NCBI GenBank assembly: GCA_051294905.1 | Contig: CM119373.1 | Location: 6,572,001 to 6,636,000, forward strand | Direction: 5' to 3' | Origin: Botryllus schlosseri | Lineage: Eukaryota | DNA length: 64,000 bases | Part shown: piece after piece, positions 1 through 64,000 of the stretch | How positions within the stretch are numbered: the stretch's first letter is position 1 | How the letters are laid out: the number at the start of each line of letters is the position of its first letter | Translations under genes and position numbers: made by a program | The notes under the pieces: model-generated | Database searches by the model: none | Seen by the model: only the letters and a program-made list of their open reading frames with translations | What the model was told of the DNA's origin: nothing

Positions 1-1797
1 AGGAAGTATATGTGGTCGCGACTTTTAAGGCCGGAAGCGTCTCCAAGTGTTCGCTCCACCTCCCTACGGTGACGTCATTTTATAGACAGTTGAGCTGCAT
101 TTTCTCACCGTTCGAGGGGTAAATAGCGTGCGTGTGCTTCTCGTTCTTGCGATAAAGGAGATGGTGTCTTCTGGAGAGCAGTTTTTGGCAGAGATACCGA
201 TTGCATCATACAAGATGCCGGGATCAGAGATGCCCCGGATATGGTTTACATATAGCGCACAGTGCAACTTCACTAGCACAGCAATCAGGTACAGATTAGT
301 GAGACTAGCATCAATGTTTGCATTGATTTGTTAAACATCTGAAAGTAGGTATCTATAAAGAGAATAAAATGGTTATGAATTAGCCTACTCTCTGATTTTT
401 GTTCAAGAACTTTGTGTAAATTTTGTATAGGGCGCAATGCAAAAGCTACTGAAGGTAGAAAATTTCAAATTTGGCTAAACTAGCCCAATTTGTTATACAT
501 TTTTTCGAAAACTCAACCATTTCATGGCGTAGCCAGTAAAATTCTATAAAACTATTTTATTTTTTCAATAATTTTTTTTTGAAGAATCTGATAACTTCAC
601 TTCTGCATGTTGGAATTGAGCCAAATCTAGTGTGCAACCTTTCTTCGAGCCAACCTAACAATTTTGTTCATGAGACAGTGAAATTTGAAAAAAAGTTGTT
701 TTTGAACAACACTGATGTATAGAAACTTGATCAAAATTTAAAAAAAAAACATTGGCTACAGTGCCAGTACTAAATTATACGAAGTAGTGTCACGAGTAAC
801 AGCAAGACCTGGTCTTCCATTAAAAGAATCTTTTCATTCCAGAGTTAGAATGATACCAAATTTTAAATCACTGCATCATCACAAAAACCAGGTCGAAAGT
901 ACGGTACTCTTGTCCTTGTCCGGCAATAGCAGTCTTCTCAGCACTATCCTTGAAACAATCAATAACTTCCTTCTGATTGGCATGGTTCAACATAAATTTG
1001 GCTGACCGAAATTCTTGATTATCTTTTTCGATAAATGGCACAGATATCTTAATAGCTAACCGATGCCTGCAGTTGATGCATCTATTTTTAATCTTAAATC
1101 ATTTGCTATTGAAGCTGACTTGATTACGCTGTCTTGGGGCACACAAAATACCGGTGTGACATTTGATACCACCAAACAAACAAGTCAACATAGATCAAAT
1201 GTTAATTATATTTATCATTCTATCTAGCCTTATTAATTTCAGTCACCTTCCTGTCGTTTTCTGGCAATTTAGAAGTCGATGGAAAGACTATTCCGAATTG
1301 TTTTCTCATCCATTATAACAAATTGGCACGTTATACCCTGGCATTTTGCGCGGCTGCAAAACAACATAAACCTACCTAGTTGGTGTCTAAAAGTCCTGAA
1401 ACTAGCTAATAAGTCATAGAAGATAACATAAAACCCAGAACTGTACTTCATACAACCTCACTGAGACAGAAAATACGATTTGAAAACAGACCAATAACGC
1501 AAATTAACACAGGGAGCGCCTATCTAATATAGTTGTCTGGCCCCAGCGAACCACAAGTCACGTGACTTTCGAGCCCAATAGATAACTAAGGTAAACCGTG
1601 GATGCGACGCTAACGGGCGTCACGTGATTTCGCGCTCTGATGACTGTCTACGCAGCTCGATTTGTTTTGCTGGGCGCTTGTGGAGGAAGATGTTACTTTC
1701 TGCATTTGAATAGGAATATCTATCCATGAGGTTAGTTTAGCGAGTAGCTACTCCGTGTGGTTACTAACCATTGTATTGGGTTGATGCTACATAATCA

Positions 1798-2958
1798 GTG
1801 CTGGAGAGATGGGCAAGTGAATACAATTTTAAAGCCGTCAAATATGGCTATACGGTACATGAGAATTGTTGTTTTATACTCTCTACCAGAGATGAGCATG
1901 GATTAGGATTTGAAGAAACCGGATTTGTGAAATTTTGTCGGATTTGGATTGGATTAGGACATAGAAATTTCAAATCCGCTCATCTCTGCTCTCAGTCTCT
2001 ACAGGGATTCGAATAATTGTGGATATCGTTGTAAATTTTAAGACATCGCTGAGGTAGGCGAATTTGATTGGGAATCACTTCTGACTGACGATGTGATCCA
2101 AGATATGTTGTACAATGACATGGAGGACGGTGGAGGAAATGAAGCAACAGCTAGCGAAATCAGGAAAAGCACGAGAGCCATCCTTTTCGATTCTAGTCTG
2201 ACTGCTGACTTCATTCAGCAAGTCAGTAGTGCACTAACACTTTCTGAATTTGGAAAGCAGAAGATTGATGGATTTTGGCGCGAATTTGTATCGAAACCGG
2301 AATCAGCAACTGTGATACGGCATTATCCAACTGAAGCAGTTCACGCACAGGACTACTTCAATGAAAATATATCTAGAATTGAGGAGTCAAAGTTTCTTTT
2401 AGGCGCAATGAAATTTATAATAATGATGGGTTCGGTCAAAGAAGATGAAACTAAAAGGGGTTCAATTCAGCAATTTGAGAGTCTCTTGAGTACATTGCTT
2501 GGTACACTTTGAATACGGCACGAGGACCTACTGGACGTGAGCGCTTTCGTTTCGGCATTGTGAAGCTGCTGTGCAACGACCAACCGCGTGGCTCCTTTAT
2601 TTCATATATGGGGAGGAAGGCTGGGTGTTTAATGTATCCTACAGAAGAGTATATGTTTTATGTGGAACATGTTTATCTGACGTTCTGTAAAGAAGCCAAC
2701 CGTCACCCATCTTCCATCAATTTCGAAAATGCCAAAATCGCCATTTTCAGTGGGCAGTACTATGAATCTTTTATTCATAGGGTTTACAACCTGTGTGTAG
2801 AGGATGCATTTGAGTCGGATATAAGACAGCTCGTCACTTACGTAACGTCATTGATGATCCTAGTTATTTCACGCAGCGTCGCAAAGCGACTGTTTGAAAG
2901 CCTGCACGATAAAGTGACTACCGCAGCAGTTTCACTCCGCAGCCAGCTATCGCAATAG
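1798..2958 (+). pseudogene. Degenerate unidentified coding region, possibly a DNA-transposon accessory ORF
   Basis: Three consecutive + strand ORFs (1798-2016, 2093-2512, 2509-2958) broken by stops or frameshifts. The segment 'RKAGCLMYPTEEYMFYVEHVYLTF' loosely resembles C-terminal regions of P/Kolobok-associated proteins. No firm motif. Confidence 0.25.
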
Positions 2959-3368
2959 ATAGGTGATGGGAAGGTATAGCATCTATCTCACCAATTTCCA
3001 TTACAAAGTTCAACACTTGGTCAATTTCTACATTTTGAGTTGACGATAAGATGATTTTGACTTTGTATCACACTTCTTGCAACATGATACTGTGCCTACT
3101 GTTCCTTTCAAAAGATGCCGACTAGATTTTTTACGTCGTAGCACTTCCTTGCAATATAAGACTGTGCCTACCGTACTACTTCTGTCAATGAGTCCACACA
3201 TTCCAAGTCGAAATGCAATTAGTTCCAATTAAGAAATAGTAGCTAGCACTATTGATTCTCGGGCCTACTGACGCATGCCTCTTAATTGATTTGTCAGTTT
3301 CAATTTGTGTGCTTACTATTCTTTCGGTGTTCTGTATATGCCTCTTATATAGGCTACATGCTCTAGAC

Positions 3369-3383
3369 CAGTGGTTCTCAACC
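3369..3383 (+). mobile_element. Orphan hAT-type terminus
   Basis: cagtggttctcaacc preceded by ctctagac, an NTCTAGAN-like hAT target site. No partner TIR found. Confidence 0.4.
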
Positions 3384-4165
3384 TTTTTCGTCACTTCTCC
3401 GACTTGACTCAAATACAGCCGTTTCAACGCGGCATCGCTGGGGATGTATTGACTCGATTTTCTGATGACTCGAGTTGGCCAAGACCGACATTTCATTGTA
3501 ATTTTGAAGACTAGTAAAGTAATCAAATCACGCTATTGGGATTTCGTCTATCGGTAATTGGTACTTGAAATTGCGACCAGACACTGCTAAAAGTGAGGAA
3601 AATCAATGCGAATCATTCGATGTCACCAAACAGTTATAAAAAGTGGGTAACAGAGTTATAAAATGTGGGTAGTGGGTTTAACAAGACTTCAACTCGAAAC
3701 TGAACACACTTGAAAATGACTCGACTTGATGTAAAAGTGAAATTGGCTTGGTTGGTCACAACCCTGGCAATCGCCCCTTCGTTATTTTCGCCTGCTAAAT
3801 CGCCTCCTGGCTGGCGATATCGCCCGCTATCGCACTCGCTGTCAATCCCTGTCTGTATTGAAGCTTTTAAAAGGTTGACTAATTAGGTACAAGCATTGAA
3901 AACACATTTGTTATTGTCGCGATAATCACCATATATATTTCGGGATATCCACATGATAGTGGTCCCTATAATGTTGCTCATCAGAGGCGCTAAATGGCTC
4001 CGATGTAATGTCCATTGTCCAGCCTTAAGAAAACCGCGAGGCCGCCGACTTGATTGTTCACGACTGTGCGAATTTCCGCAGTCCTCTCAGGCAATCTTCG
4101 CGATGCATGATCCTCCAAAAAGGCTCCCAGTGTCGCATCATCATCCGGTTCTGTTTTGATCTTAA

Positions 4166-4287
4166 AGGGGCACTGCGCTCTAAAAATGATGTGGTCTCAA
4201 ATTGAAGGTAAAAACGAACAAAAATTTTTGGCCGCAGCCATTTCCTTCAGAACGCCACCGTAATGGAACTGCGATTTATTGAAATTT
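4166..4287 (+). mobile_element. TTAA-flanked transposon terminus (Kolobok-like), shared with 62075-62196
   Basis: Begins TTAA|AGGGGCACTGC. About 120 bp align closely with 62075-62196, which also follows a TTAA. Confidence 0.5.
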
Positions 4288-4346
4288 CTACAAGACCAGC
4301 TGCCGCGGCTGCTTAACCCGTTACATGGCACGATGTCTTCATCGTC

Positions 4347-4474
4347 GCACTTGCTCGACGCGATAAGGCAGTCACGCAGAGAACGAAACTTGGACACATT
4401 TCCTTCATAACATCGGCTGACAACTATCTAAATTTCGTTCTCTGCGTGACTGCCTAATCGCGTCGAGCAAGTGC
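4347..4474. repeat. Small foldback element (42-bp inverted repeat)
   Basis: 4347-4388 and 4433-4474 are reverse complements with one mismatch, around a 44-bp spacer. Confidence 0.85.
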
Positions 4475-4665
4475 GGCGGTCAGCAATCTGATGATAATGA
4501 GATAGTCACTGTGAATATTTCTATTGAAGCGGATACCATGAGAACTGTCGTCGAGGATTTTATAGCCGAAAATCAACACCTCAAATCCCTTCAACAATTC
4601 TCTATGACATATGATCAGCATATGCCCAACAGTTTGACCCCAATTCGTATTTTTCTAAATATGGA

Positions 4666-5445
4666 GTGCTTTTAAATCGAGCAAATTTGCTGTCAGTCTC
4701 TCCCGCGGATCTGTTGCTCGATCTCAGCAGTTTTATTAATCCTCAGAATATAGGAAGGAACGCAGTTAAGGACATCAATGACACGGACGTTGAAATACTT
4801 GAATATATTGCTGGATTCTTGTTGAGGAAGTTGTGTTACCACCCTTCAACCATTGAGTTGGACAAGCGCGTCATTATGAAGTTGAAAGGTGAAGTCAGGA
4901 AAGGATCTTTAGCCGACCAACGCAACAGAAATTTTAATGGCTCAGCTGACCGGCTATGGGGGGCTGTTGTGAAGTGCATAGAATTAGTTATGCACCTTAG
5001 ACTGGTTATGCACATAATTAGTTATGCACCTTAGACTGGATAATGAGTTTAAGGCACGATTCATGTTATTATCTGGAGTTGTCGATTTATATTCCAAGCT
5101 CATCTCTGAAGATCCACATTGGATCCCACCTTAGACTTAGTTATGCACATAATTAGTTATGCACCTTAGACTGGATAATGAGTTTAAGGCACGATTCATG
5201 TTATTTTATCTGGAGTTGTCGATTTATATTCCAAGCTCATCTCTGAAGATCCCACATTGGACGAATTTACAGTCAAATCTGTGTTTCAAAAATTGTTTTT
5301 AAAATTTATTAAAGTACGGGCTCATTCTTATTCCGTGAAATTGAGGAACGAGTTGAATAAAAAACATCTACATCGCAAGGACAAACAAGGGTCTCAGGAA
5401 GCAGTTGAAAAAAATGAACAACTGAATTTGGTATACATAAATTGA
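4666..5445 (+). pseudogene. Degenerate ORF convergent with the P-like transposase (accessory protein or C-terminus of a second transposase)
   Basis: 'LEYIAGFLLRKL' and 'FLKFIKVRAHSY' segments. Disrupted by a ~140-bp tandem duplication at ~4985-5260. Confidence 0.4.
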
Positions 5446-5493
5446 ATAGGCCTAAGTTTTGAGTGTTTTCATTATCAAATTAATAAAATTGGT

Positions 5494-8400
5494 TCAGGAA
5501 CTATGACGTTTCTTTAGCGGTTCTTCGTCATTTTTTCCGTTCAACGATGTCCCCTTCACTGACTTCTTCATTGATATAATTCGTTCGTTGTATCCGAAGC
5601 TCAACACAGACGGATTATCTGCTCCACGGCCTAGAAATTCAAGGATGCCAAGCTGCAGAAGTTTGGTCGTAGTTAATTGCATCAGCCCCACCGATTGCTC
5701 TCTGCATGCTGAAATGTCGCTCCTGACAGTCTTGCGAAATCCTTGCTAAGCAAACCCATTTATCGTTGTGTGCTGGAGGAGGTACTTAACTAAGTCTATT
5801 ATTGACGGTACCAGCATACAAATACCCTGATAAGTTAGAGAAGCAATGAAATCAGTTTTCTCGGTACAGCACGTGGATTCCTTCCAGGTATGAAAATAAT
5901 TTAAAAATTCGTGTTGCAGCCACGATAAGCGTGGGTCGCTGATGTTTGTGAACGATGCCATAGTCGGGTTCTTCTGGCTCGTTTTCCGGAAGTACTATCA
6001 CAGATGTCAAAAAAATCATTCCACATCTTTGCGTACTCGGACGTTGCTACGAAATCAGCTCTTTCCAGCTGTCTTGCAACAGATATTGAGAGAACCTGCT
6101 CAATGAAATTGAGCTCTTTCTCATTTCTGAGTTATTAATAGAGTGCTACGATTGTAATTATAAGATAACTCATACCTGTGCTGCATATTTCACTGACATT
6201 TTCGAGCGAGAATTTAAATAGATATGGGAATGCTAGACTTTGGAAGGCTGATGGAGATCACTGGACCACAAGTCTTTGTAGATAACTTCCATGAGTTTCC
6301 ACAGGATTTGCCCCAGTGTATTTTTAGCGTGGAATTTCGCGCAGTCTGAAGAATATAACCAGTATTTAAATATATAGGTTGAAGTGAAACATTCCGTGAG
6401 AATATTTACCTTAATTAAATGAGGAGGATCTGGCCATAAATAGATGAAACTATCCTGGCTGAACGGGTTTAGTACCTTATAATCGGTATCGAAGCCGTCA
6501 ATCAGGTTGGAGAAGAATTTCCGATTATTGGCAGCACCATCCGCGCATACGCATATGAGTTTGAAGCCGAATCTTTCTACAAGGAAGAGCATATCCCAAA
6601 ATACAGAGGTCAAATGATAATACTTCGCTGTTGCTGCATAAATATTAAATATTCTTTAAACACAGTGTTTTATGTCCTTTGTCGAATTACCAGTTTTAAG
6701 CGAAACATCACCTCTGAGGAAAAATGGTAGCATTTGGGAAAGTGAGCCACAAATACTTTTTATATACACTCCAAGAACATGTGTTGCCATCGTATCATCG
6801 CTTGCAAAGGTGTCTCCATAGTTGACGAATCCGATAAGTTTTCCGGAGGTACCATCATAAACAATCCTTTATTAATTTGCATTTCGTCAAAAGTAATACA
6901 TATGTATTTCTCTTCATTCGGCAATGACGACGAGAGATTTTCAAGTTTTTTTTCAATATCATCTCCAAACCTGATTTCAGGCTTTTCTGCGTACCTGGGA
7001 TAGAACAACTTTGCAAAATTAATAAATCACTATATAATTGATAGCCTTTTTGATAAAGGCACCTGAAATCTTGCAGCGTGGACTTGGACGGCAGACGTAA
7101 AACACCACGGAATTCTTCATAGGCAGCCGGAGATTTCGAATCGATGGATAGGTATAATCTAAATCAAATGTTTTCTGTAGCCGTATAATACTCTGTCAGT
7201 AACCTAATAATATCCGGGTGATAGCGTTCTCCTTTTTCTTTAACACTCAATAATTTCAGCTGTTCCTGCCAAAACAACTGCTGGTAGGGCGTGAGCTCAT
7301 GGTCTACAGTAGAGCTGGGCAACATACGGCCCGCGGGCAGCTTCCCGTCTTACATGATAATGTTGCCCGCGGCTGATTAGTCTGCCGAGATTCCCCACTA
7401 CTTGCTTACTACGTCAACTTTTAGTGACTGTATGTTAATATATTCGAGTGTGCGCAGTTAATATATTCGAGTGTGCGCAGTGTGCGAGAGTGGAGCTTAC
7501 GGGTAAGTTCGTCGAAGAGAGATAGATGACTTGCATTGTCAGCATTTACAATGTACTTAACCCCAATGTTGTTTGTGCCAATCATGGTGTTTGTCGACTG
7601 CAATGGTCATTTACACCAGGCAGCTATTTCTTATTTTTGATTCCGTAACCGCTAACTGGTAGCACTGCACAGTGCACACGTACAGGCTTTTGTGAGACAT
7701 CACTTGATAGTTATGCCAATGAGATGGCGAGGAGGAGCCTAGATAAACCTCCAACACTTGGGTAGCAATTCCAGAGTCGGACTCGAACACACAACACATT
7801 GGGTTTTGTAGCCGTGGATTATACCACTGCACTATCTTGCCACCTACTCAACCCTAATAGTTTGGTAAATTTGGGGTACTGGGCTTATCGAACAACTTAA
7901 AATCTTAATTTTTAAGGATTGCACATTGTGTTGATTGATCAGAGAGAAGCAGACATGGCGGTGCATGTATGACAGTGGTTCTCAAGCTGGGGGCGTGAAA
8001 GCATCCGAAGGGGGCGCGAAGTCACAGTTAACTGAAAAATTTGAAAAAATTTTCGCGCATCGCGCAATTTACCTTAAGCTCATGGTGTTTACTCTATCTT
8101 TTGTCCGAATTTCATATTTGAGAGCTCATGGTGTTTATACTCAATCTTTTGTCTGAATTTCATATTTGAGAATTCTTTCATCAATAGCCACAACCTTTAA
8201 TGCCATCAAACTATCCGTTGGGATGGCTAGTATTCTGATTCACGATAAGGGGGGCGTGGAATTTTCCACTATCAAAAAGGGGGGCGTGTTCAAAAAAGTT
8301 TGAGAACCACATAACAATGCTATTCTCAAATCCACATTCTTTTCGTCATTATCGCCGAGAAATCACTTTGAAATAACATTGCTTCGTTAAAATACTATCA

Positions 8401-9560
8401 TTAAATACGATTTATTCCATGTATAATGTATATGTGAATAAATGGGCAAATAATGTATTATCGATTCAGCAATCCGGCCCGCCAAGTACTTGACTTTCCT
8501 ATATCCGGCCTGCCGACTGGAAAAGTTGCCCGCCGCTGGTCTACAGATATTTGTGTCATGCAATTTTGTATTGCTGCGGCGAAATCCGGCTGGACTTAAG
8601 CAGACTTGTTTGCGATCTTTTTCTTGATCAGCGTAAGCTCTTTTTCCTTCACACTTTTTCTTCGCGTATACAAAAATAAATAGCCTACATATTCATAAAA
8701 CATCAAAAATTCCAACCTACTCTTATTTCTGATGCAACAGGGTTGCCATTAGTCGTGATTCAGAGCATCGACTTATAGGTGCTTTGTCAGCTAGAACTTC
8801 GGTTTCTCATTTCCATATTACGCTTCTTTCTTTGCTCGACATTCTTACATTGTACGCACGCATTGCTGTGCGGATCGCGTAATATCGTCGTACACTTATC
8901 TGAAAGCCTGGCCGAGCAAGTCACGACTTTGTCGGCCTCATTCAAAATATCGAACACAGTGCTCTCCCGCAAGCTCGAGTTAGTAGACACGAACTCGCCA
9001 TCACCAAATTCGTATCTTACAGACAAGCCCTCCTGTACGTCTAAAACAATTCCATTTTTTTGGTTTCTGAATTGAAACGCTAAATAAATTCGCTTTAAAC
9101 CAGTCGGGTTGTTGTAGCTTCTAAAATCCTTTTTGCACGCCATCTAAACTTTTATATCTTGATGGCACTGGTAATTCATGTTTTACTATTGGCTTTCTCG
9201 GGGGAGGTGGAGTAGTGTCGTGCGATTTTTCTGGCAAATTAATTGACGGCAAGGCGCCTGGTTTTAACTCTTTTCTTGTGATTTACGTAATGGAAATCTG
9301 TTTCTGCGAAATGACGTCCACAAATGCCAGCTTGATCCCTTTTTCCTAATTCCGTTACGACCGACTTCTCTCGATATTTACAACAAAAATGAAACAATAA
9401 ATGAAACAATAAAGTATGCCATTCCTTGTTTCGTCCAGGGTGCAGAACTACAGTCAGGATGTAAATACCAGCCGATTCTTTGCTCGATTTGCCGAGTCTC
9501 CTAGTATTACACCCGGGTAATATGCAGTGACTAGGCGCCATGGTTATACGATATAATCCA
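5494..9560 (-). mobile_element. Degenerate P-element-like (THAP + P transposase) DNA transposon
   Basis: THAP-like 'MAPSHCILPGC...ICGRHF' (~9250-9545); 'SPAAYEEFRGVLRLPSKSTL' (~7080-7140); 'CITFDEMQI', 'CADGAANNRKF', 'WPDPPHLIK' (D-x2-H); 'RISQDCQERHFSMQRAIGG' (~5690-5750). Many frameshifts; interrupted by a hAT MITE. Confidence 0.8.
7310..8538. mobile_element. Non-autonomous hAT element inserted in the P-like transposase
   Basis: Imperfect TIRs tagagctgggcaac / gttgcccgccgctg. 8-bp TSD gtctacag at 7302-7309 and 8539-8546. Contains a degenerate nested cagtggttctcaa...ttgagaaccac element (~7973-8310). Confidence 0.85.
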
Positions 9561-10577
9561 AATATGGTACACTTGATTTGAACAAAATTTTCAACCCAAA
9601 CAGAGAACACAAAAGTTTCATAACCCAAACAGAGAACACAAGTGTCCAGCTAAAACCAACGGGCGCAGGCGAACCTGGTTCGATTCTCGCCATCAGCAAT
9701 GAAGATCGAAACACCGTAACGATTGACCATTTCAACCATAGCGTTTATAAAGGCTTATGGTTCCAACATCCCCCTCATCCCCCTATATTTTGATTGTATG
9801 GCATTGTACATTAAGTATCTAGAGCAGATGGACACGTAATTAATTAAATATATCAACTACCGTAATAGTCAGCTACGGTAGTACGGTAGTTATACCTTTA
9901 CAAGGCAGTATCATAATCAACTGAATATGACATGTATGTATACAAGTTTAGGCATCGTGTCCTATATAGTTCAAGTGTTTCCCATATCTTTAATCATTAT
10001 TTGAGAGCTTATTAATAGCTTTGCGTATTAAGAATCCTATCATGGGCTATGATCCTATCCTACATTAGGCCAAAATTAGGGAAGTTGAAACCGAAACCAA
10101 CTGTTGTCAAATGTCACAATGGCAATCTCGCAGGCGGAATTCAAGCGTGATGGTATCCACAACATGCATAACAATGCTTTCAAGTGCAACAGGCCTGCTT
10201 CAATAGAGGGTAACCGTTGTCACCCAATAGAATTCCTTCAATATTACCGTCTTCAGAATCGTCAGCCAGTCAGGAATTTCGGTATAACCTGAAGTCGTGG
10301 CACGATCCCGGCCAACGGTACAACAAGATTGGTTATTGTTCGTTCCGCACTGCAAACGACTTGAACATTCAAGGACATGAATCCTCTTCTTTTACGGAAC
10401 GACTATGAGTCCTCTTCTTTTACGGAACGACTCCGCGTTATCTCCACAGGGCAGATAATGCGGATGTGGGTGCCGTCACTATCTCCAACCACCCCGGGAA
10501 ATTTTTTAATTTTATAAAATTGCGATTTAATTTTCGCGGTGTCGTTCATGGATTGCAATAAACTGAGTTATGTTTTG

Positions 10578-10892
10578 CTATAACCTTCGCCACACGCTGA
10601 ACGCTCCTACGATCCGTATGCCTAGATACGCCAGCAAGGTCCCCATCGGACAGTTCGAAATGTCCGGTGCAATGGTTAATTGCAGCAATGGGTGTCGGCC
10701 ATGATTCCTGATAACAAATGCGTCGTCCCCTTTTATTGTATCATAAATTTCAATGGTCTTCTCATAAAATCTGAATCGTTTCAAATATTCCCTATAATTC
10801 AATTCTTCAAATGGATTTTTCACGTCCCTGAGGCGTCTGCGAGGAATCGCAACAGTTTGCAGAATTTCCAGCTCTTCCATTAGCCCAGCCAT
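10578..10892 (-). pseudogene. Harbinger (HARBI1-like) transposase N-terminal fragment
   Basis: 'RRRLRDVKNPFEELNYREYLKRFRF...HPLLQLTIA' matches the N-terminal pattern of PIF/Harbinger transposases. Confidence 0.55.
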
Positions 10893-11339
10893 TTCCTTCG
10901 TTTATCAGAAAAGTGATGAATATTTCTGTTTTGCGGACGAAAACAATCGAAACTAAAGCCGTTACCTTAGCGACGGCCTTGAACAATGACGTCATTTCGA
11001 AGAAATATAATCTGGCAACCATTTTCTGGATTTTCATACAGTGAGTCGGCACTCAGTTGAGTGTGTGAGGAGGCCTCAGTTGAGTGTGTGAGGAAACTTT
11101 AGGAGCTCGAAGTTGGGTTTGAGGAACAGGTGCTACTCAGTTGAGTGACAGCAGACACTTAAGTTAAGGAAACTTCAAGATCTCCATTGTCCACCCATAG
11201 TGTGCACTGTCCAATTTTTTCCTTAATATGGATAAGCAGTTCGACGCAATGAATTCGGAATTCCATTCCAGGGATCAAAATTCAAACCTGATCGTCATCC
11301 ATTCTATTCCTCAGATGACGACCGTTTACATTGGTTCGA

Positions 11340-12261
11340 TGCGTCCGGTGCGAAATTCCTCTTCATAACGCGTTTCTTTATCGACGACTTCACGAATATA
11401 TCTACCATCCGGCTCACCAATGTACATATCAGAACGGTCCATTACGCACTGATTCCTTTTATACTTTACGTCCCTACTTAGCGACACGCATTTTTTTGCG
11501 TTTCGAGCAAGTCTGCGTTTTCGTCTCCGTGACGTCCGCTCGGGCAAGTCTGGACCTGTCTAAACCTGCTCGACCCACTCTCGTTTTAAAATTCTCTCGT
11601 TTCGGTGGGTCAAAGTATATTAACATAAATAAACAAGAATTTTCATATTGGTGAATTCCCCTAAGCTACACCATGCGCTTCTACACTTGCTAATGTTTTA
11701 AACTCTACGGTTATCTCTCGTGATCTTGGTATATCTCGACAGTCATCGTTGTTTTTCCTGTCCAGTTCGGCCATGTTTGAGTACATATAGATAGCCCGCT
11801 GTAGTAGTTCTGACTCCTCCATTTTGGCCAGTCTTTTACATGCATCCAAGGGCTCCCTTCACTATCTTGAAGTAATTGATTTGCGTCTTCTGCGCTGTCC
11901 ACTACCGATATGCTCTTTTCTAGCTTCATCTCATGTTTTCGGGACGTTGATCCATAACCAAACGACTTTTTCGTCCCTCCTTCTTGTTCTAGTATGAACA
12001 GTTCTGGCTCTTCCGTTGCCCCAATATTGTCATTCGACGATACTACTTGTAGATACGTCTCAGTAACAGTGTCTTTCGTGCATCCCGTAAGTGGCGTAGA
12101 TTTGTCCTTATCTGTCCATTCGTTTAGCCACAACATTGGTGGCCCGTTATTTCCCGTAAATTCTCCATCCGTAGATGTTTCCGAATTCGTCATGTGACCT
12201 TCCTCATTGTATGTATATTTTGTGCTTGCTTTTTTCGGCCTCGGCACGAATGCGTACGGGT
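11340..12261 (-). mobile_element. Virus-like element copy A (divergent lineage), distal part: capsid-like C-terminus, intergenic block and start of the basic ORF
   Basis: Translation aligns to copy B with 150/174 identical residues by hand (PYAF...TMTV). A 2-nt frameshift lies near 11735. 'MDRSDMYIGEPDGRYIREVVDKETRYEEEF' matches the copy B ORF at 24503. Confidence 0.9.
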
Positions 12262-15200
12262 CAAGGCCCGAACTACTGCTATCTCCGGCTAAGCAAATTC
12301 GCGTGATTCCCATGCGCAGATGCATTGTGGGTAGGTACACGGTTAAGTGATTTACTACATGGGCTTATGGAAAAGCGGTCAGTTTTTAAATATATTTGAT
12401 TCGTATCGGGTCCGTAGTATTTTATGCGTATAGAGCTTTGAATGACTAATTATTCTAACACTCAGGATTTGTTTCAGCCTAATATCTCGTGTCAGTATAT
12501 TGATATTATGTGTAATTCGACCTGTCGAAGATAGCCCATTCATCAGGTGGTAGTGGTAGTCTTTGCTGTGTCGGGGTTGGTGCAGTAAATGGCCGAAGAA
12601 GATATCCAATGAGTCGTATGCAAGAAGTATTTGTGACGGCAGTTGTGATGAAGAGTCGATAGTAAAGCGTCGATACCCCAGAACTTTTTACCGGTAAGTG
12701 AATAACAGAATAAGCATAGCAGCAAGACATGTATGTCCAGATCTGCCACAGTTGTAATAAATAGGTCATGGTAAAGTGATAGCAGAACATTTCGTTGCCG
12801 CTAAATGAATGAAATGACCAGACCAGACTACCAGCAGAAATCCGTGTCAACATATCAGCTATGTAATGTTCATCATCAATATCTGTAATATTCTGTAATA
12901 ATGCCAATCTCACTCTTCGTATTTCGGCCAATAATCTGCTTAGTATTTAATTCTGGCTTATGCTATGTAGGCATGATGAGCAGGACTACAGGGAAAAGAT
13001 ACAATTCATGACCAATGGGTTTTCTTCAACATAGCTAAAAAAGGATATCTTTTTCAGATGATAAACAAATACTGTGGAATTTGCAAATTCCATCGTCGAG
13101 TTCATCTACAAATTCCATCGTCGAGTTCATCTACATAGTCCTCATAGTGTTGTTCGAAACTGTCAATTTATTTATTCAGACACATTTTTCAAGGTTTACC
13201 TTTGAACTGCTTTAGCTTTAGAAGGCTGCCTCAATCTTGAATACAATAGCCTATGGAGTGAAAAGTGACAGATAATTTTATCAGACAAGATATCACAGCT
13301 CATAACAAAGAATTGTATTTCGTGTGCTTTGCTTCATACAATGCTCCGTATAATGCAGCATTCCTACTAATGAATCGCTGAAAGGAAGATGGTTAGAAAA
13401 CATTAAAAGAAAAAACTGGGTTCCATCAAGATCGTCAGTCATCTACTCCGATCATTTTCCGGTAAGTGCCATTTACCGTGTGGGCCAGTTGATACGTTTC
13501 AGGGAGAATGCGGTGCCAACGAGATTTCTGAACTCTCCGAAATATACGAGGTCAAAGGTACAGTAGGCATCTATAAATTTACTTCTAAAGTTTGCCTTTG
13601 TTGATGTGAAATTCTTGAATTTTAGGCTTCCAACAAACGGCAAGCGAGACTAGCAACACTTCAAGATAAGAAACGTCATTGTAAAGCACAAACCGGTGAA
13701 GCAGTTGTCCATGACCACAGTTACTGTGCACGTACCTCTCCTCAAAAGCTCATTCAACAGCAACGCCGTAGAGTGGTACAAATTAAAAAGAGGTTGCATG
13801 CTGCCAAAATGCGGACAGGCCACCTGAGAAAAAAAGTGAAAACTCTATATGAGGTCATTGCATCTCTAAAAAAAAAATGATCAGCGATTTGTATGGAGAA
13901 GTAATGTCACAAAAATTCTGTCTTCTACCAAGTGAGCTGTTGCAGCGCATGAAGCTACAAGCTGGTGGAAGAGGAGTCAAATACTCTAAAGAACTGCAAT
14001 CATTTGCAATGACGCTGCAGTATTATTCTGCTGAACTGCAATCATTTCCAATGACGCTGCAGTATTATTCTGCTATTTTGTGCGTCAAAATTTTCAACTC
14101 GCTCTTCCCCATCCGAGTGTGATAAGAAGCTAGTATGGAAAACTTCCTGCTGAGCCTGGCTTTACTGGTATTGCATTTTCTGCTACAAGAGGAAAAGTAG
14201 AGGCATCAACAACTCCCGCAGTGGGGTGGCCTTCCACGTCACTGTGCCGCGACAAAAAAGGAGGTCTATTAAATTGCAAATGCGATCAGAATGGGTTAGT
14301 TTATTGTACCAAGATCTCAGATATTAAGCCCTAACTTATCCCACATTTTACTTTCAGTTCACCCGCAATTACGTCGAGGGCGACGTCAAGTCAATAACAA
14401 TTTAATTTATTTCTGTTTTTATTTTTTTATGTTGTTATTTTAATAGAAAAATCATTCAAACCTCGCGTTTCTCATTCAAACCTCGCGTTTCTCATAACTG
14501 AAGCTGGTGTTACTGAAAACGAAAGTTTTGGTACGAGACAGTACAGCGCGGTATTTCCTGTGATCCCAGAAATGGTTGATCGAAAGTCAGGTTGGAATGC
14601 TGCGTCTATTAGGGAAGGAAGGGATCAGGTAGGCAGCAACCGCGTGATCCCAGAAATGGTTCATCAGAAAACGCACTAGGTAGAAATGCTTCATCTAGCA
14701 GGCAAGGAAAGGATCATAGGCAGCCACTACGTGATGCCTGGCTGATCTGATATATTGACCTTGCTTTCCGTCGCATGCCATATTTTTTTGTCGCTTGATC
14801 TTATATGGTATCTTAGTTAGAACTATTAGTTTTCATCCAGCGTACCCTGTAAATGCCTCCTCTTTACTTTGCCTAGGCCCAGGTGGGTGTAGATTACCTC
14901 AGGCCGTTGCGTTACCTTGCTATCTTTTCATCGATGATTAATCTGATTAAGTCAATTTCAGTGAGCACTAGGCAATTCTACCCTGATCTGAATATGGACT
15001 CGTGCATTCATCTTGTAATTCTTGTTTCTCTCATTCGATGATATAAATATAATATTTCTATCATTTGATTACCTCTGCAGAAATCGCTAACCCATATTGC
15101 TACACATAACTCACATATCCTCACTTCAACTTTCTAGGATTTATTTGGACCAATTTGACACAATGAATAAGTAGAATAAAAATTAGATCGTATAAATTTG

Positions 15201-16011
15201 ATTGTAGTTGTGCTTTTGCGATGTCACATGATGCTGAATTTTCCTCCGTCAGTGGTATTCATAGCCACTACGTAGCTGGCAGCAATAGCATTGACATCAG
15301 CGCCATTGTAGTGAGAAGATTTCGAATCGAATCCAGGGCGATTCTGAGGCAGTCTCTGGTAGTAACTTGAAGCTGGTGGTCATAGCCATAGATGCTTTTA
15401 CTACCGTACCTATAGATACAGTGCCTGAAAGATAACAACAAAACTGACATGCAATGCAATCAGTTGATAGCTTGGTTAATTATTTACACTTGAAATGTGC
15501 CTGTTTGTTGTTTTCAAGATTTGTAATAGTAAATTGTTTGTTGTTTTTCAAGATTTGTAATAGTAAATTACAGTGTGTGCTTGTATCAACAATTCGAGGA
15601 CGCAGTACATGAAACTGAAGCTATAATGCGTAAGAAGACAACATCAGCAAGCTCCATTAGGATTAATGGCATCATATCTAAATCAAATTGCCATACACAG
15701 TAGCCTACCTGAAACTGAAGCTGTATAGGGATAAAGAAGACAACATCACCAAGCTCCCCGAGTTTAGCAATCTACATCAGGAAGATATTTGCAAATGAAT
15801 ACATACGGTGACACATATATAACCTTATCTTGTCCGAACCATCGAAATTAATACCTCCAGGCCAAGGAGTAATCAAAACAGTCACATCACCCATCCACTT
15901 TTGCCTTGACTACCAGCTTAACGCGCAGCTATCAACTTAACCCAAAGATGGCGGCCAATGGATCACGCAAATATCGCGAGTAGCGCACTCCAGTGTTTAT
16001 ATAGCTCAGTG
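12262..16011 (+). mobile_element. P-element-like insertion (THAP9-type remnant) splitting virus-like copy A
   Basis: 8-bp TSD gtacgggt at 12254-12261 and 16012-16019; the viral frame H-P-Y-A-F is restored on removal. CA...TG ends. THAP remnant 'WLENIKRKNWVPSRSSVIYSDHF...NAVPT', a DHSY motif, and 'YSKELQSFAMTLQYYS' at ~13300-14150. Confidence 0.85.
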
Positions 16012-16660
16012 GTACGGGTGCCTTAGTGTTGTCCGATAATCCTTTATCCTAAAGTAGCGGTACATTTTTAACGGATTGAATCCTCTTTCAGAGTCCCACG
16101 GCCAAACTCATTTTCTTTTTTTTGTTCTTGAACGCGCTCGACGTTGATCCCGTTTCGACTGGTAATGCGAAACATTCTTCACGGATACCACTTTCTCTGA
16201 AGTGACCGTCACCATATGTGTCCAGCTGTCCACCCACTCGTGATCGATCTGGTTAGGCGCCGTTGTGGTTCCCGTTTCTTTTTTCGTGCAAAACTTTGCG
16301 ACCTCATTGATTTTTATTCTGTACTCTGCTGTTTCCGTTCCCTTCCAGAGAAACCCTGCCACTGTATGAACTCCCGTGCCCCCAGCGCCGCCTCCGGAGC
16401 TCCGCACAGTTGGCTCGCTCCCAGCAAAGCCCCCCATCTTGCCAATCGTGCTGTCCGCCGCCATGGTGACCCTTTTTCCTTCGCTATCCGGTGTAATTCT
16501 TTTTGGCTCGGTCTCTCCGGTCTCTGGTGTAGCCCCTTGTTTAGTAGGCCTCCCGCGCTTTCGTTCGCCACTTGTTCCAGTTCTGGACTGTGAAACGCTA
16601 CTGTCGCTAGGAATATTCTCTCCTCGCCACTTGTTCCTGCTCCTTCAGTTGCTTCTTTTT
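16012..16660 (-). mobile_element. Virus-like element copy A, proximal part (Gly-rich start of the capsid-like domain and overprinted ORF)
   Basis: 'MAADSTIGKMGGFAGSEPTVRSSGGGAGGTGVHTVAGFLWKGTETAEYRIKINEV' is homologous to copy B 23229 onward. Frameshift from a short tggaca duplication near 16225. Upstream boundary approximate. Confidence 0.9.
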
Positions 16661-16814
16661 TTCTTTTTTTTTTCTTTTTGAAGCTCAGTTGTTGCCAATA
16701 GACATGCCATTATCCTCTTGGGATCAGGCTAGTTTGGTTCTCGGTTCGCTCGGATATACACCTGTTTCAGCAGGTTGTTGTCTGGTCTGTCAGTTTTCAT
16801 CATTGCTTCCCCAT

Positions 16815-19800
16815 AACATACACATATATATACACATACACATATTACAACATATATACACATACATGCGCACATATCCATACTTACATACATATAATGG
16901 CCTCTTTATGGTTTCATGGGCCCGCTACATACTCATATGCACGGAGGGGAGGATGCTGCGCATTTACGCTAGTACAGTCAGGAGTCTATCTAAAATCATT
17001 GGAAGTTGGCCTTTTAGGCGGAGTCTTGATCTCGCCGTGTTCATGACACGTTTGGTTGTGGAGTTTATGTACACGGTTATGTCGCTTTCCATTTCATTTT
17101 CCACTTCCAATATAATTCGGTTTTGTATTACTGTTTCTTTGTATATGGTCACGAGGAGTTTCGTTGCGAGATTGTTCTTGTCCCAGTTCTTTTCTTCAAG
17201 GAGTGTTCCGCTTAGGGATGCCCTAGCTCCCGTCGCTTGTCTCAGGGATGTTTCTAGTCGATCAAGTATCTGACGAGCAATTGGGCATGTATACAGGATG
17301 TGGTCTAGTGTCTCTTTTTTACATCCACATTGTCTGCATGATGTTATAGCAGGTTTTCCAGTTTTATGTCCTAGTATAGTCTTTTGTTTTCTCTTCCAGC
17401 CGAATAGGTATCCGTCGCAGGCGATACGGTATGTTGTAACTCTTTCTTTGTTTTTGATCAGGCCGGATACGTATCTGTTTTCATTGCAAGTGATTTCCAA
17501 TTGATTTCATTGTTTCCTTGTTGGTCTGTATTCCCATGTATATTTTTGATTTCATTGTATATGTCTTTTAGTGACGCTGTTTGCCAGTCTTCTTGTTCCC
17601 AATTTAGCTTTTCGGCAATGCTTATATTCATTTTCCATTGGTTTGATAGAAGTGTGCGGTGTGGCATGCTATTTGTAAAGAGTGGGTCGTTCTATTTCCT
17701 GATCGTGGGCCCAAGCTCGTATAGGGCGTGGAAGTGCCTATACTCCGTTGGATGTTCTATTCTCGACAGTTTTGATATTTTTTCCAGCTCACATGCCTTG
17801 GCCTGGCTTTGGGGGTGTAGGATGTTCATTCCGCCTTCTTCTGGTTTGTTGTTCTTCTGATTATCTCTATTTTTTCAGGATGCCAAAGATATCTGAAAAT
17901 CGTTCTCATGAGGCGTGCTGTAAATTCTGGCGTGGGAGGTATGGTCCTTGCATGTAGGGTTATAATTGAGGAAGCGAAGGAGTTTATTACGTTCTTTTTT
18001 CCCATCCACGTGAGCTGACGGTGGGAGTTGCTCATTAGCTTTCCTTCGATTTTCTTTATGACGCCCTCCCATGTTTCGTTTACCTGATCGTGTCCAAAGT
18101 GCTGTCCTAGTATCTTGATGCTTTTAACGAAGTTTCCTTTGAATTTTTGTTCTCTTATGTGGTCTAACGCAGGGGTCGCCAACTCAAAATAGGTCGCGGG
18201 CCACTTTTCCAAATTCCTGGAGGCCGCGGGCCGCATGACATCAATATCGATATAAAAGTAGGCAACGCAGTTCAACAACCACGTCTGATAACTCTACGGT
18301 ATTACAACGCTGTGCTTTCTAACATAGGCGACGGTTATAGTCACCACAGAAAAACTAATATTTTATTGAACAAACACAAATACAACAAAAAGTATCATGA
18401 TCATCAATGTCATTATATTTTGGACTATGAGCTGTACACGATACCTGACAATGACAACACTCTTTAGCCGCTAAAACAGGGGTGGCCAACATTTTTGTAA
18501 TTCACGGCCGCATTTCGCGTACTCATGTAGCCTGCGGCCGCATACCGGTGGTTAGTCGTGATACACTAGCTGGGGCCAAATACCCACGTTACCATGTCCA
18601 TGTCCATTGCCGGTACACTCCGAACTAATCTATATGCACATATCGGCTTACTATGCGCACCAAATCGTTAGTAGTTATGTTGTAAAGAGCCACAGAGAAC
18701 CAATCTGTAGTCGCGCGAAGCGCGAAAAATTTTTCATGTTCATGAGTGAATTTCGTCAATAAATATTAGTATAGTTTCACATATTACTATAAAATATTTA
18801 TCCTTTATCGGCCAATGTGTTCAGATCCCCAGATACAGCTGATATGCAGGGGGTATCTGCGAAAACTTAGGGTTGTTATTACAAGTGTCGACAGCCGCAT
18901 AATTTTCCTTCTACTGCTGCAGATTGGCCACCCATGGATTGAAGAATCAATATTGGGGTTAGCTATACACGGTAGGCCTACTTGCTAGACAACTATCTCC
19001 TCGTAAAGCATGGTTTTTGGAGCGCCCGAAGTCGTTTTGCAGGCGTCTCGGTCTTGGCAGTGGTGGGCCATTGCACGTCAAGGCAATATGTCCATTCGTA
19101 CCAGCAAATTCTTCATCCATGGAATGATATTACCATGCCGAAGCCGTATCAACTAGTGAGTAATAGTGATAGTGGGCACATAGAATGGCTCACTTTGAAA
19201 AACAACAACATTATGTTTCAACTGCAATCAATTTTAGCGTTTCAACATGATTTACTAAGCGTTTTTCTGCATTTTTTTCAAATCAGGTCGCGGGCCGCAA
19301 AATAGGACCTCGCGGGCCGCATGCGGCCCGCGGGCCGCGTGTTGGAGACCCCTGGTCTAACGTGTTCCCGATGCACAGGATCTGAGTTTTTTCTTTGTTT
19401 ATTTTTTGCCCTGTGGCTTTTTCGAGGTATTCAAATTCTTCGTACGCTCTCTCGATCGACTCCAGCTTTGTCGTGATGATAGTGAGGTCATCGGCGTATT
19501 GCTGTGTCTTCATATTGTGTTTGCCAATTTTACATCCTGTTATGTTTTTGTTCCCCAAAATTTTGATCATCAGGGGTTCCGCTGTCAGGGTGTAGAGATA
19601 CATCGATAGTGGACATCCTTGTCTCAGCCCTCTTTGGATGGGGATTTTGTCTGTGATGAATCCGTTTATCCAGATGCAGCTTGTGGCATTGTCATATAGT
19701 TTTTTAATCAATTTTATTGTTTTGGTTCCGAAATTGAATTTTTCCAATATTTGGAATATTTTTCTAATATTAGGAATATATATGGGTGAGGGACACGGTC

Positions 19801-22029
19801 AAAGGCCTTTTCCTGGTCAAAGTTTGCTATGATGATTGGCTGTTTCTTTTCTTTCTGGTATTCCATTACCGATTTTATATTCCGTAGTAGATCTGACATT
19901 TGCTTCGATGGGACAGCGCATTTTTGTTGGGGGGATATTAGATGGTCAATATTTTCTTTCATTCTGTTCGTTACGATTTTCATCATGATCTTATAGTCGA
20001 CATTTGTCAGGGAGATAGGTCTCCAATTCTTCAGCATCTCGGGATCTCCCTTTTTGAATATGAGGTTCACTGTTGAATCCGTCCATGTATTGGGCATGCT
20101 GTTTAGGAGTAGAGCGTTGTTGTATAGTTGGACTAATTCATCCTTAATAAGGTAGTAGAAGGTAGAGTAGAACTCTGACGATAGGCCGTCTGGCCCGGGG
20201 GACTTAAGTCTTTTTTTGTTGCTCGATTGCATATTTTATTTCCTCTTCTAGGATTGGCAGGTCTTGTTGCTCATGCTGTTCTTTACTTAGGAGTTCCACT
20301 AGGTTTTTTTGCATCTTGGCATTTGTGTTTTCATTCATTTGCCAAAGTTCTTGGTAGAAGGAGTAGACTTCTTGTATTATTTCTTCTTTGTTTTCTGTTA
20401 TGGTCCCGGATCGTTTTTGTACTCGGGCGATTGATTTCCGTTGTTGCTTTGTTTTTAGTTTTTCAAAGAATTCACGGTTTGGCTTCTCGTCCTCTTCTAG
20501 CTCTTCCCTGTATAGCAGTTTCATTTGGTGGTGTAGTTTGTCTTTTTCCATTTTCTTCAGGTTTTTTAGGATGGTTTTTCTCTCATTTGAGGGCAGGTTC
20601 TTTGATGCGAGTTGTTGATGGAGTGTGTTCTCTTTTTCTTTTTGTTTTCGTTTTTCCTCTATCCCGAAAGAGATGGCAGTTTTTTTATTTATTTTTGTTT
20701 TAAAATCATCCCACCACTGTGCGTGGTTGGGGTATTCTACTTTCCTCAGTGCGGCTTCTTCATATTTTGATTCCAGTATTTTCCTGAATTGTTTCTTAGC
20801 ATAGTGGGTTGTATTATTTTTCCAGTTGCCGCCACCCCATTTCTCCGGGTCTTTTGGCTTTACGATGATTCTGAGGTAGTAGTTGTGGTCTGATATTCCG
20901 TTTATATGATGCTTGACTGATGTCCTCGAGCGGGCTATTTCTTGAGTGGTATAGACCCTATCTATTCTCCTTGAGTTGAGATTGTTTGCATTTGTATACA
21001 ATCTTGTAAATGGATAGTGCCATCTGTATAGGTCTATGATGTTTTTCTGCATTGTATATTCCTTCCAGATTTTTGCTGCTTCAGATAGTTTGAAGGCGTG
21101 ATGTTTTTCGCTATCTTCTTTGGCCGTAATCATATTAAAGTCCCCCGCTATAATCATATTTCCATGGTACAGTTGAAGGTTATGCGTTACTTCCTTGTAG
21201 GAGGTCTTTTTTCTTTGTTATTGGTTGGCGCATATATATTTACTATGGTTAGTCTGACCTCGTTGTTGGCGCTGAGGCTTAGGGTCTGGACCCTGTCTGG
21301 CACAATGATTTGGTGGTCAAGGGTATAGTCTCTCACTTTTTCTTTTTTTATAAGAATGGTGGTTCCCTTGTAGTAGTGTTTGTCTCCGGCCTGGTGTGGT
21401 TCTGAATTGAAGTTTTTGTAGTATGGGAGATCGTTATTATTAGCCCATAGTCTAAATTTCCTTTCATGTAGGCGGTGGACTTCTTGGACGCAGTATAAGT
21501 CCGCTTTTGAGCTCGTCACGAAGTGTCTGAATTCGTCCCAGCGTCTCTGTATACCATTTACATTTATGGAGATTAGGTTACATCCAAGAACTCCCGTTTG
21601 TTGATTTGTTTCTTCTGGAGGTTGGGTAGGGGTTTGGCCTTCCATTTCAAGGTAAAAAAGGGGTTTGCGTTGCTTTCTTCTTTTATTTCGTATGTTTTGA
21701 TTTTTTTCTCATCTATTTTTTTGTATTTTTTTTTTTTGTCATTTTTTCCTTCCTCGGGGCTGCTGTGGTAGGCTCTCTTTGGCCTTGGGGTATTTTTGTT
21801 TTTTTTTTTGTTCTAATGGGATGGGGTTGCAATCCAGATGCTTGAAAATCTCGACTTGGAGGGGTTCCGATTCCGTTTTATGTACACTTGATACTCTTTT
21901 CCCTCTATTTCTGTTTCTTGGGGGGATTTTGGGGGGTTCCGAGGAGTCAGATGGTTCAGGATCATGCATTTTTGAGGGGGTTTTGTTTTCTGCTGAGCCC
22001 TCTGGGTTTAATTAAGTCTTCCTGATTGG
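16815..22029 (-). mobile_element. L1/Tx1-clade LINE, 5'-truncated within ORF1, ORF2 frameshifted
   Basis: APE endonuclease 'LISINVNGI...YCVQEVH', 'IIAGDFN', 'RRIDRVY'; RT 'KSPGPDGL', 'NWRPISLTNVDYK', 'DQEKAFDRV', 'GLRQGCPLS', 'QYADD'; C-terminal 'CRQCGCKKETLDHILYTC'; (TATG)-like 3' tail at ~16815-16895. Confidence 0.95.
18170..19354. mobile_element. Non-autonomous hAT element inserted in LINE ORF2
   Basis: TIRs caggggtcgccaac / gttggagacccctg. 8-bp TSD gtctaacg at 18162-18169 and 19355-19362. LINE frame (GNTLD|HIREQ) rejoins on removal. Confidence 0.95.
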
Positions 22030-24290
22030 AAGGATGGAGATCGAGAGGGGCAAAATTAAGAGCGGAGGCGGAGGCAGCAAGAATAGAAAGAGAGAAAGGA
22101 TGGACACACGCATTCGCAACAGCGAGAAGGAGAGAATACGATGCAATACATACACCAGTGAGGGATCATCTTGGAATACCAGGAATGCAACATTTCCTGG
22201 AAGCATTGGGATTAATAGGCGAAACGAACATAGATAATGTAAAAGAAGCAACATACAAATGGGCAAAGTCAAAAATCGAAGAACTGAAAACAGCACTGGG
22301 AGAAGACACAATGGTGGGACAACTAGTGGACGAAATGTTTGTAGTGGATAGTACAGGACAGTCCGACTGGCATGACCTAGAAAATTACAGACAATCAATC
22401 ATGGACATAGTAAATCCAGAAAGATCAGCAGAAGAAAGAAACGAACTAAATCAAGAAGAGTTAGGAGAAGGAGTAACAGAAACGAATAAATATGGGACAG
22501 GAATAACAGAAGAGATCGAGAATGAAGAAGAATACATATACAGTGATGAATCAGATACAGAATTAGACCAAGAAGAGCTGGGAGCGGGAGTAACTGAAAA
22601 TGACCCAGAGGGAATAACAGATGAGATAGAAGAAAGAGAAATAGAAGAATTCGAAGAATACTGTGACATGAGATTATCGGAAGTGGAAAGTGAGAATAGA
22701 TATGCACAGCAGTGGGCGCAATACGAAACGGCAGTAGAGGAAGCATTCAACAGATTTCAACAAAGACGTCATGAACAAAGGGGAACACCAATAATGCAAT
22801 GGCAAATACCGGGCACGAGAAGGAGATGGGAAGGGTTAGGAAGAGCATTGAGAGTGGCGATACCTAGGAAACGTAATAGAAGGGGGTGGATAAAGGACAG
22901 ACCAGGGTATTGGATGAGAAAAGACGGGAAAATAGAAAAAAGAAAAAGGCGACTGCCTCTAGAATGTATAAATATCGCGAACGAGCGGAGAGCTGCCAAA
23001 AGAGCGAGAGATGCAGCAGGAGAAGGAGCAACAACAGAAGGAGAGCCAACAGAAAAAGCCGGAAGAGTTGAGAGCAGCGTACCTAGCGACACTGGTACTA
23101 CACAGCCCAGTACTGGAGGAAATAGCGAACGAAAGCGCGGGCGGGATTCTGAGTCAGAACGTGGGGAAGAGACCGGAGAGACTATCCCAAAAAGAGTTAC
23201 ACAAGAGAGCAAAGAAAGAAGGGTCGGAATGGAGGCGGACAGCTCGGCTAGCAAAATGGGGGTTGCTTTTGGGGGCGAGCCAAGTGTTAGGAGCTCCGGA
23301 GGTAGCGGAGGCGGCGCTGGTGGGAGCGGTGGCGCTGGGGGCACAGGAGTGCATACGGTGGCGGGATTCTTGTGGAAGGGAACAGAAACCGCCGAATATA
23401 GAATAAAGATAAATGAAGTGGTGAAATTTAAAACAAAAAAAGAAATAGGAACAACTGCAGCGGGAAATCAGATCGACCACACATGGGTGGACACGTATGG
23501 AGACGGACATTTTAGGGAGAGCGGAATAAGAAAAGAATGTTTCGCACTACCAGCAGAAACGGGAAGCACAGCAAGTGCGTTCAAAAATAAAAAGAGAAAA
23601 AGGGTTTGGCCATGGGATACCGCGAGGGGATTCAATCCACTGAAGATGTATAGGTACTTCAGGATAAAGGATTACCGAACAACATTAATGCATCCATATG
23701 CCTTCACACCAAGACCGAAAAAAATGACAACGTCATATGTATACAACGAAGAAGGGCATCTACAAAGCTCAGTGACCAATACAGACGGAGAATTTACAGG
23801 AAATAATGGGCCACCAATGATGTGGCTAAATGAATGGACGGATAAGGACAAGTCAACGCCATTGACAGGATGTACAAAGGACACTGTAATAGAAACATAC
23901 TTACCTGTAGAGAGTACAAACGACACAATTGCAGCGACAGAAGAACCAGAATTATTCATACTGGAGCAAGAAGGTGGAACAAAAAAAGCATTTGGATACG
24001 GGTCATGCTCTAGAAAACATGAAATGAAACTAGAGAAATCAATCTCGGTAGTGGACAGTTCAGAAGACGCAAATCAACTACTTCAGGACAGCGAAGGAAG
24101 CCCGTGGATGCATGTTACAGACTGGCCAAAGTGGAGAAGCCAAAACTATTACAGCGGACTAAGCGTGTGTACTCAAACATGGCCGAATTGGACAGGACTA
24201 TCAACCATGACGGTCGACATACCAAGATCGCGCGAAATAACTGTAGAGTTTAAAACTCTAGCTAGCGCGGAATCGCATGGTGTCGCATAA
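22030..24290 (+). CDS. Distal ~753 codons of the 905-aa large ORF; C-terminal 353 aa (from ATG 23229) is a probable single jelly-roll capsid domain
   Basis: Uninterrupted frame. Acidic tract, then Arg/Lys-rich tract and RKRGR, then a Gly-rich stretch, then a beta-rich region with 'MYRYFRIKDY' and terminal 'ITVEFK', reminiscent of ssDNA-virus capsid strands. Capsid identity is by resemblance only. Confidence 0.6.
23011..23406 (+). CDS. Overprinted 131-aa ORF in an alternative frame of the large ORF
   Basis: Homologous open frame in divergent copy A (16314-16571 and upstream) with a stop at the equivalent position (NIE* vs STE*). Identical in copy C (40957-41352). Confidence 0.65.
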   Translation: MQQEKEQQQKESQQKKPEELRAAYLATLVLHSPVLEEIANESAGGILSQNVGKRPERLSQKELHKRAKKEGSEWRRTARLAKWGLLLGASQVLGAPEVAEAALVGAVALGAQECIRWRDSCGREQKPPNIE

Positions 24291-24332
24291 GGGGAATTCC
24301 CTAATTGTATATATTTATTGCATTGTTACGTT

Positions 24333-24338
24333 AATAAA
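24333..24338 (+). promoter_or_regulatory. Candidate polyadenylation signal of the large ORF
   Basis: AATAAA 43 nt after the stop codon. Not retained in copy A. Confidence 0.45.
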
Positions 24339-24392
24339 GGTTGACCCACTCAGACGAGAAAGTTTTTTTCCTTGGGTGGGCCAGGGCAGGTT

Positions 24393-24449
24393 CAGACTTG
24401 CCCGAGCGGACGTCACAGAGACGAAAACGCGGACTTACTCGAAACGCAA
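24393..24449 (+). promoter_or_regulatory. Conserved non-coding cis-element of the virus-like unit
   Basis: 54/57 nt identical to copy A 11496-11552 (reverse complement). Contains GACGTCA and two GACTT(G/A)C(C/T)CGA repeats. A TATA-like tataataa follows at ~24482. Confidence 0.75.
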
Positions 24450-24502
24450 TTTTATAGTGTCGTTTAAGTAAGGATGCAGACTATAATAAGGCTCATTTGG
24501 AT

Positions 24503-24841
24503 ATGGACGGGTCTGACTTGTATATTGGCGAACCCTGTGGAAGAATTATAAGAGAGATTGTGGATTACGAAAGTAGATATGAAGAGGAATTTAGCTGCCG
24601 ACGAGAGTTCGAATGCATCAAGGACGAGCGTGCCTCAAAGTTACTCAAGCGATTCAAAGAGATTGCGAATAGACGAAGAAGAGAGGTCCGTGAAGGGGGC
24701 AGGAGATGGAGAAAATTCAGAGCGTGGCACGATCGCTACCTTCGGGCGACCCTGACGCGGCCCTATCGGGCCGCAAGGGTCAGGGGTCGCAACGCTCTCT
24801 TAGCCTATTTTGGCTTCGATCGCGTTACTAGCACACCCTAG
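24503..24841 (+). CDS. ~112-aa basic protein of the virus-like unit
   Basis: The first ~30 residues and the start Met are conserved in copy A. Arg-rich C-terminal half. Function unknown. Confidence 0.65.
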   Translation: MDGSDLYIGEPCGRIIREIVDYESRYEEEFSCRREFECIKDERASKLLKRFKEIANRRRREVREGGRRWRKFRAWHDRYLRATLTRPYRAARVRGRNALLAYFGFDRVTSTP

Positions 24842-24916
24842 GGTAAGAAGGTGTCCTTACCCTAGGGTGTGCTAGTTGACCCACCCAAAAAAAAACATTC
24901 CGAGCTGGGTGGGTCA
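24746..24916. repeat. Cluster of three stem-loops (candidate origin or fused termini)
   Basis: GC-rich bulged hairpin 24746-24790; perfect 21-bp stem 24827-24847/24856-24876 with 8-nt loop; 11-bp stem 24877-24887/24906-24916. Confidence 0.9.
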
Positions 24917-24923
24917 GGAAGGA

Positions 24924-24931
24924 TATAAATA
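24924..24931 (+). promoter_or_regulatory. TATA box candidate
   Basis: TATAAATA immediately after the hairpin cluster, 28 nt upstream of ATG 24959 (A at -3). Confidence 0.6.
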
Positions 24932-24958
24932 GAGGCTGAGTGGCGAAAGTGATTCAAA

Positions 24959-25201
24959 ATGAGCACGTACGAGGAGCTGAGCGGATTGGTGAAAGACTGG
25001 AAGCACACGGAACAACTGAAGTGGAGCTATCTAATCAAAGAAGTACTGAACCTGATATTGTTGATAGCGATTGTGGGACTGCTAAGTATAGTTCACTACA
25101 ACGTGACAAGAATTCAAGGAGCGGAAAGACTGAGAAGATTCGCAGACGTAACAGGAGGGCCACCAAGATACGAAGAAACGACAACAACTTTTGAAGCATA
25201 A
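24959..25201 (+). CDS. 80-aa predicted single-pass membrane protein with PPxY motif
   Basis: Hydrophobic 'VLNLILLIAIVGLLSIV' and C-terminal 'PPRY'. Its stop overlaps the next ATG (TAATG, 25199-25203). Present only in copy B. Confidence 0.6.
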   Translation: MSTYEELSGLVKDWKHTEQLKWSYLIKEVLNLILLIAIVGLLSIVHYNVTRIQGAERLRRFADVTGGPPRYEETTTTFEA

Positions 25202-25669
25202 TGACAAAGGCGTTAGCTGTATTGAACAATGTACGGAAGAATGTGAAGAAAATAAATAAACTGAGATCTGCATATACGGAAAATCCAATCTCAAAAGCAG
25301 CAAGAGGGTACCAGAAATTGAAAAAGATAGAGAATGGGGTGGCAAATATTAAAAAAACATACAAAAATCCAATACGAAGAATATACGCAAAATGGGAAAG
25401 AGTGACAGCGAAATTAAATGAGTGGGAACAGGGATACAAAGGAGTGCAAATGGGCATAAGCATTTTCCAATCAGCAACAGGGGCGTTAGTGGAAGATATA
25501 AACAACGGGATTGATTATCCAAGAGCTGTGACAGCAGTGATACAAAGAAGTCTGGAAAATTGGGACAGAGATAAATTAGAAGAAGGATTAAGGATATTAA
25601 AAGTACCAAGAGGAGAAATTGGGAGAATAGGAACGCACTTGCAGAACAACGTGTTCCAAGGATGGAGAT
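25201..25669 (+). CDS. N-terminal ~156 codons of the 905-aa large ORF (continues at 22042 in the circular form)
   Basis: Ends ...NNVFQGWR, and copy C shows ...NNVFQGWRSRGAK contiguous. The ORF-track tail beyond 25669 is flank read-through. Confidence 0.8.
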
Positions 25670-27289
25670 GGACCAAGAATATGGTCAAGCTAGCAATTCG
25701 GCTTTTGAATGGTGTTGTGGAATCAGTATCTTCCAGAGTCCTAACACAAGATGTTCTGGAAGCAGCATTTGGATCTTGGGTAACTTCAGTTGACATTCAT
25801 TAATATTATTCACGAATGTTAAAAGTTAACAGCGGTCTTCGATGAGATACAGCAGGAATCCAGATATTAGCCAAGTCAGTTACTCAGTAAATGCCTTAGG
25901 CCAGCGTTTATGCCAGCGTAAGGCTATAAAGAGAGGGAAAGGTGCCAATACAACATAAGCCTATGTTGATCAAAATTCTTGGACAAAAGTCGGCTAGGAA
26001 CCCATGACCAAGAAAAGATGCAGCAAATGAAGCGAATGTAGTTTCTGGTAGTGTTAGTATGGTAGTTTTTTTCGCCCTGTGGCAAATGCTGCCTATCCGC
26101 ATTCCACATTGAGATTCCCTACCTAAAAAAGGAAAAAAATGCGTTTGTCGAAACCTTGACGTGGTGCATTGGCTGTCTACTAATGTCACTGGCAGAGGTC
26201 TTCCAAGCGAATTCCAGGGTATTTTTGGCAATGACAACGAGTTCCATTCAAGTGCGATTTTGCATACTTACAAGGAGTAAGCTCTGACTATTGTGAACCG
26301 AGATCAAGCAGAACATTGACATTACACAAGGCTCTGGTTCTAGTCATACTCAAGTTTCTGTGGTTATCGGACAGGCACACAAGACTACAAGACTGTTGCG
26401 ATATTATTTGTTATATTCATAGTCGAATTTCTGCAGTTAATATAGGATATATTTTCAATCAAAGCTATTGTGAACTGCATATCGATATAGTTCAAGATCT
26501 TTCCACTTGTTCACTTTGTAGTACTCTTCAGTCGTCCTTTCCATGAATTCATCTCACAATAGCCAATGTACACGAACCAGATATTCTATTTACCTTCTGT
26601 CATTATATTTATATATGTAGCAAACTCGATAAAGGATCAAAGCCACAATATCACATCAATCTCGTGAGAAATGTAACATAGGCTACACGGTAATATTCAC
26701 TAGTCATAACCACTCGCCACCGCTACCTAAATGTTGAACTGTCCAACTAAATCCGACGCAGCTTCAAGAAATACATGACGAATCGCCTTGAACGCCATAG
26801 AAACAAGCGCTGAGCGATCCTGTTTTGGGTGCAGCCATCTGACCGTGACCATTCTGCCGGCTAACAATGGGAGAACAATCGAGTCGTCACTCCAGTCATA
26901 CTGTATAGTGCAACAATGATGATAGGTAGGCCACACGTATAATATTCACTCGCGACCCCAACTCGCGACAATCTCACTTTCTCACTAAAACGAGAGGGTA
27001 CGTCATCGCGAAATGAGAAAAAATAGATCAAGCATGAGTGCGTCCGGCAGGGGTCGCAATTTACAGCGTACGCTAGCTCGAAAATGAAAATGTGCGATCT
27101 TTCGTAAAGCTTCAGAGTCGCGAACGCTGCGTTTTATACATCTTCAACACATTCGAAAAGATGCTACAGCTACGGCATACGAGATATGTTGGCCGGGCAG
27201 ATGGCACGTTGGGCGTTGAAAGCAGGAATGCGAAGCTTGCATTGCTCTGGGTAGCAGTAAAAAGGAAGCACAGGCGGAGGACTAGGCAC

Positions 27290-28648
27290 ATGTGGGTGCA
27301 TCCAATTCTGCAAAGAAGGGAGATGCTAGGTATGTGTGTTATGATATATGTATGGGAGTATCATACCTTATGGAACATAATATTAAACAGGAGAGTTTCA
27401 TGCTTTGGCGAGGGAACTCAGATTCGAAGGACAGGAATACTTTCGAGATTATTTTGCAATGAATGTGGAGACCTTCGATGAGCTTCTGTCGTTGGTCGGC
27501 CCGCTCATCAGCAAGCAGACCACAGTCATGAGAAAGCTAATCTTTCATTGGGTGGAATCGGCTATCACGCTGAGGTAAATAAGACAATAGAGATGACTAG
27601 GTCCAGTTAATTCTGCAGGATGGTGTCAGGTTGCGGTTAGTTATTGTATGCTGATGCTAGCAAACTACTTGACAAATTGATGAATAGTACCAAATAGTGC
27701 ACCTTATTCAAGGTATTCATCATATTGCTCTGTACATAGGTTTCTTTGCACTGGTGATTCATATCGTACGATCGCCTTTTCTTATCGATGTGGGAGGTCT
27801 ACAGTAGCAAAGATCGTCCCAGAGACGTGTGCTGCTATTTGGGAGGCCCTAGCACCCGAGTACATGCCAGAGCCAAAAAAAGACCAATGGAAGCGCATTG
27901 CTGAGCGATTTCAAGATAAGTGGAATTATCCTAATTGTGTTGGCAGCATAGATGGCAAGCATGTTTTGATTCAGAAACCGGCAATGTCATAGGGTCCCTA
28001 TTTTTTAATTATAAGAAGACTTTCAGTGTTGTTTTGATGGCAGTTGTGGATGCTGACGAGCGCTTTATTGCTGTTGATGTTGGTCAATATGGTGCAGTGA
28101 ATGATAGTAAATGTTTCAGTAACTCGCTTTTTGGTAACTCGCTTTTTGGTAAACGTCTGTCATCTAACCAATTAGATCTGCCATCAGCGTCTCCTCTACC
28201 TGGGTTTGACAATCCAACTCATTACGTTTTTGTGGCGGATGAAGCCTTTCCTCTAAACACTCACATCATGAGACCATTTCCTGGCGGATCGCTGAGCAGT
28301 GATGAACGTCGTATCTTCAATTACAGATTGTCACGTGCTAGGCTTGTTGTCGAGAATGCATTTGGGATATTATCCTCTCGCTTCTCTTGCTTTCGAAGGC
28401 CAATGGTTGTTATGCCTGTTCATGTAGATGAAGTGGTCAAAGCCTGTACCGTTCTCCATAATTTTCTTATGAGTGACTCAAATTATTATGATATTGCAGT
28501 GGATGGAGCGCGCCCGTCATCGTCTCTACGGCCACTGGACAGAGCGGGTAGAGGAAGTGCTGCGGCAGCCAAAGCCACACGAGAAGAATTTGTGAGATAC
28601 TTCAGTAGTCTTGAGGGGGCTGTTTCTTGGCAGCAAAAGCGCATATAG
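27290..28648 (+). pseudogene. PIF/Harbinger DDE transposase, intron-containing, frameshifted
   Basis: 'WVHPIL', 'NYPNC...DGKHV', 'FFNYKKTFSVVLMAVVDA', 'ADEAFPL', 'FNYRLSRARLVVENAFGIL', 'LHNF'. Confidence 0.92.
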
Positions 28649-30204
28649 TTCGATTTCATTTCCAGTTTTTGAGTTTCTTGACATTGAGGCGATAAAACTA
28701 ATTTCGTGATTCAACTTGAGGATTCAAGTGCAGCCTTGATAGCGAAGTTGGTCTACTCGGGATGTTTTTCAGTGATGCCTGTGTTGATGATGATGAATTG
28801 AGAAAAGTCCATTTCTCCTTTGCAAGAGGTTGAGTTCAAACTACATGATTGGCCATAAAACTACTCAGTCTGAGGCATCAACCTACTAGAAAACAGCTTG
28901 TTATCTTTCTCATTTCTCGTCTATTTAATAAACACATTGCGACATTCGTCTGCTGTTTTGTATATTGACATATTTATCAGACATATGCTACATATTAGCC
29001 AGTTACGCAGTGCAATCCGGGGCATAACTGGAAGTAAGTTGCTCAGAGACCAAAGTGTAAACCCGGTAAAATGAAAGATCTCCAGGTCCTCAAGACCATT
29101 TCTTATGCAGCAAATGTCAGTCTTGCATCAGATTTGCGGTGGCTGCAGCAAATCTACGTTTCAGTCCTGCATCGTCATGTGATGGCTGCAGCAATGTAGG
29201 TTTCTTGGATTTGTGATGCCACTCAATCCTAGCATGTTCTGTTGCACGATGATTGCTGATCATGCTCCTACCTCTCTTTCATTATGTCTGCATCTAGAAA
29301 TATAATTATACGGCAGCACATGGTGTTCTTCACTACAACAAATTGGTAGACATGCTGACATGCAAATTACTATCAGATATGTGAGCATTCGTTTTTGATA
29401 TTGCCGCCCGCATCCGCATAAAGTTAACCAAGGCGCACGCTCTGTGCGAGCATATCTCAAAACTTTACGGCATGTCCGCTCGCACGAACCCGCCTAAGTA
29501 AAGTCGTTCTTCAAAATTCAGGGACAAGTTTTACAGCGAAAAAGCAACTCACCACAAGCGCCCGTGTAAACGGAATTGTTATGTATCTGAACAGTGCGAC
29601 AAACGTAGAACCTGTTCGATACAGTCCTTGCAATATCGTCGCAGTTAGTGAGAAAATTGACTTTACGTAAAGTTGGTGCAATATCGTCGCAGTTAGTGAG
29701 AAAATTGACTTTACGTAAAGTTTTCATCTTCTTTCAACCATATATTGGCCCTGATTAGCTTTGAAAAATTGAAAATGTTTCAAATACTTGATTTTTTCAA
29801 AATTTGAAAACAGGACATAAGTCACTTTGATTCCACTGCGACAATATGGGAGGGGGACATACCATATACATTCATGAAAAGGAGCGCTGGAGGAAAGCAT
29901 GCTAATCAATGATGAATAAAATATTACCTTGATGGACAGCGCGCCACAACTTTATCATTGCGATCATCCCTCATCGCGATCATCCCTGCGATCATCCCTG
30001 CGGTAATCCTTGGTCTAAAGTGATATCATATTCATTACAGCACCGTGCATATAATCAAAAATTAGGTATTTTCAATGCGGTGAAATGAAACTTTCAGGAG
30101 TACAACATGCACACTTTCTGTTTTCTGTTGCTCATTTTGAAATATGGACACAAACATGCCTTGGTTACGGGACCTATAGCTCCACACCGCACATGATTCT
30201 ACTG

Positions 30205-30838
30205 GTTCCATACTATTGCCGAGAATGCTATTACCAAGATGGACATTGCCGTGAATGCTGTGTGGCGAGATAGCGCAGTGGTATAATCCGCGGCTGCGAC
30301 ACCAATGGATGCGGGTTCGAGTCCGACCGAGGTCGACTTCCGAATTCCGATATCTAAGTGTTGGAGGTTTGTTTACCTAGGCTCCTCCTCGCCACCTCAT
30401 CCGCGTCAGCGGTGTCTTACAAAAGCCTAGAGGTGGGCCGTGCTATAAGTCGGCAGTTACGGAAAATACAAAAGAATATCGGCCTGGTGTAAATGACCAT
30501 AGTAGTCGAGAAACACCATGAATACCCCAAAACAAACAAAACCGTGAATGCTATTACTGAGAATGGACATTACCGAGAACGGACAATACAGAGAATTGCC
30601 AATGCCAAGAATCTAGCCTACTGGGACGGACGTTGTCGAGAAATTTATACCTCAGAATCGATACCGAATGTGGCCACGCCGTCATGCACACACATGACCT
30701 GTTCATATGCATAACATGCCTGCATTGCATATATTGCATTCTCGGTAATATCCATTCTCGGTGGTTTCCATTTTCAGTAATGTCCATTCTCGGTATTGTT
30801 CTTCTTGGTAATAGCATTCTCGGTATTGACCGGATACC
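30205..30838. mobile_element. Foldback MITE built from accgagaatg subterminal repeats
   Basis: Repeated (t)accgagaatg units on the left and inverted cattctcggt units on the right. Ends approximate; interrupted by a SINE. Confidence 0.55.
30260..30541 (+). mobile_element. tRNA-derived SINE
   Basis: Pol III A box TAGCGCAGTGG and B box GGTTCGAGTCC, (caaa)-type tail, 11-bp TSD ccgtgaatgct at 30249-30259 and 30542-30552. Confidence 0.88.
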
Positions 30839-31489
30839 GTTTTTACTCCTATCAAAAGTGCACATATCCAAAGACGAGTTACCGGAGGTTGAACATTCCA
30901 TTTCCTCCTCGATGATTCCATCTCGGATGAGCTGGTGTATTCGGAATTTGATGCCAGCGCGGCGAGTAGCATCTTTGCGTTTGCAACTCCGCCTCTTTAC
31001 TGCTGTAGCAAATATGCATGGTAACCAAAGACTGAAGCGCAATTCTTGTAAAATTTCCACTCACGACGTGATGGTGCGTTGACAGCCGGTGTCGCCATTG
31101 GCGTTATTGGTGGCGTGTCATCTAGTAATAAGGATGACAACGGATGCTCCGACATGTTCGATGATGTCCTGCATAGCATGAGAAAATTGTTATCAATCTG
31201 AAGTTTTAAATTAACAATATGAATTTATTGCTTCGCGTTATTCTGAAGTTCTGTACCACAAATCACTTGTTCAAATCTGAAGTTTACCATTTTGTCAGAG
31301 AATAAAGATAAATTAAGCTACAAATGCAATTTTGGCGTGTTTCCTTGCAATTCACTGAGTCAAATTATCATCTTCTGTGAAATCTGGTTGGTCTAAGTTG
31401 GTATGTAACATTTTTAGCATTTCCTTTGGCACTAATCAACATAACAAATAAATTAATTGTTTTCCTCCATCCCGGATAAAATTAACTAC

Positions 31490-31861
31490 AACTTACTGTC
31501 TCGTTTCAAGATACGGATCTAAGAAACTCATTATATCCATATACTGCCACCGAGGTGGTGATATTGCTTCATGACCTGATCCTGATGGAATGTATTTGTT
31601 TTTCTCTTTTACGTATCTGTCTCGGATCTTTTTCCACACGACGGTGAGATTTTCACCTGAAATATTCTATATAAGCTTCTGATCGCAGAAATTCACTAGT
31701 ATACACGATGTGCCTGGGCATCCAAGAGCTTCTGACACCTCTCGCCACGTTATTTTCTTTTTTATATTATGGTAATACTCCGGGTGCGACTTATCATAGA
31801 GAATAGACCTATATCTAACCTCTTCAATTAGATTTTCGACGTTCACCATACTCAAGCTCAT
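31490..31861 (-). pseudogene. MADF/Myb-SANT DNA-binding partner gene of the Harbinger element
   Basis: 'LIEEVRYRSILYDKSHPEYY...WREVSEAL', then after an intron 'WKKIRDRYVKEK...SGSG...WQYMDIMSFLDP'. Convergent with the transposase, as is typical of Harbinger. Confidence 0.8.
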
Positions 31862-32189
31862 CTGCGAACAAGTATACCGTAGTGAAGGTGATAAATTACT
31901 GATGATGAATCCTCGTGCGCTATGAGACGAAGATAGTGAGTGGTACAGCTGAACTCTACAGAAAATTTGCGCTTACAGAGCCAATATATACCTTCTCCGA
32001 AAAGTTATTACTTACATTATTACATTAGTTCCAATTACTGGCAGAGCTACCACACAGCCGCATCAGTTCTCCACCGGACTCACCGATGCCACTCCACACG
32101 AAATTCCGGTGTATCTGAACAGTCCAAGATGGTCTTAGTCACCACGTACTAACGCGAGTCGTCATCAGGCTTCACTTGCGTGTACGCTT

Positions 32190-33230
32190 GTGATAAATCG
32201 ATCTTGCTAAAAACCTTCCGTAAAGAAGCGCCAGCAAGTCGTCGGGGTCGGTAATGAATTTTCGGGTATATCCAACTGCGAAATAATCGGAACTTTAAAG
32301 TCGCCACAAATTCGAACTTCCCCGCACGCTTTCAGAACAGGCACAATTGGACTCGCCAAGTCGGAGTGCTCAACCTTATCCAACCCTCCAGAGTCAACTA
32401 TCCTACGGATTTTCGTTTCCGCTTCATCAAGTAAAGCGTATGGCACGTTACGCGCTTTGCAAAATTTCGGAACGGCCTTGGGGTTCAATTTGAGCCGGGT
32501 TAATGTCGACAACTTTCTCGAATTGCGTTTCAAGGATACCAGTATCACACAAAGGCGTTCTTAGGCAATCTCCCTAGTCCCGAACTCTCACTCTGGCCCA
32601 TATCCGATACCTTTCCGATTTATTTTGGCAAATTTATTTGTATTTTACGCATCCAGCTCCTAATGAAGAACGGCAGATTAAATTAATACCGCTCAGGCCC
32701 TTGAAAGAGTTTCGGCGTAAGATGATTCCCGACCAATGTTACTATTTGTCGGTAGGTAAGTAAGTCTTATATTTCGTTTTTTTTCTGGGGTTGAGAGATT
32801 TCGAACGAGACTATATGATTTGCCCCACCTAGAGTTAGCAAAACAGCTATCATTAGCTATCATTTTTCCTTCCTCGGCAATCATATTCGCTTCAAAGTAA
32901 ATCTCCAAGCGCTCGACATACTCTTTCACTCGTCTTCACCCAAGTTGAACTCGGGCCCTTTCCCGTACCCTCGGCTTCTGGCCGCAGGACTGTCGATTTT
33001 CATCCTCGACACCAGTGTTGTGTCTTTATCTACATAACAGAATATGGAATATAAACAAGCCAGTCTAACTCTTGTCGAAGCTGCTTGTAGTTTGATTGGC
33101 TTCTTCCTCCTCGTCAACGTGACTGGTCACAACTTCACGCGTTTTCTCACCTCTGCGCTGAGCTGTCTTACTGTTTCCTCCTCTCGCTGTTTCCTCCTCT
33201 CGAAATCTGGCGAATCTCTTTTCCGATGTT
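32190..33230 (-). mobile_element. Ty3/Gypsy remnant: LTR part, PBS, gag start and RT start
   Basis: ...caaca followed by PBS-like tggtgtcgaggatg (~33000-33015); gag 'EYVERLEIYFEAN'; RT 'PKFCKARNVPYAL...ASPIVPVLK...VRICGDFK'. Confidence 0.8.
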
Positions 33231-34035
33231 AGAACCTCACTTGTTTTGGGCTGAACACGTCTCCGTTCTGCATTGTGAATATCTAAAGCAGTTCTGGTTT
33301 TATTTGAAAATATCTCGTGACACGACTATTCTAATTGCCCGTGTCAGATTTTTCACCACGTCGCTTTCTTTGACAATATTTCTTGCTGAACACGGTTAAC
33401 TGGCTTGTTTTTTTCTGGCATGTCAGCAATTGCGATCAATCTCTCATCCTAATTACCATGTAGGCCTACAGTCGCGGCTCCAATGAGTTTCTCTTGAGAA
33501 TTTCATATGAAATTACTGATTCTTTCCAGACTGTTTAACAGCTTTCCCCCTCAATTTCCTTAACAGCCTGTCGCAATTGATGTGTTGCATATTTAGGAGT
33601 TCGCTTTTTCTTACAATTCCTGGACATATATATCTCTTGGACATATATATCTCTTGACTGTTTTAGCAGCTGTACTCTCTAATATTTACCAAAACCTCCA
33701 TAACAAGATTTAATTGAGTATTTACAACCCCTCTGATGATGGACGAAGATATTCAGCATTCAATGGTATACTCAATTTGCCCGTCACTTGAAGCATGCTA
33801 TACCCAAATTGCCCCACCCCACCCAAAAAAAATTGTATTAAAACTCACACCACAATTGACAATATCCATAACCAGACCCTGTAGTAAGATCAACTATCAC
33901 TAGTTGAGTGAGTGATATATATGGTTTTTCAACAATTGTTCTTATGTCACCTGTGAAGAAGTTGAAAGCGGTGTTAAAAATGAAAATGCGCCACAAACTT
34001 CCTATTGCAGTTCTGTACTATTTGCTGACGATTAT

Positions 34036-34066
34036 CCCTGACGAGTGTCAGCCGGAAGTACTCGGG
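34036..34066 (+). ncRNA. Minimal type I hammerhead-like motif in an isolated Penelope terminal fragment
   Basis: cc-CUGACGA-GUGUCAGCC-GGAA-GUAC-UC-GGG. The flanking sequence (~34020-34090) is homologous to 50221-50290. One core deviation (GGAA for GAAA). Confidence 0.55.
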
Positions 34067-34699
34067 TTCATTTCAATATGAATATACTATTTAATTGTTT
34101 ATTGAAGTTCTATACCTCTAATTTGTCCATATACAAGTCAAATGAGATTGGACGCCGGGAGCGAGTATGGGGACCGGGCACAAAAGTGATAGTGTGACCT
34201 CGTGTTGTTTCAATTGGGGCATCCTCTCGGCCATCTCGGTAATGAGGAGAGGAGCTGCGAAATTGAATTTGCTAGACATGTTAATGCGCTCAAGCCATCA
34301 CTGAGTATTGCCATCTTCTGATGGTATTATTCAGCACCCAAGATAAAATATGTGAAATCGCTATTAGTTCGGATAAGAATACTGAAAATAGGGCAGTCTT
34401 AGATACATCTGTGAAAATCTGAGTATAGCTATGATATGTAGAGAATATATGATCTAATGATGTTGATTCTCTGACATCGGGTGGAGGGGGGATCTATTTT
34501 GCGTACATTGTCCAATGGATGTCTCCAAGTGTTGATGTCGCCAATAATTCATAGTAGTATATGCAAGTCAAATAAATCTACCACGAAATATTCTACTTTT
34601 ATTGTCATATACCAATATCTACGAAAAATGTGACTGTAGTTATGTCACTTATGTGCATCGTGCAAACACCGCCCTCAATGTATGTTTCTCGAATCATAG

Positions 34700-35330
34700 A
34701 GAAGACCGCAATGGCTTTTTTCAAGAATCACATATGTTATCTAGTTATCAGAAGAATGAAATATGGGTAGCGGTTTTTCTTGTCCATTTCTTTATTTCTT
34801 CAGTCTTCTGGATATTTTTGTGCAGTTTAAATCTCTGCAACAATTTCCCCAGAATTTTCTTGGTTGCGTCTCTCCTCCATTTCTTTTCTTCTTCCAAGTA
34901 CATATTTTCAATTTCTAAGTGTTGTTTTTGTGTCAACACCGTTTTCTTGTATATTGTTCTTGTATATTGATATTAATGTAAGTATCAAGCCGTCCGAATT
35001 CAGCTTGTTTATTAATAGCATGTCTTTTTTGCAGGCGACAAGCCCAGGATCCTCTCTCTCCACGTCTCTCAGAACCGCCAACGTCACCGTGCACCCGGCA
35101 AACCCATGGTCTACCGTCTCCTCATTTATTCTGCAGTATTTACATTTATGCTTTTCCGTCTTCCCTTTTATTATTTTTAACATTCCACGTCTTTTTTGGT
35201 CGTTCCAAAATTATATAGCCGTCTCGTGCTATTCTGTAATTCATAATCTTGTTTTTATTTGTTGGTTGTATCTCTCTGTGTTTTAGGATCCTAATTGGTA
35301 TAGTGCATGTTTTTGCCAAAATTCTTCTGG
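34700..35330 (-). mobile_element. L1/Tx1-clade LINE 3' fragment
   Basis: 'KCKYCRINEETVDHGFAGC' cysteine-rich C-terminal motif. Probably the same insertion as 38225-39004. Confidence 0.7.
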
Positions 35331-35798
35331 TGTGTCAGTATTGGCTCTATCTCTCATTCTCATGATATCACTAGTTGTGGCCTTACATGTGGGAAATGTA
35401 ACTTCATTGACATCATTCATCTATTCCAAGAAACTACCACCACACGCTTTATCAAGCTTTCTCTCTTCGTCCACATTGATTGAATGACTATTGCTTTATA
35501 ATAATTATCATTAATGCTATTTTAATATTATCTGAAAAATAAAGAATATGCACATGAAAAGCCATGATGTTACAAAAGCGTTGCTAAAAAACACACTACA
35601 AAAACAGTAAAAACTTGAAGGCAAAACCTTATTGGCGTAAAATAAAACTGGACATAAAAATCGAAATCCACTGGCAAGAGATAATTAGAATCAAATGGGT
35701 CGAATGGAAAATAATACAGATTTACGATAAATAAGCAAGCAAAAAAACGAATGTGGGAACAAGATTAATTCAAACGAAACTTATGATAGAAAATAAAA

Positions 35799-36410
35799 TT
35801 AAAGGTCCAGCCGGACAGGTCTTCTGATATTTCTTTTCGGCCGGCCAGTTGCAATGATAGGAGGAGCAGGAGCAGGGACGGCAGCAGGAACAGGGACAGA
35901 AGCAGGGACAGGAACAGGATTCGTTGCCTGAGCTGGTTCCTCTTCCTCTTCGTGTACGACTTCTTCTTTTACGACTGTGCCAGCGGGCACCGGAGATGGA
36001 GCCGTAGCCATCGGTACAGGAGATCCAGATTGGCGGGGCAAGTTCATATGATGTACCGATTCCGGCACCGTCCCGGGCACAACGTTGTATGGCGGTCTTT
36101 GGACCGCCAACTCCAACATTGTGACGCTGCCCGCTGGCGACAGTGCCATTTCCACATCGTCAAATACGAGCAATTGGGATTGGAATCGTTCGTACCAAAC
36201 CAATGCCGCAAATGTGCAGCGCCCTTCGTAATGGGTTGCGAGAAACACGGCGTCCGGCGTTTGTGACCACAATATCGTCCTGTAACCCAGTTGCAATGAG
36301 TCAAAAACTCGGTATAAGCCCTCCAGGAATGTGACATTGTGATGGAACGGGCAGAGTGGCCGTGTCCTGTATATGACTGACGGTCCAGGCCTGAGAACCG
36401 GCCTATCACA
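35799..36410 (-). CDS. Unidentified ~200-codon open frame with a Pro/Ala/Glu-rich tail
   Basis: The frame stays open upstream of the ORF-track start to ~36415, near a ttacag acceptor-like site. Ends 'RPKRNIRRPVRLDL*'. No recognised domain. Confidence 0.35.
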   Translation of the reverse strand, partial: CDRPVLRPGPSVIYRTRPLCPFHHNVTFLEGLYRVFDSLQLGYRTILWSQTPDAVFLATHYEGRCTFAALVWYERFQSQLLVFDDVEMALSPAGSVTMLELAVQRPPYNVVPGTVPESVHHMNLPRQSGSPVPMATAPSPVPAGTVVKEEVVHEEEEEPAQATNPVPVPASVPVPAAVPAPAPPIIATGRPKRNIRRPVRLDL

Positions 36411-36529
36411 CCTATCACTTCACTGTAAATGCACTTTCGAATTACAAAAGTGTAAGTATTGTGACATAAAAACTTCATAACTGTTCTGACGCCGGTATGT
36501 TCTAGTGTAGCTAGAGACATCGGGTTGCT

Positions 36530-38224
36530 TTCGTTGGAAAGATATTACAAATATCTAAAAAGCTTCCAAGTTTCAAGTTGCTACTTCAAGTACTTTTCGA
36601 GTAATCGGGGTTTGAAAAGTAGCGAAATTCCCTTCTTCAAAATTCCGAAATTTAAAATTTCATCGAGACCATGTTATAGAGACTTATTATATCTCGGGCT
36701 CTACAATATTTTTATTTCGCTACGGTCAGTTTTTCCCATTTTTTCCTTAAAATTTCAAATATTTCATATTTCCCGGATAACTATCCAGTTATGATATCCG
36801 GATCCGTCCGGAAGCTCTTTTCATCCTGCTTCCGATCAAAGAGATTTCATGACTTTAGCTATTATATTTGCTGAGATATGCTCATTGAAGTAGTTTGAAA
36901 ACTACTTTTCAAGTACTACTTTTTACTGCTTGATGCAAATTGCTTCATTTTTTCTCAAAAAATTCTATTCCATCCCAGAGTACTGCTCACGTTATTCTGG
37001 GTATTCTACATCAGCACAGGATTTAATACCGACTTATATTCAACGAAAAAACTACTTTTCAAGTACTACTTTCCAAGCGTACGCGGTAATTACTTGATAT
37101 CGGCCATCAAAAATTCCATTAATCAAGTGATTTTAGCACCATACCGGACTCGGTTTAGAAAAATAAATTCAAACGGCTACCCATCCTCTACCTTACATCC
37201 TAGCGACACCACCAAGGTGTCTTCCGGTAGGTCTCGACTATATCTATGTTGTGTGAAAAATCATACCCCCCCGTTTCAAGATGGCGGAGCTATAGGCGCG
37301 AGAGAAGTGCAGTTTTTACACCTTTAACCGGTGCAGTTTTTACACCTTTAACTGGAGATATCTCGAGTCCGGAAGGTCTAATCCGGATATTTTTATTTTT
37401 TATGGGTTCCTGTCGTCTTCCTGCTTCCAACAAGGGGTCTATCGTTTGTGTAGGCTTACGGACGGCGGAGAAAATCACGAAAAACCATTAATTTTCGCAA
37501 ATATTTATTGATCGTTGACGTCCGCTCGCCCTGATTTTCGAAAAAAAAAATCAAACGATCGACCCATCTCTGGCCTAAATCCTACCGCCACGGCCAAGGT
37601 GTCTCCAGGTAGGTCTCGACTATATCTATGTTGTGTGAAAAAAATCAGACCCTCCCGACCCAAGATGGCGGAGCTATAGGCGCGAGAAAAGTGCAGTTAT
37701 CACAGCTTTAACCGGAGATATCTGTGCTCCGGAAGGTCTTATCCGAAAACTGTTTTTTTTAACGGGTGCAGCTCTTCATCCCGCATCTAAAAAGGGGTCG
37801 AACGTATGTCTAGGACCACAGACGGCGGATAAAATATAAAAAAAAACTTTTATTTTACTCATTTGGCCCCCTATAGCTAAGTGTGTTTTGGGGGGTGTTC
37901 CGTCGTCCTTAACTCTGGTGTTACATGTTCGACAAGCCCGATCTCGGTGTCTACGTGTAGTAGACATGCCAGAGAACGACCACAGCAAAAATCAGAACTT
38001 CAAATTGAAAGACGGCTTGGCAATTATCGTTTAAAAACACCATAAATTCCATCGGACGCGGTCCGCGACCCGTGGAAAAGGCGCGAAAACCAGTTTCCAG
38101 AAAATGTGGTCGAAATTTTTTCCAAAGTTGAAAAAAAATAGTCTCCATCCATTTTCCTGTATCAATAACCTTCCCTGACCTACGATGCCCTCGGGCGAAC
38201 TTTCTCTGACAAATTTTGTTCGTG
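36530..38224. repeat. Subterminal-repeat region of an unidentified DNA transposon
   Basis: Duplicated gaaaaactacttttcaagtactacttt and two ~190-bp related blocks (~37200-37400, ~37585-37770), each containing caagatggcgg. Confidence 0.45.
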
Positions 38225-39004
38225 TCACAACGATGTGCCTCCCTTTTCTTTACATAAAGCTAGTGTAGTTCTTGAAATCGTCTCCATCTTTTCTGGATGG
38301 TAAAGGAACTCAAAAAACATCTTGTCAAGTTCTTTTGTATGTTGTTTTTCAGATGGATACACTCGCGCCACATATAGTATCTGCGAGATTGCCAAGCTGT
38401 TGAGCACGTTCTTTTTACCGATCCCGGTGAGGTCTCTTCCTTCGCATAGGTTAGGTATGTTTTTAACTTTTGCTATCTTCCTCTTCCACATCTCCTCTAC
38501 ATTCTTCCCCCCTAACAGGAGCCCCAGCACCTTAATTTGTTCGTAATAGAACTAGTTAATCTCTGGATTTTTCATCCTTTCTTTCGCTTCCTTGTTTGTT
38601 GCAAGGATTTGCGTCTTCATTTTGTTTACTTTCTGGCCCGTGGCTCTTTCAAAGTCTTGCAGGTGTTGCAAGACTTTTATTGTGGATTCTTCGTCGGTTA
38701 CTGTTGCCGTTAGGTCATCAGCATACTGTTGCATTTTCATTTTGCCTTGGTTGCCAATTGTAACGCCTCTGATCTCTTCGTCTTTTGTTATTTTTCTTAT
38801 CAAGGGGTCTGCCGCAATGGCGTACAATGACATGCTCATTGGGCATCCCTGTCTTATTCCTCTTTTAATTTGGATTGTCCGCGATATTTTCCCATTTGCC
38901 ACTACATTGCTCGTTGCATTTTCGTACGTCGTTTTGATGTATCTGTGGACTTTTGCTCCAAGATTCAATTTCTCAATCAATTTCATTAGATAATCGTGAT
39001 TCAC
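38225..39004 (-). mobile_element. L1/Tx1-clade LINE RT fragment
   Basis: 'RGIRQGCPMSMSLY', 'QYADDLT', 'GQKVNKMKTQI'. Confidence 0.9.
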
Positions 39005-39701
39005 CTAAAACTACCATGTGGCTTTTTTGACGCATGTTGAATCTTCTTCAATTAAATGCATTTACCGGAGCTAAAAATCAGCACAAATCTCAACAAACGG
39101 CATCAGAAACCATTGTTTATTGCGCTCATAGCTATACTTGCAATATTTTACACACACCTTAGGTCAACACTTATATGTTACACCAAAAAACGGCGATTTG
39201 TTTTATAAGTGTTGCTCTGGTGCGCATTTGGTGTTTGAGCACGTTCTTTAAAAATTTAGAGTAGGTTCCAGATCCGCTTTAGCCACATCATCATTGTTGG
39301 TTATTGCTGACATATCATAAAGCTTATCAGATTAGATTTGCATAATTCAATTTTGCAACTAATCCTCGATTTGCATATTTTTAGAGTATCGGCATTTTGG
39401 CAAGTAGACGATCATTCACATTCTAAGAAAACATGCACGGACATCGTCGACTTGTTGGTACCCTCATAGAATACTGCCTTGCAACCTGACCAATAATATT
39501 CCCCTGGTTTTGTTTCGTTATAACATTTAACCGTCACTGGTTTCTTGTTTGTGCTGTTTCTGAAGGAAACAGTTACCTCAGGTTGCAGTGAACTCAATAT
39601 ATATGTGTACAAATTCGATCTCTACACTGGCATCTCGCCGTTACGCTTATCAACAAGATGATAGCTTTGAAAAGTGTGGCTACATGAAGCTGCCTGTGGT
39701 C

Positions 39702-42700
39702 GTAGCGATCGTGCCACGCTCTGAATTTTCTCCATCTCCTGCCCCCTTCACGGACCTCTCTTCTTCGTCTATTCGCAATCTATTCCAATCAGCAACAGGG
39801 GCGTTAGTGGAAGATATAAACAACGGGATTGATTATCCAAGAGCTGTGACAGCAGTGATACAAAGAAGTCTGGAAAATTGGGACAGAGATAAATTAGAAG
39901 AAGGATTAAGGATATTAAAAGTACCAAGAGGAGAAATTGGGAGAATAGGAACGCACTTGCAGAACAACGTGTTCCAAGGATGGAGATCGAGAGGGGCAAA
40001 ATTAAGAGCGGAGGCGGAGGCAGCAAGAATAGAAAGAGAGAAAGGATGGACACACGCATTCGCAACAGCGAGAAGGAGAGAATACGATGCAATACATACA
40101 CCAGTGAGGGATCATCTTGGAATACCAGGAATGCAACATTTCCTGGAAGCATTGGGATTAATAGGCGAAACGAACATAGATAATGTAAAAGAAGCAACAT
40201 ACAAATGGGCAAAGTCAAAAATCGAAGAACTGAAAACAGCACTGGGAGAAGACACAATGGTGGGACAACTAGTGGACGAAATGTTTGTAGTGGATAGTAC
40301 AGGACAGTCCGACTGGCATGACCTAGAAAATTACAGACAATCAATCATGGACATAGTAAATCCAGAAAGATCAGCAGAAGAAAGAAACGAACTAAATCAA
40401 GAAGAGTTAGGAGAAGGAGTAACAGAAACGAATAAATATGGGACAGGAATAACAGAAGAGATCGAGAATGAAGAAGAATACATATACAGTGATGAATCAG
40501 ATACAGAATTAGACCAAGAAGAGCTGGGAGCGGGAGTAACTGAAAATGACCCAGAGGGAATAACAGATGAGATAGAAGAAAGAGAAATAGAAGAATTCGA
40601 AGAATACTGTGACATGAGATTATCGGAAGTGGAAAGTGAGAATAGATATGCACAGCAGTGGGCGCAATACGAAACGGCAGTAGAGGAAGCATTCAACAGA
40701 TTTCAACAAAGACGTCATGAACAAAGGGGAACACCAATAATGCAATGGCAAATACCGGGCACGAGAAGGAGATGGGAAGGGTTAGGAAGAGCATTGAGAG
40801 TGGCGATACCTAGGAAACGTAATAGAAGGGGGTGGATAAAGGACAGACCAGGGTATTGGATGAGAAAAGACGGGAAAATAGAAAAAAGAAAAAGGCGACT
40901 GCCTCTAGAATGTATAAATATCGCGAACGAGCGGAGAGCTGCCAAAAGAGCGAGAGATGCAGCAGGAGAAGGAGCAACAACAGAAGGAGAGCCAACAGAA
41001 AAAGCCGGAAGAGTTGAGAGCAGCGTACCTAGCGACACTGGTACTACACAGCCCAGTACTGGAGGAAATAGCGAACGAAAGCGCGGGCGGGATTCTGAGT
41101 CAGAACGTGGGGAAGAGACCGGAGAGACTATCCCAAAAAGAGTTACACAAGAGAGCAAAGAAAGAAGGGTCGGAATGGAGGCGGACAGCTCGGCTAGCAA
41201 AATGGGGGTTGCTTTTGGGGGCGAGCCAAGTGTTAGGAGCTCCGGAGGTAGCGGAGGCGGCGCTGGTGGGAGCGGTGGCGCTGGGGGCACAGGAGTGCAT
41301 ACGGTGGCGGGATTCTTGTGGAAGGGAACAGAAACCGCCGAATATAGAATAAAGATAAATGAAGTGGTGAAATTTAAAACAAAAAAAGAAATAGGAACAA
41401 CTGCAGCGGGAAATCAGATCGACCACACATGGGTGGACACGTATGGAGACGGACATTTTAGGGAGAGCGGAATAAGAAAAGAATGTTTCGCACTACCAGC
41501 AGAAACGGGAAGCACAGCAAGTGCGTTCAAAAATAAAAAGAGAAAAAGGGTTTGGCCATGGGATACCGCGAGGGGATTCAATCCACTGAAGATGTATAGG
41601 TACTTCAGGATAAAGGATTACCGAACAACATTAAGGCATCCATATGCCTTCACACCAAGACCGAAAAAAATGACAACGTCATATGTATACAACGAAGAAG
41701 GGCATCTACAAAGCTCAGTGACCAATACAGACGGAGAATTTACAGGAAATAATGGGCCACCAATGATGTGGCTAAATGAATGGAAGGATAAGGACAAGTC
41801 AACGCCATTGACAGGATGTACAAAGGACACTGTAATAGAAACATACTTACCTGTAGAGAGTACAAACGACACAATTGCAGCGACAGAAGAACCAGAATTA
41901 TTCATACTGGAGCAAGAAGGTGGAACAAAAAAAGCATTTGGATACGGGTCATGCTCTAGAAAACATGAAATGAAACTAGAGAAATCAATCTCGGTAGTGG
42001 ACAGTTCAGAAGACGCAAATCAACTACTTCAGGACAGCGAAGGAAGCCCGTGGATGCATGTTACAGACTGGCCAAAGTGGAGAAGCCAAAACTATTACAG
42101 CGGACTAAGCGTGTGTACTCAAACATGGCCGAATTGGACAGGACTATCAACCATGACGGTCGACATACCAAGATCGCGCGAAATAACTGTAGAGTTTAAA
42201 ACTCTAGCTAGCGCGGAATCGCATGGTGTCGCATAAGGGGAATTCCCTAATTGTATATATTTATTGCATTGTTACGTTAATAAAGGTTGACCCACTCAGA
42301 CGAGAAAGTTTTTTTCCTTGGGTGGGCCAGGGCAGGTTCAGACTTGCCCGAGCGGACGTCACAGAGACGAAAACGCGGACTTACTCGAAACGCAATTTTA
42401 TAGTGTCGTTTAAGTAAGGATGCAGACTATAATAAGGCTCATTTGGATATGGACGGGTCTGACTTGTATATTGGCGAACCCTGTGGAAGAATTATAAGAG
42501 AGATTGTGGATTACGAAAGTAGATATGAAGAGGAATTTAGCTGCCGACGAGAGTTCGAATGCATCAAGGACGAGCGTGCCTCAAAGTTACTCAAGCGATT
42601 CAAAGAGATTGCGAATAGACGAAGAAGAGAGGTCCGTGAAGGGGGCAGGAGATGGAGAAAATTCAGAGCGTGGCACGATCGCTACCTTCGGGCGACCCTG

Positions 42701-42750
42701 ACGCGGCCCTATCGGGCCGCAAGGGTCAGGGGTCGCAACGCTCTCTTAGC
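39702..42750 (+). mobile_element. Virus-like element copy C: 2,968 nt of the circle plus an 80-bp inverted fragment
   Basis: 39783-39975 = copy B 25465-25657; 39976-42750 = copy B 22030-24804; 39702-39781 = reverse complement of 42606-42685. Confidence 0.92.
39783..42236 (+). CDS. Large ORF of copy C, N-terminally truncated, capsid-like domain intact
   Basis: Uninterrupted frame across the permutation junction. Differs from copy B at two residues visible in the ORF track (M/R, T/K). Confidence 0.75.
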   Translation, partial: FQSATGALVEDINNGIDYPRAVTAVIQRSLENWDRDKLEEGLRILKVPRGEIGRIGTHLQNNVFQGWRSRGAKLRAEAEAARIEREKGWTHAFATARRREYDAIHTPVRDHLGIPGMQHFLEALGLIGETNIDNVKEATYKWAKSKIEELKTALGEDTMVGQLVDEMFVVDSTGQSDWHDLENYRQSIMDIVNPERSAEERNELNQEELGEGVTETNKYGTGITEEIENEEEYIYSDESDTELDQEELGAGVTENDPEGITDEIEEREIEEFEEYCDMRLSEVESENRYAQQWAQYETAVEEAFNRFQQRRHEQRGTPIMQWQIPGTRRRWEGLGRALRVAIPRKRNRRGWIKDRPGYWMRKDGKIEKRKRRLPLECINIANERRAAKRARDAAGEGATTEGEPTEKAGRVESSVPSDTGTTQPSTGGNSERKRGRDSESERGEETGETIPKRVTQESKERRVGMEADSSASKMGVAFGGEPSVRSSGGSGGGAGGSGGAGGTGVHTVAGFLWKGTETAEYRIKINEVVKFKTKKEIGTTAAGNQIDHTWVDTYGDGHFRESGIRKECFALPAETGSTASAFKNKKRKRVWPWDTARGFNPLKMYRYFRIKDYRTTLRHPYAFTPRPKKMTTSYVYNEEGHLQSSVTNTDGEFTGNNGPPMMWLNEWKDKDKSTPLTGCTKDTVIETYLPVESTNDTIAATEEPELFILEQEGGTKKAFGYGSCSRKHEMKLEKSISVVDSSEDANQLLQDSEGSPWMHVTDWPKWRSQNYYSGLSVCTQTWPNWTGLSTMTVDIPRSREITVEFKTLASAESHGVA

Positions 42751-44017
42751 GCTGTAAAACGTGCTCTGGCTATGTCAGTACTAAGCTGGAACGTTGGTTT
42801 CAGTGGGCTCTTGGGTGTTATTGAAACCCTAGACTTGCCAGTGAACACTTTCACAAAAAAGCGCTGGCTTTGAAGGACAAGAAAAGAAGAACTGCATCGC
42901 AACGCTCTTCTGCAGTAAAAAGCGAAAATTTGAAAGAGGTCGTGAGTCCTTGGACTCATCTGACTACGTCCCTAGCGGCTATTGATGCCCAGATTTCGTT
43001 ATATATGGTTCACTGTGGGATAAACATAATATAATCTGACCATTTATGTCATTAGCAACGTTCATGTCCTTGTTTTTCGAAGTTATTGTGGTTGTAATTT
43101 TTTAAACGTGTTTTTCTCAAAACTTACTTTTTCTGACTCTAAATTCTACCTTCTCCGCACCTGCTCATCCGATTCATCTAAAATTTTGCACGAATGATGG
43201 TTAGGGTATATATACGATGTAACGCTTTCTTGAAAAATTTTCTGTGGAGATTTTTATAGAGTTAACATGTTGCAAAAAAGCATAAATTTAGGGTTCGCTG
43301 CTAAAAATGTCATAAATTTTTTAGGAAACGTTTTTTTTTAAATACCCACATAGGCTTATAGATTAGATATATGTCTGTACTATCCCTCCACCAATTTTGA
43401 AATGAGTATCTGTGGAGCATTTTTACTTTTTAGGATTTTGGTGAACGGATGGTGAAAATTTACATAACTTTTCGAGTTCTTGTGCCCTTCGGGGGTATGC
43501 TTATGGTTCAACATAAAGACCATATTCGGAAAGGAAATTTCTTGCCCTTTTCAACAATATATGGATCATGGACCTCGCATTTACCTTGTGGGAGATATGA
43601 CCACAAACGTGAACACCTGTAAAATTCATTTTCAACTATTAGTGTCCCCTTAACCTCGCCAATTATTAACCAGACTACAAAGCCATCAATAGGCCTGGTT
43701 ACATGCTCGATTCGACTTTAAGTTCAAGCCGTCTCCGGTAACGTCACGCGACAACTCCGAGTTGACTCGCTGAAGCGCGCAGTTCACATGATTCTTTACT
43801 CTACTGTTTTGTTTCGCCGTTGGCCCGTAACCAAATATTTTCGAACGGTGCATTGCATTTGTAAATTGGAGTAAGTGGTTTCGTTTGGCAATGAGCATGA
43901 GCAAAAGTAGCACGACCACTCCAGGTGTGTGGTCCGATGTAGAAACCTTTTTACGCCGTTGGATCGTTACTAAATATTCTTTAACGGTGCATTGAATTTG
44001 TAAATTGGAGTAAGTGG

Positions 44018-44209
44018 TTGCGTTTGGCATTGAGCATGAGCGAAGTAGCAAGACCAGGTGTGTGGTCCGATGTAGAAACTTTTTTTCTTCTTGATATAAT
44101 CGAGGAGAAGAATATAATCAACAAGATCGATGGTAGTCGAGGAAGGAATCAGCAAGACTATCAAAGTGTTACTGAAGAATTCATGAATAGAAATAAAGAG
44201 ACTGGTTAG
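44018..44209 (+). pseudogene. Myb/SANT-like domain fragment (Harbinger partner type)
   Basis: 'WSDVETFFLLDIIEEKNIINKIDGSRGRNQQDYQSV'. Confidence 0.55.
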
Positions 44210-44680
44210 TGTTGTGAGCATTTTACTGTAGTTCTATTGAAATTACTTTTAGTAACATGTCCACCGAGATTTTGCCTCGTCACTGCAGATATAAAGATGG
44301 TGCGGTGCGATAGTCTATATAGAAAGCTACAACTGTAATACTTTGATGGTTTCTATCAATTCTGTTTATGCATATTGCATGTGGAAAATACCCGGATAGT
44401 GAGAAATATTGCAATATGAATTCAGGAAACGGATATCTACGAAGTGGAGAAATATGATGAATATTTACTACAGTAAATTGAAGGTAGCGTCGAAGTGAGG
44501 AGACGGTGCAGTGACCCGGATTTTCGACGATAAAATACATAGCCTTTTGTTACAGAGACCACAAAGCAAAGTAAACGATTGTTATATGATTAGCAGTAAG
44601 CCTTTTGTAATCTTATCTGCAGTGATATGTGATTTGCTTCCATTTTTCATGATCATTGAACTGTTTTTATGCTGTCATAG

Positions 44681-45673
44681 CAGTGTTGGGATCAAGTCAC
44701 TACCTTCGAGTCATCTCGAGTCATTGCAGATTATGACTCGAGTCAAGTCAAGTCAATCAATTTTCAAAGGTGACTCGAGTCAAGTCGAGTCAAGTCAAGT
44801 CAAGTCACGAGTCAAGTCACAATTCAAGTCAAATTGAATTTTCGAAGTATGAGCGATGATTCAAAGTCATTACATTTTGCTAGCTGTGTGAAAGACAGAT
44901 TAGTTGATCACTTATCTCGAATAAAATAGCGAATATCTAGTTAAATATACATGCAAAAAGACGTGGTATCCCTCACACATATGCCGAACTGCTAATAAAA
45001 TACGTGAGTAACTGTACAGTGTACACTGTACTGTACACTGTACTGTACAGCTGCATGCTACAGTTGCATGCTACAGTCAGTTATTATCAGTCAAAATATA
45101 GGACCTAATGCGAAGCTTCGAGAACTTGAAACAAATAGATGTGACAAAATAGCCCACACTACCCATCTACACATCCGTGAGAATATAAACGCAAAACTAT
45201 ATTTGTTCGATTTAAATCATACAAAAGGATTGATCTGAGCACTGCGCAACCTAAGCATTGAGCCGTCTAAGAAACAGAGACACATTGCTATTTAGATTAA
45301 TCTTCTACTACTGCTACGACAACTTTGCTGTGATTGTTTAGTTTGCGGCTGATTTATTTGTGATCTAACAATCGAGGTTCAGTGTATCGTACAATCAGTG
45401 AATGACTGGTTGCTCTCACAAGTGATACCGGTGTATCTCGAACAATCCGAACATACACAAGATACAGTGATTTATTCGACACCGTTTACTTGATGACTTG
45501 AAATTGACTCGTGAATTCTGCTCCGAGTCACGAGTCAATGCACATTTTTGAAGCTCCGAGTCAAGTCAAGTCAAGTCATTTTTCCAAAGTGACTCGAGTC
45601 AAGTCAAGTCATACGAAAAAGTTGACTCGAGTCTGACTCGAGTCAAGTCATGACTCGAGTCATCCCAACACTG
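44681..45673. mobile_element. hAT-type MITE with gagtc/aagtc subterminal arrays
   Basis: TIRs cagtgttggga / tcccaacactg. 8-bp TSD tgtcatag at 44673-44680 and 45674-45681. A second partial copy starts at 62993. Confidence 0.92.
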
Positions 45674-46329
45674 TGTCATAGTGTCATATACATCATGTCT
45701 ATTATTGAATTCAAGGAGATTTGACAATGGTGGACACCAACCATGTGCCCACAGTTTGGTATGATACAGATTTGTCCGTGAAATAAATTCTGGAACTAAA
45801 TAGTTCTTGTCATTTTAGATGCAACGCCGCATGAACTGATCTCCGTCGATGATGCTGCTGCTGTTGATGACTCAAATTGTTTGTTATATTAGTTCATGCA
45901 TCATTTTACATCGTTGAAGGCCCTAGAGCTAGGAGGCGAAGAGCAGGTGCAAAGTACACGAGTACCAGTTTGGTATAGGAAATTGACAATCATAAAATAA
46001 TGTTTTAGATGTGAGAAATATGCGCCAGCTAAAAAGGTAATGTACAATTAATTTGGATATTTTGATGTGTATGATGGAGCACTTTACGTTTTTCAGACGA
46101 TGATGGATGGCAAAAATACATCAATGCATTCACTGAGCAGTGCGAGAAGTATCGAATTTGTAAAGAACAGCTAGTTAACAAGATGAATGAAACTTTGATG
46201 GAATCGCTCAGAATACTGATGAGACAAGATGCAGGAAGTGTACATACAAGTAGAAGTGAAAGTCAGTCACCACCTGTGGTGGTACATGTGGACCTAATCC
46301 AGCTAAATGGTTCAACACTGTCATTGAAC

Positions 46330-46524
46330 CAGTTCCCTCCTTGTGCAGTGTACACGCACCACTGTCTTCGCGACTCGTTCACGTTTGTAGAAGAACTAAA
46401 GTGCGCTAAATTAAATCCGTCCAATGTATTTCTTAGCTCATTTGATGTGAAAACTCTTTTTACCAACGTACCACTGTCAGAAACTTTCGAAATCCACGCA
46501 GACGCGCTTGAACCTCCGAAATAA
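46330..46524 (+). pseudogene. Penelope-like RT fragment
   Basis: 'LSSFDVKTLFTNVPLSET'. Confidence 0.65.
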
Positions 46525-48754
46525 CCACGTCATATATTTCCTGAATTGAAACCTTTTCTGGACTGATCTGCAATTCTCTATCATATTTTGCTTTTTGGGT
46601 TATCCGAATTTTCAATGAATGTGCACAATTAAGCAATAATTCTTTTCAATTTCAGTTTTCTCGTTTCTTTGTCACCTTTCTGTGGCATGAACAAGTTCCA
46701 TCTTGCCTAATATATATTATTTTTGGTGAAATTGTTCTCTGCTCCTCACATATTAATATTAGTGTCCCTGTGAGTGTGCCGATATATCGGTCGACCTCTA
46801 CTACAATTACGCTCCGTGTATTTTCGAACTCATCGTCCTCCACCAGCTCTACCGCTAACTCTGATCATGTGGGCGGAGAGTTGATCATGTGGGCGGAGAT
46901 TAGTATCTATATAGTAATATATGGGACAACCAATATCATTGACAGAATTCATTCAGATAATATAAACACCAGATTCATACAGTAACGAGTTTCATATAAC
47001 AAGCACCCCCCTCCCCAGAAGTTGCATCGATTACCCTTTAGTGTGTGCTCAAAATCATTTTTTATTTAAGGGGAAGGGGCTGAACACGTTTGCTTTCATT
47101 CCCGGTTACCCAAAACACAGCGAAATACTACTAAACCGGATCGTGACCACCTCAGGTCTATAAGCAAGGCTTTGCTAGTGTGACGTGATAACCAAGTTTG
47201 AAATCAACGAGTGGACGGTAAAGAGTGTCCGGAATTCGTGTTGCTGAAACATGGTAACCCTAATCTAGAAAAACTTGCGAAAATGACAATACATCTAACG
47301 ACAGAATACTCTAGCACTTCCATACACTCTACCAACTGGGACCCACCATCAAGAGATGGAATGACTCAATATTCACGAACAGCAAGCCACACCGTACATT
47401 CCTATCGACACGATGGACAAGAAACGTTAAAGCCGCAGAAAAGCTAAAATGGGACCTGGAAGATTGGCAAAACACACAATTAAAAGACATATACAACAGA
47501 ATCAAAAGATTACACGAAAACATGGGCTACCAGGAGCGCAATGAAATAAACTAGAGCTCAATCCAAATGAAGAATAAGCAAATAGGTAATCTGATCAAAA
47601 AATAAAGAAAGAGTTATACCATACCGCATCGCTAGATACGGGTTCCTATTCGGTTGGGAAAGAGTACAAAAAACAAACTGGGGCATCGAACAAGACCACC
47701 TGCCATAACAACATGCCGACAATGCGGATGCAAAAGGAAGCCCTGAGCCACATCCTATACATATTAGAGATGTACAGGATCAGGATTTAAGATTCTAACA
47801 GGTCAGGAATCCGGGTGATTTTTTGGCAACAGGATTGGATCCGGATTCCAAATTTTACTGTTTTGCCGGATCCGGATTAGGACAGGATTTTTATTTTGAC
47901 GAAAACATGATCAGAATCTTGTCGAACATGCTTTGATTCAGAAAAGGTAGAACTTATCTTCTCGGAGTTTATAAATTATATTTCTTACAAAGAGAATTCT
48001 GATAATATATATTTTCCGCGTAGGAAATTTCAGCGGCAGAAACGTCTTGAGCTGCTCTTTCGTCAGATCTTGATGTTGGTTGATAATATCATTTCGGGTT
48101 CTTGTCTAATTCAGAATGTCAGAGGTTTTAGAATTGATAGCTCAAAATGACATTATTAAGGCTGACGAAAACACCGTCACAAGGACTAAAAGTGATGCTT
48201 GGAGACAGTTCTATACTTGGTAGGCAAGCGAGATGGGAAATATGCTGGCTGTGGTTTGTGCTTGCTGCCAGTATCATGTCAAAGTTCAACTGATGAGCTC
48301 GAAGACTATATTAAGAGTACTTTGAGTGACTCAGATATTGGAGATGGCATCAGCTTAGATGAATCGTCTTGAAGAATCCCAATACAATTGCTAGGTATCG
48401 AAATCTCAGTATACTTGCTGTTGGTAAAATGAATATTAGTATTCCTGCATCAAGTGCATCCATCAGGGTAAGGGGGGTTCAGTTTATGTTGAAATACTAA
48501 TGAGAAAAAAAGAACCTTGCTTACAGCTTAGATGCTTTAGTTGTACCGTAGTTAAAAGTTCTGGTGACTATGTTTCGTGTCATCATTTCATTTTTTCTGT
48601 CAGTCTGTATCTTAACGATGACCATGTTGCAGTTGTTGAATGCAATTTCAGTTATCAACTATCTATTTGCAGTATGTAAACTACTATTATTTTGTAGAGA
48701 CTCTTTGGGGTACAGAACTTTAATATACATTTTAATAATATATTCATATTAAAA

Positions 48755-48787
48755 CCCGAAGCTTTTCGAACTGACACTTTTCAAGGG
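48755..48787 (-). ncRNA. Minimal type I hammerhead ribozyme (C3U/G8A variant), element-sense copy
   Basis: ccc-UUGAAAA-GUGUCAGUUC-GAAA-AGCU-UC-ggg on the minus strand. Confidence 0.65.
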
Positions 48788-50236
48788 CAATCGTCAGCAA
48801 ATGGAGAATTTCAAAAACATGCATCTAGCTACATTGCATACAACCAATTATGACGTCATAGAAACAAACAACATGAAATACAGGCAAACCGCGAGCGCAG
48901 CTAGTGGACAATTTTTTTATTTTTTATTTTTTTTTATTTATTTATCGGAGATCAGTTACGGCTGCGTCTTCGCGAGATTCCAATATGCGTGATCTAATAA
49001 CGCTGGGGACATGTTGCTTGATGCGTTCCTGCAAGCGCTGAGTTGTTCTTCCCACGTACCGACAATCACAGTGGCACTTGAAATCATAGAATATATTGCT
49101 TTGTTTAAAAGCAGGAACCAATTATGACGTCATAGAAACAAACAACATGAAATACAGGCAAACCGCGAGCGTAGCTAGTGGACAATGTTTTTTATTTTTT
49201 ATTTTTTTATTTATTTATCGGAGATCAGTTACGGCTGCGTCTTCGCGAGAGTCCAATATGCGTGATCTAATAACGCTGGGGACATGTTGCTTGATGCGTT
49301 CCTGCAAGCGCTGAGTTGTTGTTCCCACGTACCGACAATCACAGTGGCACTTGAAATCATAGACTATATTGCTTTGTTGAAAAGCAGGAAGAACATCTTT
49401 GCGCGTTGCAGGAAGCAATTGTTTGGTGGTAAACACAACATTAGTTTTTACGTTATCGTAACAGCGATTTACAGCAGAAATCAATTGCTTTTCAAACCGG
49501 GAAGAGATGGGGCCCAGCCACGGCAAATGTATATATACATTTTCCCCAGACCGTGTGTTCGTGTTTTGTGATTTGTTGGGATTGAAATTACTGATTTTTC
49601 TGTCCACAGAACTCTTGATGATGTGTTCGGGGTAGCCGTTACCGATTAGAATTTTGCGGATATATTCTAGCTCCGCGTTTAATTTTATATCCGAACAAAT
49701 CATCAAGGCTCTGTGCACCAATGTGCCAATCAAATTTAGTTTACGGCGATTCGGGCTAAAAGAATTCCACCGTATGTAATGCCCTGTAAACGTTGGCTTC
49801 CGGTAAACCGAAGTGACAAAACTAATACCCCGTTTTTCCACCAGAACGTCTAAGAATGGTAACGAGTTAGCACGCTCTTTTTCAAATGTGAATTTTAAAG
49901 ACGAGTGTAGAGAATTCAAGTTAACAAAAAAATCATCGAACTCCGTCTCATTTTGACAGATAACGAAGGTGTCGTCGACATAGCGACGGTACATGAATGG
50001 AGGCTTGGTTTCATCTGCGGCGAAAAGTCTGTTTTCATGGAATCCCACAAATATATTGGCTAAAATCGGGCCAAGAGGGCTACCCATAGCTACACCGTCG
50101 GTTTGCATGGAGATGTCCACTAGCTGCGCTCGCGGTTTGCCTGTATTTCATGTTGTTTGTTTCTATGACGTCATAATTGGTTGTATGCAATGTAGCTAGA
50201 TGCATGTTTTTGAAATTCTCCATTTGCTGACGATTG

Positions 50237-50269
50237 CCCTTGAAAAGTGTCAGCTCGAAAAGCTTCGGG
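50237..50269 (+). ncRNA. Minimal type I hammerhead ribozyme (C3U/G8A variant), inverted pseudo-LTR copy
   Basis: ccc-UUGAAAA-GUGUCAGCUC-GAAA-AGCU-UC-ggg. Palindromic helix III; upstream gctgac is complementary to gtcagc in loop II. Confidence 0.7.
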
Positions 50270-51841
50270 TTTTAATATGAATATATTATTAAAATGTATA
50301 TTATTTTGTACGTTCATCCTGGCTTCAGTTTCTGTTGATGTTTATATTTTTCCAGAAATCGCATATCACACGGTAATATAATATTTGCCGCTACTCATAT
50401 AGTAATATGGATCATGAAGCAATTTTTGAAAACAGGATTATTTTTGAACTCGGATAATGAAATATGCGATTGCAACAGGATCAGGATTGGATCAGGATTA
50501 TGATATCATGAAACAGGATTGGATCAGGATCCTAAAAAACCATGATCCGTACATCTCTAATACATATGCCCAATTGCCAGCCAGATAGATACTCAAGAGG
50601 CTAGAAAAAAAACCGAAAGCAAGTAAGGGCTAGAAAAAATCCGAAAGCAAGTAACAGATACCAACATACGACTAGCTGAGGAACTCCTTCCCTTCAATAT
50701 GAGAATTGCCACACAATTCCTTGTAACCCTATGCAAAGGGAAGGCAACACCCAACCGAATTGGTCTCGATATAGACAACGAAACGGAGAAAGATTCAGAT
50801 GAATACGCGACAAAAACATACAAAAGCAGCATTTCAACGACAAGAACAAGGCTGAACGAACCCCTGCCAATGGTCCTCGAGCGACTTAGGGCCCTGCTGA
50901 GAGACCTCCGACACCCAGGCTGCAACACAATCGCACAAAGACTTTTCGTATCTACAACGCGCAAGAACTGTCCAAAATGGACAAGGCAACAAAAGATACA
51001 CCTTACAAGCGACGTGTGGTGTTACCACGTGCGACTGTTGAAGGCTTTGAAGATTGGACGACACGTTGCCTCCAGGAAAATTGTATACCTGACCCAAAGT
51101 CGGAAGCGTTTGTCCGAAGAACTTGGGTATTGATGAAAAGCAAATATAGAGCTGGTTTTGCCGGAAAAGCTCGAAAATAAGAAAAAATAAAACAGCCCAT
51201 TGAAGGACAGAAAACACGGGAAACGGCAGTATTGCAACTGGCCCGCCAACGGAACCTACGATAAACAGTAGTGATTCGACCCGTACGGCATCGCAATCAT
51301 CAGACATGAGTTCATGCTTAGTCATTCCTAGAAATTCAGACATGTACTTACAGAGCTTTGGTGATTATATCAAAAGGCGACTGAGTTGGCTACGGAATAT
51401 ATGTGTCCACTCACCCTGGAAAGTCCTCTCTTTGAAGATATGACAACGACAAGAATGAATCACTTCAAAAAGGGATTGGACATTATGCAGAAGGCTTACC
51501 ATGAATGTGTACAGTGGGATATTGAGATGATAGATGAAAACAACGACGCAACAACAGCTTTGCCGGAACAATCAAGCACAGGCTCCTTGGCAGGGCCGCC
51601 TGCAAGCGCAGTACAATCGTAGGCCTACGATATTCACGGCCTTGTCTGGTTTCTGTACAGATATTCGCGATTACTCAATACGTAACAATTGACTATTGTT
51701 TTGATTGGACGATTACCGTCGACGTGACAATCGGCGATTGTCTTGATTTCGTTTCTGACACCAGACTCCTCGCATTTTGAAGCCCATAGGAAAGACCGCT
51801 ATCGCAACTCTCATTGATACCCAAAACACTAGAAGTGTGCC

Positions 51842-52130
51842 ATGATTATTAATTCGAGCCAGTCAATGAATAAATTTTTCACAAGTCGATCAGCACCAAC
51901 GACCGCAGACGATGCCAAGGGTATACCTGGACATTCCATACTCGCAAACACCAGCAATCATAGCCTATTCGTCACCAAAGATTGCACATCGCAACTGTTC
52001 AAATCAATATTCACCCATTTCAACATCGCAAACAAGTTCGCTTCAGCGACGACCAAGTCTACAAGCATCGTTACTGGAGTTCCTGCTCCATACGCCCAAA
52101 AATGATCTTATCAAAACTTGGCGTACAGCC
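51842..52130 (+). pseudogene. hAT-like transposase fragment
   Basis: 'NHSLFVTKDCTSQLFKSIF...IANKFASATTKSTSIVTGV' resembles a region seen in hAT-derived transposases. Confidence 0.45.
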
Positions 52131-52770
52131 TTTTTTCATATAAATTGGCGCCTTTAAACAACATCGTGAAAATGTTCGGTTTTTCACCCTATGGGGAACC
52201 CAAGACAAACCGTTTTTTATGGAGGGGGGTGACGAAGTGCAGTTTCGGCCCTGAGTAAACGTAAACCTAGAGCTGAGCTGTCGCAAGACCTATGAAGCAC
52301 TTTATAATAACAAGGAGTTGCTGGAGAAGGTTGTTTCTGGCTAAAAGTATGGAATGTGATATGCCACAGTTTGTATAAAATCAAGGCATTTACAAAAACG
52401 CTTTTTAATGCTTATCTAATTTTTCGTTCCAGCTATCAATCACTTCTTACGAAAGAAGGCTACATCGCCCGCCGTCGTTCGACAGCGCATGCAGGACATT
52501 CTATCCGGTTACATGTTTATTTATATATTCCAATTCTGAAGTACGATTCGCGACAACGGTATCTCGGGTATCATATAGGCATTTTTCAGAGTGTACCTTT
52601 TACACATGTCACCTACGTAAGCTTTTTATTATAAACGTGTTTTTGATGCATTTTTCCATGGCGAGTAATGATGATACTAAGCGCGTTTTCGCCCCTAGCC
52701 TGACCTTGCGAACCCTAAACATGTTAAGGTCGAGAAATCCTTACCCGCAGAGAGCTCGACAAGGTTAGTA

Positions 52771-52901
52771 CGCATAATTTTGATAGTCTTAGTACGCATA
52801 ATTTCGATAGCCCGCATAATTTCGATAGCCAAGTAGAAGTTGCGCGTAATTTCGATAGCAAAGTAGAAGTTACGCATAATTTCGATAGCCAAGTAGAAGT
52901 T
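52771..52901. repeat. Short minisatellite
   Basis: Five cgcataatttcgatag-type cores, the last three followed by (c/a)aagtagaagtt (29-bp period). Confidence 0.85.
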
Positions 52902-53772
52902 AACTCGACACCTACTTAGATTTTTTTGTATATACGCGTTTTTCAACTACATTTCTCCATGCCGAGTACTGATCAATGTTTATATGTTTGTTTCCCCATA
53001 GCCGCTATTCACGCAGTATCGCTATATTCATATATTTTATTACCTCTCCCTTTAGCCAAAACGCCAGGACTATCAATCATACCCACCGTTTTATACGTGA
53101 TTCCATTTCCTTAGGGACATCTGGATATCCACGTCCTTATCACGACATAGCAGACCTCACTTGCCAGTCTGCTCACGCGCACTTGCCATGATACTACATA
53201 TCACCTAGCAGTGCGTCCACACTTTCAGCGCACACTTGCTACGATACTATATATCACCTCAAGCAGTGCGTCCACACTTTCAACGCACACTTGATACGAT
53301 AGAGTAGGGTGGTCGAAAACGGACACCAGGGGTAATATGGACACTTGTCAGGTAAATATTCGATCACTTACCAACACGGGTTGACCATGTTTGGCGCCAA
53401 AAATACGAAATAGACCCATATGAAGCCGTTACAGCGAAATCAGCAACAATGTATCGATTTAGCTGTGTGTTGTCGCCTTAGCGACTGTTGACGCTTTCGT
53501 TGAGGAGGAAGAGTGGCATATCTGTAGAATAGCCATGTAATCCGGACCTGTATGCCGAATTATGTATGTGATTGCGACTATATTCGTGTTTCGGTGGACT
53601 GCAAGTCGGAGCAGTGTAGATTATGAATTCGACTTGGGCGTTTGATGATGTTTACCGCCAGTTCATCAATTTTAAATATGTGATGTATCTGTTGCAGCTA
53701 GATGTGGCTGGTAGAGGGGGTTAAACTTCATTTGGGGCCCACATTTTCCAAATATCGTCGAATTATATGGCG

Positions 53773-56357
53773 CAGTGCTTTTTAACCTGTGTGACGGTTC
53801 GCACCTGTGCGAATAAAAAAATTTGTAGTGCGAATGACGAGCATGGTGCGAACGGTGCGAATGAAAATCCCGGATGACTGCGAATGAAAATCGCTAATAA
53901 TAATGGTCAATGTTTCGGACCTGGAATAATTCAAATAAACCTTATAGGAAATTCAAGGGCAGTGTAACTTTTGTTGTTGCGACGCAATCGTAAACAGTTG
54001 TTTAATTTACGACGCACCACTAGTCGTAGCTCTCACAAGCCGTAGTGAATTATTATTTTCGCACTATAATCATTACGTAGCCAAAGGCTTGGTTTGGAAG
54101 CTGGTGTAGTGGCAGACTTACAATATCAGATTATCAGCCCGTCTGAGCCTGCGACTGGAAAATGACGTTAAATTTACTTTCTGCTTACTTTCGCTAAACA
54201 ATCATCATACTTCCGTAATACCTGTTCGATAAGTGAGAGGCACGAGGATAGTAGTAAATACTATCATCACAGACTCCCATTTGCAGGTTACTGTAACGCA
54301 AATCTTACCTCTTCAAGGGTTAGTAAAGTATGGACTGCAAAAGATATAATTTTGGGTCAACACGGTGCCAGAGCTATCTCTTAATATGTATGTAATATCT
54401 GTACAATTTATGGAAAAAGTCCTGCGATAGCTTTTACAAATCTATAAGGTCACGGTGTTGGGTACTGGAGCTAATAAGCTTTATCATGGAAAGTCATGAT
54501 AATATTTGCCAGACTGGTTTTTCTGGAAAACATGGTCGAAGACCGTTGGGATGAACTACTTTAGGGACTAGGGATGTGCAACGAGCGAGTTCACGTCTAT
54601 GAGACTCATTCATTTCGAGGCCAACCTCTTCTGCGTTGGGTCACATGAAGACGGAAAGTTTTGGTCAACAAACGGCTGATAAAATGCGGTGCCAAAACAT
54701 AAGCGTCGACAAAATCCTGGCCAAAAATGACCGATAATGGATGGCCAATTCATTCGATATGGATATGCTCCATTGTCATCATGGAATAGTCCCGTTCTTG
54801 CAACCAGAGTAGACCAGGGGTGTCAAACTCAACTGGCGTCTTGGGCCGGATTCAACACTTCAGATCGCTCGCGGGCCGCACCTAAATTCCCCATTCCCAA
54901 AATACCTCAAAATCCATGCCTTATTTTTCATTTGAATACTCCATTAACCAGCGTATATACACAATAGTGTGTTACATTATATTACGGATCATGGGGGTTC
55001 TATTCTAGCTGCACCTTTTATTCGCAAACAGTGGAATTAGCTATAATACGATGATTGGGCGGATGAGTGAAGTTATAAGCCTATAACCCAGTGGCTCTAA
55101 CGATGGTTTAAGTTAGCGTATTTCTATGCTCCCTTCGTTTTAGTGATATATTGGCATAAACCGTGCGAATGCGTTGTGAGGAATGGAAACACGGTCGTCA
55201 AAGTCAGCGACCTGGTACTAATGGTGACTAGAAACCACAACGCCGTAGTCTGGTGGTTATAATGTTGCTCATAAACATGCTCGACATGTGCTATCTTGAA
55301 GGACTATATATTGGTTATATTTCTTACTAAAAATCTCAACATCTTTTAGAAATGTTCTGCATATGACAAGCATTTATCAATCTACTCAAAATGGCTTCGC
55401 GGGCCGGATGAAATCACCTGACGGGCCGGATGCGACCCGCGGGCCGTATTGTTCGACACCCCTGGAGTAGACAGTAGTACAACTGCGACACGCAAAGGAA
55501 TTTAATTCACCATAATTTGAAATCGCGTGCGTCAGATATATTTTGTAGAGCTGTGTTGGATATAGAACTGTTGTGTGCGCGTGTTGTATGTCATGCATGT
55601 CCGTCACATCATAGCATACTACTGTAATATTAAAAATGAATTCCTTTTTATGGGTGAGGCTCGGGTCGCGAGATGCCACAAAAACTCAGATTTTCGTCGT
55701 AGTCTAAAAAACTGCTTTAACGTTATTGAACTGTCATGAATTCTCAAGCTAGATTTAGCTAGAGAGCAGAACACACAGTATCGTGAGTTTATTTGCTCTT
55801 ACCACTTACTCTCGAGACGGAAAATGCGAAATCGAAAAAAAAAGTTGGAGAAAAAAAAGTTGGAGCAACGTATCATAAGGTAGCGAGCTCTAATGTGCCT
55901 ACTCTCCTTGATCATTTGGACCTTTTATTCCAAGACATAAAGCAAAAGCTTCAACACAAACATGTGAGTTATTCACACTTCCGACGTACTGGAGCCTCCT
56001 AGATCTTTTTGTCAGCTCTCAAAATCTCAAAATTTTGTTCAGCAAGCATTTTTCACTCTTGAAATATACGCTGTATGTTGGATAGGAGTGCAGAAAAGAC
56101 TGTAAGACCTGGTCATCCAAGCACTAGTAGAAGGGTTTTAGTGAAATAGTTGAAATCAAAACGAGCGAAAATAGTAGCCTATTTAATGAGACACTTAATA
56201 GCTTAAGCTAGATAGTAGCCAATTTGTTGAACATCTGAACAAATAAATGTTGTATTTTCATCTTCTTTTTGTAGTACAATATTCGGTTAGTTTGTGCGAA
56301 TGAAATTTATTTTACAAAATTAGTGCGAATGACGCTCAAAAAGGTTGAAAAGCACTG
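53773..56357. mobile_element. Non-autonomous hAT element with tgcgaa subterminal motifs
   Basis: TIRs cagtgctttttaacc / ggttgaaaagcactg. 8-bp TSD atatggcg at 53765-53772 and 56358-56365. Confidence 0.92.
54815..55464. mobile_element. hAT MITE nested in the 53773-56357 element
   Basis: TIRs caggggtgtcaaac / gttcgacacccctg. 8-bp TSD gagtagac at 54807-54814 and 55465-55472. Confidence 0.93.
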
Positions 56358-56523
56358 ATATGGCGGATTGCTGTAACAAATTTAGACTTGTTACCTGAAT
56401 AATAACACACATAAAGGATTTTATTGGTGTTATTTGGTAGCTGTATTCAATTGTAATTTGAAGCCATTTTACATGTGTCCATGTTACCCCATGTTACAGA
56501 TATCTTTATACGTTTATGCTAAA

Positions 56524-57960
56524 ATGCCGCGAAATTTTCAAAGAAAGGGTAACAGAGTGAGTTGGGATGAAAATGATATGAAAAAAGAAATAGATGAGGT
56601 TTCCAGAGGATCAAAAATTTAGGCAGCAGCTAGAAGTTTTGACATACCAAGGACAACTCTAATCCGTCACTTGTCTGGAGATTTGACAAAAAAGTCAGCT
56701 TCGAAAAAGGTAGGCAGCTTTTTTTGTTGGGGAGGCTAATTAGTCAAAACTTTTGACTCATATTTTAGAATCTGAGAGACGAGGTTTCCCACTTATTGTT
56801 GAAGACATAAGAAATAGGCTTTTGAATTTGTGGAAGAAAATCATATTCCACATAATTTCTCCACTTGCAAAAAGATGGCTGGATTGGATTGGTGGAGGGG
56901 ATTTCGTGGGCGTCACAAGGACACTCTGACAATCAGAAAGCCACAAGCCTTATCTATTCAAAGGGCCATCCACTTGAACAAGCCAATTGTGGATACGTAT
57001 TTCAAATTAATTCAAGAATTAATGACGAAATATGCGATTCTAGGGAATCCCGGACGGATATATAATGCTGACGAAACAGGACTGAGTTTGGTTCCTGGCG
57101 TGAAAAATGTTGTTCGTTGCAAAGGTTCCCGGTACTGTAGCCAAATAACAAGCGCAGAGCGGGGCCAACTGCAAACTGTGCTAATGGCAGTAAATGCAGC
57201 TGGTCACTACGTTCCACCAATGGTAATATTCAAGGGGAAGAGACCCAATGCTCGCTTGGAACGTGGCATGCCTCCTTCTACAATTTTAAAATACAGTGAA
57301 ACTGGCTACATAAATCGAGATTTGTTTCATGAGTGGATGGTTCATTTGGTGATGCATGAACAAAATGTGTCTGGCAAAACATTGCTGATTCTTGATGACC
57401 ATGGGTCGCATACAAGATGTGGAAAGCTCTTGCGTATGCTGCGGAGTACAATGTGGAAATTGTGAGCCTTCCTTCGCATACCAGTCATTATCTTCAGCCG
57501 CTTGATAAAATCCATTTTAAACCACTCAAAGACTACTACAAGGAGGCTGCTCGAATGCACCTACGAAATAATCCCGGAATGGGTATGTCAAAGCTGGATT
57601 TTCCCGAGTGTTCTGCAAGTCGTACATGAAAGTGGCCACTATGAGGAATGCTGTACAATCTTTTAAATCAACCGGGCTCTTTCCTCTTGAAAAATCAGTA
57701 ATTCCTGACGTCGCATGTGAGCCATCAAAAACAACTGATGTACTGATCCGAAGCTCTGATCATATGCCGACTGAAGACGCATGCTGTAGTTCCACCATTT
57801 CAACAAGCTTCTGTAGAGATGTCAACACCATCTCATCTCGTCCATTGGACCATGAAAATGCAGCAGCGAGTTCGTTTCAGAATATATTACCATTTCCAGT
57901 GTCCACTCAAAAAAGAAAAACAAGAAAGAAGTCAATTGAGACAGGAATTCGAGTATAGGC
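56524..57960 (+). pseudogene. pogo/Tigger-like transposase (HTH-psq, CENP-B HTH, DDE_1), frameshifted
   Basis: 'AAARSFDIPRTTL', 'WWRGFRGRH', 'IYNADETG', 'LLILDDHGSH', 'HTSHYLQPLD'. Candidate left end near 53301. Confidence 0.9.
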
Positions 57961-58411
57961 AAGTCAGACATACAGAAATGAGCTTACTGCCTTGGAGAAG
58001 GCTTAATCAACAAAACCAGTTCAGCCAGTCAAGCAAGTTGAGATAAATCGTTGCCTTAGTATCAATGCAGTTACCTCCAGTGTAATGGAAAAATCTCTTC
58101 TTCCCCAGTTCATTGCCATTGGTGGCACTGCATTTATTAACACAGCAGTATTTCGGCATTATATTTTAGTATACGTTACTTAATATTTAATTTTCTTTTA
58201 TTATTGATGAAGAAATAAACATTTAACTGTATATTTAATTTTCTTTTATTATTGATGAAGAAATAAACATTTAACTGTAATCTTGTCGTTTTTATACAGT
58301 CTACACGGCTATAGGAATACATCGTAGTGCCAACTAGGCTTAGGTAAATGCAGCGTCCTCCGTTGCTGCGCCGTATCCATGGCCATTGTCTCTCGACCAA
58401 TCAGCGTAGAG

Positions 58412-59321
58412 CAGTGGTTCTTAACCTGGGGGTATACCCCCAAAAGGGCAATTTACCAATTTTCGGGGTGTAATTCAAATTGTCATTTCTTATCAACTAT
58501 ATAAGGCTGCCCTGAAATATTTTAAAACGTAAATATGAATGTAGGCTATCATATATTTTTGCAAGCTTGTAGGCTATGCATTTAGTCTCACTCAACACAC
58601 CATGCCTGCTGTGATATCATAGTGACGATAACCATTAGTGATTATGAATAACAGGGTCGAATGTAGTCAAGTATATTGCTAAGCTAGTCCAATTTATTTT
58701 GCAGTAGTGCGGATCATATATTGTTACGCATGCTGGCAAATTAAAAGAGAACAAGGGGCGTCTAAGTTCAGCTTTAAACCTATAATGCAGTAACAATATC
58801 GTAGAAATATAGTTGTTAGTATTGAAAAGTGTAGTGGTCTAGTCTAGTCTGAAAAATTAAGTCTGGCATCATCAAAATGCCTTCAAAAAAGACGAAGGGA
58901 AGATATTGGAACCTTTTGGTTTCGCCTTCAAAATGAATAATAATCTTCATCCTAATGGCACTGACCTTTCCGATTGAATTTCATTCAACTATTGCTGTGA
59001 AATAGGATTTTCTGCCAATGGTATCTATAAAAACGAAATATCGAAATAAGTTTGCGATTGACAATTGCATGAGATGCTGACTGTTATGCCCCCTTTGCCT
59101 GGATGTGATCACTTGATAACACAAAACAGCATCAGCCTTCCCATTGACTCGATATTTTCAAGTCATTTCGGTGTACATTATGACGTCACTCTGTATTGTT
59201 TTACACTTAATTGCGGTAATTTGTTATTTTTGAAAAGGGGTAATTCCATCCTGTCATTTTTCTCTTGGGGGTAACGGTATGAAATTGGGGGTAACGGTAT
59301 GAAAAAGGTTAAGAACCACTG
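58412..59321. mobile_element. hAT MITE
   Basis: TIRs cagtggttcttaacc / ggttaagaaccactg. Degenerate TSD gcgtagag / gcgtaagg (6/8). Confidence 0.85.
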
Positions 59322-60214
59322 GCGTAAGGTTTGGTTTACGGCCGTATTACACCATCACTTTCTCTCCTCAGTGACCCACGGATGAGAATTTTTGGAGACT
59401 TTGTACCTAAATACCTGTATTCCGCATACGGTTACAAATGATCTCCAAGCGTACATTCTTGATGTACCCATAAATGACAAATCATACACAATCCCTAAAT
59501 ACCTGTATTCCGCATACGGTTACAAATGATCTCCAAGCGTACATTCTTGATGTACCCATAAATGACAAATCATACACAATCCATTTTTCCCCCGGACGTA
59601 CTATTACGGAACGGCTCACTGCAAATCAAACAAGGTCATTCTTCGTCATCTCTTTTGTTTTTGGGTGGACATTCCAACTGTTGCGGCCTCCAGTTATGCG
59701 CAGTCTTTGTCAATAACTTTTCGACCATGTCGTATTTTTTGAAACCAAATTTATCGACTGCGACGTCTTGGGTCGCGCACAGGATCTATTTTGTTTAGAA
59801 AGTGGTAGCTGGCGGCTGGCTGGCGGCAGAGGGCCTTTTCTTACTTTGAAATCAATCAGGACTTACAAAGTTAGCCCTATTTTCCTCGTAGGTGTTGGTT
59901 TGCGCGCTTGCTGCCAATCCGGACGGGCTGGCATGTCTCCACGCAGTCAACTGACGGGCTGGATGGATCCCGTTTGGAAAGTCGCTGATCGGTATCCCCC
60001 TGTGACTCCGAATGTATTCATGAAAGTATTCACCACTGGTCACTAACCTAAAAACTTTCTTCAACGACCGCCTGTCGTAAAATTTGTGGTATTCGTAAAG
60101 TCTGCGACGAATTGAGACGAACGGCATCTTCTGTGTGCTCTCAGTTATTGTTCTGACAACGTTCTCGAAGTTGAAAATGTCGCTTTCCAGTTTAATGCTG
60201 CCTTCAGAACAGCT

Positions 60215-60409
60215 TCATTGTCCACATAACGCATAAATCGCTCCGTCCATATTTTTAATCGACGAGAATGAAGTCGCACGTGATGCTATCTTGGCTGATA
60301 CGAGCGACCAAGTCTGATGAAGTTTCGCCAGGTTTATACGCTTCATATCCGTGCAAAATTTGTAACGTTCCCTTATCAAAAATGGCTTTGGATCGTAATG
60401 CTCTTTCAT
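60215..60409 (-). pseudogene. Gypsy gag remnant
   Basis: 'MKEHYDPKPFLIRERYKF'. Confidence 0.5.
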
Positions 60410-61638
60410 AAAGTCGTTGATTTCCTCCGTGGAAAGATCGCTATCTTCTTACGCACATGCTGCACAACTATGTTTGTTTGTGGTGTTTAAAAAATGAAAA
60501 CGGAAAGTGCCACAACTGCAACGCAACAACAACAAAGCGACATCTCTCTCCGCGGGTCACACGAACTCTGTGTGCCAATATTCACGACCATCAGCCAACA
60601 CCATTCTAACTAATTACGAACAATCAATCAGTCGCACGCGCTATGATCACCGTCCGACGTAACAGTCAGTACAAAAAAATCTACACAAAGACACACATTC
60701 GTACTCCGGAATTGTCGCACAAAGTCATTGTTCAGTGTTCCTTTCATTATTAACGTGCAGTAGGCCATGCCATTGTCAAATATTGATGCATCACAAGATT
60801 CTGATTTTATTCGATTGGTCAGAACAGGGAACCTTCTACATCCCGATATACTTGATTGCTGGATGTACGCGTATCGAGAACAACAATATCGAATACTAAC
60901 TATTAGGCATTCGCAGGCGCGTAGCCAGGGGGCGTCTCGACGGTCGAAACCCCCTCCTTTAGAAACGTGAAACCCCGTCCTTTAATGCGAAACCCCGACT
61001 TTTTCAAATGACCGCTCTGACGCTAATACTCGGTTGAAATTCAAAAAGTCGTTTTATCAGTATTGAGCGCGGCCAATTAACGAAAGGCGCGTTGCCAATT
61101 AGCGATATTCGTCCGCGCGTATTACTCTGCACAATGTAACGCGACCCAATCTGCCGCTGAGATAATTGCAAAATCAGGTCATACATTGTCGCGCGTTCGG
61201 CAATCGTTGCTTGCCTGATTTACTGACGTCCGCTATGCTGATGACAGTCAGTCGAATAGCTTTTAGCGGAAAAATCAACAATATGAAGTTATTGTTTCGC
61301 GTTATTCTGAAGTTATGTACCCCAAATGGTCTGCCACGTCGGCATCAAACTCTATTACAAAATCACCTTGCAAGGTCCGATAACAGTGAGATATCGCGCG
61401 ACTCGGTCTTTAATTCTTTTTACAGGATTTGTAATTTGAGGATGTGCCAGTCTACATGTCCCTGAAAAGATAATATACTCATATTATATTCCTGAAACAA
61501 ATATTTTGACTGAATCTAGCTTTTAGTTCAGCAGGTCTTTATCAGCAAATATGACGTCACTGCGAAAAGGGTCGAACAGTTGAGACGAACAGTTGCCTTG
61601 GGCTCCACGTACTATACTTAGGTTACACTGTATCGTTG

Positions 61639-62447
61639 TTATAATTTGAATATTGGTAATGACTTACGCCTAACAGTCTTGTACAGTGTCATCTTATGAA
61701 AGCCCATTTTCTGTCCATTTTTGCTCTTCTGACCCATGAGGCTGAAGAATTTCCACACATCCCTCACAGCTATGCTGGTCATCATAGTTTTGACCGTCTG
61801 TGATAATTGACCTTGACCACCACCAACTCCCTTCAAAGCAGATAACTGTAATGAGTGTAAATAAGTGATGCATATTATATATGGGATTGGTTAACGGTAG
61901 AGGTTTGCGCTATAATGGACAACAACTTTTGATATGTATTCTTGGTAAAACCCATACCTTACAAAGCTTACCAAGATTGAATATATAACTTGAAGCCCCG
62001 AATTCAGAATCAAATTACTCAGGTACTCAATTTTGCCCACCACACCACTAACAGCAATGCGAGGTAGACGTTAAAGGGGCACTGCACACTAAAAATGACG
62101 TGGTCTCAAATTGAAGGGCAAAACGAAATGAAAATTTTGGCCGCAGCCGTTTTCTTCAGAACGCCACCGTAATGGAGCTGCAATTTATTGAAATTTAGAT
62201 AGTGATAACTTTCAACTTTTCGCAAAAATGATTGCATGTAATTTTCAAATTTGAATGCCGAACATTTATCAAGACCGCCAAATCTCACAGCATCTTTCGA
62301 TAAATGAAGCAAACTGTGGATATTATATACAACAAATTCTGGGCCATAGAGTGCACTACTCTTTTGAACAAAGGATTGGAGAAGCTTGTCTGCAAAGTTT
62401 GCTAATTCATTAGTAATATGAGTAGATACAAGAATACAAATCGCCAC
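61639..62447 (-). pseudogene. CACTA/EnSpm-like transposase remnant
   Basis: 'LYGPEFVVYNIHSLLHLSKDAVRFGGLDKCSAFKFENY'. Cut off at 62196 by the TTAA-type terminus. Confidence 0.7.
62075..62196 (+). mobile_element. TTAA-flanked terminus, second copy of 4166-4287
   Basis: TTAA at 62071-62074 followed by aggggcactgc...gaaattt. Confidence 0.5.
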
Positions 62448-62818
62448 ACTAAATGTTAAAGGTCAACTATATCGACCAAAACGGTCAACTATATCGACCA
62501 AAACAACTTTAGCTAATTCTGTAGAGTTTGACATGCTGATTCAAAAAATATACCTCATACCTTCTAAAATTAAGTATTTTCTGAGATATCGAGCAGCAAA
62601 AGTCGCAAAATACCACCACAGACCAAAATGGTAGTAAAATCAATGAACCATATCGATGACGTACTACCAGGAGGATTTCTGATGCTGCGGTTGTGGTGTA
62701 TGTATTGAAGTGGGATAATGTCAACCTCTGCAGAAGCTGTGGAGTCAACTGATAGCGACGCGGTGTCTAGTAAATCTGATTCTGACACTATTGAGGTAAG
62801 CCATTGAATGGTATATAC

Positions 62819-64000
62819 CAGTGCTTTTCAACCTTTTTGAGCTCCGTTCGCACTTTTTTTGTAAAATAAATTTCATTCGCACAAACTAATCGAAAATTGT
62901 TATACAAAAAGAAGATGAAGATACAAAAAGAAGATGAAGATAGGCCTACTTAACAACATTTTGTTTAGATATGGAACAAATTGACTGGTATGCAGTGTTG
63001 GGATCAAGTCACTACCTTCGAGTCACGAGTCATTTAACATTTTGACTCGAGTCAAGTCAAGTCACGAGTCAAGTCACAATTCAAGTCAAGTTGCCTTTTC
63101 GAAGTATGAGGCATGATAGCGTCATTGCATTTTGCTAGCTGTGTCTGATATACAGATTGAGTGTTCATTGATTTTGAACCGATTAACGCATATAGAGTTA
63201 AATATACACGGAAGAAGGCGCTGTATCGATCACATATAAGTACAACTGCTACACCTCAGTTTATAGTTACCAGCCAAATTATTTTACTAAAACCGTATTC
63301 GGCCAAACAATGATGTTGGGAATTTGTACAAAAACGTCTACTTAGGGCTTGGATGACCAGGTCTTAAAATCTGTTCTGCACTCCGATCCAAAATACAGCG
63401 TATTTTTTGCGAGTGAAAAATGCTTGCTGGCAGAAATCGTATTTAAGAGCTGACACAAAGGTCCCGCGAGGCTCCAGTTTGTCGAAAGGCTGAAAAACCA
63501 ACATGTTTGTGTCGAGGCTTTTGCTTTATTTCTTCGGAACATCAGGTGCGAAACGATCAAGGAGAGTAGGCAAATTAGAGCTCGCTTACCTGATGATACG
63601 TTGCTCCAACTTCTGCGTCGCAAATTTATGAGAAGAGCAAATAACTCACGATAACTGGGTGTTCTACTCTTTAGCTCAATCTAACTTGAGAATTAATAAG
63701 CCCATTTACATGGCCGTTTGGGTCAGCTTCGAAGCTGACTCGTCAATCCGACTCTCTCGTTTTTGAAAAAGAGAAAAAGGCAGACGGCTTCAATCCGTCT
63801 TGAGCTCGATCCGTTCCGCAGAGTCGCTTGGAGACGGCTTGAACAGTACCGGTACTTGAGAACGAATCCAGACTACAGCAACATACCAACATTTCATGTT
63901 CATATTTCACGAAACCGGCACGTATTTCAACTGGGTGAATGTGAAAGCTCTATCAGTACATGATACTGCTTTTATAATATGCACGTGGTCTTATTTGTTC
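62819..64000 (-). mobile_element. Second, inverted and diverged copy of the 53773-56357 hAT family, with a nested fragment of the 44681 MITE (62993-~63250)
   Basis: Starts cagtgcttttcaacc. ~63330-63700 aligns in reverse complement to ~55750-56135. Runs toward the window edge. Confidence 0.75.

What the first reader, a model, noticed from the sequence alone, without database searches (positions are those of the whole stretch)
11340..16660. Copy A: an older, divergent lineage showing purifying selection before integration
Seen: long identical peptide runs encoded by different codons (e.g. YGDGHFRESGIR as tatggtgacggtcacttcagagaaagtggtatccgt vs tatggagacggacattttagggagagcggaataaga). Post-integration decay includes two frameshifts and a 3.75-kb P-like insertion with an 8-bp TSD. 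Inference: at least two distinct species or strains of this agent reached the germ line at different times, implying a long-standing exogenous or episomal family rather than a one-off.
Basis: partly seen in the sequence, partly recalled or inferred. Interest (0 to 1): 0.72.

Follow-up and report, generated by a model that had tools for sequence, protein, structure and literature searches.

The report
Capsid-first parvovirus-like virus fossils
Copy A is a decayed, integrated piece of a likely parvovirus-like DNA virus that matches no curated protein family, diverged from its neighbour under purifying selection and then decayed neutrally, and it is one of at least six lineages in this animal genome, four of which carry the predicted capsid gene ahead of the predicted replication gene, opposite to known parvoviruses.

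Summary
Observation confirmed, with corrections. A versus B over 259 capsid codons gives pN/pS 0.11. Changes between genomic duplicates are neutral (6 synonymous, 19 non-synonymous), so selection acted before integration. The 3,750-bp insertion is a P element with an 8-bp TSD. A has three frameshifts and a stop, not two frameshifts. It is older than B, which interrupts a LINE that A's two duplicates keep whole. It is B's closest relative and probably not the oldest of six lineages (62-77% identity).

A 98% relative of B at C3:8.43 Mb shows the agent: hairpins, small hydrophobic ORF, jelly-roll capsid gene with a conserved +1 overlapping ORF, then an NS1-like SF3 helicase gene on the same strand, about 5.3 kb. 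A keeps the capsid-to-NS junction, as do three other lineages. B and C are NS-deleted, circularly permuted derivatives. An intact 851-aa metagenomic relative exists; no Pfam family matches. Capsid-before-NS is the reverse of Parvoviridae. Linear versus circular is unresolved. The scan earlier noted only a distant NS1-like remnant in this genome.

The parts
11331..11442 (-). Copy A: start of the NS unit (NS2-like ORF start at 11442, overlapping NS1-like start at 11366), truncated
   Evidence: tblastn 71% over 34 aa; translation; pN/pS 0.27 on 26 codons
11443..11660 (-). Copy A: capsid-to-NS intergenic region with a small hairpin motif (11613)
   Evidence: 73% to B's intergenic DNA; the same region is found in lineages E and G
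11661..12261 (-). Copy A: 3' part of the predicted single jelly-roll capsid gene; frameshift near 11734
   Evidence: 81% and 92% aa to B; fold of B's homologous region
12254..12261 (.). 8-bp target-site duplication, left copy
12262..16011 (+). Non-autonomous P-superfamily transposon (THAP 13354-13563, transposase HTH 13853-14119, CA...TG ends), multi-copy family
16012..16019 (.). 8-bp target-site duplication, right copy
16012..16650 (-). Copy A: middle of the capsid gene (Gly-rich tract, start of jelly roll); frameshifts near 16219 and 16116, stop near 16108; 5' part lost at a LINE tail
16314..16650 (-). Copy A: +1 overlapping ORF (131 aa in B, 23011-23406), start lost
   Evidence: about 51% aa to B's ORF; synonymous divergence suppressed in both frames
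16655..22033 (-). LINE (endonuclease/RT) that truncates A; B sits at its other end in this window only
   Evidence: Pfam Exo_endo_phos; duplicates compared
22030..25672 (+). Copy B: circularly permuted, NS-deleted unit of a sister lineage with short terminal redundancy
24728..24935 (+). Hairpin-rich left-end region and TATA box upstream of the capsid unit
   Evidence: folding z -4.3 and -9.4; same layout in a 68% lineage
24959..25200 (+). Small ORF (80 aa) with a hydrophobic stretch, first gene of the capsid unit
   Evidence: 51-79% aa in other lineages
39702..42750 (+). Copy C: near-identical to B (2 differences in 2,775 nt), same NS deletion junction, inverted junction piece at its start

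Best explanation
Copy A is a decayed germ-line copy of a likely parvovirus-like single-stranded DNA virus: its capsid codons diverged from copy B under purifying selection, while changes between its genomic duplicates are neutral, so the selection likely acted in the free virus before integration. Shown: the agent spans about 5.3 kb and reads hairpins, small hydrophobic ORF, large ORF, polyA signal, NS unit, polyA signal, hairpin, all on one strand; at least six lineages are present; A entered before B. Predicted from models: the large ORF ends in a single jelly-roll capsid, and the NS unit encodes an NS1-like protein with an SF3 helicase and HUH-like motifs. Inferred: NS1 nicks and unwinds the hairpin origin (rolling-hairpin or rolling-circle replication); the +1 ORF is an accessory protein like AAP/SAT; the virus has no integrase and was captured passively by break repair, repeatedly in the same TE-rich region, sometimes as NS-deleted circles (B, C). 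After capture A took a P element, a LINE truncation and a stop, was duplicated twice, then gained frameshifts. My odds on genome form: linear, capsid-first 0.45; circular 0.35; linear NS-first, integrated as permuted circles 0.2.
For: pN/pS 0.11 for A vs B and 0.21-0.31 for five other copies (E, F, G, H, I) vs B. Duplicates A/A2 1 synonymous: 6 non-synonymous, F/G 5:13; differs from A/B at p 4e-6. Capsid: Atlas top hit densovirus/parvovirus capsid cluster 0.94 (recognition value below the reliable range); model (pLDDT 53) matches circovirus capsids Z 9.8, anellovirus 7.8, hamaparvoviruses about 6. NS1: Atlas 0.95 to an NS1 cluster; model matches papillomavirus E1 Z 12.8, AAV2 Rep40 Z 12.2, B19V NS1 Z 10.4; top named BFVD hits are parvoviral NS1 at 10-16% identity; Walker A/B, motif C and arginine-finger-like motifs. 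Capsid-to-NS intergenic DNA is kept in lineages B/D, A, E and G. Intact relative P0007: 36% over 770 columns, longest contig 5,347 nt, against a 5,346-nt span of copy D. B vs D: 5 of 5 overlap differences are silent in the +1 frame (p 6.5e-4).
Against: Both models are low in confidence (pLDDT 53 and 59), and the HUH domain did not get its own fold match (one search tests residues 230-433). Pfam and PDB sequence searches show no viral match. The DNA around P0007 could not be fetched, so its gene order and its viral, not host, origin are unproven. The decay count alone does not separate A from B (7 of 129 vs 4 of 136, p 0.37). At least five NS-only loci have no capsid gene in the stretches fetched. 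dS is near saturation, so the corrected ratio (0.03) is imprecise.
Confidence: 0.85

Rival explanations
1. Genome form: the agent is a natively circular virus with a parvovirus-type NS1, its hairpin region being a rolling-circle origin, so gene order has no left or right. This competes on form only, not on the history of copy A.
For: At C10:19.72 Mb a polyA signal runs through one long inverted repeat (z -7.9) into the TATA box and small ORF, twice head to tail. B is circularly permuted. The capsid's best fold matches are circoviruses and an anellovirus.
Against: Copy D's right end carries an inverted, not a direct, copy of the left hairpin arm. B's junction and a 68% lineage begin at about the same left point. 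Linear parvoviruses also give circles (PMC8507497, abstract). That the C10 polyA is the NS end is inferred from position; blastn did not show it.
Confidence: 0.35
2. Genome form: an ordinary-order (NS then VP) divergent parvovirus; the capsid-to-NS junction is a head-to-tail joint of circles or concatemers that were opened at an internal hairpin on integration.
For: The sequences after the two polyA signals are 88% direct repeats over 58 nt, and penstylhamaparvoviruses have direct terminal repeats (PMC11357303, passage). NS-only loci begin near the NS promoter.
Against: The junction aligns at 73-74% over 160-200 nt in four lineages and folds weakly (z -1.1), whereas the strong hairpins lie upstream of the capsid unit. 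No copy examined reads intact NS, hairpins, capsid.
Confidence: 0.2
3. The family is an endogenous capsid-bearing transposon that multiplies within the genome, and selection acted during transposition rather than in a free virus.
For: Many copies; B and D have few lesions; no close relative in IMG/VR or the JGI scan.
Against: No integrase. Copies are truncated, inverted or permuted, and B joins by microhomology. They cluster on two contigs: all 29 capsid matches are on C3 or C10. Near-identical copies are segmental duplicates with shared flanks.
Confidence: 0.08
4. Copy A was kept under selection by the host after integration (domesticated capsid).
For: A is present in three places, with long identical peptide runs.
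Against: All three carry the P element and the stop; changes between duplicates are neutral.
Confidence: 0.02

Closest known systems
Parvoviridae, nearest Hamaparvovirinae (PMC11357303, PMC6631224: passages seen)
   Same: About 5.3 kb, hairpins, SF3 NS1-like protein with an overlapping NS2-like ORF, jelly-roll capsid after a Gly-rich tract, ORF overlapping the capsid cassette, no Pfam PLA2 hit.
   Different: Capsid unit lies upstream of NS on the same strand ('all parvoviruses' have NS on the left, PMC11357303 passage); about 460-aa N-terminal extension of unknown fold in B's longer piece alone; small hydrophobic first ORF; NS1 only 10-16% identical in structural alignments; no Pfam hit.
IHHNV endogenous elements of shrimp (PMC9357335, PMC8507497: abstracts and outlines seen)
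   Same: Clustered, rearranged parvoviral copies of older and recent types in one genome; circular viral fragments.
   Different: At least six lineages at 62-77% identity, near-full-length pieces with hairpins kept, and no known extant virus.
Acheta domesticus segmented densovirus (PMC10267136: passages seen)
   Same: A 3.6-kb capsid-only unit (B) recalls its 3.3-kb segments; the two units share end motifs.
   Different: B is a deletion product: it keeps the NS start, and D continues into NS1. Capsid and NS are linked in four lineages.
Circoviridae / Anelloviridae capsids
   Same: Best fold matches of the capsid model (Z 9.8 and 7.8).
   Different: The replication protein is closer to E1/AAV Rep (Z 12.8, 12.2) than to PCV2 Rep (Z 9.0), and the structural ORF is much longer.
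P-superfamily transposons
   Same: THAP, P-transposase HTH, 8-bp TSD.
   Different: Non-autonomous; the terminal inverted repeat is little more than CA...TG.

Membership tests
Parvoviridae | NS1 with SF3 helicase | tested here: met
   Copy D: motifs, Atlas 0.95, Z 12.2 to AAV2 Rep40. Copy A keeps only its start.
Parvoviridae | HUH endonuclease domain in NS1 | tested here: inconclusive
   RAHGII and YINYM motifs; low pLDDT; domain not folded alone
Parvoviridae | Single jelly-roll capsid protein | tested here: met
   low-confidence model; best matches are circoviruses
Parvoviridae | Genome of about 4-6 kb | tested here: met
   Copy D spans 5,346 nt
Parvoviridae | Linear ssDNA with hairpins at both termini | tested here: inconclusive
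   Hairpins upstream (z -4.3, -9.4) and downstream (z -4.1); true termini not defined; C10 tandem fits a circle
Parvoviridae | NS cassette left, VP cassette right | tested here: not met
   VP upstream of NS on the same strand in four lineages; holds if the strong hairpins mark the ends
Any named parvovirus genus | NS1 above about 30% identity to members (PMC5013282 passage) | tested here: inconclusive
   10-16% to the 50 best BFVD hits, no Pfam hit; no full parvovirus sequence set was available
Parvovirus species (A vs B) | NS1 above 85% identity (PMC9896142 passage) | not testable with these tools
   A lacks NS1; D vs G and E 72%, other loci 41-56%, lowered by decay
Cressdnaviricota | CRESS-type Rep | tested here: inconclusive
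   No Pfam hit; ranks below E1, AAV Rep and large T
Cressdnaviricota | Circular ssDNA genome | not testable with these tools
   Only integrated copies are held
Segmented densovirus (AdSDV-like) | NS and VP on separate segments | tested here: not met
   Contiguous in D and G; junction DNA kept in A and E
P-superfamily transposon (insertion) | THAP plus P transposase | tested here: met
P-superfamily transposon (insertion) | 8-bp TSD | tested here: met

The most novel reading that the evidence does not exclude
These copies are the fossil record of an undescribed family-level lineage of Cossaviricota with a capsid-first (or circular) genome, a circovirus-like jelly roll behind a large N-terminal extension, an overlapping accessory gene and a highly divergent NS1. 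It has infected this animal lineage repeatedly up to very recent times, and its NS-deleted circles are captured again and again into one chromosomal region that may act as a heritable antiviral memory.
Probability: 0.45. Interest if true: 0.8.

Novelty: new variant of a known kind. Interest (0 to 1): 0.62.

Why it matters
Purifying selection in an endogenous viral element is expected and, alone, ordinary. What matters is the agent. It matches no Pfam family or solved sequence, has only six relatives among 1.84 billion representative proteins, and breaks the NS-left/VP-right layout that a 2024 review states for all parvoviruses. If true, it widens the genome plans of Cossaviricota and bears on how parvovirus-like and circovirus-like parts were combined. 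Six lineages of different decay, with duplicates as neutral clocks, give a dated infection series in one host.

Tried and rejected
Pfam on the capsid ORF, P0007, overlap ORF, small ORF and NS1: nothing above cut-off. PDB sequence searches: only Gly-linker and chance hits. Three word-based protein searches found nothing. One search covered an irrelevant length range, and could not return P0007, whose cluster is represented by a 149-aa fragment, so these blanks are weak. IMG/VR and JGI metagenome scans: no relative. Parvo_NS1 and RNA_helicase profiles missed the genome's NS1-like genes; on that blank I first read the element as a Rep-less satellite or segment, and rejected this. The first trimmed count gave pN/pS 1.08 upstream of the capsid on 72 codons; the untrimmed DNA-guided count gave 0.59 on 97 codons. 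DNA alignments give compensating indel pairs, so frameshifts were called only where they were unpaired and confirmed against duplicate A2. Four-fold base use does not separate A from B (p 0.07). Sequencing runs: 14 of 24 listed hold part of D, 6 of them half or more (3 samples, one possibly the assembly source); no RNA holder listed; none was laid, so expression, polymorphism and true ends stay open. Literature searches for a capsid-first or circular parvo-like virus and for tunicate parvoviral elements gave no fitting paper (open-access library only, no supplements read). The tree has no outgroup and leaves out copies J and K, which lack the capsid 3' half.
Full report
1. The observation. Copy A lies on the minus strand in two blocks, 11342-12244 (75% to B) and 16013-16611 (71%). 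The quoted peptide is at 16181-16216, and 10 of its 12 codons differ from B. The blocks are split by exactly 3,750 bp between two copies of an 8-bp target site. The insert has THAP (E 9e-8) and P-transposase HTH (E 2e-11) remnants. Its ends recur genome-wide at 87-96% identity (40 candidates scored each), and three other end pairs show 8-bp TSDs. It is a non-autonomous P element. A has three frameshifting indels (near 16219, 16116, 11734) and one stop (near 16108), not two frameshifts.

2. Selection and when it acted. I mapped A's natural pieces on B's open frame and counted codon pairs. In the capsid domain, 259 of 293 codons mapped: pS 0.72, pN 0.077, pN/pS 0.11 (0.07-0.15), p 4e-64. Five other copies give 0.21-0.31 against B. 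The genome supplies a control. A was duplicated to C3:8.40 Mb (A1; 2 differences in 1,461 viral nt) and C3:7.70 Mb (A2; 10 in 1,448; 34 in 3,735 in the P element). Changes between A and A2 are 1 synonymous to 6 non-synonymous, and between duplicates F and G 5 to 13. Pooled, this fits the neutral site ratio (p 0.81) and differs from A vs B (p 4e-6).

3. Order of events. The P element, the stop and the LINE that cuts A's 5' end are in all three duplicates. A's three frameshifts are absent from A2, which has its own frameshift and its own 5.8-kb insertion. B starts inside that LINE in this window only; A1 and A2 continue alike past this point. So B came after A. Residue decay alone does not show this (7 of 129 vs 4 of 136 constrained columns, p 0.37), while copy H (18 of 139, p 0.003) and E+G+I (37 of 404, p 0.015) depart more than B; greater phylogenetic distance may add to those counts. 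At an assumed 1e-8 substitutions per site per year (recalled, not measured), the A/A2 split would be about 0.4 Myr old.

4. How many lineages. The capsid query gave 29 matches, all on C3 and C10. Eleven natural stretches of the capsid 3' half fall into six groups at 62-77% identity: B/C/D, A/A1/A2, E, F/G, H, I. A is B's closest relative (77%). D differs from B by 2% with a purifying pattern (8 synonymous, 4 non-synonymous in the capsid), so they are likely separate strains captured in the same duplicated interval. Species rank cannot be set for A, which lacks NS1. D vs G and E NS1 identity is 72%, below the 85% criterion (PMC9896142, passage) but lowered by decay.

5. What the agent is. Pfam and PDB sequence searches are blank. 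The Atlas places the C-terminal 353 aa nearest densovirus/parvovirus capsids (0.94, recognition value low). The model (pLDDT 53) matches single jelly rolls: circovirus Z 9.8, anellovirus 7.8, hamaparvoviruses about 6. HMMER over 1.84 billion representatives found six relatives. One cluster holds P0007, an intact 851-aa protein, 36% identical along B's ORF and 31% to its separated 5' piece, on contigs up to 5,347 nt. Profile searches for NS1 failed. The Atlas gives NS1 at 0.95. The model matches papillomavirus E1 (Z 12.8), AAV2 Rep40 (12.2) and B19V NS1 (10.4), and parvoviral NS1 proteins in BFVD at 10-16% identity. D spans 5,346 nt. A's low-coordinate end is the capsid-to-NS junction and the first codons of both NS ORFs.

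6. Layout. The order is hairpins, TATA, 80-aa hydrophobic ORF, capsid ORF, polyA, NS unit, polyA, hairpin, on one strand. The capsid-to-NS junction is conserved at 73-74% in lineages A, E and G. Two papers state NS left and VP right for parvoviruses (PMC6631224, PMC11357303; passages). The strong hairpins (z -9.4, -4.3) lie upstream of the capsid unit; the junction folds weakly (z -1.1). B and C share a deletion joint from early NS into the left end, and B is circularly permuted, so they likely come from a defective circle or concatemer. A tandem at C10:19.72 Mb joins a polyA signal through a long inverted repeat to the small ORF; this fits a native circle or a circularised linear genome. I cannot decide between them.

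7. A hidden gene. Upstream of the capsid domain, pS between A and B falls from 0.72 to 0.33, and pN/pS is 0.57-0.59 in both the capsid frame and the +1 frame. A 131-aa +1 ORF is recognisable in A and in E, F, G, H and J, with stops in some decayed copies. All 5 B/D differences there are silent in the +1 frame and change the capsid frame (p 6.5e-4). Its place recalls the accessory ORFs that overlap parvoviral capsid cassettes (PMC6631224, passage; the names AAP/SAT are recalled); its function is untested.

8. Mechanism. Shown: selection pattern, order of A and B, layout, lineage count. Predicted: folds. Inferred: NS1-driven replication from the hairpins; passive capture by break repair (no integrase; microhomology at B's start); repeated capture in one region, like the IHHNV clusters of shrimp (PMC9357335, abstract). 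A piRNA role is untested.

9. Verdict. Copy A itself is an ordinary decayed endogenous viral element. The agent works like a parvovirus but fails the gene-order feature and matches no curated family, so I do not file it in Parvoviridae: new variant of a known kind, possibly a new family. No fitting paper was found in seven searches of an open-access library; supplements were not read and could list such sequences. Interest 0.62.

Noticed in passing
G000 C3 4.8-9.2 Mb; also C1, C5, C16 (L112, L114, L116, L118): A second NS1-like family (34-37% to D's NS1) with no capsid relative found nearby; its 15 loci on C3 4.8-9.2 Mb all lie on the minus strand, which may mark a one-strand piRNA cluster or only direct duplications.
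   Followed up: partly
L048:6480-7940 (C10:19.72 Mb): Head-to-tail tandem of an internally deleted genome of another lineage, joined through a long inverted repeat with TAACCCT repeats in its loop.
   Followed up: partly
L034:2640-2745 (right end of copy D): Three GGGTTAGG telomere-like motifs between the last hairpin and an inverted copy of the left hairpin arm; possibly NS1-binding repeats.
   Followed up: no
L110, L119, L121, L122, L125: NS-only copies; L121 runs from the NS start to just past the polyA signal, as a retro-copied NS mRNA would.
   Followed up: partly
window 1-22033 and 59657-64000 vs C3:8.39-8.44 Mb: The window is 99-99.96% identical to a second region on the same contig, with different middles that each hold B-lineage copies; a recent duplication or an uncollapsed haplotype.
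   Followed up: partly
window 24876, 24341, 11613; L130 3297, 5241: A small TGACCCAC...GTGGGTCA hairpin motif precedes each promoter and follows each polyA signal, in several lineages.
   Followed up: partly
window 50627-51133 (+): 168-aa open frame with no Pfam match.
   Followed up: partly
window 48721-50303: RT plus weak GIY-YIG frame (Penelope-like) between 190-nt inverted repeats.
   Followed up: partly
window 4615-9649, 27935-28648, 56818-57465: Further DNA-transposon remnants: P-like/THAP (weak), Harbinger-like DDE_Tnp_4, DDE_1.
   Followed up: partly
window 18170-19355: 1.2-kb element nested in the LINE, absent from duplicate A2 and repeated at C3:8.423 Mb.
   Followed up: no

What the first reader, a model, noticed from the sequence alone, without database searches (positions are those of the whole stretch)
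22030..22041. Circular permutation with 12-bp terminal redundancy shows a circular or concatemeric template
Seen: copy B begins and ends with aaggatggagat (22030-22041, 25658-25669), in the middle of the large ORF. Copy C carries ...gttccaaggatggagatcgagag... contiguously at 39971-39993. Joining 25201-25657 (457 nt) to 22030-24290 (2,261 nt) gives 2,718 nt, one 905-aa frame. The offsets between B and C (17,946 and 14,318) are constant, so there are no indels. The two copies have different breakpoints, so integration has no fixed att site. Inference: enzyme-independent capture of a circle or rolling-circle/head-to-tail concatemer by end-joining.
Basis: seen in the sequence. Interest (0 to 1): 0.85.

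Follow-up and report, generated by a model that had tools for sequence, protein, structure and literature searches.

The report
Captured defective parvovirus-like DNA circle
This is a real, rotated copy of a small DNA virus genome that lacks most of its replication gene and likely entered the chromosome as one whole circle during host break repair, and it exposes a barely sampled, likely parvovirus-related lineage whose capsid-like gene lies ahead of its replication gene.

Summary
The 12-mer stands at 22030, 25658 and 39976, and B is a permutation of C with a 3,628-nt unit. Empty paralogous sites show that the first 4 and last 2 bases of the 12-mer are also host sequence, so 6-12 nt is true overlap; the target never held the whole 12-mer. 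B replaced about 12.6 kb of host DNA.

A third copy (D, 5.4 kb, 98% identical) carries a small ORF, the capsid-like ORF and a 554-aa HUH/SF3 replication protein. B and C share one deletion that removes about 90% of that gene. They are a defective genome of a parvovirus-like virus. A free relative (5,347-nt metagenome contig) encodes both proteins.

Unit length plus 6-12 nt favours a single circle over a random concatemer piece (about 0.3%). Capture by host microhomology repair is inferred. Junctions are not yet confirmed by reads.

Capture of such DNA at breaks is known. The unnamed lineage and its capsid-first gene order are the new part. The scan had noted one dead replication gene of this kind elsewhere on the contig, but not these copies.

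The parts
22030..25669 (+). Copy B: one 3,628-nt unit of the defective viral genome plus 12 nt, permuted inside the capsid-like gene
22030..22041 (+). Left 12-mer; its first 4 nt are also the next 4 nt of the interrupted host LINE (microhomology)
   Evidence: in-register empty sites L032, L033
25658..25669 (+). Right 12-mer; its last 2 nt are also present in the host repeat (microhomology)
   Evidence: 13 of 14 other copies of the repeat shown
22030..24290 (+). 3' part of the capsid-like (VP) ORF: acidic region, basic region, glycine-rich linker, about 310-aa C-terminal domain
24333..24383 (+). PolyA-like signal and conserved stem-loop between VP and the replication cassette
24503..24727 (+). 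5' stump of the replication cassette: first 75 codons of a 141-aa overlapping ORF and about 50 codons of the 554-aa Rep/NS1-like ORF (start 24579)
24727..24728 (.). Deletion junction of the defective genome, shared by B and C: Rep stump joined to sequence just upstream of hairpin A
24746..24917 (.). Three tandem hairpins (A 24746-24790, B 24827-24876, C 24877-24917); likely terminal or origin region
   Evidence: z = -9.8; same layout in a 68%-identical relative
24959..25201 (+). 80-aa ORF behind a TATA-like box; its stop overlaps the VP start codon
25201..25669 (+). 5' part of the VP ORF, ending in the right 12-mer
39702..39781 (-). 80-nt inverted patch at C's left end, copied across the deletion junction (24739 to 24660)
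39783..42750 (+). Copy C: 2,968 nt of the same defective genome, continuous across the 12-mer (39976-39987), lacking 24805-25464
16650..22033 (-). Host non-LTR retrotransposon (endonuclease + RT, broken) truncated by B's left junction; carries a MITE at 18170-19355
16013..16611 (-). Older relative (copy A, 71% identical), VP middle part, beside the LINE's 3' tail
11342..12244 (-). Older relative (copy A, 75% identical): VP end, stem-loop and replication-cassette start, in the same order

Best explanation
B and C are chromosomal copies of one 3,628-nt defective genome of a likely parvovirus-related ssDNA virus that lost about 90% of its replication gene, and B was likely captured as a single whole circle by host microhomology-based repair of a chromosome break. 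Steps: (1) shown: the parent layout, seen in copy D, is hairpins, 80-aa ORF, VP, stem-loop, overlapping ORF + Rep. (2) Shown: B and C share a junction that links the Rep stump to the hairpin region. Inferred: this made a circle that kept the hairpins and could be copied with Rep from a helper virus. (3) Shown: B sits between two unrelated host repeats, about 12.6 kb of host DNA is gone, there is no TSD, and the joints share 4 and 2 nt with the host. (4) Inferred: the left host end paired with the circle through 4 nt, synthesis ran once round, displaced 6-12 nt of its own start and rejoined the other host end through 2 nt. A double-stranded circle opened by two nicks 6-12 nt apart and filled in gives the same sequence; the two cannot be told apart here. 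(5) Inferred: C is a second, sub-unit patch from the same template with one template switch (the inverted 80 nt).
For: Empty sites: L032 and L033 continue with the first 4 nt of the 12-mer and then diverge; 13 of 14 copies of the right-flank repeat carry its last 2 nt. The window and C3:8.36-8.48 Mb are 99.5-99.9% identical over about 137 kb except for the central block, which gives the pre-insertion state. Loss is about 12.6 kb against that sister and 21.3 kb against an older paralogue. D continues into a 554-aa ORF exactly where B and C jump, at 24727. Its model matches SF3 helicases (Z 10-12, rmsd 3.2-3.9 A, about 175 residues: NrS-1, papillomavirus E1, AAV2 Rep40, B19 NS1); best Foldseek rows are AAV2 Rep68 and parvoviral NS1. 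Language-model neighbours are NS1 (0.95) and parvoviral capsids (0.94). A 5,347-nt JGI contig length is recorded for both a Rep relative (52% over 69%) and a VP relative (36% over 817 columns). Contig depths in run X1 fit three copies: 19-21 where B, C and D share sequence, 12.2 for B + D, 7.9 for the B-only stretch. A second head-to-tail mini-genome of the family (932-nt unit, 1.6 copies) lies on C10. Unit length plus at most 12 nt by chance: 0.3%.
Against: No displayed contig bridges either host junction of B (170 pieces were not shown). No free circle was observed. The parent's sequence upstream of 24728 is absent from D, so microhomology at the deletion junction cannot be read. C has no microhomology at its left host joint (9 of 9 flank copies). 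The 0.3% figure assumes uniform breakpoints and rests on one event. The VP model failed (pLDDT 29), so the capsid fold is not shown. The polymerase involved is not identifiable from sequence.
Confidence: 0.7

Rival explanations
1. B is a piece of a long head-to-tail (rolling-circle) concatemer that happened to break at unit length plus a few bases, or was trimmed to that by a later deletion.
For: Gives the same permutation. The C10 mini-genome is a 1.6-unit tandem. AAV concatemers integrate at breaks (PMC6769011, passages).
Against: Needs a coincidence of about 0.2-0.3%. None of the 3 young copies exceeds one unit by more than 12 nt.
Confidence: 0.1
2. C arose later from B: recombination between the two 12-mers regenerates the same circle, which re-entered 14 kb away. 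B's origin is as in the best explanation.
For: C lies 14 kb from B and is 99.93% identical. Circular DNA arising from an integrated parvoviral element is reported in shrimp (PMC8507497, passages).
Against: B is still in place. B and C each carry one private base relative to D, so C is not a plain copy of present-day B.
Confidence: 0.08
3. The neighbouring LINE's reverse transcriptase captured the viral DNA by template jumping.
For: B abuts the 5' side of a LINE.
Against: The same LINE copy continues past the junction in the sister and paralogous segments, so B cut an existing copy. There is no poly(A) tail or TSD at B's other end.
Confidence: 0.04
4. B or C is an assembly artefact built from D-like reads.
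For: The region is duplicated at 99.7% and may be two haplotypes laid in tandem; no displayed contig spans the junctions.
Against: B holds 39 nt (24728-24766) that D lacks and differs from D at 42 of 753 VP codons. A contig of depth 7.9 matches the B-only stretch with no mismatch, and depths step as 1, 2 and 3 copies.
Confidence: 0.04
5. The 12-mer is an att site or target-site duplication: a single crossover between circle and a host 12-mer, or an integrase cut.
For: A direct repeat flanks the insert.
Against: The host holds only 4 nt on one side and 2 nt on the other, in two different repeats more than 12 kb apart. C and D carry the 12-mer inside the VP frame and have other ends.
Confidence: 0.02

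Closest known systems
Parvoviridae (densovirus-like, monosense) and their endogenous elements
   Same: About 5.4 kb; separate VP and NS cassettes; N-terminal nuclease-like domain plus SF3 helicase; long VP with a glycine-rich linker; hairpin-rich non-coding ends (definitions from PMC10267136 and PMC6521121, passages).
   Different: VP lies upstream of NS on the same strand in 4 separate loci, whereas the review places ns left and cap right. No Pfam or PDB sequence match. A stem-loop is repeated between the cassettes. Motif II has one histidine. Linear ends are not shown.
CRESS-DNA viruses (Cressdnaviricota) and their sub-genomic circles
   Same: Circular defective molecules; Rep has a UUTU-like motif I and a YxxK motif III (definitions from PMC6668415, passages); CRESS Reps appear among the Foldseek rows.
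   Different: Top helicase matches include parvovirus, papillomavirus and primase-helicase structures, and I recognised no CRESS Rep among the 50 rows shown. The VP is about 900 aa and parvovirus-like by features.
AAV capture at double-strand breaks; bocavirus head-to-tail episomes
   Same: Integration at breaks with occasional microhomology and breakpoints in hairpin loops (PMC6769011, passages). Head-to-tail circular monomers of a parvovirus exist in tissue (PMC3125170, passages).
   Different: B breaks in mid-capsid gene at both ends, where the AAV study recovered no integrant lacking ITR sequence at the joint set. B is germline, natural and one whole defective unit.
IHHNV endogenous elements and circular viral copy DNA of shrimp
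   Same: Young, rearranged parvoviral EVEs with inverted pieces, and circular viral fragments (PMC8982415, PMC8507497, passages).
   Different: Unrelated at sequence level by the searches run; here a complete permuted circle with a base-resolved 6-12 nt overlap is preserved.

Membership tests
Parvoviridae | NS1 with an SF3 helicase domain | tested here: met
   Fold Z 10-12 to SF3 helicases including AAV2 Rep40 and B19 NS1; Walker A, B and C-like motifs in the alignment. SF3 is shared with other virus groups.
Parvoviridae | NS1 clusters with parvoviral NS1 by sequence or phylogeny | tested here: inconclusive
   No Parvo_NS1 Pfam hit in 8 of 8 members. Atlas first hit NS1 at 0.95. No tree built, as no alignable named reference was retrieved.
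Parvoviridae | Jelly-roll VP forming a T=1 capsid, glycine-rich linker | tested here: inconclusive
   Glycine-rich linker present; Atlas 0.94 to a cluster with VP1_2 31% and Denso_VP4 30%; model failed; no PDB sequence match.
Parvoviridae | Linear ssDNA genome with terminal hairpins | tested here: inconclusive
   Both ends of D fall in hairpin-rich non-coding regions with partial inverted matches, but true termini are not preserved, and a relative shows the two ends joined.
Parvoviridae | ns left, cap right in monosense genomes | tested here: not met
   VP precedes NS in D, copy A, C3:7.62 Mb and C3:9.06 Mb. This holds if the genome ends lie in the hairpin region; in a circle the order has no meaning.
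Parvoviridae | PLA2 domain in VP1 (absent in some lineages) | tested here: inconclusive
   No HDxxY or YxGP in B or D; one HDxxY-like word in P0013 without the calcium-loop word (motifs recalled).
CRESS-DNA viruses | Circular ssDNA genome | tested here: inconclusive
   Defective forms are circular or head-to-tail (B; C10 unit); no full-length copy spans the junction.
CRESS-DNA viruses | Rep motifs I (UUTU), II (HUH), III (YxxK) | tested here: inconclusive
   I and III are present; II has a single histidine in 4 of 4 full-length members, and one member lacks the lysine of III.
CRESS-DNA viruses | Stem-loop origin with a conserved nonanucleotide | not tested
   Several stem-loops were found; no nonanucleotide search was run.
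Defective (sub-genomic) ssDNA virus genome | Internal deletion with cis elements retained | tested here: met
   About 90% of Rep is lost; the hairpins and the inter-cassette stem-loop are kept.
Defective (sub-genomic) ssDNA virus genome | Replicated in trans by, and interfering with, helper virus | not testable with these tools
   Only indirect: two integrants share the junction.
Transposon or integrase-mediated insertion | Fixed ends with a target-site duplication | tested here: not met
   Three copies have six different ends, host DNA is deleted and no TSD is seen.

The most novel reading that the evidence does not exclude
The parent virus has a truly circular genome of about 5.4 kb that couples a parvovirus-type capsid and NS1-like helicase to a CRESS-like nuclease: an unnamed family standing between CRESS-DNA viruses and parvoviruses. 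Its defective mini-circles are copied whole into a germline hot spot, and B records, base by base, one round of host-primed synthesis on such a circle.
Probability: 0.3. Interest if true: 0.78.

Novelty: new variant of a known kind. Interest (0 to 1): 0.55.

Why it matters
Most endogenous viral elements are fragments whose insertion route cannot be read. Here a near-identical sister segment gives the pre-insertion state, so the junctions can be read to the base. They point to capture of one monomer circle of a defective genome at a chromosome break. The copies also document a virus lineage with only 10 related proteins in the searches run and no family match, with a gene order I found no report of (searches). 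If its genome is circular it would be a living link between CRESS-DNA viruses and parvoviruses. Three young copies from at least two virus variants lie in one syntenic block and differ between samples, so ongoing germline capture can be tested in a population.

Tried and rejected
Pfam: no family at cut-off for VP, Rep or the two small ORFs. PDB sequence searches: only low-complexity or weak rows, or none. VP C-terminal search of the 5.8-billion collection: nothing; the representative library gave 6 fragments. The VP model was too poor to search. IMG/VR: nothing with P0005, P0013 or the Rep alignment. JGI metagenomes: nothing with the alignment; one 43-codon piece at the end of an unrelated marine contig with P0005. 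The 5,347-nt contig could not be fetched, so its gene order and ends are unknown; that both proteins lie on one contig is inferred from the equal contig length and count. No CRESS Rep was recognised among the 50 rows; this does not exclude the group. No RNA holder was listed; RNA run X15 laid 9 partial reads from about 6% of the run, which is no evidence either way. X5 shows no depth over most of VP although the index credits it with 58% of the words, so that hole is not read as absence. The clustering P-value is not used, because the windows were drawn after seeing the data. No complex prediction was run, as no binding is claimed. Literature searches found no report of a permuted unit-length ssDNA-virus EVE with a short overlap or of a capsid-first monosense parvovirus; the library lacks most subscription papers, and no supplements were read.

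Full report
1. Observation. The 12-mer occurs at 22030, 25658 and 39976 only. B and C match without gaps: 2 substitutions in 2,775 nt and none in 205 nt. The two offsets differ by 3,628 nt, the unit length. The large frame crosses the 12-mer naturally in C, in a third genomic copy D and in a free relative, so B is the permuted form. C also begins with an 80-nt inverted piece of the element.

2. Empty sites. The window is G000:C3:6,572,001-6,636,000 of a 495-Mb genome, most likely an animal (inference). B's left flank is a broken non-LTR retrotransposon. In the two in-register copies (L032, L033; 2 of 5 other matches, the other 3 being more distant copies with the same 4 nt) it continues with the first 4 nt of the 12-mer and then diverges. 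B's right flank is the inside of a different repeat; 13 of the 14 other copies examined (of 43 other matches) carry the last 2 nt of the 12-mer. So 6 nt are duplicated that neither flank can supply, and the overlap is 6-12 nt. A sister segment at 8.36-8.48 Mb is 99.5-99.9% identical over about 137 kb except in this block, and a 97-99% paralogue lies at 7.7 Mb. B replaced about 12.6 kb against the sister (estimate) and 21.3 kb against the paralogue. There is no TSD. C's left joint has no shared bases (9 of 9 flank copies), its right joint is unclear, and its two flanks were not neighbours in any of the 9 left-flank loci.

3. What the element is. A genome search gave 32 matches. Copy D (C3:8,427,405-8,432,808, 5.4 kb) lies in the sister segment. 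It starts at the apex of hairpin A and carries an 80-aa ORF, the large ORF (broken by one frameshift in its 3' part), a stem-loop, an overlapping 141-aa ORF and an open 554-aa ORF. That protein has UUTU-like and YxxK motifs, a one-histidine motif II, and Walker A, B and C-like motifs (motif I-III definitions from PMC6668415, passages; Walker labels recalled). Its model (mean pLDDT 62) matches SF3 helicases at Z 10-12, with AAV2 Rep68 and parvoviral NS1 first in Foldseek. The Atlas puts it next to NS1 and the large ORF's C-terminal third next to parvoviral capsids; these are leads without alignment. No Pfam or PDB sequence match exists, and the VP model failed. Related proteins are few: 3 for Rep, and 6 fragments plus one full-length member for VP. 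A Rep relative (52%) and a VP relative (36% over 817 columns) are both recorded on JGI contigs of 5,347 nt, close to D's length, which points to a free virus of that size.

4. B and C are defective. Both follow D to 24727, about 50 codons into Rep, and then jump to 18 nt upstream of hairpin A. They keep hairpins A-C (z = -9.8) and the inter-cassette stem-loop. They differ from D at 42 of 753 VP codons, 20 of them silent, while the host flank left of B is 99.86% identical between the segments. B/C and D therefore come from different virus variants and separate, very recent captures (inference). Sub-genomes that keep only cis elements are known for parvoviruses and geminiviruses (PMC3187698, passages).

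5. Reads. In run X1, probably the assembled sample and so not independent, contig depth is 19-21 where B, C and D share sequence, 12.2 for B + D and 7.9 for the B-only stretch, which it matches exactly. This fits three real copies. No displayed piece bridges a host junction; 170 pieces were not shown. Run X5 (another sample and study) holds 58% of B's words, close to the 62% that D alone would give. It has a D-type Rep contig and a LINE contig that leaves B at 22033. X6 also runs into D's Rep at 24727. B and C may thus be absent from those samples; absence is not proved.

6. Mechanism. A permuted copy needs a circle or a head-to-tail array. Uniform breaks in a long array give unit length plus at most 12 nt about 0.3% of the time, so something measured one unit: a monomer circle. 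Two routes fit. A host end primes on the circle through the 4 shared bases, copies once round, displaces a few bases of its own start and anneals to the other host end through 2 bases. Or a duplex circle is opened by staggered nicks, filled in and joined. Both are host repair at a break with a large deletion, and both are inferred. C's inverted patch and D's 272-nt MITE patch with 10 shared bases are the same kind of templated repair. AAV is captured at breaks with occasional microhomology and hairpin-loop breakpoints (PMC6769011, passages), which matches D's left end. A role for viral Rep at hairpin-side ends is not excluded.

7. Linear or circular parent? VP precedes Rep in 4 separate loci (D, copy A, 7.62 Mb, 9.06 Mb), whereas parvoviruses are described with ns left and cap right (PMC6521121, passages). 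For linear ends in the hairpin region: both ends of D fall there, its right end holds partial inverted matches to hairpins B and C, and the proteins are parvovirus-like. For a circle: the nuclease motifs are CRESS-like, the A-B-C layout is conserved in a 68% relative, and a C10 locus holds a 932-nt head-to-tail mini-genome in which the apparent post-Rep stem-loop runs through a long palindrome into the small-ORF promoter. That assignment rests on context compared by eye; no Rep codons were detected there. Linear parvoviruses also form head-to-tail circles (PMC3125170, passages). I put linear at about 60-65% and circular at 35-40%.

8. Comparison and novelty. It works like AAV capture at breaks and like the jumbled IHHNV elements and viral circles of shrimp (PMC8982415, PMC8507497, passages). 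Parvovirus-related sequences are reported from many invertebrate phyla (PMC5013282, passages). Membership of Parvoviridae (defined in PMC10267136, passages) is not established: SF3 helicase met, gene order not met, capsid fold and linear ends inconclusive. Nine literature searches found no matching report; other papers in those lists were seen as listing and abstract start only, and no supplements were read. The scan's notes held nothing near this window or like its VP. One note (e1-7880105) reports a dead parvovirus-like replication gene 5.4 Mb upstream, where I also have a Rep match (C3:1.16 Mb).

9. Verdict. Real feature, new variant of a known kind. The capture route is ordinary repair read with unusual clarity; the unnamed virus lineage and its gene order carry most of the interest. 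Interest 0.55.

Noticed in passing
L184:4477-5927 (G000:C10:19.718-19.720 Mb): Head-to-tail 932-nt mini-genome of a more distant relative, 1.6 copies, 80% identical to each other. The small ORF is fused to the VP end, Rep is gone, and a roughly 270-nt palindrome (z = -7.9) with telomere-like words links the apparent post-Rep stem-loop to the small-ORF promoter.
   Followed up: partly
G000:C3:4.8-9.1 Mb and C10:2.0-4.3 Mb: 21 of 32 loci with Rep-like matches lie in these two blocks, 1.3% of the genome; windows drawn after the fact. Possibly piRNA-cluster-like regions; untested.
   Followed up: partly
window whole vs G000:C3:8.36-8.48 Mb: About 137 kb colinear at 99.5-99.9% apart from the central block: a very recent duplication or two haplotypes assembled in tandem. 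A third, 97-99% paralogue lies at 7.67-7.76 Mb.
   Followed up: partly
L068:1143-1414 and 6809-6870: D's left joint is a 272-nt patch from inside a MITE, with 10 nt shared with the viral hairpin; the host side breaks where the older paralogue has a MITE end. Its right joint falls 60 nt inside the end of a DNA transposon. Family labels (hAT, Harbinger) are recalled from the termini.
   Followed up: yes
L068:6625-6808: Unique tail after D's Rep with GGGTTAG-type telomere-like words and a 29-nt inverted match to hairpin B.
   Followed up: partly
L096 and L097 (C5:20.77 Mb, C1:13.16 Mb): A more distant Rep-like helicase ORF sits in a segment of at least 9.7 kb present on two chromosomes at 99.6%, possibly carried by a mobile element. 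Further open Rep-like frames lie in L094, L095 and L098.
   Followed up: no
L053:6866-7475 and L058:2937-3537: An older 73%-identical left-end fragment of the same virus family lay inside the host DNA that B replaced.
   Followed up: yes
window 26921-28648: DNA transposon start and a DDE_Tnp_4 transposase 1.25 kb right of B.
   Followed up: partly
window 38552-39004, 49215-50147, 56818-57465: Further RT and DDE transposase fragments; the window is mostly mobile-element debris.
   Followed up: no
L101, L102, L186 (C10:2.06, 2.91, 4.30 Mb): Three similar copies of one old Rep-bearing insertion with shared downstream flank.
   Followed up: partly

Follow-up and report, generated by a model that had tools for sequence, protein, structure and literature searches.

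What does it mean when a second reading frame stays open across the start of a viral structural gene? The question is raised by a 64,000-nt stretch of the Botryllus schlosseri genome (the window; positions 6,572,001 to 6,636,000 of contig CM119373.1) that holds three copies, A, B and C, of a virus-like element. In copy B, an ORF of 131 aa runs on the forward strand from an ATG at 23011 to a TAA at 23404-6 (23011..23406), in the +1 frame relative to the long structural ORF beneath it (22026-24290). From stop to stop, the +1 frame is open from 22972 to 23406, i.e., for 144 codons. A sequence-only reading took this ORF for a real fourth gene, possibly an assembly or egress factor, and likened it to genes overprinted on parvovirus capsid genes. 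The region 23011-23406 behaves as a real overprinted protein-coding viral gene, a conclusion that we hold with high confidence. The strong evidence for it is the pattern of substitutions across other genomic copies, not the openness of the frame.

The open frame and its copies

How much weight can the openness of the frame bear? Given the main frame, 3.2 stops are expected in the +1 frame of the overlap, and the probability of an open frame is 0.004 locally (20,000 synonymous resamplings) and 0.02 gene-wide (3,000). Openness is only moderately unlikely because the main frame is poor in hydrophobic codons, and an opposite-strand frame at 22769-23467 is likewise open, for 232 codons. The +1 frame is open in all three copies in the window, as the sequence-only reading stated, and the peptides that it quoted from copies B and A are both present in this frame. 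However, copies B and C share 99.93% identity and do not differ anywhere in the overlap (the ORF in copy C, at 40957..41352 on the + strand, is identical), so the window holds two lineages rather than three independent copies. In copy A, the frame (16314..16613 on the − strand) is open for 99 codons up to the same stop, but this copy is truncated at the 5' end, so that the ATG and roughly the first 23 codons of the ORF are missing. A 27-nt in-frame indel in the Gly run of the capsid protein (about 23292-23345) distinguishes the copies, and the position of the TAA is shared. Both observations had been offered in support of a gene; both are real, but they carry little weight because the main frame itself demands in-frame indels and the TAA lies within a conserved Ile-Lys pair of the main frame.

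Searches of the host's own 495-Mb genome returned 19 matches with the capsid region as query and 13 with the overprinted protein. Six lineages cover the overlap (B/C/L020, A/L021/L023, L025, L026/L027, L028 and L030), with L028 covering its 3' part only. L029 lies outside the overlap, L030 does not extend into the downstream region, and the near-duplicates C, L021 and L023 (the last two in the A group) were not counted as independent. All DNA evidence for the ORF comes from this one host species. The ATG is kept in all six copies that span the site, each of which also has a stop 13 codons upstream in the +1 frame, and the TAA occupies the same position in all 10 other copies that reach the end of the ORF. 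Separately, L025 contains a second, inverted copy of the overlap region.

Selection in the +1 frame

What do the substitutions show? First, copy B and L020, which are 98% identical, have 47 counted differences, 5 in the overlap and 42 outside it. All five in the overlap are at main-frame position 1, and each leaves the +1 protein unchanged while altering the main protein; outside the overlap, position 1 accounts for 8 of the 42 and position 3 for 24 (Fisher p=8.4e-4 for the position-1 share). Four of these five overlap differences are also among the differences listed for X5, a contig from another sample. For another contig, X6, five of the six listed differences (of 11) are at main position 1, and one listed difference alters a +1 residue. 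Second, divergence from copy B at main-frame third positions, where the sequence-only reading proposed to look for suppression across 23011-23406, is about halved in the overlap: it is 0.23-0.27 for A, L025, L026, L027 and L030 and 0.33 for L028 (40 sites), versus 0.48-0.51 downstream and 0.38-0.44 upstream (p 3e-7 to 0.05). Third, because comparisons against B all share B, non-overlapping lineage pairs were pooled, with aligned blocks shorter than 9 nt and gapped sites omitted from the position counts. Across 23011-23310, position 1 varies more than position 3 in four of four pairings of such pairs (p 1e-4 to 0.02), one example being 49/146 at position 1 versus 24/147 at position 3. In the acidic disordered stretch upstream, it is position 3 that varies more (p 7e-5 to 0.06), and the same holds downstream. 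Fourth, amino-acid identity is higher in the +1 frame than in the main and +2 frames in 6 of 6 pairs, and +1 pN/pS among diverged copies is 0.45-0.72 in the overlap versus 0.80-1.79 outside.

Could a promoter or a nucleic-acid structure have conserved the third positions, with the frame open only because the main frame is hydrophobic-poor and no protein being made from it? The 3.2 expected stops, the TATA-like motif that adjoins the ORF and the presence of +1 stops in four decayed copies would all fit. Nevertheless, we consider this very unlikely, since a cis-element would not make position 1 outvary position 3 over 300 nt and would not give five of five changes that are silent in the +1 frame, and since the probability of an open frame is itself 0.004-0.02. 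Relaxed constraint is disfavored along with a cis-element because neither would flip the polarity of the codon positions. A real overprinted gene thus remains the preferred reading.

The stops themselves can be counted. L025, L026, L027 and L030 have one +1 stop each, i.e., 4 in 439 codons, where about 11 (scaled) would be awaited without constraint and 2-3 from decay. In the main frames of the same four copies there are 12 stops in 2209 codons, and beyond the overlap these frames are broken by 2-15 frameshifts. As to stop avoidance in further homologues, which the sequence-only reading saw as informative, the four +1 stops are all in copies with a broken main frame. A +1 stop beneath an intact main frame, which that reading regarded as contrary to a gene, was found only locally, in L026 and L027, both of which are broken elsewhere in the main frame. 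The stop in L026 is the fourth codon, with the main frame open across the overlap; L027 has a sense codon at this site, and its own stop is missing from L026. In the core, differences within this sister pair number 2, 3 and 3 by codon position, an even spread as expected from neutral decay after insertion. An intact relative from outside the host, P0007, which is available as protein only, is compatible with the +1 frame, its sequence allowing a +1 stop at six sites. Selection in the +1 frame acted in the virus, and the host copies look decayed. Codon usage correlates at 0.57 for the main frame and 0.43 for the +1 frame, values that lean toward the main frame as the older one and are too close to decide.

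How far does the constraint extend? Counts in 60-nt bins and pairwise counts place the constrained core at 23011..23310 on the + strand. Constraint in the +1 frame weakens after ~23310, and the tail at 23311-23406 has the main-frame pattern, which leaves the last ~30 codons free of +1 constraint. Constraint that fades before the stop might suggest that the +1 frame, rather than being a separate gene, is linked to another viral ORF as an exon or through a frameshift, as might the RNA data, since no reads over the ORF were found in four host RNA runs (3-13% of each run read). Such an arrangement is highly improbable, however, given that the +1 frame has a stop 13 codons upstream of the ATG in six of six copies, that the ATG is invariant, that an AG just upstream in B is missing from L025, and that the frame ends at the same TAA.

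A candidate promoter and the possible role of the product

How would such a gene be expressed? A TATA-like motif at 22965..22973 (+ strand), a candidate internal promoter, lies 46 nt upstream of the +1 ATG. Motif and ATG occur at the same 46-nt spacing in all six copies that span the site, although conservation of the motif is partly imposed because it sits in a conserved main-frame peptide. The likely major capsid protein (23229..24290, + strand) would begin at a conserved Met in strong context, followed by a short leader, the Gly run and a single jelly-roll domain. This Met, at 23229, has a purine at −3 and G at +4 in 7 of 7 copies; at the +1 ATG, position +4 is C in 6 of 6. No ATG intervenes between the two starts in five of the six spanning copies, nor in the remaining 196 nt before the capsid Met in copy A; in L027, an additional ATG occurs 9 nt into the motif region. 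For copy B, the lack of intervening ATGs has a rough Poisson P of 0.009. Leaky scanning on bicistronic messages is an established mechanism, and the arrangement of the two starts resembles the layout of a bicistronic capsid message that would be read in this way. We consider use of the internal promoter together with leaky scanning to be likely, judging from these sequence signals.

What would the product do? The overprinted protein starts with a variable stretch rich in Gln, Glu and Lys, and it has a conserved core; 39 positions are invariant among five sequences. For the protein from copy B, there is no Pfam family above the cut-off and no PDB match; the Pfam search gave two weak, unrelated hits among seven rows (best E 0.003). 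No Pfam or PDB match to the AAP, MAAP, SAT or X families was found either. Its predicted co-translation with the major capsid protein favors a capsid-accessory role like that of AAP, a role that is indicated by titles in the reference list of PMC8310307. From its position and co-expression, we tentatively suggest a soluble capsid-accessory (assembly-helper) protein, an assignment that could easily prove wrong.

Alternatively, the gene could be real but encode an egress, membrane or host-modulating protein, similar to MAAP or SAT, instead of an assembly helper. The basic, Trp-containing conserved segment near residues 71-83 would suit such a role, and there are membrane-linked examples among the overprinted capsid-region proteins of parvoviruses covered in the accessible part of PMC10891878. 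On the other hand, the protein has no conserved transmembrane stretch of the SAT/X/ARF1 type in the three lineages compared by KD19: the maximum is 1.54 in B, where the peak stems from the variable overlap with the Gly run, and 0.92 and 0.91 in lineages A and L027. Moreover, its amphipathic moment is not above that of shuffled sequences (39-116 of 300 reach the same value). We therefore regard an egress, membrane or host-modulating function as unlikely, and an assembly helper remains the preferred function.

How does this gene compare with known overprinted capsid-gene proteins? MAAP, AAP and X are overprinted on the capsid gene of AAV (in the available portion of PMC8310307), and the portion of PMC10891878 that was available adds cases from B19V, PARV4 and protoparvoviruses and describes the overprinted genes of DNA viruses as under-annotated. 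Like the ORF here, MAAP is in the +1 frame, and at 131 aa this ORF is of a size with AAP and MAAP, for which lengths of 119 and 204 aa are given (PMC8310307, PMC10891878, in part). A further likeness to AAP and MAAP is the placement of an accessory ORF across the N-terminal extension and the beginning of the major capsid protein. AAP and MAAP use CUG starts. Unlike them, the ORF here has an AUG start behind its own candidate TATA motif, and its virus is CRESS-like. SAT, B19V X and PARV4 ARF1 are also +1 frames in a capsid gene that were detected by suppressed synonymous change; they are described as transmembrane proteins, with SAT at the VP2 N-terminus and X and ARF1 over the PLA2 region (PMC10891878, same portion). 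In contrast, the start of the ORF here precedes the likely major capsid Met by 73 codons, no transmembrane stretch is conserved in its product, and the PLA2 motif pair is absent from the window's long ORF.

Taken as a whole, the best explanation, which we hold to be reasonably probable, would be an endogenized small DNA virus in which a +1 ORF is overprinted on the disordered linker and on the first part of the capsid domain. The internal TATA promoter at 22965..22973 would drive a capsid message that starts upstream of 23011; the overprinted ORF would be read from the first, weaker AUG of this message, and leaky scanning would deliver ribosomes to the strong AUG at 23229 for the major capsid protein. 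The overprinted product would then serve as a soluble assembly helper for the capsid. The observed basis for this explanation consists of selection in the +1 frame, the conserved TATA-like motif, ATG and stop, the near-absence of intervening ATGs and a jelly-roll-like capsid model.

The element and its virus

What kind of virus carried this gene? Copy B, at window 22030-25672, is a Rep-deleted, circularly permuted unit with 12 bp common to both ends, a structure as expected from single-crossover, microhomology insertion of a defective circle. The 3' part of its long structural ORF (22030..24290, + strand) encodes an acidic/basic N-terminal extension and then the capsid domain; the 5' part (25201..25672, + strand) is displaced by the permutation. 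Between them are a chimeric stub at 24503..24841 (+ strand), in which the first 75 codons of an ORF overlapping the start of Rep in L020 are joined to the element's left end, and three strong DNA hairpins at 24743..24916 (z −5.3 and −9.3) in the non-coding end or origin region. A small ORF at 24959..25201 (+ strand) follows, with a TATA-like motif ahead of it at 24924; it encodes 80 aa with one hydrophobic helix (KD19 maximum 2.42), and its stop overlaps the start of the long ORF. The selection pattern upholds the description of the overprinted ORF as a real gene, but counting it as the fourth undercounts the genes, since the 112-codon ORF at 24503 is the chimeric stub of a deleted Rep cassette. 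At the start of copy C (39702-39790), an inverted 89-bp piece of this stub is joined to the capsid gene.

The fullest copy is L020:3405-8760 (G000:C3, about 8,427,400-8,432,760). Its order is hairpins, the small hydrophobic ORF, the long structural ORF (frameshifted in the capsid domain), a 141-codon ORF that overlaps the Rep start, a Rep of 553 codons, a poly(A) signal, hairpins and telomere-like GGTTAG repeats; its ends form an 18-nt inverted repeat. In L027, too, the capsid gene precedes Rep, and a stub of the Rep cassette follows the capsid gene in B, C, A and L021. The unit is ~5.3 kb, with a capsid gene of 850-900 codons and a Rep of 553-658 aa. The ORF at the Rep start creates a second overlap (L020:6759-7184 over 6838-8499); P0009 and L049 have a similar N-terminal piece in frame with Rep, so in some copies it may be an exon or frameshift segment. 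Kinship between this ORF and the overprinted protein was considered and rejected (profile comparison probability 0.7%). In RNA run X17, six reads match the poly(A)-signal/hairpin motif at window 24323-24368 and run on into sequence resembling that before the second copy of the motif in L020, which hints at transcription of the Rep 3' end of some copy.

Relatives are few. The main ORF has no Pfam and no PDB sequence match. A HMMER search of 1.84 billion representative proteins with the capsid domain gave six matches, all fragments; one cluster led to P0007, an intact relative of 851 aa from a 5,347-nt metagenome contig, with which the structural ORF shares 36% identity over 770 columns. A capsid-region search of 5.8 billion sequences gave no match, and no DNA of intact relatives was found in viral_contigs (capsid part, P0007 and Rep), in metagenome_contigs or, by tblastn, in phages. 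An atlas feature search with P0007 gave leads under 0.9 only, to viral capsid clusters. For Rep, the collections searched yielded two matches; its relative P0009 (52% identity) also comes from a 5,347-nt contig; from this equal length, P0007 and P0009 are probably on the same contig. G000 has 44 Rep-like matches, on contigs C1, C3, C5, C7, C10, C14 and C16. A more distant Rep clade (L054-L058) is 34-38% identical and has no capsid match to P0007 in the flanks fetched, and the L040-L044 stretch has no capsid match. The capsid copies are concentrated at C3 6.5-9.1 Mb and C10 2.5-2.9 Mb, as in a TE-rich or piRNA-cluster region.

The capsid domain appears to be a single jelly roll closest to circovirus capsids, although confidence in the model is low. 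With a 22-row alignment, AlphaFold modeled the last 316 residues at a pLDDT of 55.7 and a pTM of 0.55 (pLDDT 31.8 from the single sequence). Foldseek ranked circovirus and other CRESS capsids first (E 3e-5 in PDB and 3e-7 in BFVD). VIA gave Z 9.3 (rmsd 4.4, 179 aligned) and 9.0 (3.6, 163) for circoviruses, 7.8 for an anellovirus and 6.8 for the best listed parvovirus (rmsd 5.9, 182 aligned). Because the model is weak, the fold class is safer than the nearest family. It does agree with the claim that the overprinted frame spans the capsid start, in that the frame beneath leads into a modeled jelly-roll capsid domain.

Is the virus a parvovirus, as the sequence-only reading implied? Its Rep motifs (W[AC]FT, xAHG, YMWK, GxxGxGKT, VKVDD, ITSN and RRF) make a circovirus-like pattern when compared with the CRESS motifs in Table 3 of PMC8307498, the part of that source used. 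RCR motifs I-III, the SF3 Walker A, B and C motifs and the arginine finger are present in four Reps at the motif level, although P0008 and L047 each depart from the pattern once, in Walker A and motif III, respectively; Rep has no Pfam hit and no PDB profile support. Walker B reads DD in 4 of 4 Reps, where the available text of PMC9896142 gives xxxxEE for Parvovirinae. The Parvo_NS1 profile had no Pfam hit in the element, and the control of one such search was likewise without a hit. Parvoviridae have the NS gene on the left and the capsid gene on the right (PMC9896142, same text); in L020 and L027, the structural gene precedes Rep on the same strand. Traits of genome form are mixed: there are hairpins and the 18-nt inverted repeat of L020, yet copy B is a permuted, circle-like insert. 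The NANTATTAC origin is absent from the non-coding region, its only match being inside the capsid gene. Membership thus fails on gene order for Parvoviridae and on origin and size for Circoviridae.

The source works like a small Rep-encoding ssDNA virus, and it looks closer to circoviruses than to parvoviruses, being CRESS-like by its motifs and a weak capsid model. The parvovirus framing is not supported by the capsid model, the CRESS-type Rep motifs and the position of Rep downstream of the structural gene, and for the same reasons the link to AAP and SAT is one of analogy, not homology. CRESS DNA viruses (Cressdnaviricota) resemble the element in Rep motif pattern, and circovirus and unclassified CRESS capsids are nearest to its capsid model; the element differs in its ~5.3-kb size, large Rep, long N-terminal capsid extension with a Gly run, and lack of NANTATTAC in the non-coding region. 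Oomyviridae/Lineavirales capsids are among the fold matches (ranks 27, 37 and 49; E 3e-5 to 7e-5). In the accessible section of PMC12451638, these viruses are parvo-like hybrids, CRESS-type with parvovirus-like traits, with stramenopiles as proposed hosts; the 18-nt inverted repeat at the ends of L020 is a further point of likeness, whereas the element has many germline copies in an animal-size genome. The SwaBA megaparvovirus was rejected as a member of the same lineage: its Rep is also downstream of other cassettes, but its NS1 precedes VP (PMC13426907, in the portion available).

What are the implications? First, the overprinted gene was revealed by selection kept in host-genome fossils, for a virus lineage with almost no relatives in the collections searched. 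Second, if the virus is of CRESS type, the disordered linker before a jelly-roll capsid domain has bred accessory genes independently in two groups of ssDNA viruses, and the idea of a positional hot spot becomes testable. The position and signal of this ORF resemble those of known systems by likeness rather than demonstrated homology; in the open-licence literature, neither a description of this lineage nor an overprinted capsid-gene ORF with an internal promoter in a CRESS virus was found. Third, and more speculatively, the element may represent animal CRESS-type viruses of ~5.3 kb, with the capsid gene ahead of Rep, that form an undescribed lineage at family level and became parvovirus-like independently. 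The convergent design would comprise an N-terminal capsid extension, a Gly run, an internal major capsid start and an overprinted assembly helper, AAP-like and with its own internal promoter, over that start. We consider this possible but rather unlikely; if true, an AAP-like gene would have arisen a second time, independently, and this origin could be read from germline fossils.

The window also holds other mobile elements, identified with Pfam: a decayed LINE with endonuclease and RT at 19283-21708 (− strand), a DDE transposase at 27935-28648 (+ strand; presumably Harbinger-type), an RT with a hint of GIY-YIG at 49215-50147 (− strand; presumably Penelope-type) and a second DDE transposase at 56818-57465 (+ strand), which we take to be pogo-type.

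What the first reader, a model, noticed from the sequence alone, without database searches (positions are those of the whole stretch)
22030..25669. Unclassified 3.63-kb circular virus-like element with a capsid-like gene but no replication or integration enzyme, endogenised three times
Seen: a complete 3,628-bp unit whose ORFs (80 aa, 905 aa, overprinted 131 aa, ~112 aa) all lie on one strand, with a TATA box, AATAAA and a hairpin cluster. No Walker A/B helicase, HUH Rep, polymerase, RT, integrase or recombinase motif is visible in any frame. Three insertions from two lineages lie within 32 kb. Known precedents for Rep-less units: capsid-only components of multipartite ssDNA viruses (nanovirid DNA-S), the VP segment of the bipartite parvovirus Acheta domesticus segmented densovirus, and anelloviruses (circular, up to ~3.9 kb, no canonical Rep). 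Inference: this is a segment, satellite or host-replicated genome of an undescribed invertebrate DNA virus, or a new class of capsid-bearing mobile element.
Basis: partly seen in the sequence, partly recalled or inferred. Interest (0 to 1): 0.95.

Follow-up and report, generated by a model that had tools for sequence, protein, structure and literature searches.

The report
Rep-deleted endogenous circular ssDNA virus copies
The 3.6-kb unit is a real virus-derived insertion with a circovirus-like capsid gene, but it lacks a replication enzyme only because that gene was almost entirely deleted: a 5.3-kb metagenomic relative still carries it.

Summary
Copy 1 (22030-25669) is one 3,628-bp unit plus a 12-nt terminal redundancy. 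Copy 2 (39783-42750, 99.9% identical) reads straight through copy 1's ends, so the source DNA was circular or head-to-tail multimeric. A third, degraded copy of a second lineage lies on the minus strand (11342-16617).

The large ORF ends in a jelly-roll domain whose model matches only viral capsids, with circovirus/CRESS capsids best. No replication enzyme is present anywhere in the 64 kb.

A full-length homologue of the large protein (41% identity) lies on a 5,347-bp metagenome contig. There it is followed on the same strand by a 658-aa gene with Walker A, Walker B and motif C spaced as in superfamily-3 helicases, and with HUH-like motifs upstream.

The window unit keeps that gene's promoter and only about its first 55-85 codons, ending at the first nuclease-like motif. 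Both young copies share this truncation.

Best reading: a replication-defective deletion derivative of a new, very divergent CRESS-like ssDNA virus lineage, endogenised in a transposon-rich animal-type genome. It is a new virus lineage, not a new class of element.

The parts
22030..25669 (+). Copy 1 (lineage 1): one complete 3,628-bp unit plus a 12-nt terminal redundancy. Its ends fall inside the large structural ORF.
   Evidence: 22030-22041 equals 25658-25669. Copy 2 is continuous across this point.
22030..24290 (+). Large structural (VP-like) ORF, the part lying at the 5' side of copy 1. It has no internal stop or frameshift.
   Evidence: 41% identity over the whole length to P0007 (851 aa).
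23349..24290 (+). C-terminal ~313-aa jelly-roll capsid domain of the VP-like protein, preceded by basic, Ser-rich and Gly-rich linkers.
   Evidence: AF2 model: pLDDT 53.6, pTM 0.52, all-beta. Foldseek PDB: top 15 hits are circovirus capsids, E = 1.6e-5 to 4e-4. BFVD: 193 hits at E <= 1e-3, CRESS/circovirus capsids on top. 51% identity to the L001 domain.
23011..23406 (+). 131-aa ORF in the +1 frame over the linker region. It is a possible overprinted gene, not established.
   Evidence: L001 has a 100-aa ORF in the same frame and place, with 42% identity over 50 aa, E = 6e-9. That frame otherwise has 56 stops in 753 codons. The conservation could be a by-product of the VP frame.
24334..24339 (+). 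AATAAA polyadenylation signal of the structural transcription unit.
   Evidence: The same GTTAATAAA context follows the VP stop in lineage 2 and in L001.
24340..24385 (+). Hairpin A', a diverged inverted version of hairpin A. It is also present in lineage 2.
24386..24755 (+). Promoter (CRE-like site, conserved block, TATA) and N-terminal stub of the NS/Rep-like gene (coding part 24503-24755, read in two overlapping frames). One large deletion has removed the rest of the gene.
   Evidence: tblastn of P0009 residues 1-55, 44% identity, E = 9e-8. hhalign to NS profile positions 1-56, E = 2.6e-5. Promoter block shared with lineage 2 and L001. No NS core anywhere in the window.
24745..24916 (+). 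Hairpin cluster upstream of the structural promoter: hairpin B (24745-24790), hairpin C (a perfect 21-bp stem, 24827-24876) and hairpin A (24877-24916). Hairpin A has an 11-bp stem and an A-rich loop and is the candidate replication origin.
   Evidence: dG = -21.5, -24.1 and -11.3 kcal/mol; z = -5.8, -8.8 and -3.5. The loop of hairpin A is conserved with L001, while the stems differ in sequence yet still pair.
24925..24932 (+). TATA box, 35 nt upstream of the small ORF's ATG.
   Evidence: The spacing is 36 nt in L001.
24959..25201 (+). 80-aa small membrane protein with one hydrophobic helix and a PPxY motif. Its stop overlaps the VP start (TAATG).
   Evidence: Homologue in L001 (73 aa; BLASTP E = 0.007). 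PPxY, the hydrophobic run and the stop-start juxtaposition occur in both.
25201..25669 (+). N-terminal 156 codons of the VP-like ORF, at the 3' side of copy 1.
   Evidence: 31% identity to P0007 residues 56-163, E = 9e-15.
39783..42750 (+). Copy 2 (lineage 1): 2,968 bp, permuted relative to copy 1. It carries the VP-like ORF from about codon 88 to the stop, the polyA signal, hairpin A', the same NS stub and hairpin B. It lacks the structural promoter, the small ORF and the VP start.
39702..39790 (-). 89-nt inverted fragment of the NS-stub region, joined to the left end of copy 2. This is a rearrangement at the insertion.
   Evidence: 96.6% identity to 24651-24739 in reverse.
11342..16617 (-). 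Lineage-2 remnant: the C-terminal half of the VP gene, polyA signal, hairpin A', NS promoter and the first NS codons. The VP gene is broken by one large nested insertion, about four frameshifts and one premature stop, and its N-terminal half is missing.
   Evidence: 71-77% nt identity and 72-79% aa identity to lineage 1.

Best explanation
The 3,628-bp unit is a replication-defective deletion derivative of a small circular, CRESS-like ssDNA virus from a lineage that no current profile library recognises.

Full-length relatives encode three proteins on one strand:
- a small PPxY membrane protein;
- an 850-905-aa structural protein whose C-terminal ~310 aa form a circovirus-like jelly roll;
- a 460-660-aa NS/Rep-like protein with HUH-like motifs and a superfamily-3-type P-loop core.

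The window unit keeps the cis elements (stem-loops, two promoters, polyA signal) and the structural genes. All of the NS gene beyond about its first 55-85 codons is gone.

Shown:
- the anatomy;
- the circular or multimeric source;
- the capsid fold;
- homology to a larger NS-bearing relative;
- the NS stub, with the same truncation in both young copies.

Inferred:
- The deleted form existed as an episomal circle or multimer before insertion.
- Copy 1 entered by a single crossover at a 12-nt microhomology, which would leave exactly one unit flanked by that 12-mer.
- Such a molecule could only have been copied and packaged with the NS protein of a complete helper genome.
- As integrated, no copy can express the full structural protein from its own promoter.
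For: Circular or multimeric source: copy 2 reads through copy 1's ends. Copy 1 is one unit plus 12 nt.

Capsid: the best structure matches are viral jelly-roll capsids (all of the first 50 PDB hits). Circovirus capsids fill the top 15 PDB hits, and 193 BFVD hits have CRESS capsids on top.

Larger relative: P0007 (851 aa) aligns over the full length at 41% identity. It lies on L001 and L002, which are identical over 5,008 bp in two independent samples. It sits between a homologous small ORF and a 658-aa NS gene.

NS family (four members, 31-52% identity). The invariant residues are:
- WxFT;
- HG;
- YxxYMxKT;
- GKT;
- DD, 38 residues after the Walker A lysine;
- SN, 44 residues after the DD;
- RRF, 19 residues after the SN.

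NS stub in the window. Absence of the NS core. Copy 2 includes the stub's end and hairpin B at 99.9% identity, so the truncation predates both copies.

Purifying selection between the lineages.

Host context: LINE, Harbinger and pogo fragments.

Defective subgenomic DNAs and germline integration are documented for eukaryotic ssDNA viruses (review PMC3187698).
Against: The NS protein could not be tied to HUH Reps or SF3 helicases by any profile or fold search. Only a weak AAA_16 P-loop hit appeared. Its AF2 model is unusable at pLDDT 37. The motif II-like site has one His and no second His or Gln.

The capsid model is of low to moderate confidence.

L001 is not a clean circle. Its 82-nt exact repeat (138-219 = 5266-5347, spacing 5,128) leaves a 137-nt left tail unexplained, so the full genome form and size are uncertain.

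No full-length genome of the window's own lineage was found. The family is very rare: 6 hits among 1.84 billion representative proteins.

Two copies with the same deletion could also mean a stably propagating subviral component.
Confidence: 0.7

Rival explanations
1. The unit is a genuine capsid-only segment or satellite of a multipartite virus. NS would be carried on a separate circle that shares the stem-loop.
For: The same NS-less form occurs twice. Two NS-only contigs of 1.7-1.9 kb exist. One of them, L006, has 12 identical nucleotides at both ends, inside a hairpin. That would fit a 1,708-nt NS-only circle.
Against: The unit carries the NS promoter and an NS reading frame cut off at the first conserved motif. 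That is the mark of a deletion, not of a dedicated segment. L001 and L007 carry capsid and NS genes on one contig. Logan contigs are mostly short, so NS-only contigs are expected from fragmentation. A 12-nt overlap is not the usual assembler signature of a circle. It is equally explained if NS is flanked by two like hairpins, as hairpins A' and A flank it in the window.
Confidence: 0.12
2. The virus is linear with hairpin telomeres (parvovirus-like). The permuted copies would come from head-to-tail concatemers or circularised episomes, and the hairpin cluster would be a fused telomere junction.
For: The genome size is ~5 kb and all genes lie on one strand. Basic and Gly-rich linkers precede the jelly roll. 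Strong hairpins are clustered in one place. L001's left end is hairpin-rich. Densovirus capsids appear lower in the fold list.
Against: No Parvo_NS1, parvovirus coat or PLA2 hit was found. Circovirus/CRESS capsids score about 100-fold better than densovirus capsids. Walker B is DD and motif C is ITSN. From my own knowledge (not a tool result), that pattern is usual for CRESS Reps rather than for parvoviral NS1. L001's terminal repeat is direct, not inverted. Copy 1's ends lie inside the VP ORF.
Confidence: 0.1
3. A complete genome integrated. The NS deletion arose afterwards in the chromosome, and the second copy arose by segmental duplication or rearrangement of one integrated multimer.
For: The two copies lie 14 kb apart on the same strand and are 99.9% identical. 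An inverted fragment sits at copy 2's edge, and complex integrations are often rearranged.
Against: The copies have different end points that overlap by about 200 bp of unit sequence, and their flanks are unrelated. A simple split of a tandem, or a segmental duplication, does not fit. Copy 1 is exactly one deleted unit plus 12 nt. That is what a circle already carrying the deletion would give.
Confidence: 0.08
4. The unit is a transposon or a tandemly repeated cellular gene, not a virus.
For: It lies among transposon fragments, and none of its proteins has a named family.
Against: The capsid fold. Compact relatives occur in metagenomes, with capsid and NS genes and no host flanks. There are no terminal repeats, and the unit encodes no transposase or RT. 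Copy 1 is exactly one unit long, which a random piece of a tandem array would rarely be.
Confidence: 0.02

Closest known systems
Circoviridae and other CRESS-DNA viruses (Cressdnaviricota)
   Same: Both have a single jelly-roll capsid domain; circovirus/CRESS capsids are the best structural matches. A basic stretch lies ahead of the jelly roll. The source molecule is circular or multimeric. A stem-loop lies next to a promoter. The relatives' NS has motif I-, II- and III-like strings followed by Walker A, Walker B and motif C at SF3 spacing.
   Different: There is no detectable sequence similarity to any Rep or Cap profile. The structural protein is 850-905 aa with a ~500-aa helical, acidic N-terminal extension. 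The genes are unidirectional and the genome is ~5.1 kb rather than 1.7-3 kb. A small PPxY membrane protein is present. No canonical nonanucleotide is seen in the loop.
Defective (subgenomic) DNAs of geminiviruses, and geminivirus-related DNA integrated in Nicotiana
   Same: These are circular ssDNA virus genomes that have lost part of an essential gene by deletion while keeping the origin region. ssDNA virus DNA is also fixed in a host germline (PMC3187698).
   Different: Those are plant viruses of known families. Here the defective form itself is what became endogenous, in an animal-type genome, and the parent virus is unknown.
Anelloviridae
   Same: Both are small circles with all ORFs on one strand, a TATA box and polyA signal, a structured non-coding region, and a large ORF1 with a basic region and a jelly roll. 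Anelloviruses are proposed to derive from circovirus-like ancestors (PMC10266747, listed).
   Different: No search returned an anellovirus protein. Relatives of this element do carry an NS/Rep-like gene, and the absence here is a deletion. The basic region is central, not N-terminal.
Parvoviridae (densoviruses)
   Same: The genome size class and the one-strand gene layout are similar. The order of basic cluster, Gly-rich stretch and jelly roll in VP is the same. Hairpins are present. Densovirus capsids appear as weaker fold matches.
   Different: There is no NS1, coat or PLA2 profile hit. The repeats are direct, not inverted. The copies are circularly permuted.

Membership tests
Cressdnaviricota (CRESS-DNA viruses) | Covalently closed circular genome | tested here: inconclusive
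   The permuted copies and the one-unit-plus-12-nt copy show a circular or head-to-tail source for the defective form. L001 has an 82-nt direct repeat 5,128 nt apart but also an unexplained 137-nt tail.
Cressdnaviricota (CRESS-DNA viruses) | Rep with HUH endonuclease motifs I-III | tested here: inconclusive
   WxFT, HG and YxxYMxKT are invariant in four NS relatives, with spacings of 34 and 46-49 residues. Motif II lacks a second His or Gln. No profile or fold search supports the assignment. The domain is absent from the window unit.
Cressdnaviricota (CRESS-DNA viruses) | Superfamily-3 helicase domain (Walker A, Walker B, motif C, Arg finger) | tested here: inconclusive
   The motifs and their spacing fit in the relatives. 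Only a sub-threshold AAA_16 hit was obtained (E = 9e-5, 23.5 bits against a cutoff of 32.6). The domain is absent from the window unit.
Cressdnaviricota (CRESS-DNA viruses) | Origin stem-loop with a conserved nonanucleotide | tested here: inconclusive
   Hairpin A has an 11-bp stem. Its loop is conserved with L001 although the stems differ. No canonical nonamer is present, and in L001 the loop also holds an AATAAA.
Cressdnaviricota (CRESS-DNA viruses) | Single jelly-roll capsid protein | tested here: met
   The model confidence is only moderate (pTM 0.52).
Circoviridae | 1.7-2.1-kb ambisense genome; Rep and Cap recognisable by family profiles | tested here: not met
   The genes are unidirectional, the unit is 3.6 kb (about 5.1 kb in the relative), and there are no Pfam hits.
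Parvoviridae | Linear genome with terminal hairpins, NS1 of the Parvo_NS1 family, and a VP with the parvovirus coat fold (PLA2 in many) | tested here: not met
   The copies are permuted and the repeats are direct. There is no NS1, coat or PLA2 hit. Densovirus capsids are only weak fold matches.
Anelloviridae | ORF1 with an N-terminal Arg-rich region, no Rep in any member, and vertebrate hosts | tested here: not met
   No anellovirus family or structure was returned. Relatives encode an NS/Rep-like protein.
Capsid-only component of a multipartite ssDNA virus (nanovirus DNA-S type) | A dedicated single-gene circle that shares only a common region with the Rep component | tested here: not met
   The unit carries a truncated NS gene with its promoter. 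The relatives are monopartite.
Defective/subgenomic DNA of an ssDNA virus | Retains cis elements, has an internal deletion in an essential gene, and is smaller than the parent | tested here: met
   Hairpins, promoters and polyA signal are kept. The NS gene is cut after its N-terminal stub. The unit is 3.6 kb against at least 5.1 kb. That it ever replicated with a helper is not testable with these tools.
Endogenous viral element | Virus-derived DNA flanked by host DNA | tested here: met
   The flanks are unrelated and transposon-rich. The older copy is decayed and itself interrupted. Germline fixation cannot be tested from a single window.

The most novel reading that the evidence does not exclude
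The NS-deleted 3.6-kb circle may not be a dead end. It could be a stably transmitted subviral component: a capsid-carrying, helper-dependent satellite-like genome, or one half of a lineage that is splitting into capsid-only and NS-only circles at its paired hairpins. It would then be this form that repeatedly enters the host germline.
Probability: 0.15. Interest if true: 0.75.

Novelty: new variant of a known kind. Interest (0 to 1): 0.55.

Why it matters
It adds a virus lineage that homology-based screens cannot see. Neither its capsid nor its NS protein matches any Pfam, PDB, PHROGs or NCBIfam entry by sequence. Only a handful of fragments exist among billions of public proteins.

The lineage joins a circovirus-like jelly roll to a ~500-aa N-terminal extension, a small PPxY membrane protein and a very divergent Rep-like protein. 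It spans genomes from 2.7 to more than 5 kb.

The window also gives a clean example of a defective circular genome being the form that became endogenous. One copy looks like a single-crossover insertion of a circle.

It also shows that a "Rep-less capsid element" in a genome should first be tested as a deletion derivative.

Tried and rejected
Searches that gave nothing:
- Pfam, PDB-sequence, PHROGs and NCBIfam searches of all unit ORFs and of the relatives' proteins found nothing beyond a weak P-loop.
- The word-index search with the whole 817-aa protein was swamped by low-complexity words and found nothing.
- The exact look-up of the 80-aa ORF found nothing.
- Rfam and tRNA scans found nothing.
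- IMG/VR scans with VP and NS queries found nothing.
- The first JGI metagenome scan found nothing.
- Searches for sample accessions and the WGS prefix in the paper library found nothing, so the hosts of the relatives stay unknown.
- Literature searches found no description of this lineage.

Tests that were uninformative:
- The AF2 model of NS from two sequences was too poor to use, and its fold search was meaningless.
- Direct BLASTP of the ~112-aa ORF against the 658-aa NS was not significant. The homology appeared only in the other overlapping frame.
- The 331-aa protein of L007 shows no detectable similarity to the VP jelly-roll profile.

Readings rejected:
- A hepadnavirus-like or retro-origin reading: there is no RT, and the copy ends do not fit an mRNA.
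- A target-site duplication reading of the 12-mer: copy 2 has the 12-mer once, inside continuous sequence.

I did not re-circularise the unit, as the finding proposed. Copy 2's natural continuity served instead.

Full report

Yes. Repeat finding and BLAST of the unit against the window show three copies.
- Copy 1 spans 22030-25669. Its first 12 nt recur as its last 12 nt, so the unit is 3,628 bp.
- Copy 2 spans 39783-42750. It is 99.93% identical to copy 1 over 2,775 bp and passes without interruption from the 3' part of copy 1 into its 5' part. The two copies are therefore circular permutations of one sequence.
- A third copy, of a second lineage at 71-75% nucleotide identity, lies on the minus strand within 11342-16617.

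The flanks of the three copies are unrelated. They consist of LINE (endonuclease plus RT), Harbinger and pogo-type fragments. This is transposon-rich eukaryotic DNA. The host species could not be named with these tools.

The sense strand is strongly purine-rich: A 39%, T 16%.

**2. Anatomy, read from the sequence**

In order along the unit:
- A TATA box lies 35 nt upstream of an 80-aa ORF.
- The 80-aa ORF encodes one hydrophobic helix and a PPxY motif.
- Its stop codon overlaps the start codon of the large ORF (TAATG), and no other ATG lies between the two starts.
- The large ORF has 905 codons by arithmetic. It is read intact in copy 2 as window:39783-42233. It runs through a helical N-terminal region, an acidic stretch, a basic cluster, and Ser-rich and Gly-rich linkers, and ends in a ~313-aa all-beta domain.
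- AATAAA follows.
- Next comes a ~620-nt structured region (fold z = -7.5) that holds hairpin A', a second promoter, a short ORF region, and hairpins B, C and A just before the TATA box.

Copy 2 supplies the junction as it stands.

**3. The proteins**

No unit ORF matches any family or solved structure by sequence.

An exhaustive HMMER scan of 1.84 billion representative proteins with the C-terminal domain returned only six short fragments. The cluster of one fragment contains an 851-aa protein, P0007. P0007 aligns with the window protein over its whole length at 41% identity, and at 51% in the C-terminal domain.

The AF2 model of the domain, built from nine sequences, has pLDDT 53.6 and pTM 0.52 and is all-beta.
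- Against the PDB, the 15 best Foldseek hits are all circovirus capsids (E = 1.6e-5 to 4e-4, probability 1.0). Picornavirus, densovirus, tombus-like virus and polyomavirus jelly rolls follow.
- Against BFVD, 193 hits reach E <= 1e-3, with CRESS/circovirus capsids on top.

The "capsid-like" call is supported, with the caveat of a moderate-confidence model.

Between the two window lineages, codon differences in this domain are mostly synonymous (79 against 22 in 190 codons). The gene therefore evolved under purifying selection.

**4. The missing enzyme**

P0007 lies on contig L001 (5,347 bp, JGI metagenome). L001 is identical over 5,008 bp to a contig from an unrelated sequencing run.

L001 has the same layout as the unit:
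- a TATA box 36 nt before a 73-aa ORF, which is homologous to the 80-aa ORF and has the same helix and PPxY;
- a stop-start juxtaposition;
- the 851-aa ORF;
- the same GTTAATAAA signal.

L001 then continues with a promoter and a 658-aa ORF on the same strand.

Three further homologues of that protein were found, at 31-52% identity. One of them lies on a compact 2.7-kb contig (L007), after a 331-aa ORF.

Across the four proteins the invariant residues form:
- WxFT;
- HG, 34 residues later;
- YxxYMxKT, 46-49 residues later;
- a Walker A (GKT);
- a Walker B (DD, 38 residues after the Walker A lysine);
- SN within ITSN (44 residues after the DD);
- RRF (19 residues after the SN).

From established knowledge of HUH-SF3 replication proteins of small DNA viruses, this is their layout. 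No profile or fold search confirmed it, however. The only hit is a sub-threshold AAA_16 match. The NS structure model was unusable. The assignment "Rep-like" is therefore an inference from motifs, gene context and genome type.

**5. What the unit retains of that gene**
- tblastn places residues 1-55 of one NS homologue on 24579-24743, and on the same place in copy 2 (44% identity, E = 9e-8).
- hhalign aligns the window stub to positions 1-56 of the NS profile (E = 2.6e-5). The alignment ends at the WxFT motif.
- The promoter block upstream is shared by lineage 1, lineage 2 and L001.
- The first codons of the upstream frame differ between the two window lineages almost only at synonymous sites (read from the alignment).
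- A profile of the NS core finds nothing in the six-frame translation of the whole window (best E = 0.4).

One large deletion has removed the rest. Because copy 2 includes the end of the stub and hairpin B, the truncation predates both young copies.

The size of the loss is at least ~1.5 kb. It could be more, because the ends of L001 are unresolved.

**6. State of the copies** (counts only)

Lineage 1:
- The structural ORFs have no internal stop or frameshift.
- The two copies differ at two positions, both non-synonymous.
- Copy 1's ends fall inside the VP ORF.
- Copy 2 lacks the promoter, the small ORF and the VP start, and has an 89-nt inverted fragment at its edge.
- Neither copy can make the full protein from its own promoter.

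Lineage 2:
- The VP gene lacks its N-terminal half.
- It carries one large nested insertion, about four frameshifts and one premature stop.
- It is clearly the older copy.

**7. Mechanism**

Shown: the source molecule was circular or head-to-tail multimeric and already carried the deletion.

Inferred:
- Copy 1, one unit flanked by the same 12-mer, is what a single crossover between a circle and a chromosomal site sharing that 12-mer would leave.
- Copy 2, with its inverted fragment, looks like an illegitimate insertion of a broken multimer.
- Hairpin A is the best origin candidate. Its loop is conserved with L001, while the stems differ yet still pair.
- The short leader and the conserved stop-start junction suggest that the small protein and VP are translated from one mRNA.
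- A genome of this kind could only have multiplied with NS supplied by a complete genome.

Defective subgenomic DNAs and germline integration are both documented for eukaryotic ssDNA viruses (PMC3187698).

**8. Open points**
- L001 has an exact 82-nt direct repeat (138-219 = 5266-5347), which fits a 5,128-nt circle. Its hairpin-rich first 137 nt do not fit that circle. The genome may be larger, carrying two copies of the promoter-hairpin block, or the contig may mix forms.
- L006, an NS-only contig, has 12 identical terminal nucleotides inside a hairpin. This keeps a small probability alive for separate NS circles.
- The +1-frame 131-aa ORF has a counterpart in L001 and may be a real overprinted gene.

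**9. Verdict**

The finding is a real and well-described endogenous virus. Its headline claim, a Rep-less capsid element of a new class, is replaced by a more ordinary reading: a deletion derivative of a new, very divergent CRESS-like virus lineage.

Before I had weighed the operators' rule fully, my scripts printed BLAST segment tables, and notebook entry 1 recorded two segment ranges. Their bounds implicitly show where the lineage-2 gene is interrupted. In my private reasoning I also noted where one of its frame changes lies. I have not repeated those places here, have deleted nothing, and built no joined, repaired or consensus sequence.

Noticed in passing
L006:1-12 and L006:1709-1720: An NS-only contig (1,720 bp, Logan SRR10746998) begins and ends with the same 12 nt. 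These lie inside a 10-bp-stem hairpin flanked by CRE-like sites. It is either a 1,708-nt NS-only circle or an NS gene flanked by two like hairpins.
   Followed up: partly
L007:1-2702: A compact 2.7-kb contig (JACSEB010000790.1) carries a 331-aa ORF (basic plus Gly-rich N-terminus) followed by a 475-aa NS homologue (31% identity). Each is followed by GTAAATAAAAG. It is a much smaller relative, and its first protein shows no detectable similarity to the VP jelly-roll profile.
   Followed up: partly
L003:3767-4162: Only the last 396 bp of this 4,162-bp ENA contig match the VP 3' end of L001 (92%). The remaining 3.7 kb is unrelated, non-viral-looking DNA. This may be another truncated insertion of the L001 lineage in a different host.
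   Followed up: partly
L001:1-219 and L001:5171-5347: An exact 82-nt direct repeat lies at 138-219 and at the contig end, with a 73%-complementary inverted relation between 98-194 and 5171-5267. The hairpin-rich 137-nt left tail occurs nowhere else. The true end structure of the full-length relative is unresolved.
   Followed up: partly
window 23011-23406; L001:1850-2152: ORFs in the +1 frame overlap the same part of VP in both genomes, with 42% identity over 50 aa. This is a possible overprinted gene.
   Followed up: partly
window 17826-21645 (minus strand): A LINE-type element (endonuclease, RT and zf-RVT pieces in several frames) ends about 400 bp from the left end of copy 1. A second RT fragment (38225-39004, minus strand) lies just left of copy 2.
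   Followed up: partly
window 48721-50303: A 190-nt inverted repeat (99% complementary) encloses a 301-aa ORF with a weak RT match. A 203-nt tandem pair lies at 48915-49390. This is an unidentified repeat element.
   Followed up: no
window 27935-28648 and 56830-57465: Harbinger-type (DDE_Tnp_4, E = 2e-28) and pogo-type (DDE_1) transposase fragments lie here. No ordinary host gene was recognised among the long ORFs examined.
   Followed up: partly
window 10578-10892 (minus strand): A 104-aa ORF lies just beyond the end of the lineage-2 remnant. By eye its N-terminus looks like a Harbinger transposase, but it has no Pfam hit.
   Followed up: no

What the first reader, a model, noticed from the sequence alone, without database searches (positions are those of the whole stretch)
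23229..24290. Capsid-like domain with a conserved internal start codon and Gly-rich N-terminus
Seen: both lineages have a Met at the same place (MEADSS 23229; MAADST 16464), preceded by RKRGR and followed by a Gly-rich run of variable length, then a highly conserved Trp/Tyr/Thr-rich region (86% identity over 174 aa by hand). Known: parvovirus capsid proteins are nested N-terminal isoforms with a Gly-rich segment. 'YRYFRIK' and a terminal 'TVEFK' resemble beta-strand motifs in circovirus/CRESS jelly-roll capsids. Inference: a 353-aa major capsid protein plus a 905-aa minor isoform, with features intermediate between parvoviral and CRESS capsids.
Basis: partly seen in the sequence, partly recalled or inferred. 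Interest (0 to 1): 0.8.

Follow-up and report, generated by a model that had tools for sequence, protein, structure and literature searches.

The report
Capsid gene of integrated unknown virus
The flagged stretch is the shell-protein (capsid) gene of a small DNA virus from a lineage not described in any library I could search. The virus has left three copies of itself in this animal genome, and its protein is predicted to fold like a circovirus capsid while its gene is laid out like a parvovirus capsid gene.

Summary
Window 23229-24290 is the last third of a ~2.7-kb gene that occurs three times in the window. Copies A (22030-25672) and B (39783-42750) are 99.9% identical; copy C (minus strand, 11342-16617) is older and broken. 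AlphaFold with an 11-row alignment gives a moderate model (pLDDT 53). Its best matches in PDB and BFVD are all virus jelly-roll capsids, circovirus capsids first (E 1e-5 and 5e-8). Pfam and PDB give no sequence-level match. A full-length relative (851 aa, 36% identity) lies on a 5.3-kb metagenome contig. That contig has the same small membrane ORF upstream and a 658-aa P-loop, Rep-like gene downstream; the window copies keep only about 55 codons of that gene. Copy A is a circular permutation of one 3.6-kb unit, with 12 nt repeated at its two ends. The internal Met (MEADS[ST]) has a strong start context, is conserved in four lineages, and marks where conservation begins. A nested short capsid protein is plausible but unproven. 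The '905-aa isoform' is read-through into a LINE; the real long form is about 850-910 aa. Best reading: endogenous copies of an undescribed small DNA virus.

The parts
23229..24290 (+). The finding: nested ORF from the conserved Met to the stop (353 codons), copy A
   Evidence: The Met has a purine at -3 and G at +4.
23229..23348 (+). Conserved MEADSS motif followed by the Gly/Ser-rich hinge
   Evidence: The motif is conserved in window copies A and B, copy C (MAADST), P0007 and L004. Conservation between the window protein and P0007 rises at this point.
23349..24287 (+). Predicted jelly-roll capsid domain (313 aa)
   Evidence: AF2 model m000f1c41b451; Foldseek against PDB and BFVD.
22030..25672 (+). 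Copy A: one circularly permuted unit of the element (3,628 bp) with the same 12 nt at both ends
   Evidence: Self-comparison; three-way junction alignment.
22030..24290 (+). Capsid gene, last ~754 codons, copy A (no stops or frameshifts)
24333..24338 (+). AATAAA signal 43 nt after the capsid stop, followed by an imperfect hairpin (~24340-24385)
   Evidence: L001 has AATAAA at the same place.
24579..24755 (+). 5' remnant of the third, Rep-like P-loop gene. It is truncated: about nine tenths of the gene are missing through one deletion. Copy B has the same remnant at 42525-42701.
   Evidence: 44% identity to residues 1-55 of P0009, E 9e-8.
24827..24916 (.). Two adjacent hairpins: a 21-bp perfect stem with an 8-nt loop, and an 11-bp stem with an 18-nt loop
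   Evidence: DNA fold, z = -9.3, no shuffle of 200 folds as well.
24924..24931 (+). TATA-like box 28 nt upstream of the small ORF
   Evidence: L001 has the same layout.
24959..25201 (+). Small ORF (80 aa) with one hydrophobic helix and a PPxY motif. Its stop overlaps the capsid gene's ATG.
   Evidence: Homologous to the 73-aa ORF of L001.
25201..25672 (+). Native 5' end of the capsid gene (157 codons), copy A
   Evidence: 31% identity to residues 56-163 of P0007.
39783..42750 (+). Copy B, 99.93% identical to copy A. It lacks the hairpins, the small ORF and the first ~88 codons of the capsid gene.
39588..42236 (+). 882-codon open frame of copy B. The nested ORF and jelly-roll domain are at 41175-42236.
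39702..39790 (.). 89-nt inverted duplicate of 42597-42685 (part of the Rep-like remnant), abutting the left end of copy B
   Evidence: 97% complementary.
11342..16617 (-). Copy C: an older, diverged lineage of the capsid gene (58-92% aa identity) plus its 3' flank. It is broken by a 5' truncation, one large insertion, one in-frame stop and about three frameshifts.
16964..21645 (-). Neighbour: a LINE (endonuclease plus reverse transcriptase). Its 5' side adjoins the left end of copy A and its 3' side lies next to copy C.

Best explanation
The region encodes the C-terminal jelly-roll core of the structural (capsid) protein of a small DNA virus, integrated in an animal genome as an endogenous viral element. 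Shown: the gene occurs in three copies belonging to two lineages. Those lineages diverged under strong purifying selection, that is, while the gene was functional. Relatives on metagenome contigs carry the same three-gene layout, all on one strand: a hairpin region, a TATA box, a small membrane ORF whose stop touches the capsid ATG, the 850-900-aa capsid gene, a poly(A) signal, a second promoter-like region, and a ~550-660-aa P-loop Rep-like gene. Copy A is one unit-length circular permutation, which implies a circular or head-to-tail template at integration. The window copies have lost about 90% of the Rep-like gene. Inferred: the protein works like a parvovirus VP. A long form carries an N-terminal extension of variable length, with acidic and basic (nuclear-localisation-like) clusters. 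A flexible Gly-rich hinge joins this extension to the jelly roll. A shorter form starting at the conserved Met (353 aa here) would be the main building block of a T=1-type shell. The long form may be made at low level by termination-reinitiation after the small ORF. The short form would need its own (spliced or internally started) mRNA, or processing of the long form. The copies in the window cannot replicate on their own because the Rep-like gene is truncated.
For: Fold: the AF2 model built on 11 rows (pLDDT 53, pTM 0.52, about 11 strands) matches circovirus capsids first in PDB (E 1.3e-5 to 4e-4, probability 1.00, TM 0.39-0.54 on the target length). Picornavirus, densovirus and tombus-like jelly rolls follow, and all top 50 matches are virus capsids. 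BFVD gives 188 matches at E<=1e-3, the best at 5e-8, and nearly all named ones are capsids. Selection: pN 0.108 against pS 0.77 between copies B and C. Relatives: P0007 is 36% identical over 817 aa, E 3e-130. It lies on L001 and L002 with the small ORF and the 658-aa P-loop gene. P0009 is a second Rep-like protein, from the same sample as the closest capsid relative P0001. Genome form: 22030-24804 equals 39976-42750 and 25465-25672 equals 39783-39990, with 12 shared nt at both ends of copy A. L001 has an 82-nt repeat 5,128 nt apart. Strong hairpins lie upstream of the TATA box in both lineages. Nested start: ATGGA(A/G)GCGGAC with a purine at -3 and G at +4 is found in the window, L001 and L004, although the surrounding linker is unalignable. 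The N-terminal extension varies from ~300 to ~530 aa among lineages. Parvoviridae and Bidnaviridae are the ssDNA families with Gly-rich capsid N-termini; the others have Arg-rich ones (PMC11945456).
Against: The model is only moderately confident (142 of 313 residues below pLDDT 50) and rests on a shallow alignment. TM-scores are 0.3-0.5. No sequence-level similarity to any capsid family or solved structure was found, even with the family profile. There is no evidence of particles, of transcripts, or of strandedness. The third gene is recognised only as a P-loop NTPase (AAA_16, E 9e-5, below Pfam's cut-off), so calling it 'Rep' is inference from motif order. The nested start has no demonstrated mechanism: 24-36 AUGs precede the conserved Met and they are not depleted, which argues against leaky scanning, and I saw no obvious polypyrimidine acceptor just upstream. 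L001 is not a clean circle, because its first 137 nt differ from the expected wrap-around. L001 and L002 may come from one biosample.
Confidence: 0.75

Rival explanations
1. Same virus-derived capsid gene, but only one long polypeptide (about 850-910 aa) is made. The conserved Met-Glu-Ala-Asp motif would then be a structural or processing signal, for example a maturation cleavage site or the anchor of the hinge, and not a second start codon.
For: Upstream AUGs are not depleted: 24 in the window copy, 36 in L001 and 15 in L004, all within one sd of codon shuffles. I saw no TATA box or clear splice acceptor in the 190 nt before the Met. The frame is continuous across the Met in all lineages.
Against: The Met codon itself and a strong start context (purine at -3, G at +4) are conserved at the nucleotide level in lineages only ~30-36% identical overall. 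Conservation starts exactly there. The extension upstream varies almost two-fold in length. A capsid made only of 900-aa subunits would have to house 60 large extensions.
Confidence: 0.3
2. A mobile element of the host, not a virus. On this reading it is a transposon-like or rolling-circle element that happens to carry a capsid-like gene and multiplies within genomes. That would explain three copies within 31 kb and the inverted repeat flanking copy B.
For: There are three copies in one 64-kb window. An 89-nt inverted repeat brackets copy B. The relative lineage is also found joined to unrelated DNA in L003. No relative was found in IMG/VR.
Against: No transposase, integrase or reverse transcriptase lies within the unit. 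There are no target-site duplications of host sequence. The 12 nt repeated at the ends of copy A are element sequence, as expected from breakage of a circle. The inverted repeat of copy B is absent from copy A, so it is a local rearrangement and not a terminus. The compact three-gene layout with Pol II-type signals and a jelly-roll capsid is that of a virus.
Confidence: 0.1
3. A domesticated or ordinary host gene family that only mimics a capsid fold. Jelly rolls also occur in cellular proteins.
For: The ORFs are intact in copies A and B. There is purifying selection between lineages.
Against: A and B differ at 2 of 2,775 nt, so their intactness reflects youth and not selection. Copy A is permuted and copy B has lost its native start. 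Copy C is broken several times. Only 6 hits, all short fragments, came from 1.84 billion representative proteins. None of the 50 best structural matches is cellular.
Confidence: 0.05

Closest known systems
Circoviridae and other CRESS-DNA virus capsid proteins (PCV2, BFDV and bat circovirus structures)
   Same: They are the best structural matches of the predicted domain in both PDB and BFVD. Both are single jelly rolls of roughly 200-300 residues. A stem-loop region lies next to the genes, and the genome is probably circular.
   Different: There is no sequence match to the circovirus capsid family. The N-terminus of the core is Gly-rich and acidic, not Arg-rich. The core is the tail of an 850-910-aa protein. 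The relative's genome is ~5.1 kb with all genes on one strand, not 1.7-2.1 kb and ambisense. The replication gene is not recognised by any Rep or helicase profile.
Parvoviridae VP1/VP2 (nested capsid proteins), including small densovirus capsids
   Same: The gene has the same architecture: a long N-terminal extension with basic clusters, a Gly-rich hinge, then the jelly roll, with a conserved internal Met just before the hinge (PMC11945456). The genome size is similar (~5 kb). Pol II promoters and poly(A) signals are present. Densovirus capsids appear among the weaker fold matches (probability 0.82-0.95).
   Different: No parvovirus or densovirus coat family, no phospholipase A2 domain and no NS1 family matches. 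The gene order puts the capsid before the Rep-like gene. Copy A indicates a circular or concatemeric template, not a linear genome with terminal hairpins. The fold matches are weaker than those to circoviruses.
Anelloviridae (ORF2 followed by large ORF1, TATA box, hairpin-rich untranslated region)
   Same: The layout is similar: a hairpin region, a TATA box, a small ORF, then one very large capsid ORF and a poly(A) signal, on a small and probably circular genome (this comparison is from my own knowledge of the family).
   Different: There is no match to the anellovirus ORF1 family. The jelly roll is C-terminal, not N-terminal. There is no Arg-rich N-terminus. A separate P-loop gene is present in the relatives.
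Endogenous viral elements derived from circoviruses and parvoviruses in animal genomes
   Same: The copies are integrated, partly degraded, sit among host transposons and come from more than one virus lineage at one locus.
   Different: The source virus belongs to no family that the tools recognise. Two copies are essentially undegraded in the capsid gene, and one is a complete permuted unit of a deletion variant.

Membership tests
Parvoviridae capsid (VP) | Sequence membership in the parvovirus or densovirus coat protein families (Pfam) | tested here: not met
   No Pfam hit for the window protein, P0007 or any of 8 family members at E<=10.
Parvoviridae capsid (VP) | Phospholipase A2 domain in the unique N-terminal part of the long isoform (present in most members) | tested here: not met
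   No Pfam hit in residues 1-404 or in the whole protein.
Parvoviridae capsid (VP) | Gly-rich stretch at the N-terminus of the major capsid protein, directly before the jelly roll | tested here: met
   The run of G/S/A after the Met is seen in the window, P0007 and L004. The family trait is described in PMC11945456.
Parvoviridae capsid (VP) | Nested N-terminal isoforms sharing one C-terminus | tested here: inconclusive
   The Met and a strong start context are conserved, but upstream AUGs are not depleted and there are no expression data.
Parvoviridae (genome) | Linear ssDNA genome with terminal hairpins and an NS1 protein with an SF3 helicase of the parvovirus NS1 family | tested here: not met
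   The permuted unit-length copy implies a circular or concatemeric template. The third gene does not match the NS1 family. Strandedness cannot be tested with these tools.
Circoviridae / CRESS-DNA capsid | Single jelly-roll fold of the circovirus type | tested here: met
   The top 15 PDB matches are circovirus capsids with probability 1.00. BFVD top matches are circovirus and CRESS capsids. Caveat: the model has a mean pLDDT of 53.
Circoviridae / CRESS-DNA capsid | Sequence membership in the circovirus capsid family; Arg-rich N-terminus | tested here: not met
   No Pfam hit. The N-terminus of the core is acidic and Gly-rich.
Cressdnaviricota (genome) | Rep with an HUH endonuclease plus an SF3 helicase recognisable by profiles; stem-loop origin with a conserved nonamer | tested here: inconclusive
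   P0008 and P0009 have a Walker A motif and a motif order that looks HUH-like and SF3-like by eye, but there is no profile or PDB match. Hairpins are present. The loop of L001's hairpin holds a T/A-rich nonamer ending in TATTAC; its likeness to known origins is from my memory only.
Anelloviridae ORF1 | Sequence membership in the ORF1 family; N-terminal Arg-rich region followed by the jelly roll | tested here: not met
   No Pfam hit. The jelly roll is at the C-terminus.
Endogenous viral element | Virus-derived sequence integrated in a cellular genome, flanked by host sequence | tested here: met
   The copies lie between a LINE, a Harbinger-type transposase and a Penelope-like element. The flanks of A and B are unrelated. 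Copy C is degraded.

The most novel reading that the evidence does not exclude
The window holds endogenous copies of a family-level, so far undescribed group of small (~5.1 kb), probably circular, animal-associated DNA viruses. Their capsid gene joins a circovirus-type jelly roll to the parvovirus-type design (long extension, Gly-rich hinge, nested start), and their replication protein is too divergent for any current profile. Such a lineage could sit between CRESS-DNA viruses and parvoviruses.
Probability: 0.35. Interest if true: 0.85.

Novelty: new variant of a known kind. Interest (0 to 1): 0.72.

Why it matters
Small DNA viruses are classified mainly by their Rep and capsid proteins, and the origin of parvoviruses from circular Rep-encoding ancestors is inferred rather than observed. 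The group found here combines a circovirus-like capsid fold, a parvovirus-like capsid gene design and a probably circular ~5-kb genome, so it would give that question a concrete object to study. The group is almost invisible to current searches: 6 fragmentary hits among 1.84 billion representative proteins, none in IMG/VR, and no Pfam family. Profile-based virus discovery and annotation of endogenous viral elements therefore both miss it. The nearly undegraded copies in this genome, together with the metagenome relative, provide enough sequence to build the first profiles.

Tried and rejected
- Pfam scans of the 882-aa protein, the 353-aa part, the N-terminal 404 aa, P0007 and all 8 members of the family alignment found nothing relevant. 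The only hit was a sub-threshold DUF4860.
- PDB sequence searches with the protein and with the family profile returned only Gly/Ser linker noise, or nothing.
- The word-index protein search with the full protein found nothing, and with the family profile it returned only two fragments already known.
- Single-sequence AlphaFold was useless (pLDDT 31).
- IMG/VR and JGI metagenome scans with capsid and Rep-like alignments found no relatives. Two earlier attempts failed for lack of conserved columns.
- Rfam and the tRNA scan of the window found nothing.
- Exact look-ups of the window protein from two ATG starts, meant to find the host record, were not on record.
- A literature look-up of the sample accessions found nothing. 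Two topical literature searches found no description of this group.
- I first read the minus-strand A-rich region left of the ORF as an ambisense partner gene. I rejected that because it is a LINE.
- I first read the 89-nt inverted repeat around copy B as terminal repeats of the element. I rejected that because copy A lacks the left arm.
- Leaky scanning as the route to the short form is unlikely.
- The ORF at 24497-24841 showed no significant similarity to P0008. The significant similarity lies in another frame, to P0009.
Full report
**1. What is at the coordinates.**
The window looks like an animal genome. It is ~41% G+C and crowded with transposons: a LINE with endonuclease and reverse transcriptase at 16964-21645 (minus strand), a Harbinger-type DDE transposase at 27935-28648, and a Penelope-like RT/GIY-YIG ORF at 49215-50120. 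The flagged ORF (23229-24290) is the last 353 codons of a long open frame, listed from 22026. A second copy, 39588-42236, is open for 882 codons.

Self-comparison shows that 22030-24804 equals 39976-42750 at 99.93% identity, and that 25465-25672 equals 39783-39990. I call these copy A and copy B. A third, diverged copy (C) lies on the minus strand between 16617 and 11342, with 58-92% amino-acid identity by segment.
- The Met sits at 16464 in copy C.
- RKRGR lies about 30 residues upstream of the Met in both lineages.
- The Gly-rich run is 9 residues shorter in C.
- The tail is 83-92% identical.

**2. More than chance.**
Over 173 gap-free codons, copies B and C differ at 49% of third positions but at only 12-13% of first and second positions (pN 0.108, pS 0.77). 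The two lineages therefore separated while the protein was under strong purifying selection, and they entered this locus separately. Copies A and B differ at 2 of 2,775 nt, so their intact frames reflect youth.

**3. State of the copies (counts only).**
- Capsid gene, copy A: no stops or frameshifts, but the gene is circularly permuted. Its first 157 codons (25201-25672) lie downstream of its last ~754.
- Capsid gene, copy B: one 5' truncation. The native first ~88 codons are replaced by an inverted 89-nt duplicate of downstream sequence. There are no stops or frameshifts.
- Capsid gene, copy C: one 5' truncation, one large insertion, one in-frame stop and about three frameshifts.
- Rep-like gene: one deletion removes about nine tenths of it in A and B alike. 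Both copies share sequence beyond the remnant, so both descend from the same deleted variant. Copy C ends within the first codons of this gene.
- Small ORF: intact in A, absent from B and C.

**4. Relatives.**
- Nothing matched in Pfam or by PDB sequence search.
- The word-index search with the full protein found nothing.
- A full HMMER pass of the 313-aa core over 1.84 billion representatives gave only six hits, all short fragments of 54-213 aa.
- One of those clusters hides a full-length member, P0007 (851 aa). It is 36% identical to the window protein over 817 residues, E 3e-130.
- P0007 lies on L001 (JGI sample 3300050205, 5,347 nt) and on L002 (Logan SRR35794526). L002 is 100% identical to L001 over 5,008 nt and may come from the same biosample.
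- All L001 genes are on one strand: a 73-aa ORF with one hydrophobic helix, the 851-aa gene starting directly after its stop, an AATAAA signal, two 48-nt direct repeats and a TATA-like box, a 658-aa gene (P0008), and then a long imperfect hairpin. An 82-nt repeat sits 5,128 nt apart.
- P0008 has a Walker A motif (GQAGSGKT) but only sub-threshold AAA hits. It matches no NS1, Rep or helicase family and no PDB sequence.
- Its one relative, P0009 (52% identity), comes from SRR25569784. That is the same sample as P0001 and P0003, the closest capsid relatives of the window (64% and 68% in the representative search).
- By eye, the P0008/P0009 alignment shows an order of conserved motifs compatible with an HUH-like domain followed by an SF3-type helicase. 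This is inference, not a test.
- IMG/VR and the JGI metagenome collection contain no relative of either gene.

**5. The unit in the window.**
Copy A reads as follows:
- the capsid gene's last ~754 codons;
- AATAAA (24333-24338) and a small hairpin;
- a promoter-like stretch;
- a 58-codon remnant (24579-24755), 44% identical to the start of P0009, E 9e-8;
- two strong hairpins (24827-24916; z = -9.3);
- a TATA-like box (24924-24931);
- an 80-aa ORF (24959-25201) homologous to L001's small ORF;
- the capsid gene's native first 157 codons, up to 25672.

This is the same circular order as in L001. The left and right ends of copy A carry the same 12 nt of element sequence, and the length between them is one unit (3,628 bp). 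This is what integration of a circular or head-to-tail molecule, broken at one point, would leave. L001 is not a clean circle, because its first 137 nt differ from the expected wrap-around. The physical form therefore remains circular or concatemeric, and strandedness is unknown. L003 joins a 396-nt piece of the relative's capsid gene to 3.7 kb of unrelated DNA, which looks like another integration junction.

**6. Fold.**
Single-sequence AlphaFold failed (pLDDT 31). With an 11-row alignment the model reached pLDDT 53 and pTM 0.52, with about eleven strands. The rows were the window core, three intact stretches of copy C entered as separate rows, P0007 and P0001-P0006.
- Foldseek against PDB: the first 15 matches are circovirus capsids (BFDV, PCV2, bat circovirus), with E 1.3e-5 to 4e-4, probability 1.00 and TM 0.39-0.54 on the target length.
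- Picornavirus, densovirus, tombus-like and polyomavirus jelly rolls follow. All 50 listed matches are virus capsid proteins.
- Against BFVD there are 188 matches at E<=1e-3, the best at 5e-8. Nearly all the named ones are circovirus or CRESS capsids, and one is a 'parvo-like hybrid virus' capsid.

The caveat is the moderate confidence of the model.

**7. The internal Met.**
The motif is MEADSS in A, B and P0007, MEADST in L004 and MAADST in C. At the DNA level it reads ATGGA(A/G)GCGGAC, with a purine at -3 and G at +4, in the window, L001 and L004. Between the window protein and P0007, the 60 residues before the Met have 8 identities and 32 gaps. From the Met onward identity is 40-90% per 20-residue bin. 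The extension upstream varies from ~300 aa (L004) to ~530 aa. All this fits a module boundary and a second start.

Against a simple mechanism, 15-36 AUGs precede the Met and they are not depleted. I also saw no evident acceptor or TATA box just upstream. The stop of the small ORF overlaps the capsid ATG in the window and abuts it in L001. This suggests, by inference, coupled low-level translation of the long form.

According to PMC11945456, Gly-rich capsid N-termini are a trait of Parvoviridae and Bidnaviridae, while other ssDNA families have Arg-rich ones. The design is therefore parvovirus-like although the fold match is circovirus-like.

**8. Verdict.**
The capsid fold and the hybrid character hold. 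The nested 353-aa protein is plausible but untested. The '905-aa isoform' is an artefact, because the frame upstream of 22030 is not element sequence. The thing itself is an endogenous, replication-gene-deficient copy of a small DNA virus from a lineage that no library here recognises.

- One search printed BLAST segment alignments of the broken copy C residue by residue, so an in-frame stop is visible there with coordinates. I also reasoned about approximate places of its breaks while reading that output.
- Consensus lines printed by the alignment tools were not used.

Noticed in passing
window 24959-25201; L001 235-456: The small ORF upstream of the capsid gene has one hydrophobic helix and a PPxY motif near its C-terminus in both lineages (PPRY in the window, PPTY in L001). 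Its stop overlaps or abuts the capsid ATG in both. It could be a small membrane or egress protein, with the arrangement giving translational coupling.
   Followed up: partly
window 39702-39790 and 42597-42685: An 89-nt inverted duplicate (97% complementary) of part of the Rep-like remnant is fused to the left end of copy B and is read through as the start of the 882-codon frame. Copy A has no such arm. It may be a snap-back or rearrangement product formed at or before integration.
   Followed up: partly
window 24340-24385 and 24877-24916: Two hairpins share the stem motif GACCCAC/GTGGGTC. One follows the capsid poly(A) signal and one precedes the TATA box. L001 instead repeats GGTAC/GTACC about nine times around its hairpins (1-220 and 5171-5330). 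These may be lineage-specific iterons.
   Followed up: no
L001 3027-3163: Two 48-nt direct repeats lie between the capsid poly(A) signal and the third gene. Between and around them are three GCGGGAAAA-type motifs and GGACGTCC palindromes. From memory these resemble cell-cycle or cAMP-type promoter sites. Untested.
   Followed up: no
L001 5221-5274: The apical region of the long hairpin after the Rep-like gene contains a T/A-rich nonamer ending in TATTAC. From memory this resembles the nick-site nonamer of circular Rep-encoding viruses. No equivalent was seen in the window's hairpins.
   Followed up: partly
L003 3767-4162: A 396-nt piece of the relative's capsid gene (92% nt identity to L001) is joined to 3.7 kb of unrelated sequence at the end of an ENA metagenome contig. 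It is probably another integration junction, in a different host.
   Followed up: partly
window 12260-16011: About 3.75 kb of unrelated DNA splits copy C. It has no terminal repeats that I could find and contains short tandem repeats (42-nt units at 13982-14065, 25-nt units at 13079-13128). Its nature is unknown.
   Followed up: partly
window 16964-21645 (minus strand): A LINE with several separate ORFs (endonuclease and RT pieces) sits exactly between copy C and copy A, which point away from each other. Whether it inserted between them or brought one junction with it is unresolved.
   Followed up: no
window 48721-50303: The Penelope-like RT/GIY-YIG ORF (49215-50120, minus strand) is bracketed by a 190-nt inverted repeat (48721-48910 and 50114-50303, 99.5%). 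A 276-nt direct repeat lies at 48842-49117 and 49116-49390.
   Followed up: no
window 22030-25657; L001: The coding strand of the element is strongly purine-rich in both lineages (A 37-38%, G 26-28%). This is what produced the AT- and GC-skew peaks at 22-26 kb and 40-42 kb in the composition profile.
   Followed up: yes

Follow-up and report, generated by a model that had tools for sequence, protein, structure and literature searches.

A conserved non-coding block as a putative control element of an endogenous ssDNA-virus-like family

Results

Virus-like inserts in a transposon-rich region

The stretch of DNA analysed here (the window, 64,000 nt) is of an animal-type genome and is rich in transposon remnants, including LINE endonuclease and reverse transcriptase (RT) pieces, DDE transposases, THAP and a P-element domain. 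Three related virus-like inserts, B1, B2 and copy A, were found in it:

22030..25669, plus strand: copy B1, a single 3,628-nt unit, permuted, whose two ends repeat the same 12 nt
39702..42750, plus strand: copy B2, 99.9% identical to B1 at 39783-42750; spans the unit junction and carries the conserved block at 42339-42395
39702-39790, opposite orientation: inverted 89-nt piece in B2, equal to the small-ORF stretch 24651-24739
11341..12283, minus strand: copy A part 1, with the capsid 3' end, a motif pair (11574-11612), the block (11496-11552) and small-ORF codons 1-34
16012..16617, minus strand: copy A part 2, a broken capsid fragment

Copy A is about 75% identical to the B copies, lies on the minus strand and is broken, its two parts being split by about 3.7 kb of other DNA. 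This intervening DNA (12284-16011) carries a P-element transposase-like HTH remnant at 13853-14119, and a THAP remnant is located at 9242-9649. Copy B1 is flanked by a LINE remnant on one side and by another repeat on the other; its ends (22030 and 25668) lie at the 5' region of the LINE remnant and at a high-copy repeat.

The region was compared with contigs of four of the 24 listed public runs, among them X1, X5, X6 and the RNA run X15. Run X1 is possibly the source of the window. Its depth is 19-21 over the parts common to B1 and B2 versus 8-12 over the parts found only in B1, which suggests that B1 and B2 are both real and each present once. That they go back to one event rather than two is suggested by an unbroken 2418-nt X1 contig. 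The two copies differ at two sites, 23689 and 23839; one unbroken X1 contig covers both, with the B2 letter at 23689, and assembly errors may account for the differences. In the X5 individual both flanks of B1 run into other sequence, and the B1 insertion may therefore be absent there.

Organisation and coding content of the unit

All long ORFs of the 3,628-nt unit are encoded on one strand: a large gene, a 112-aa ORF (the small ORF) and an 80-aa ORF.

25201..25669, plus strand: large capsid-type gene, 5' part, cut at the right end of B1; matches P0007 residues 56-163 (E 4e-14)
22030..24290, plus strand: large gene, 3' part; a single jelly-roll domain at the C-terminus follows acidic, basic and glycine-rich regions
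24503..24841, plus strand: 112-aa ORF of no assigned family, under protein-level constraint in comparison with copy A (24/34 aa identical)
24959..25201, plus strand: 80-aa ORF with a hydrophobic segment and no family

P0007, an independent 851-aa relative, aligns with the two parts of the large gene, arranged as in B2 (42% identity), and a diverged X6 contig has the same part order as B2 and P0007. This shared gene order indicates that the source was a circle or a head-to-tail array. The unit appears to be circular with a length of 3,628 nt; a head-to-tail concatemer would give an identical picture. The best explanation for the inserts is an endogenised small circular ssDNA-virus-like family that would have entered this animal's genome several times. 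Other contigs diverge from the unit after codon 75 of the 112-aa ORF (24727). The stop of the 80-aa ORF overlaps the start of the large gene, and this ORF is kept in diverged X1 and X6 contigs.

The C-terminal 320 residues of the large gene are ssDNA-virus-capsid-like by the language-model features of the Atlas, which rank parvo-type capsid clusters first (0.94, low recognition); structure comparison ranks circoviruses first. In that comparison a modest model of the domain (pLDDT 55.8, built from 9 sequences) matched a circovirus capsid best (Z 9.1, rmsd 5.0, 178 aligned), followed by another circovirus (Z 8.7); the predicted fold matched an anellovirus at Z 7.6 (rmsd 4.8, 168 aligned). A single-sequence fold prediction was discarded (pLDDT 30). 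The modelled capsid is thus predicted to be a circovirus-like single jelly roll. The basic stretch is in the middle of the protein, preceded by about 400 residues and followed by about 100.

Rep, HUH and Walker A motifs were absent from the 3,628-nt unit, and a PLA2 motif was not found on it. No Rep or NS family was seen in the 86 of 120 other long frames of the window that were scanned, the rest being in elements or LINEs or covered by a Pfam-type domain scan. The family has few relatives: six of 1.84 billion representatives matched by sequence, and Pfam families gave no match for the unit's proteins. Word-indexed protein searches returned nothing for the capsid domain, for P0007 or for a longer form of the 112-aa ORF (the last being weak evidence); Atlas had no usable match for the 112-aa ORF, and PDB sequence searches yielded glycine-linker noise or nothing. 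Protein-guided locus searches found no relative; one further locus (E 5e-4, 34 residues, on a 281-kb contig) was set aside. No description of this family was found in a literature search that ran outside supplements, whose virus lists could hold it.

A 57-nt block under constraint at the nucleotide level

Between the large gene and the small ORF, in the main non-coding region of the unit, lies a short block with the following features, of which the repeats and GACGTCA were read from the sequence:

24393..24449, plus strand: conserved block of copy B1, 54/57 against copy A, with repeats and GACGTCA inside
24395 and 24432, plus strand: the block's GACTTRCYCGA repeats, 37 nt apart
24422 and 24440, plus strand: the block's CGAAA(A)CGC repeats
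24409-24415, plus strand: GACGTCA (CRE-like) in the block

A sequence-only reading of this DNA had claimed 54/57 identity with three transitions between the B and A copies of the block, and alignment bore this out: B1 (24393-24449, plus strand) and copy A (11496-11552, minus strand) differ by transitions at 24417, 24431 and 24437, one of which falls inside the second 11-nt repeat. The third copy of the block, in B2 (42339-42395), is identical to that of B1 and is not independent. Letter by letter the alignment covers two lineages, A and B; other lineages were compared as mapped ranges and 30-letter loose ends. The block is the top 57-column window in the 900-column A/B alignment, and the best window in the capsid gene reaches 52/57. 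Over the capsid gene as a whole 445 of 581 positions are identical (77%), with 102 of 192 third positions and 31 of 64 four-fold sites; the small ORF agrees at 66 of 93 nt.

The same reading's claim of many synonymous changes in neighbouring codons also held, as 66 of 144 same-residue capsid codons were changed silently, whereas the block has no more than 2 such changes in 18 codons (P 0.002). Of the third positions, 17/19, 18/19 or 19/19 are identical in the block, depending on the frame, and 102/192 are in the capsid gene; the difference has P 9e-4 to 6e-6. Third positions and silent sites are therefore far more conserved than those of the capsid gene, which argues for constraint on the DNA letters and not on a protein. 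A short coding exon or overlapping frame would agree with the fact that all three plus-strand frames are open over the 57 nt in copies A and B, and with the capsid frame, in which two of the three changes are silent. The rate of silent change, far below that of the capsid gene, speaks against it, as does the capsid frame itself, which has no ATG before the block and has stops on both flanks. In the next frame two of the three changes alter residues, and upstream ATGs differ between A and B. We consider a coding role very improbable.

The constraint is overwhelming when set against neutral non-coding drift and modest when set against coding-like columns. Of 20,000 simulations with coding-like columns, 1.5% contained a 54/57 window within 900 columns (scan-wide P 0.015), and the chance of such a block at the four-fold-site rate (31/64) is about 1e-11, allowing for about 212 windows. 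That the block is just a lucky unchanged run without function might be argued from the post hoc choice of the window and from the 52/57 reached within the capsid gene; given the chance at the four-fold-site rate, and with other lineages keeping the block as well, this explanation is largely refuted and hardly credible.

All six exact matches to GACTT(G/A)C(C/T)CGA in the window fall in the three element copies, in agreement with the two repeats first proposed. GACGTCA is present where it had been noted, but its standing as a CRE-like site is weakened by 24 matches in the window. Many of these are the full TGACGTCA palindrome in repeats; GACGTCA or TGACGTCA may be a favoured host factor site. 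The block itself has three matches in the window, all in the elements, and is thus not a common host repeat within this stretch. It showed no fold signal (z 0.25 and 0.32) and matched no Rfam family; the three Rfam matches at E up to 1 were all on the 21-bp hairpin described below and far below gathering scores.

Motif pairs, boxes and hairpin around the block

The order of the region is capsid stop, AT-rich stretch with a poly(A)-like signal, TGACCCAC/GTGGG pair, block, TAAGTARGGA-TATAA and small ORF. A second motif pair precedes the 80-aa ORF.

24291..24340, plus strand: AT-rich stretch after the capsid stop, 30% GC (24% in copy A)
24333-24338, plus strand: AATAAA (AATATA in copy A)
24342..24382, plus strand: first TGACCCAC...GTGGG motif pair, its arms kept in A and B
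24465..24486, plus strand: TAAGTARGGA then TATAA, which begins 17 nt after the first base of TAAGTARGGA
24827..24876, no strand assigned: perfect 21-bp hairpin with an 8-nt loop and a 10-bp palindrome in each arm
24877..24916, no strand assigned: second motif pair, a perfect 11-bp inverted repeat
24924..24931, plus strand: TATAAATA box; the ATG of the 80-aa ORF follows at 35 nt, an ordinary spacing

The first pair had been described as an upstream motif with GTGGG present in both lineages, and TGACCCAC-N-GTGGG indeed has five matches in the window, all in the elements, versus 0.01 expected. The length of its spacer (26 nt) is constant in A and B, while the spacer letters have diverged. The arms can form five (B) or seven (A) Watson-Crick pairs. 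A hairpin role was unsupported (z -1.7 and -1.1), with 12 and 30 of 200 shuffles equally good. This pattern would be better explained by a pair of half-sites bound by protein on double-stranded DNA than by a hairpin.

The hairpin that the same motif was said to form at 24877-24916 is confirmed as a perfect inverted repeat. Its left arm also occurs in a diverged X1 contig, which drops the adjacent arm of the 21-bp hairpin. The proposal that each of two TATA-like boxes is preceded by the motif stands as to order; the two settings are not equivalent, the second pair ending 8 nt before the box at 24924 and the first about 100 nt before the one at 24482. A TATA box generally lies about 25-30 nt from the start site. 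The 17-nt spacing between TAAGTARGGA and TATAA is constant in A, B and a third lineage, and a conserved ATG follows TATAA (24482) at 21 nt in A and B alike. With the ATG so close, and with three RNA reads that cross from upstream, the TATAA is doubtful as a box that fixes the start, and the earlier identification of a TATA box at about 24482 is weakened.

The CRESS nonanucleotide TANTATTAC is absent from both strands of the unit, including the 21-bp hairpin, and the TATTAC matches on the unit are all within the capsid gene. B2 ends at the equivalent of 24804 and the candidate partner record described below breaks at 24727; rearrangements thus cluster just upstream of the 21-bp hairpin.

Diverged lineages and a candidate partner unit

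Record 22 of run X6 maps to 24387-24555 with 27 differences and keeps the block. An X5 lineage in which the capsid gene at 24227 is joined to 24404 also keeps it. In three lineages the block and the capsid gene lie on one continuous sequence.

Record 15 of X5 (2163 nt, depth 165) matches 24421-24727 over 307 nt with one difference. A joint of the same depth, with a short side of 58 letters, returns the sequence from 24727 to 24323, and about 1.8 kb of other sequence lies between the break at 24727 and the return. If the record ends at the joint, it is a candidate partner unit of about 2.2 kb, its cargo unread, and the stretch that it has in common with the capsid unit is 24323-24727, including 75 codons of the small ORF. 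The block had been put forward as a probe for a partner segment, and the public contigs did give this candidate. The corresponding joint is weak in X1 (depth 3.6, 30 letters), and the match of X6 record 23 also ends at 24727. Of 27 bins inside the unit, 9 have no depth at all in X5, and the capsid-gene pieces listed for this run are diverged; the region apparently occurs in X5 without a B-type capsid gene, though holes in contig depth prove nothing.

Since X5 record 15 is as deep as the single-locus flanks (158-161), its depth is explained equally well by an integrated or tandem copy and by a free circle. The 1.8 kb could be host or transposon DNA. By bin arithmetic a 29-nt hairpin piece (24829-24857) is at record-15 depth in X5, and X6 has 471 nt after 24727 without this piece; the two continuations past 24727 may differ. 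The X5 loose end at 24829 shows half of the 21-bp hairpin beside 89 other letters; its 30 letters read forward keep the small-ORF frame open to the same stop, and in reverse they contain an AATAAA/TATA-like word. The P0007 contig, at 5,347 nt, comes close to the summed length of the two units less their common part (about 5.4 kb) and may hold both in unsplit form.

The near-identity of the 307 nt, which include 75 codons, looks like recent exchange, and recombination of common regions is described for begomoviruses in the excerpted text of PMC10880892. The likeness of the block between A and B could in the same way stem from recent recombination or homogenisation between co-infecting lineages and not from selection. 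We regard this as improbable: the block is kept in at least three lineages, and the DNA beside it shows motif-by-motif conservation with diverged spacers and a 9-nt indel, unlike a single swapped tract. Repeated swapping of just this tract would itself indicate function.

Searches of viral sequences with short patterns, which had been suggested as a route to relatives, did not lead to any. Patterns of the block had no match in viral contigs and none in metagenome contigs. The pair TGACCCACC-N15-30-GGTGGGTCA occurred at seven viral loci, none with a tblastn or blastn match to the element; these were treated as chance.

RNA reads at the region

No RNA data set was listed as containing the stretch itself. 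The RNA run X15 contains eight reads from the region in 12.9 million records. They are in both orientations, all less than 90% alike, most of them at 24482-24555, and have the same loose end as X6 record 22. Three of them pass upstream, unspliced in the displayed 30 letters, through TATAA and the donor-like site. These reads are weak evidence, and DNA carry-over is possible.

The block might act as RNA, as a 5' leader or first exon, with AA|GTA(A/G)GG at 24468 as an alternative splice donor to the downstream genes. The donor-like TAAGTARGG is kept in three lineages, and the three reads, from a diverged lineage, extend a median of 59 letters upstream of 24482 and would reach the 3' half of the block. 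In anelloviruses the most conserved domain is at the start site and there is an intron in the non-coding region, as far as the excerpts of PMC12772153 describe it. The lack of a fold signal in the block counts against an RNA role, and so do the unspliced reads across the donor-like site, the small number of reads in both orientations and the absence of a conserved pyrimidine tract before the block in copy A. Such a role is unlikely.

Discussion

Comparison with known systems

The control region would, by analogy, work most like the non-coding region of anelloviruses (CD1, HCD and the 92-bp origin). In the excerpts of PMC12772153 that region has a 92-bp origin right after the poly(A) signal and a conserved domain upstream of TATA that is required for promoter activity, and replication is started by a small non-HUH protein. 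Anelloviridae, which are listed from mammals and birds, resemble the unit in being circular, in the 1.7-3.9-kb range, without Rep, with genes on one strand and with a circovirus-like jelly roll (PMC13034878). A small ORF after a conserved non-coding region and an AT-rich stretch after the poly(A) signal are further likenesses. However, the ORF2 motif W-x7-H-x3-C-x-C-x5-H has no match in six frames of the unit, and the arginine-rich N-terminus that directly precedes the jelly roll in anelloviruses, according to the accessible part of PMC10266747, is here a basic stretch in mid-protein. The missing ORF2 motif and the different capsid N-terminus indicate that the unit is not an anellovirus. A second expression unit with the 80-aa hydrophobic ORF and the lack of any sequence match to anelloviruses also set it apart, as does its host, the described anellovirus hosts being mammals and birds. 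Anelloviruses are non-segmented with negative-sense virion ssDNA, whereas here there is a candidate second unit.

Gyrovirus promoters carry ACGTCA (PMC6950609, in part), and in the sections available of PMC6950609 and PMC12944903 the gyrovirus promoter-enhancer has direct repeats with ATF/CREB and GGTCA-like sites. The likeness lies in short motifs only: both place repeated short sites, ACGTCA and GGTCA-like half sites among them, ahead of the genes. It differs in detail: the block has two imperfect 11-nt repeats and one ACGTCA, and the GGGTC half sites form a widely spaced inverted pair.

Bipartite begomoviruses and nanovirids, in the portions available of PMC10880892, also have a non-coding region common to differently loaded units, with iterated repeats and a stem-loop. 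A candidate for such a multipartite-CRESS common region is 24323-24727, which is also present on the 2163-nt X5 record with its unread cargo. Unlike in those viruses, the hairpin carries no nonanucleotide, no Rep was seen on the unit or in the other frames scanned, 75 codons belong to the common stretch and the host is an animal.

The segmented densovirus of Acheta domesticus is the nearest animal precedent that we found, but it is linear (PMC10267136, in extract). In this animal ssDNA virus the capsid genes and the replication genes are carried by different segments of near 3.3 kb that have cis-elements in common (same extract). Its segments are linear with common terminal hairpins, according to this extract, whereas the unit described here is permuted and circle-like and the common part is internal. 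The modelled fold is also nearer to circoviruses (Z 9.1 vs 5.6). As to other features of Parvoviridae, the 21-bp hairpin is internal in B1 and could represent joined ends, and the unit has no Walker A motif of an NS1, which could be on the unread partner.

Proposed function of the block

From these sequence comparisons we judge the block to be a genuine control element that is under constraint and belongs to an endogenous ssDNA-virus-like family not described before. It would form the core of the cis-acting control region of a small circular ssDNA-virus-like family, with proteins binding the repeated short sites in the double-stranded form. The small ORF would most likely owe its promoter and start site to host transcription factors, and both expression units would make use of the TGACCC(A)C pair. 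The region from the capsid stop to the small ORF would end one message, start the next and probably carry the origin. We think it rather probable that the block is a promoter or start-site core; it would probably double as a shared origin region. A region common to differently loaded units probably also holds a replication origin used in trans, as in bipartite begomoviruses. The factor acting in trans may as likely be one or more host factors as a viral initiator.

In a bolder reading, an invertebrate ssDNA virus would have two circular components, a 3.6-kb capsid circle and a partner circle of about 2.2 kb, and the block would be their common region. The circles would share promoter, origin and small-gene start, with no nonanucleotide origin. 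We hold this reading tentatively, at less than an even chance.

Control regions that stay conserved are nothing unusual among small DNA viruses. The family marked by this one, however, has next to no relatives in the databases, and the region connects a capsid unit lacking Rep with a second unit. Should the partner prove to be a real segment, it would belong to a rare segmented circular DNA virus of an animal and would be a test case for the replication of Rep-less circles, a question only lately opened for anelloviruses. The two-circle reading, if true, would describe an animal counterpart of the bipartite plant viruses or an invertebrate parallel to the Rep-less anelloviruses. The 57-mer is a working probe for collecting lineages and partner units.

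Other elements of the window

At 48721-50303 there is an ORF with RT and GIY-YIG-like parts (49215-50108, minus strand), with 190-bp near-perfect flanking inverted repeats and a 273-bp tandem duplication; we take this element to be Penelope-like. A repeat family with tandem GAGTCAA units at its ends has two copies in the window (44680-45611 and 62992-63251). Finally, a 52-bp inverted repeat at 4343-4478 has arms that are 92% complementary and lie 32 nt apart.
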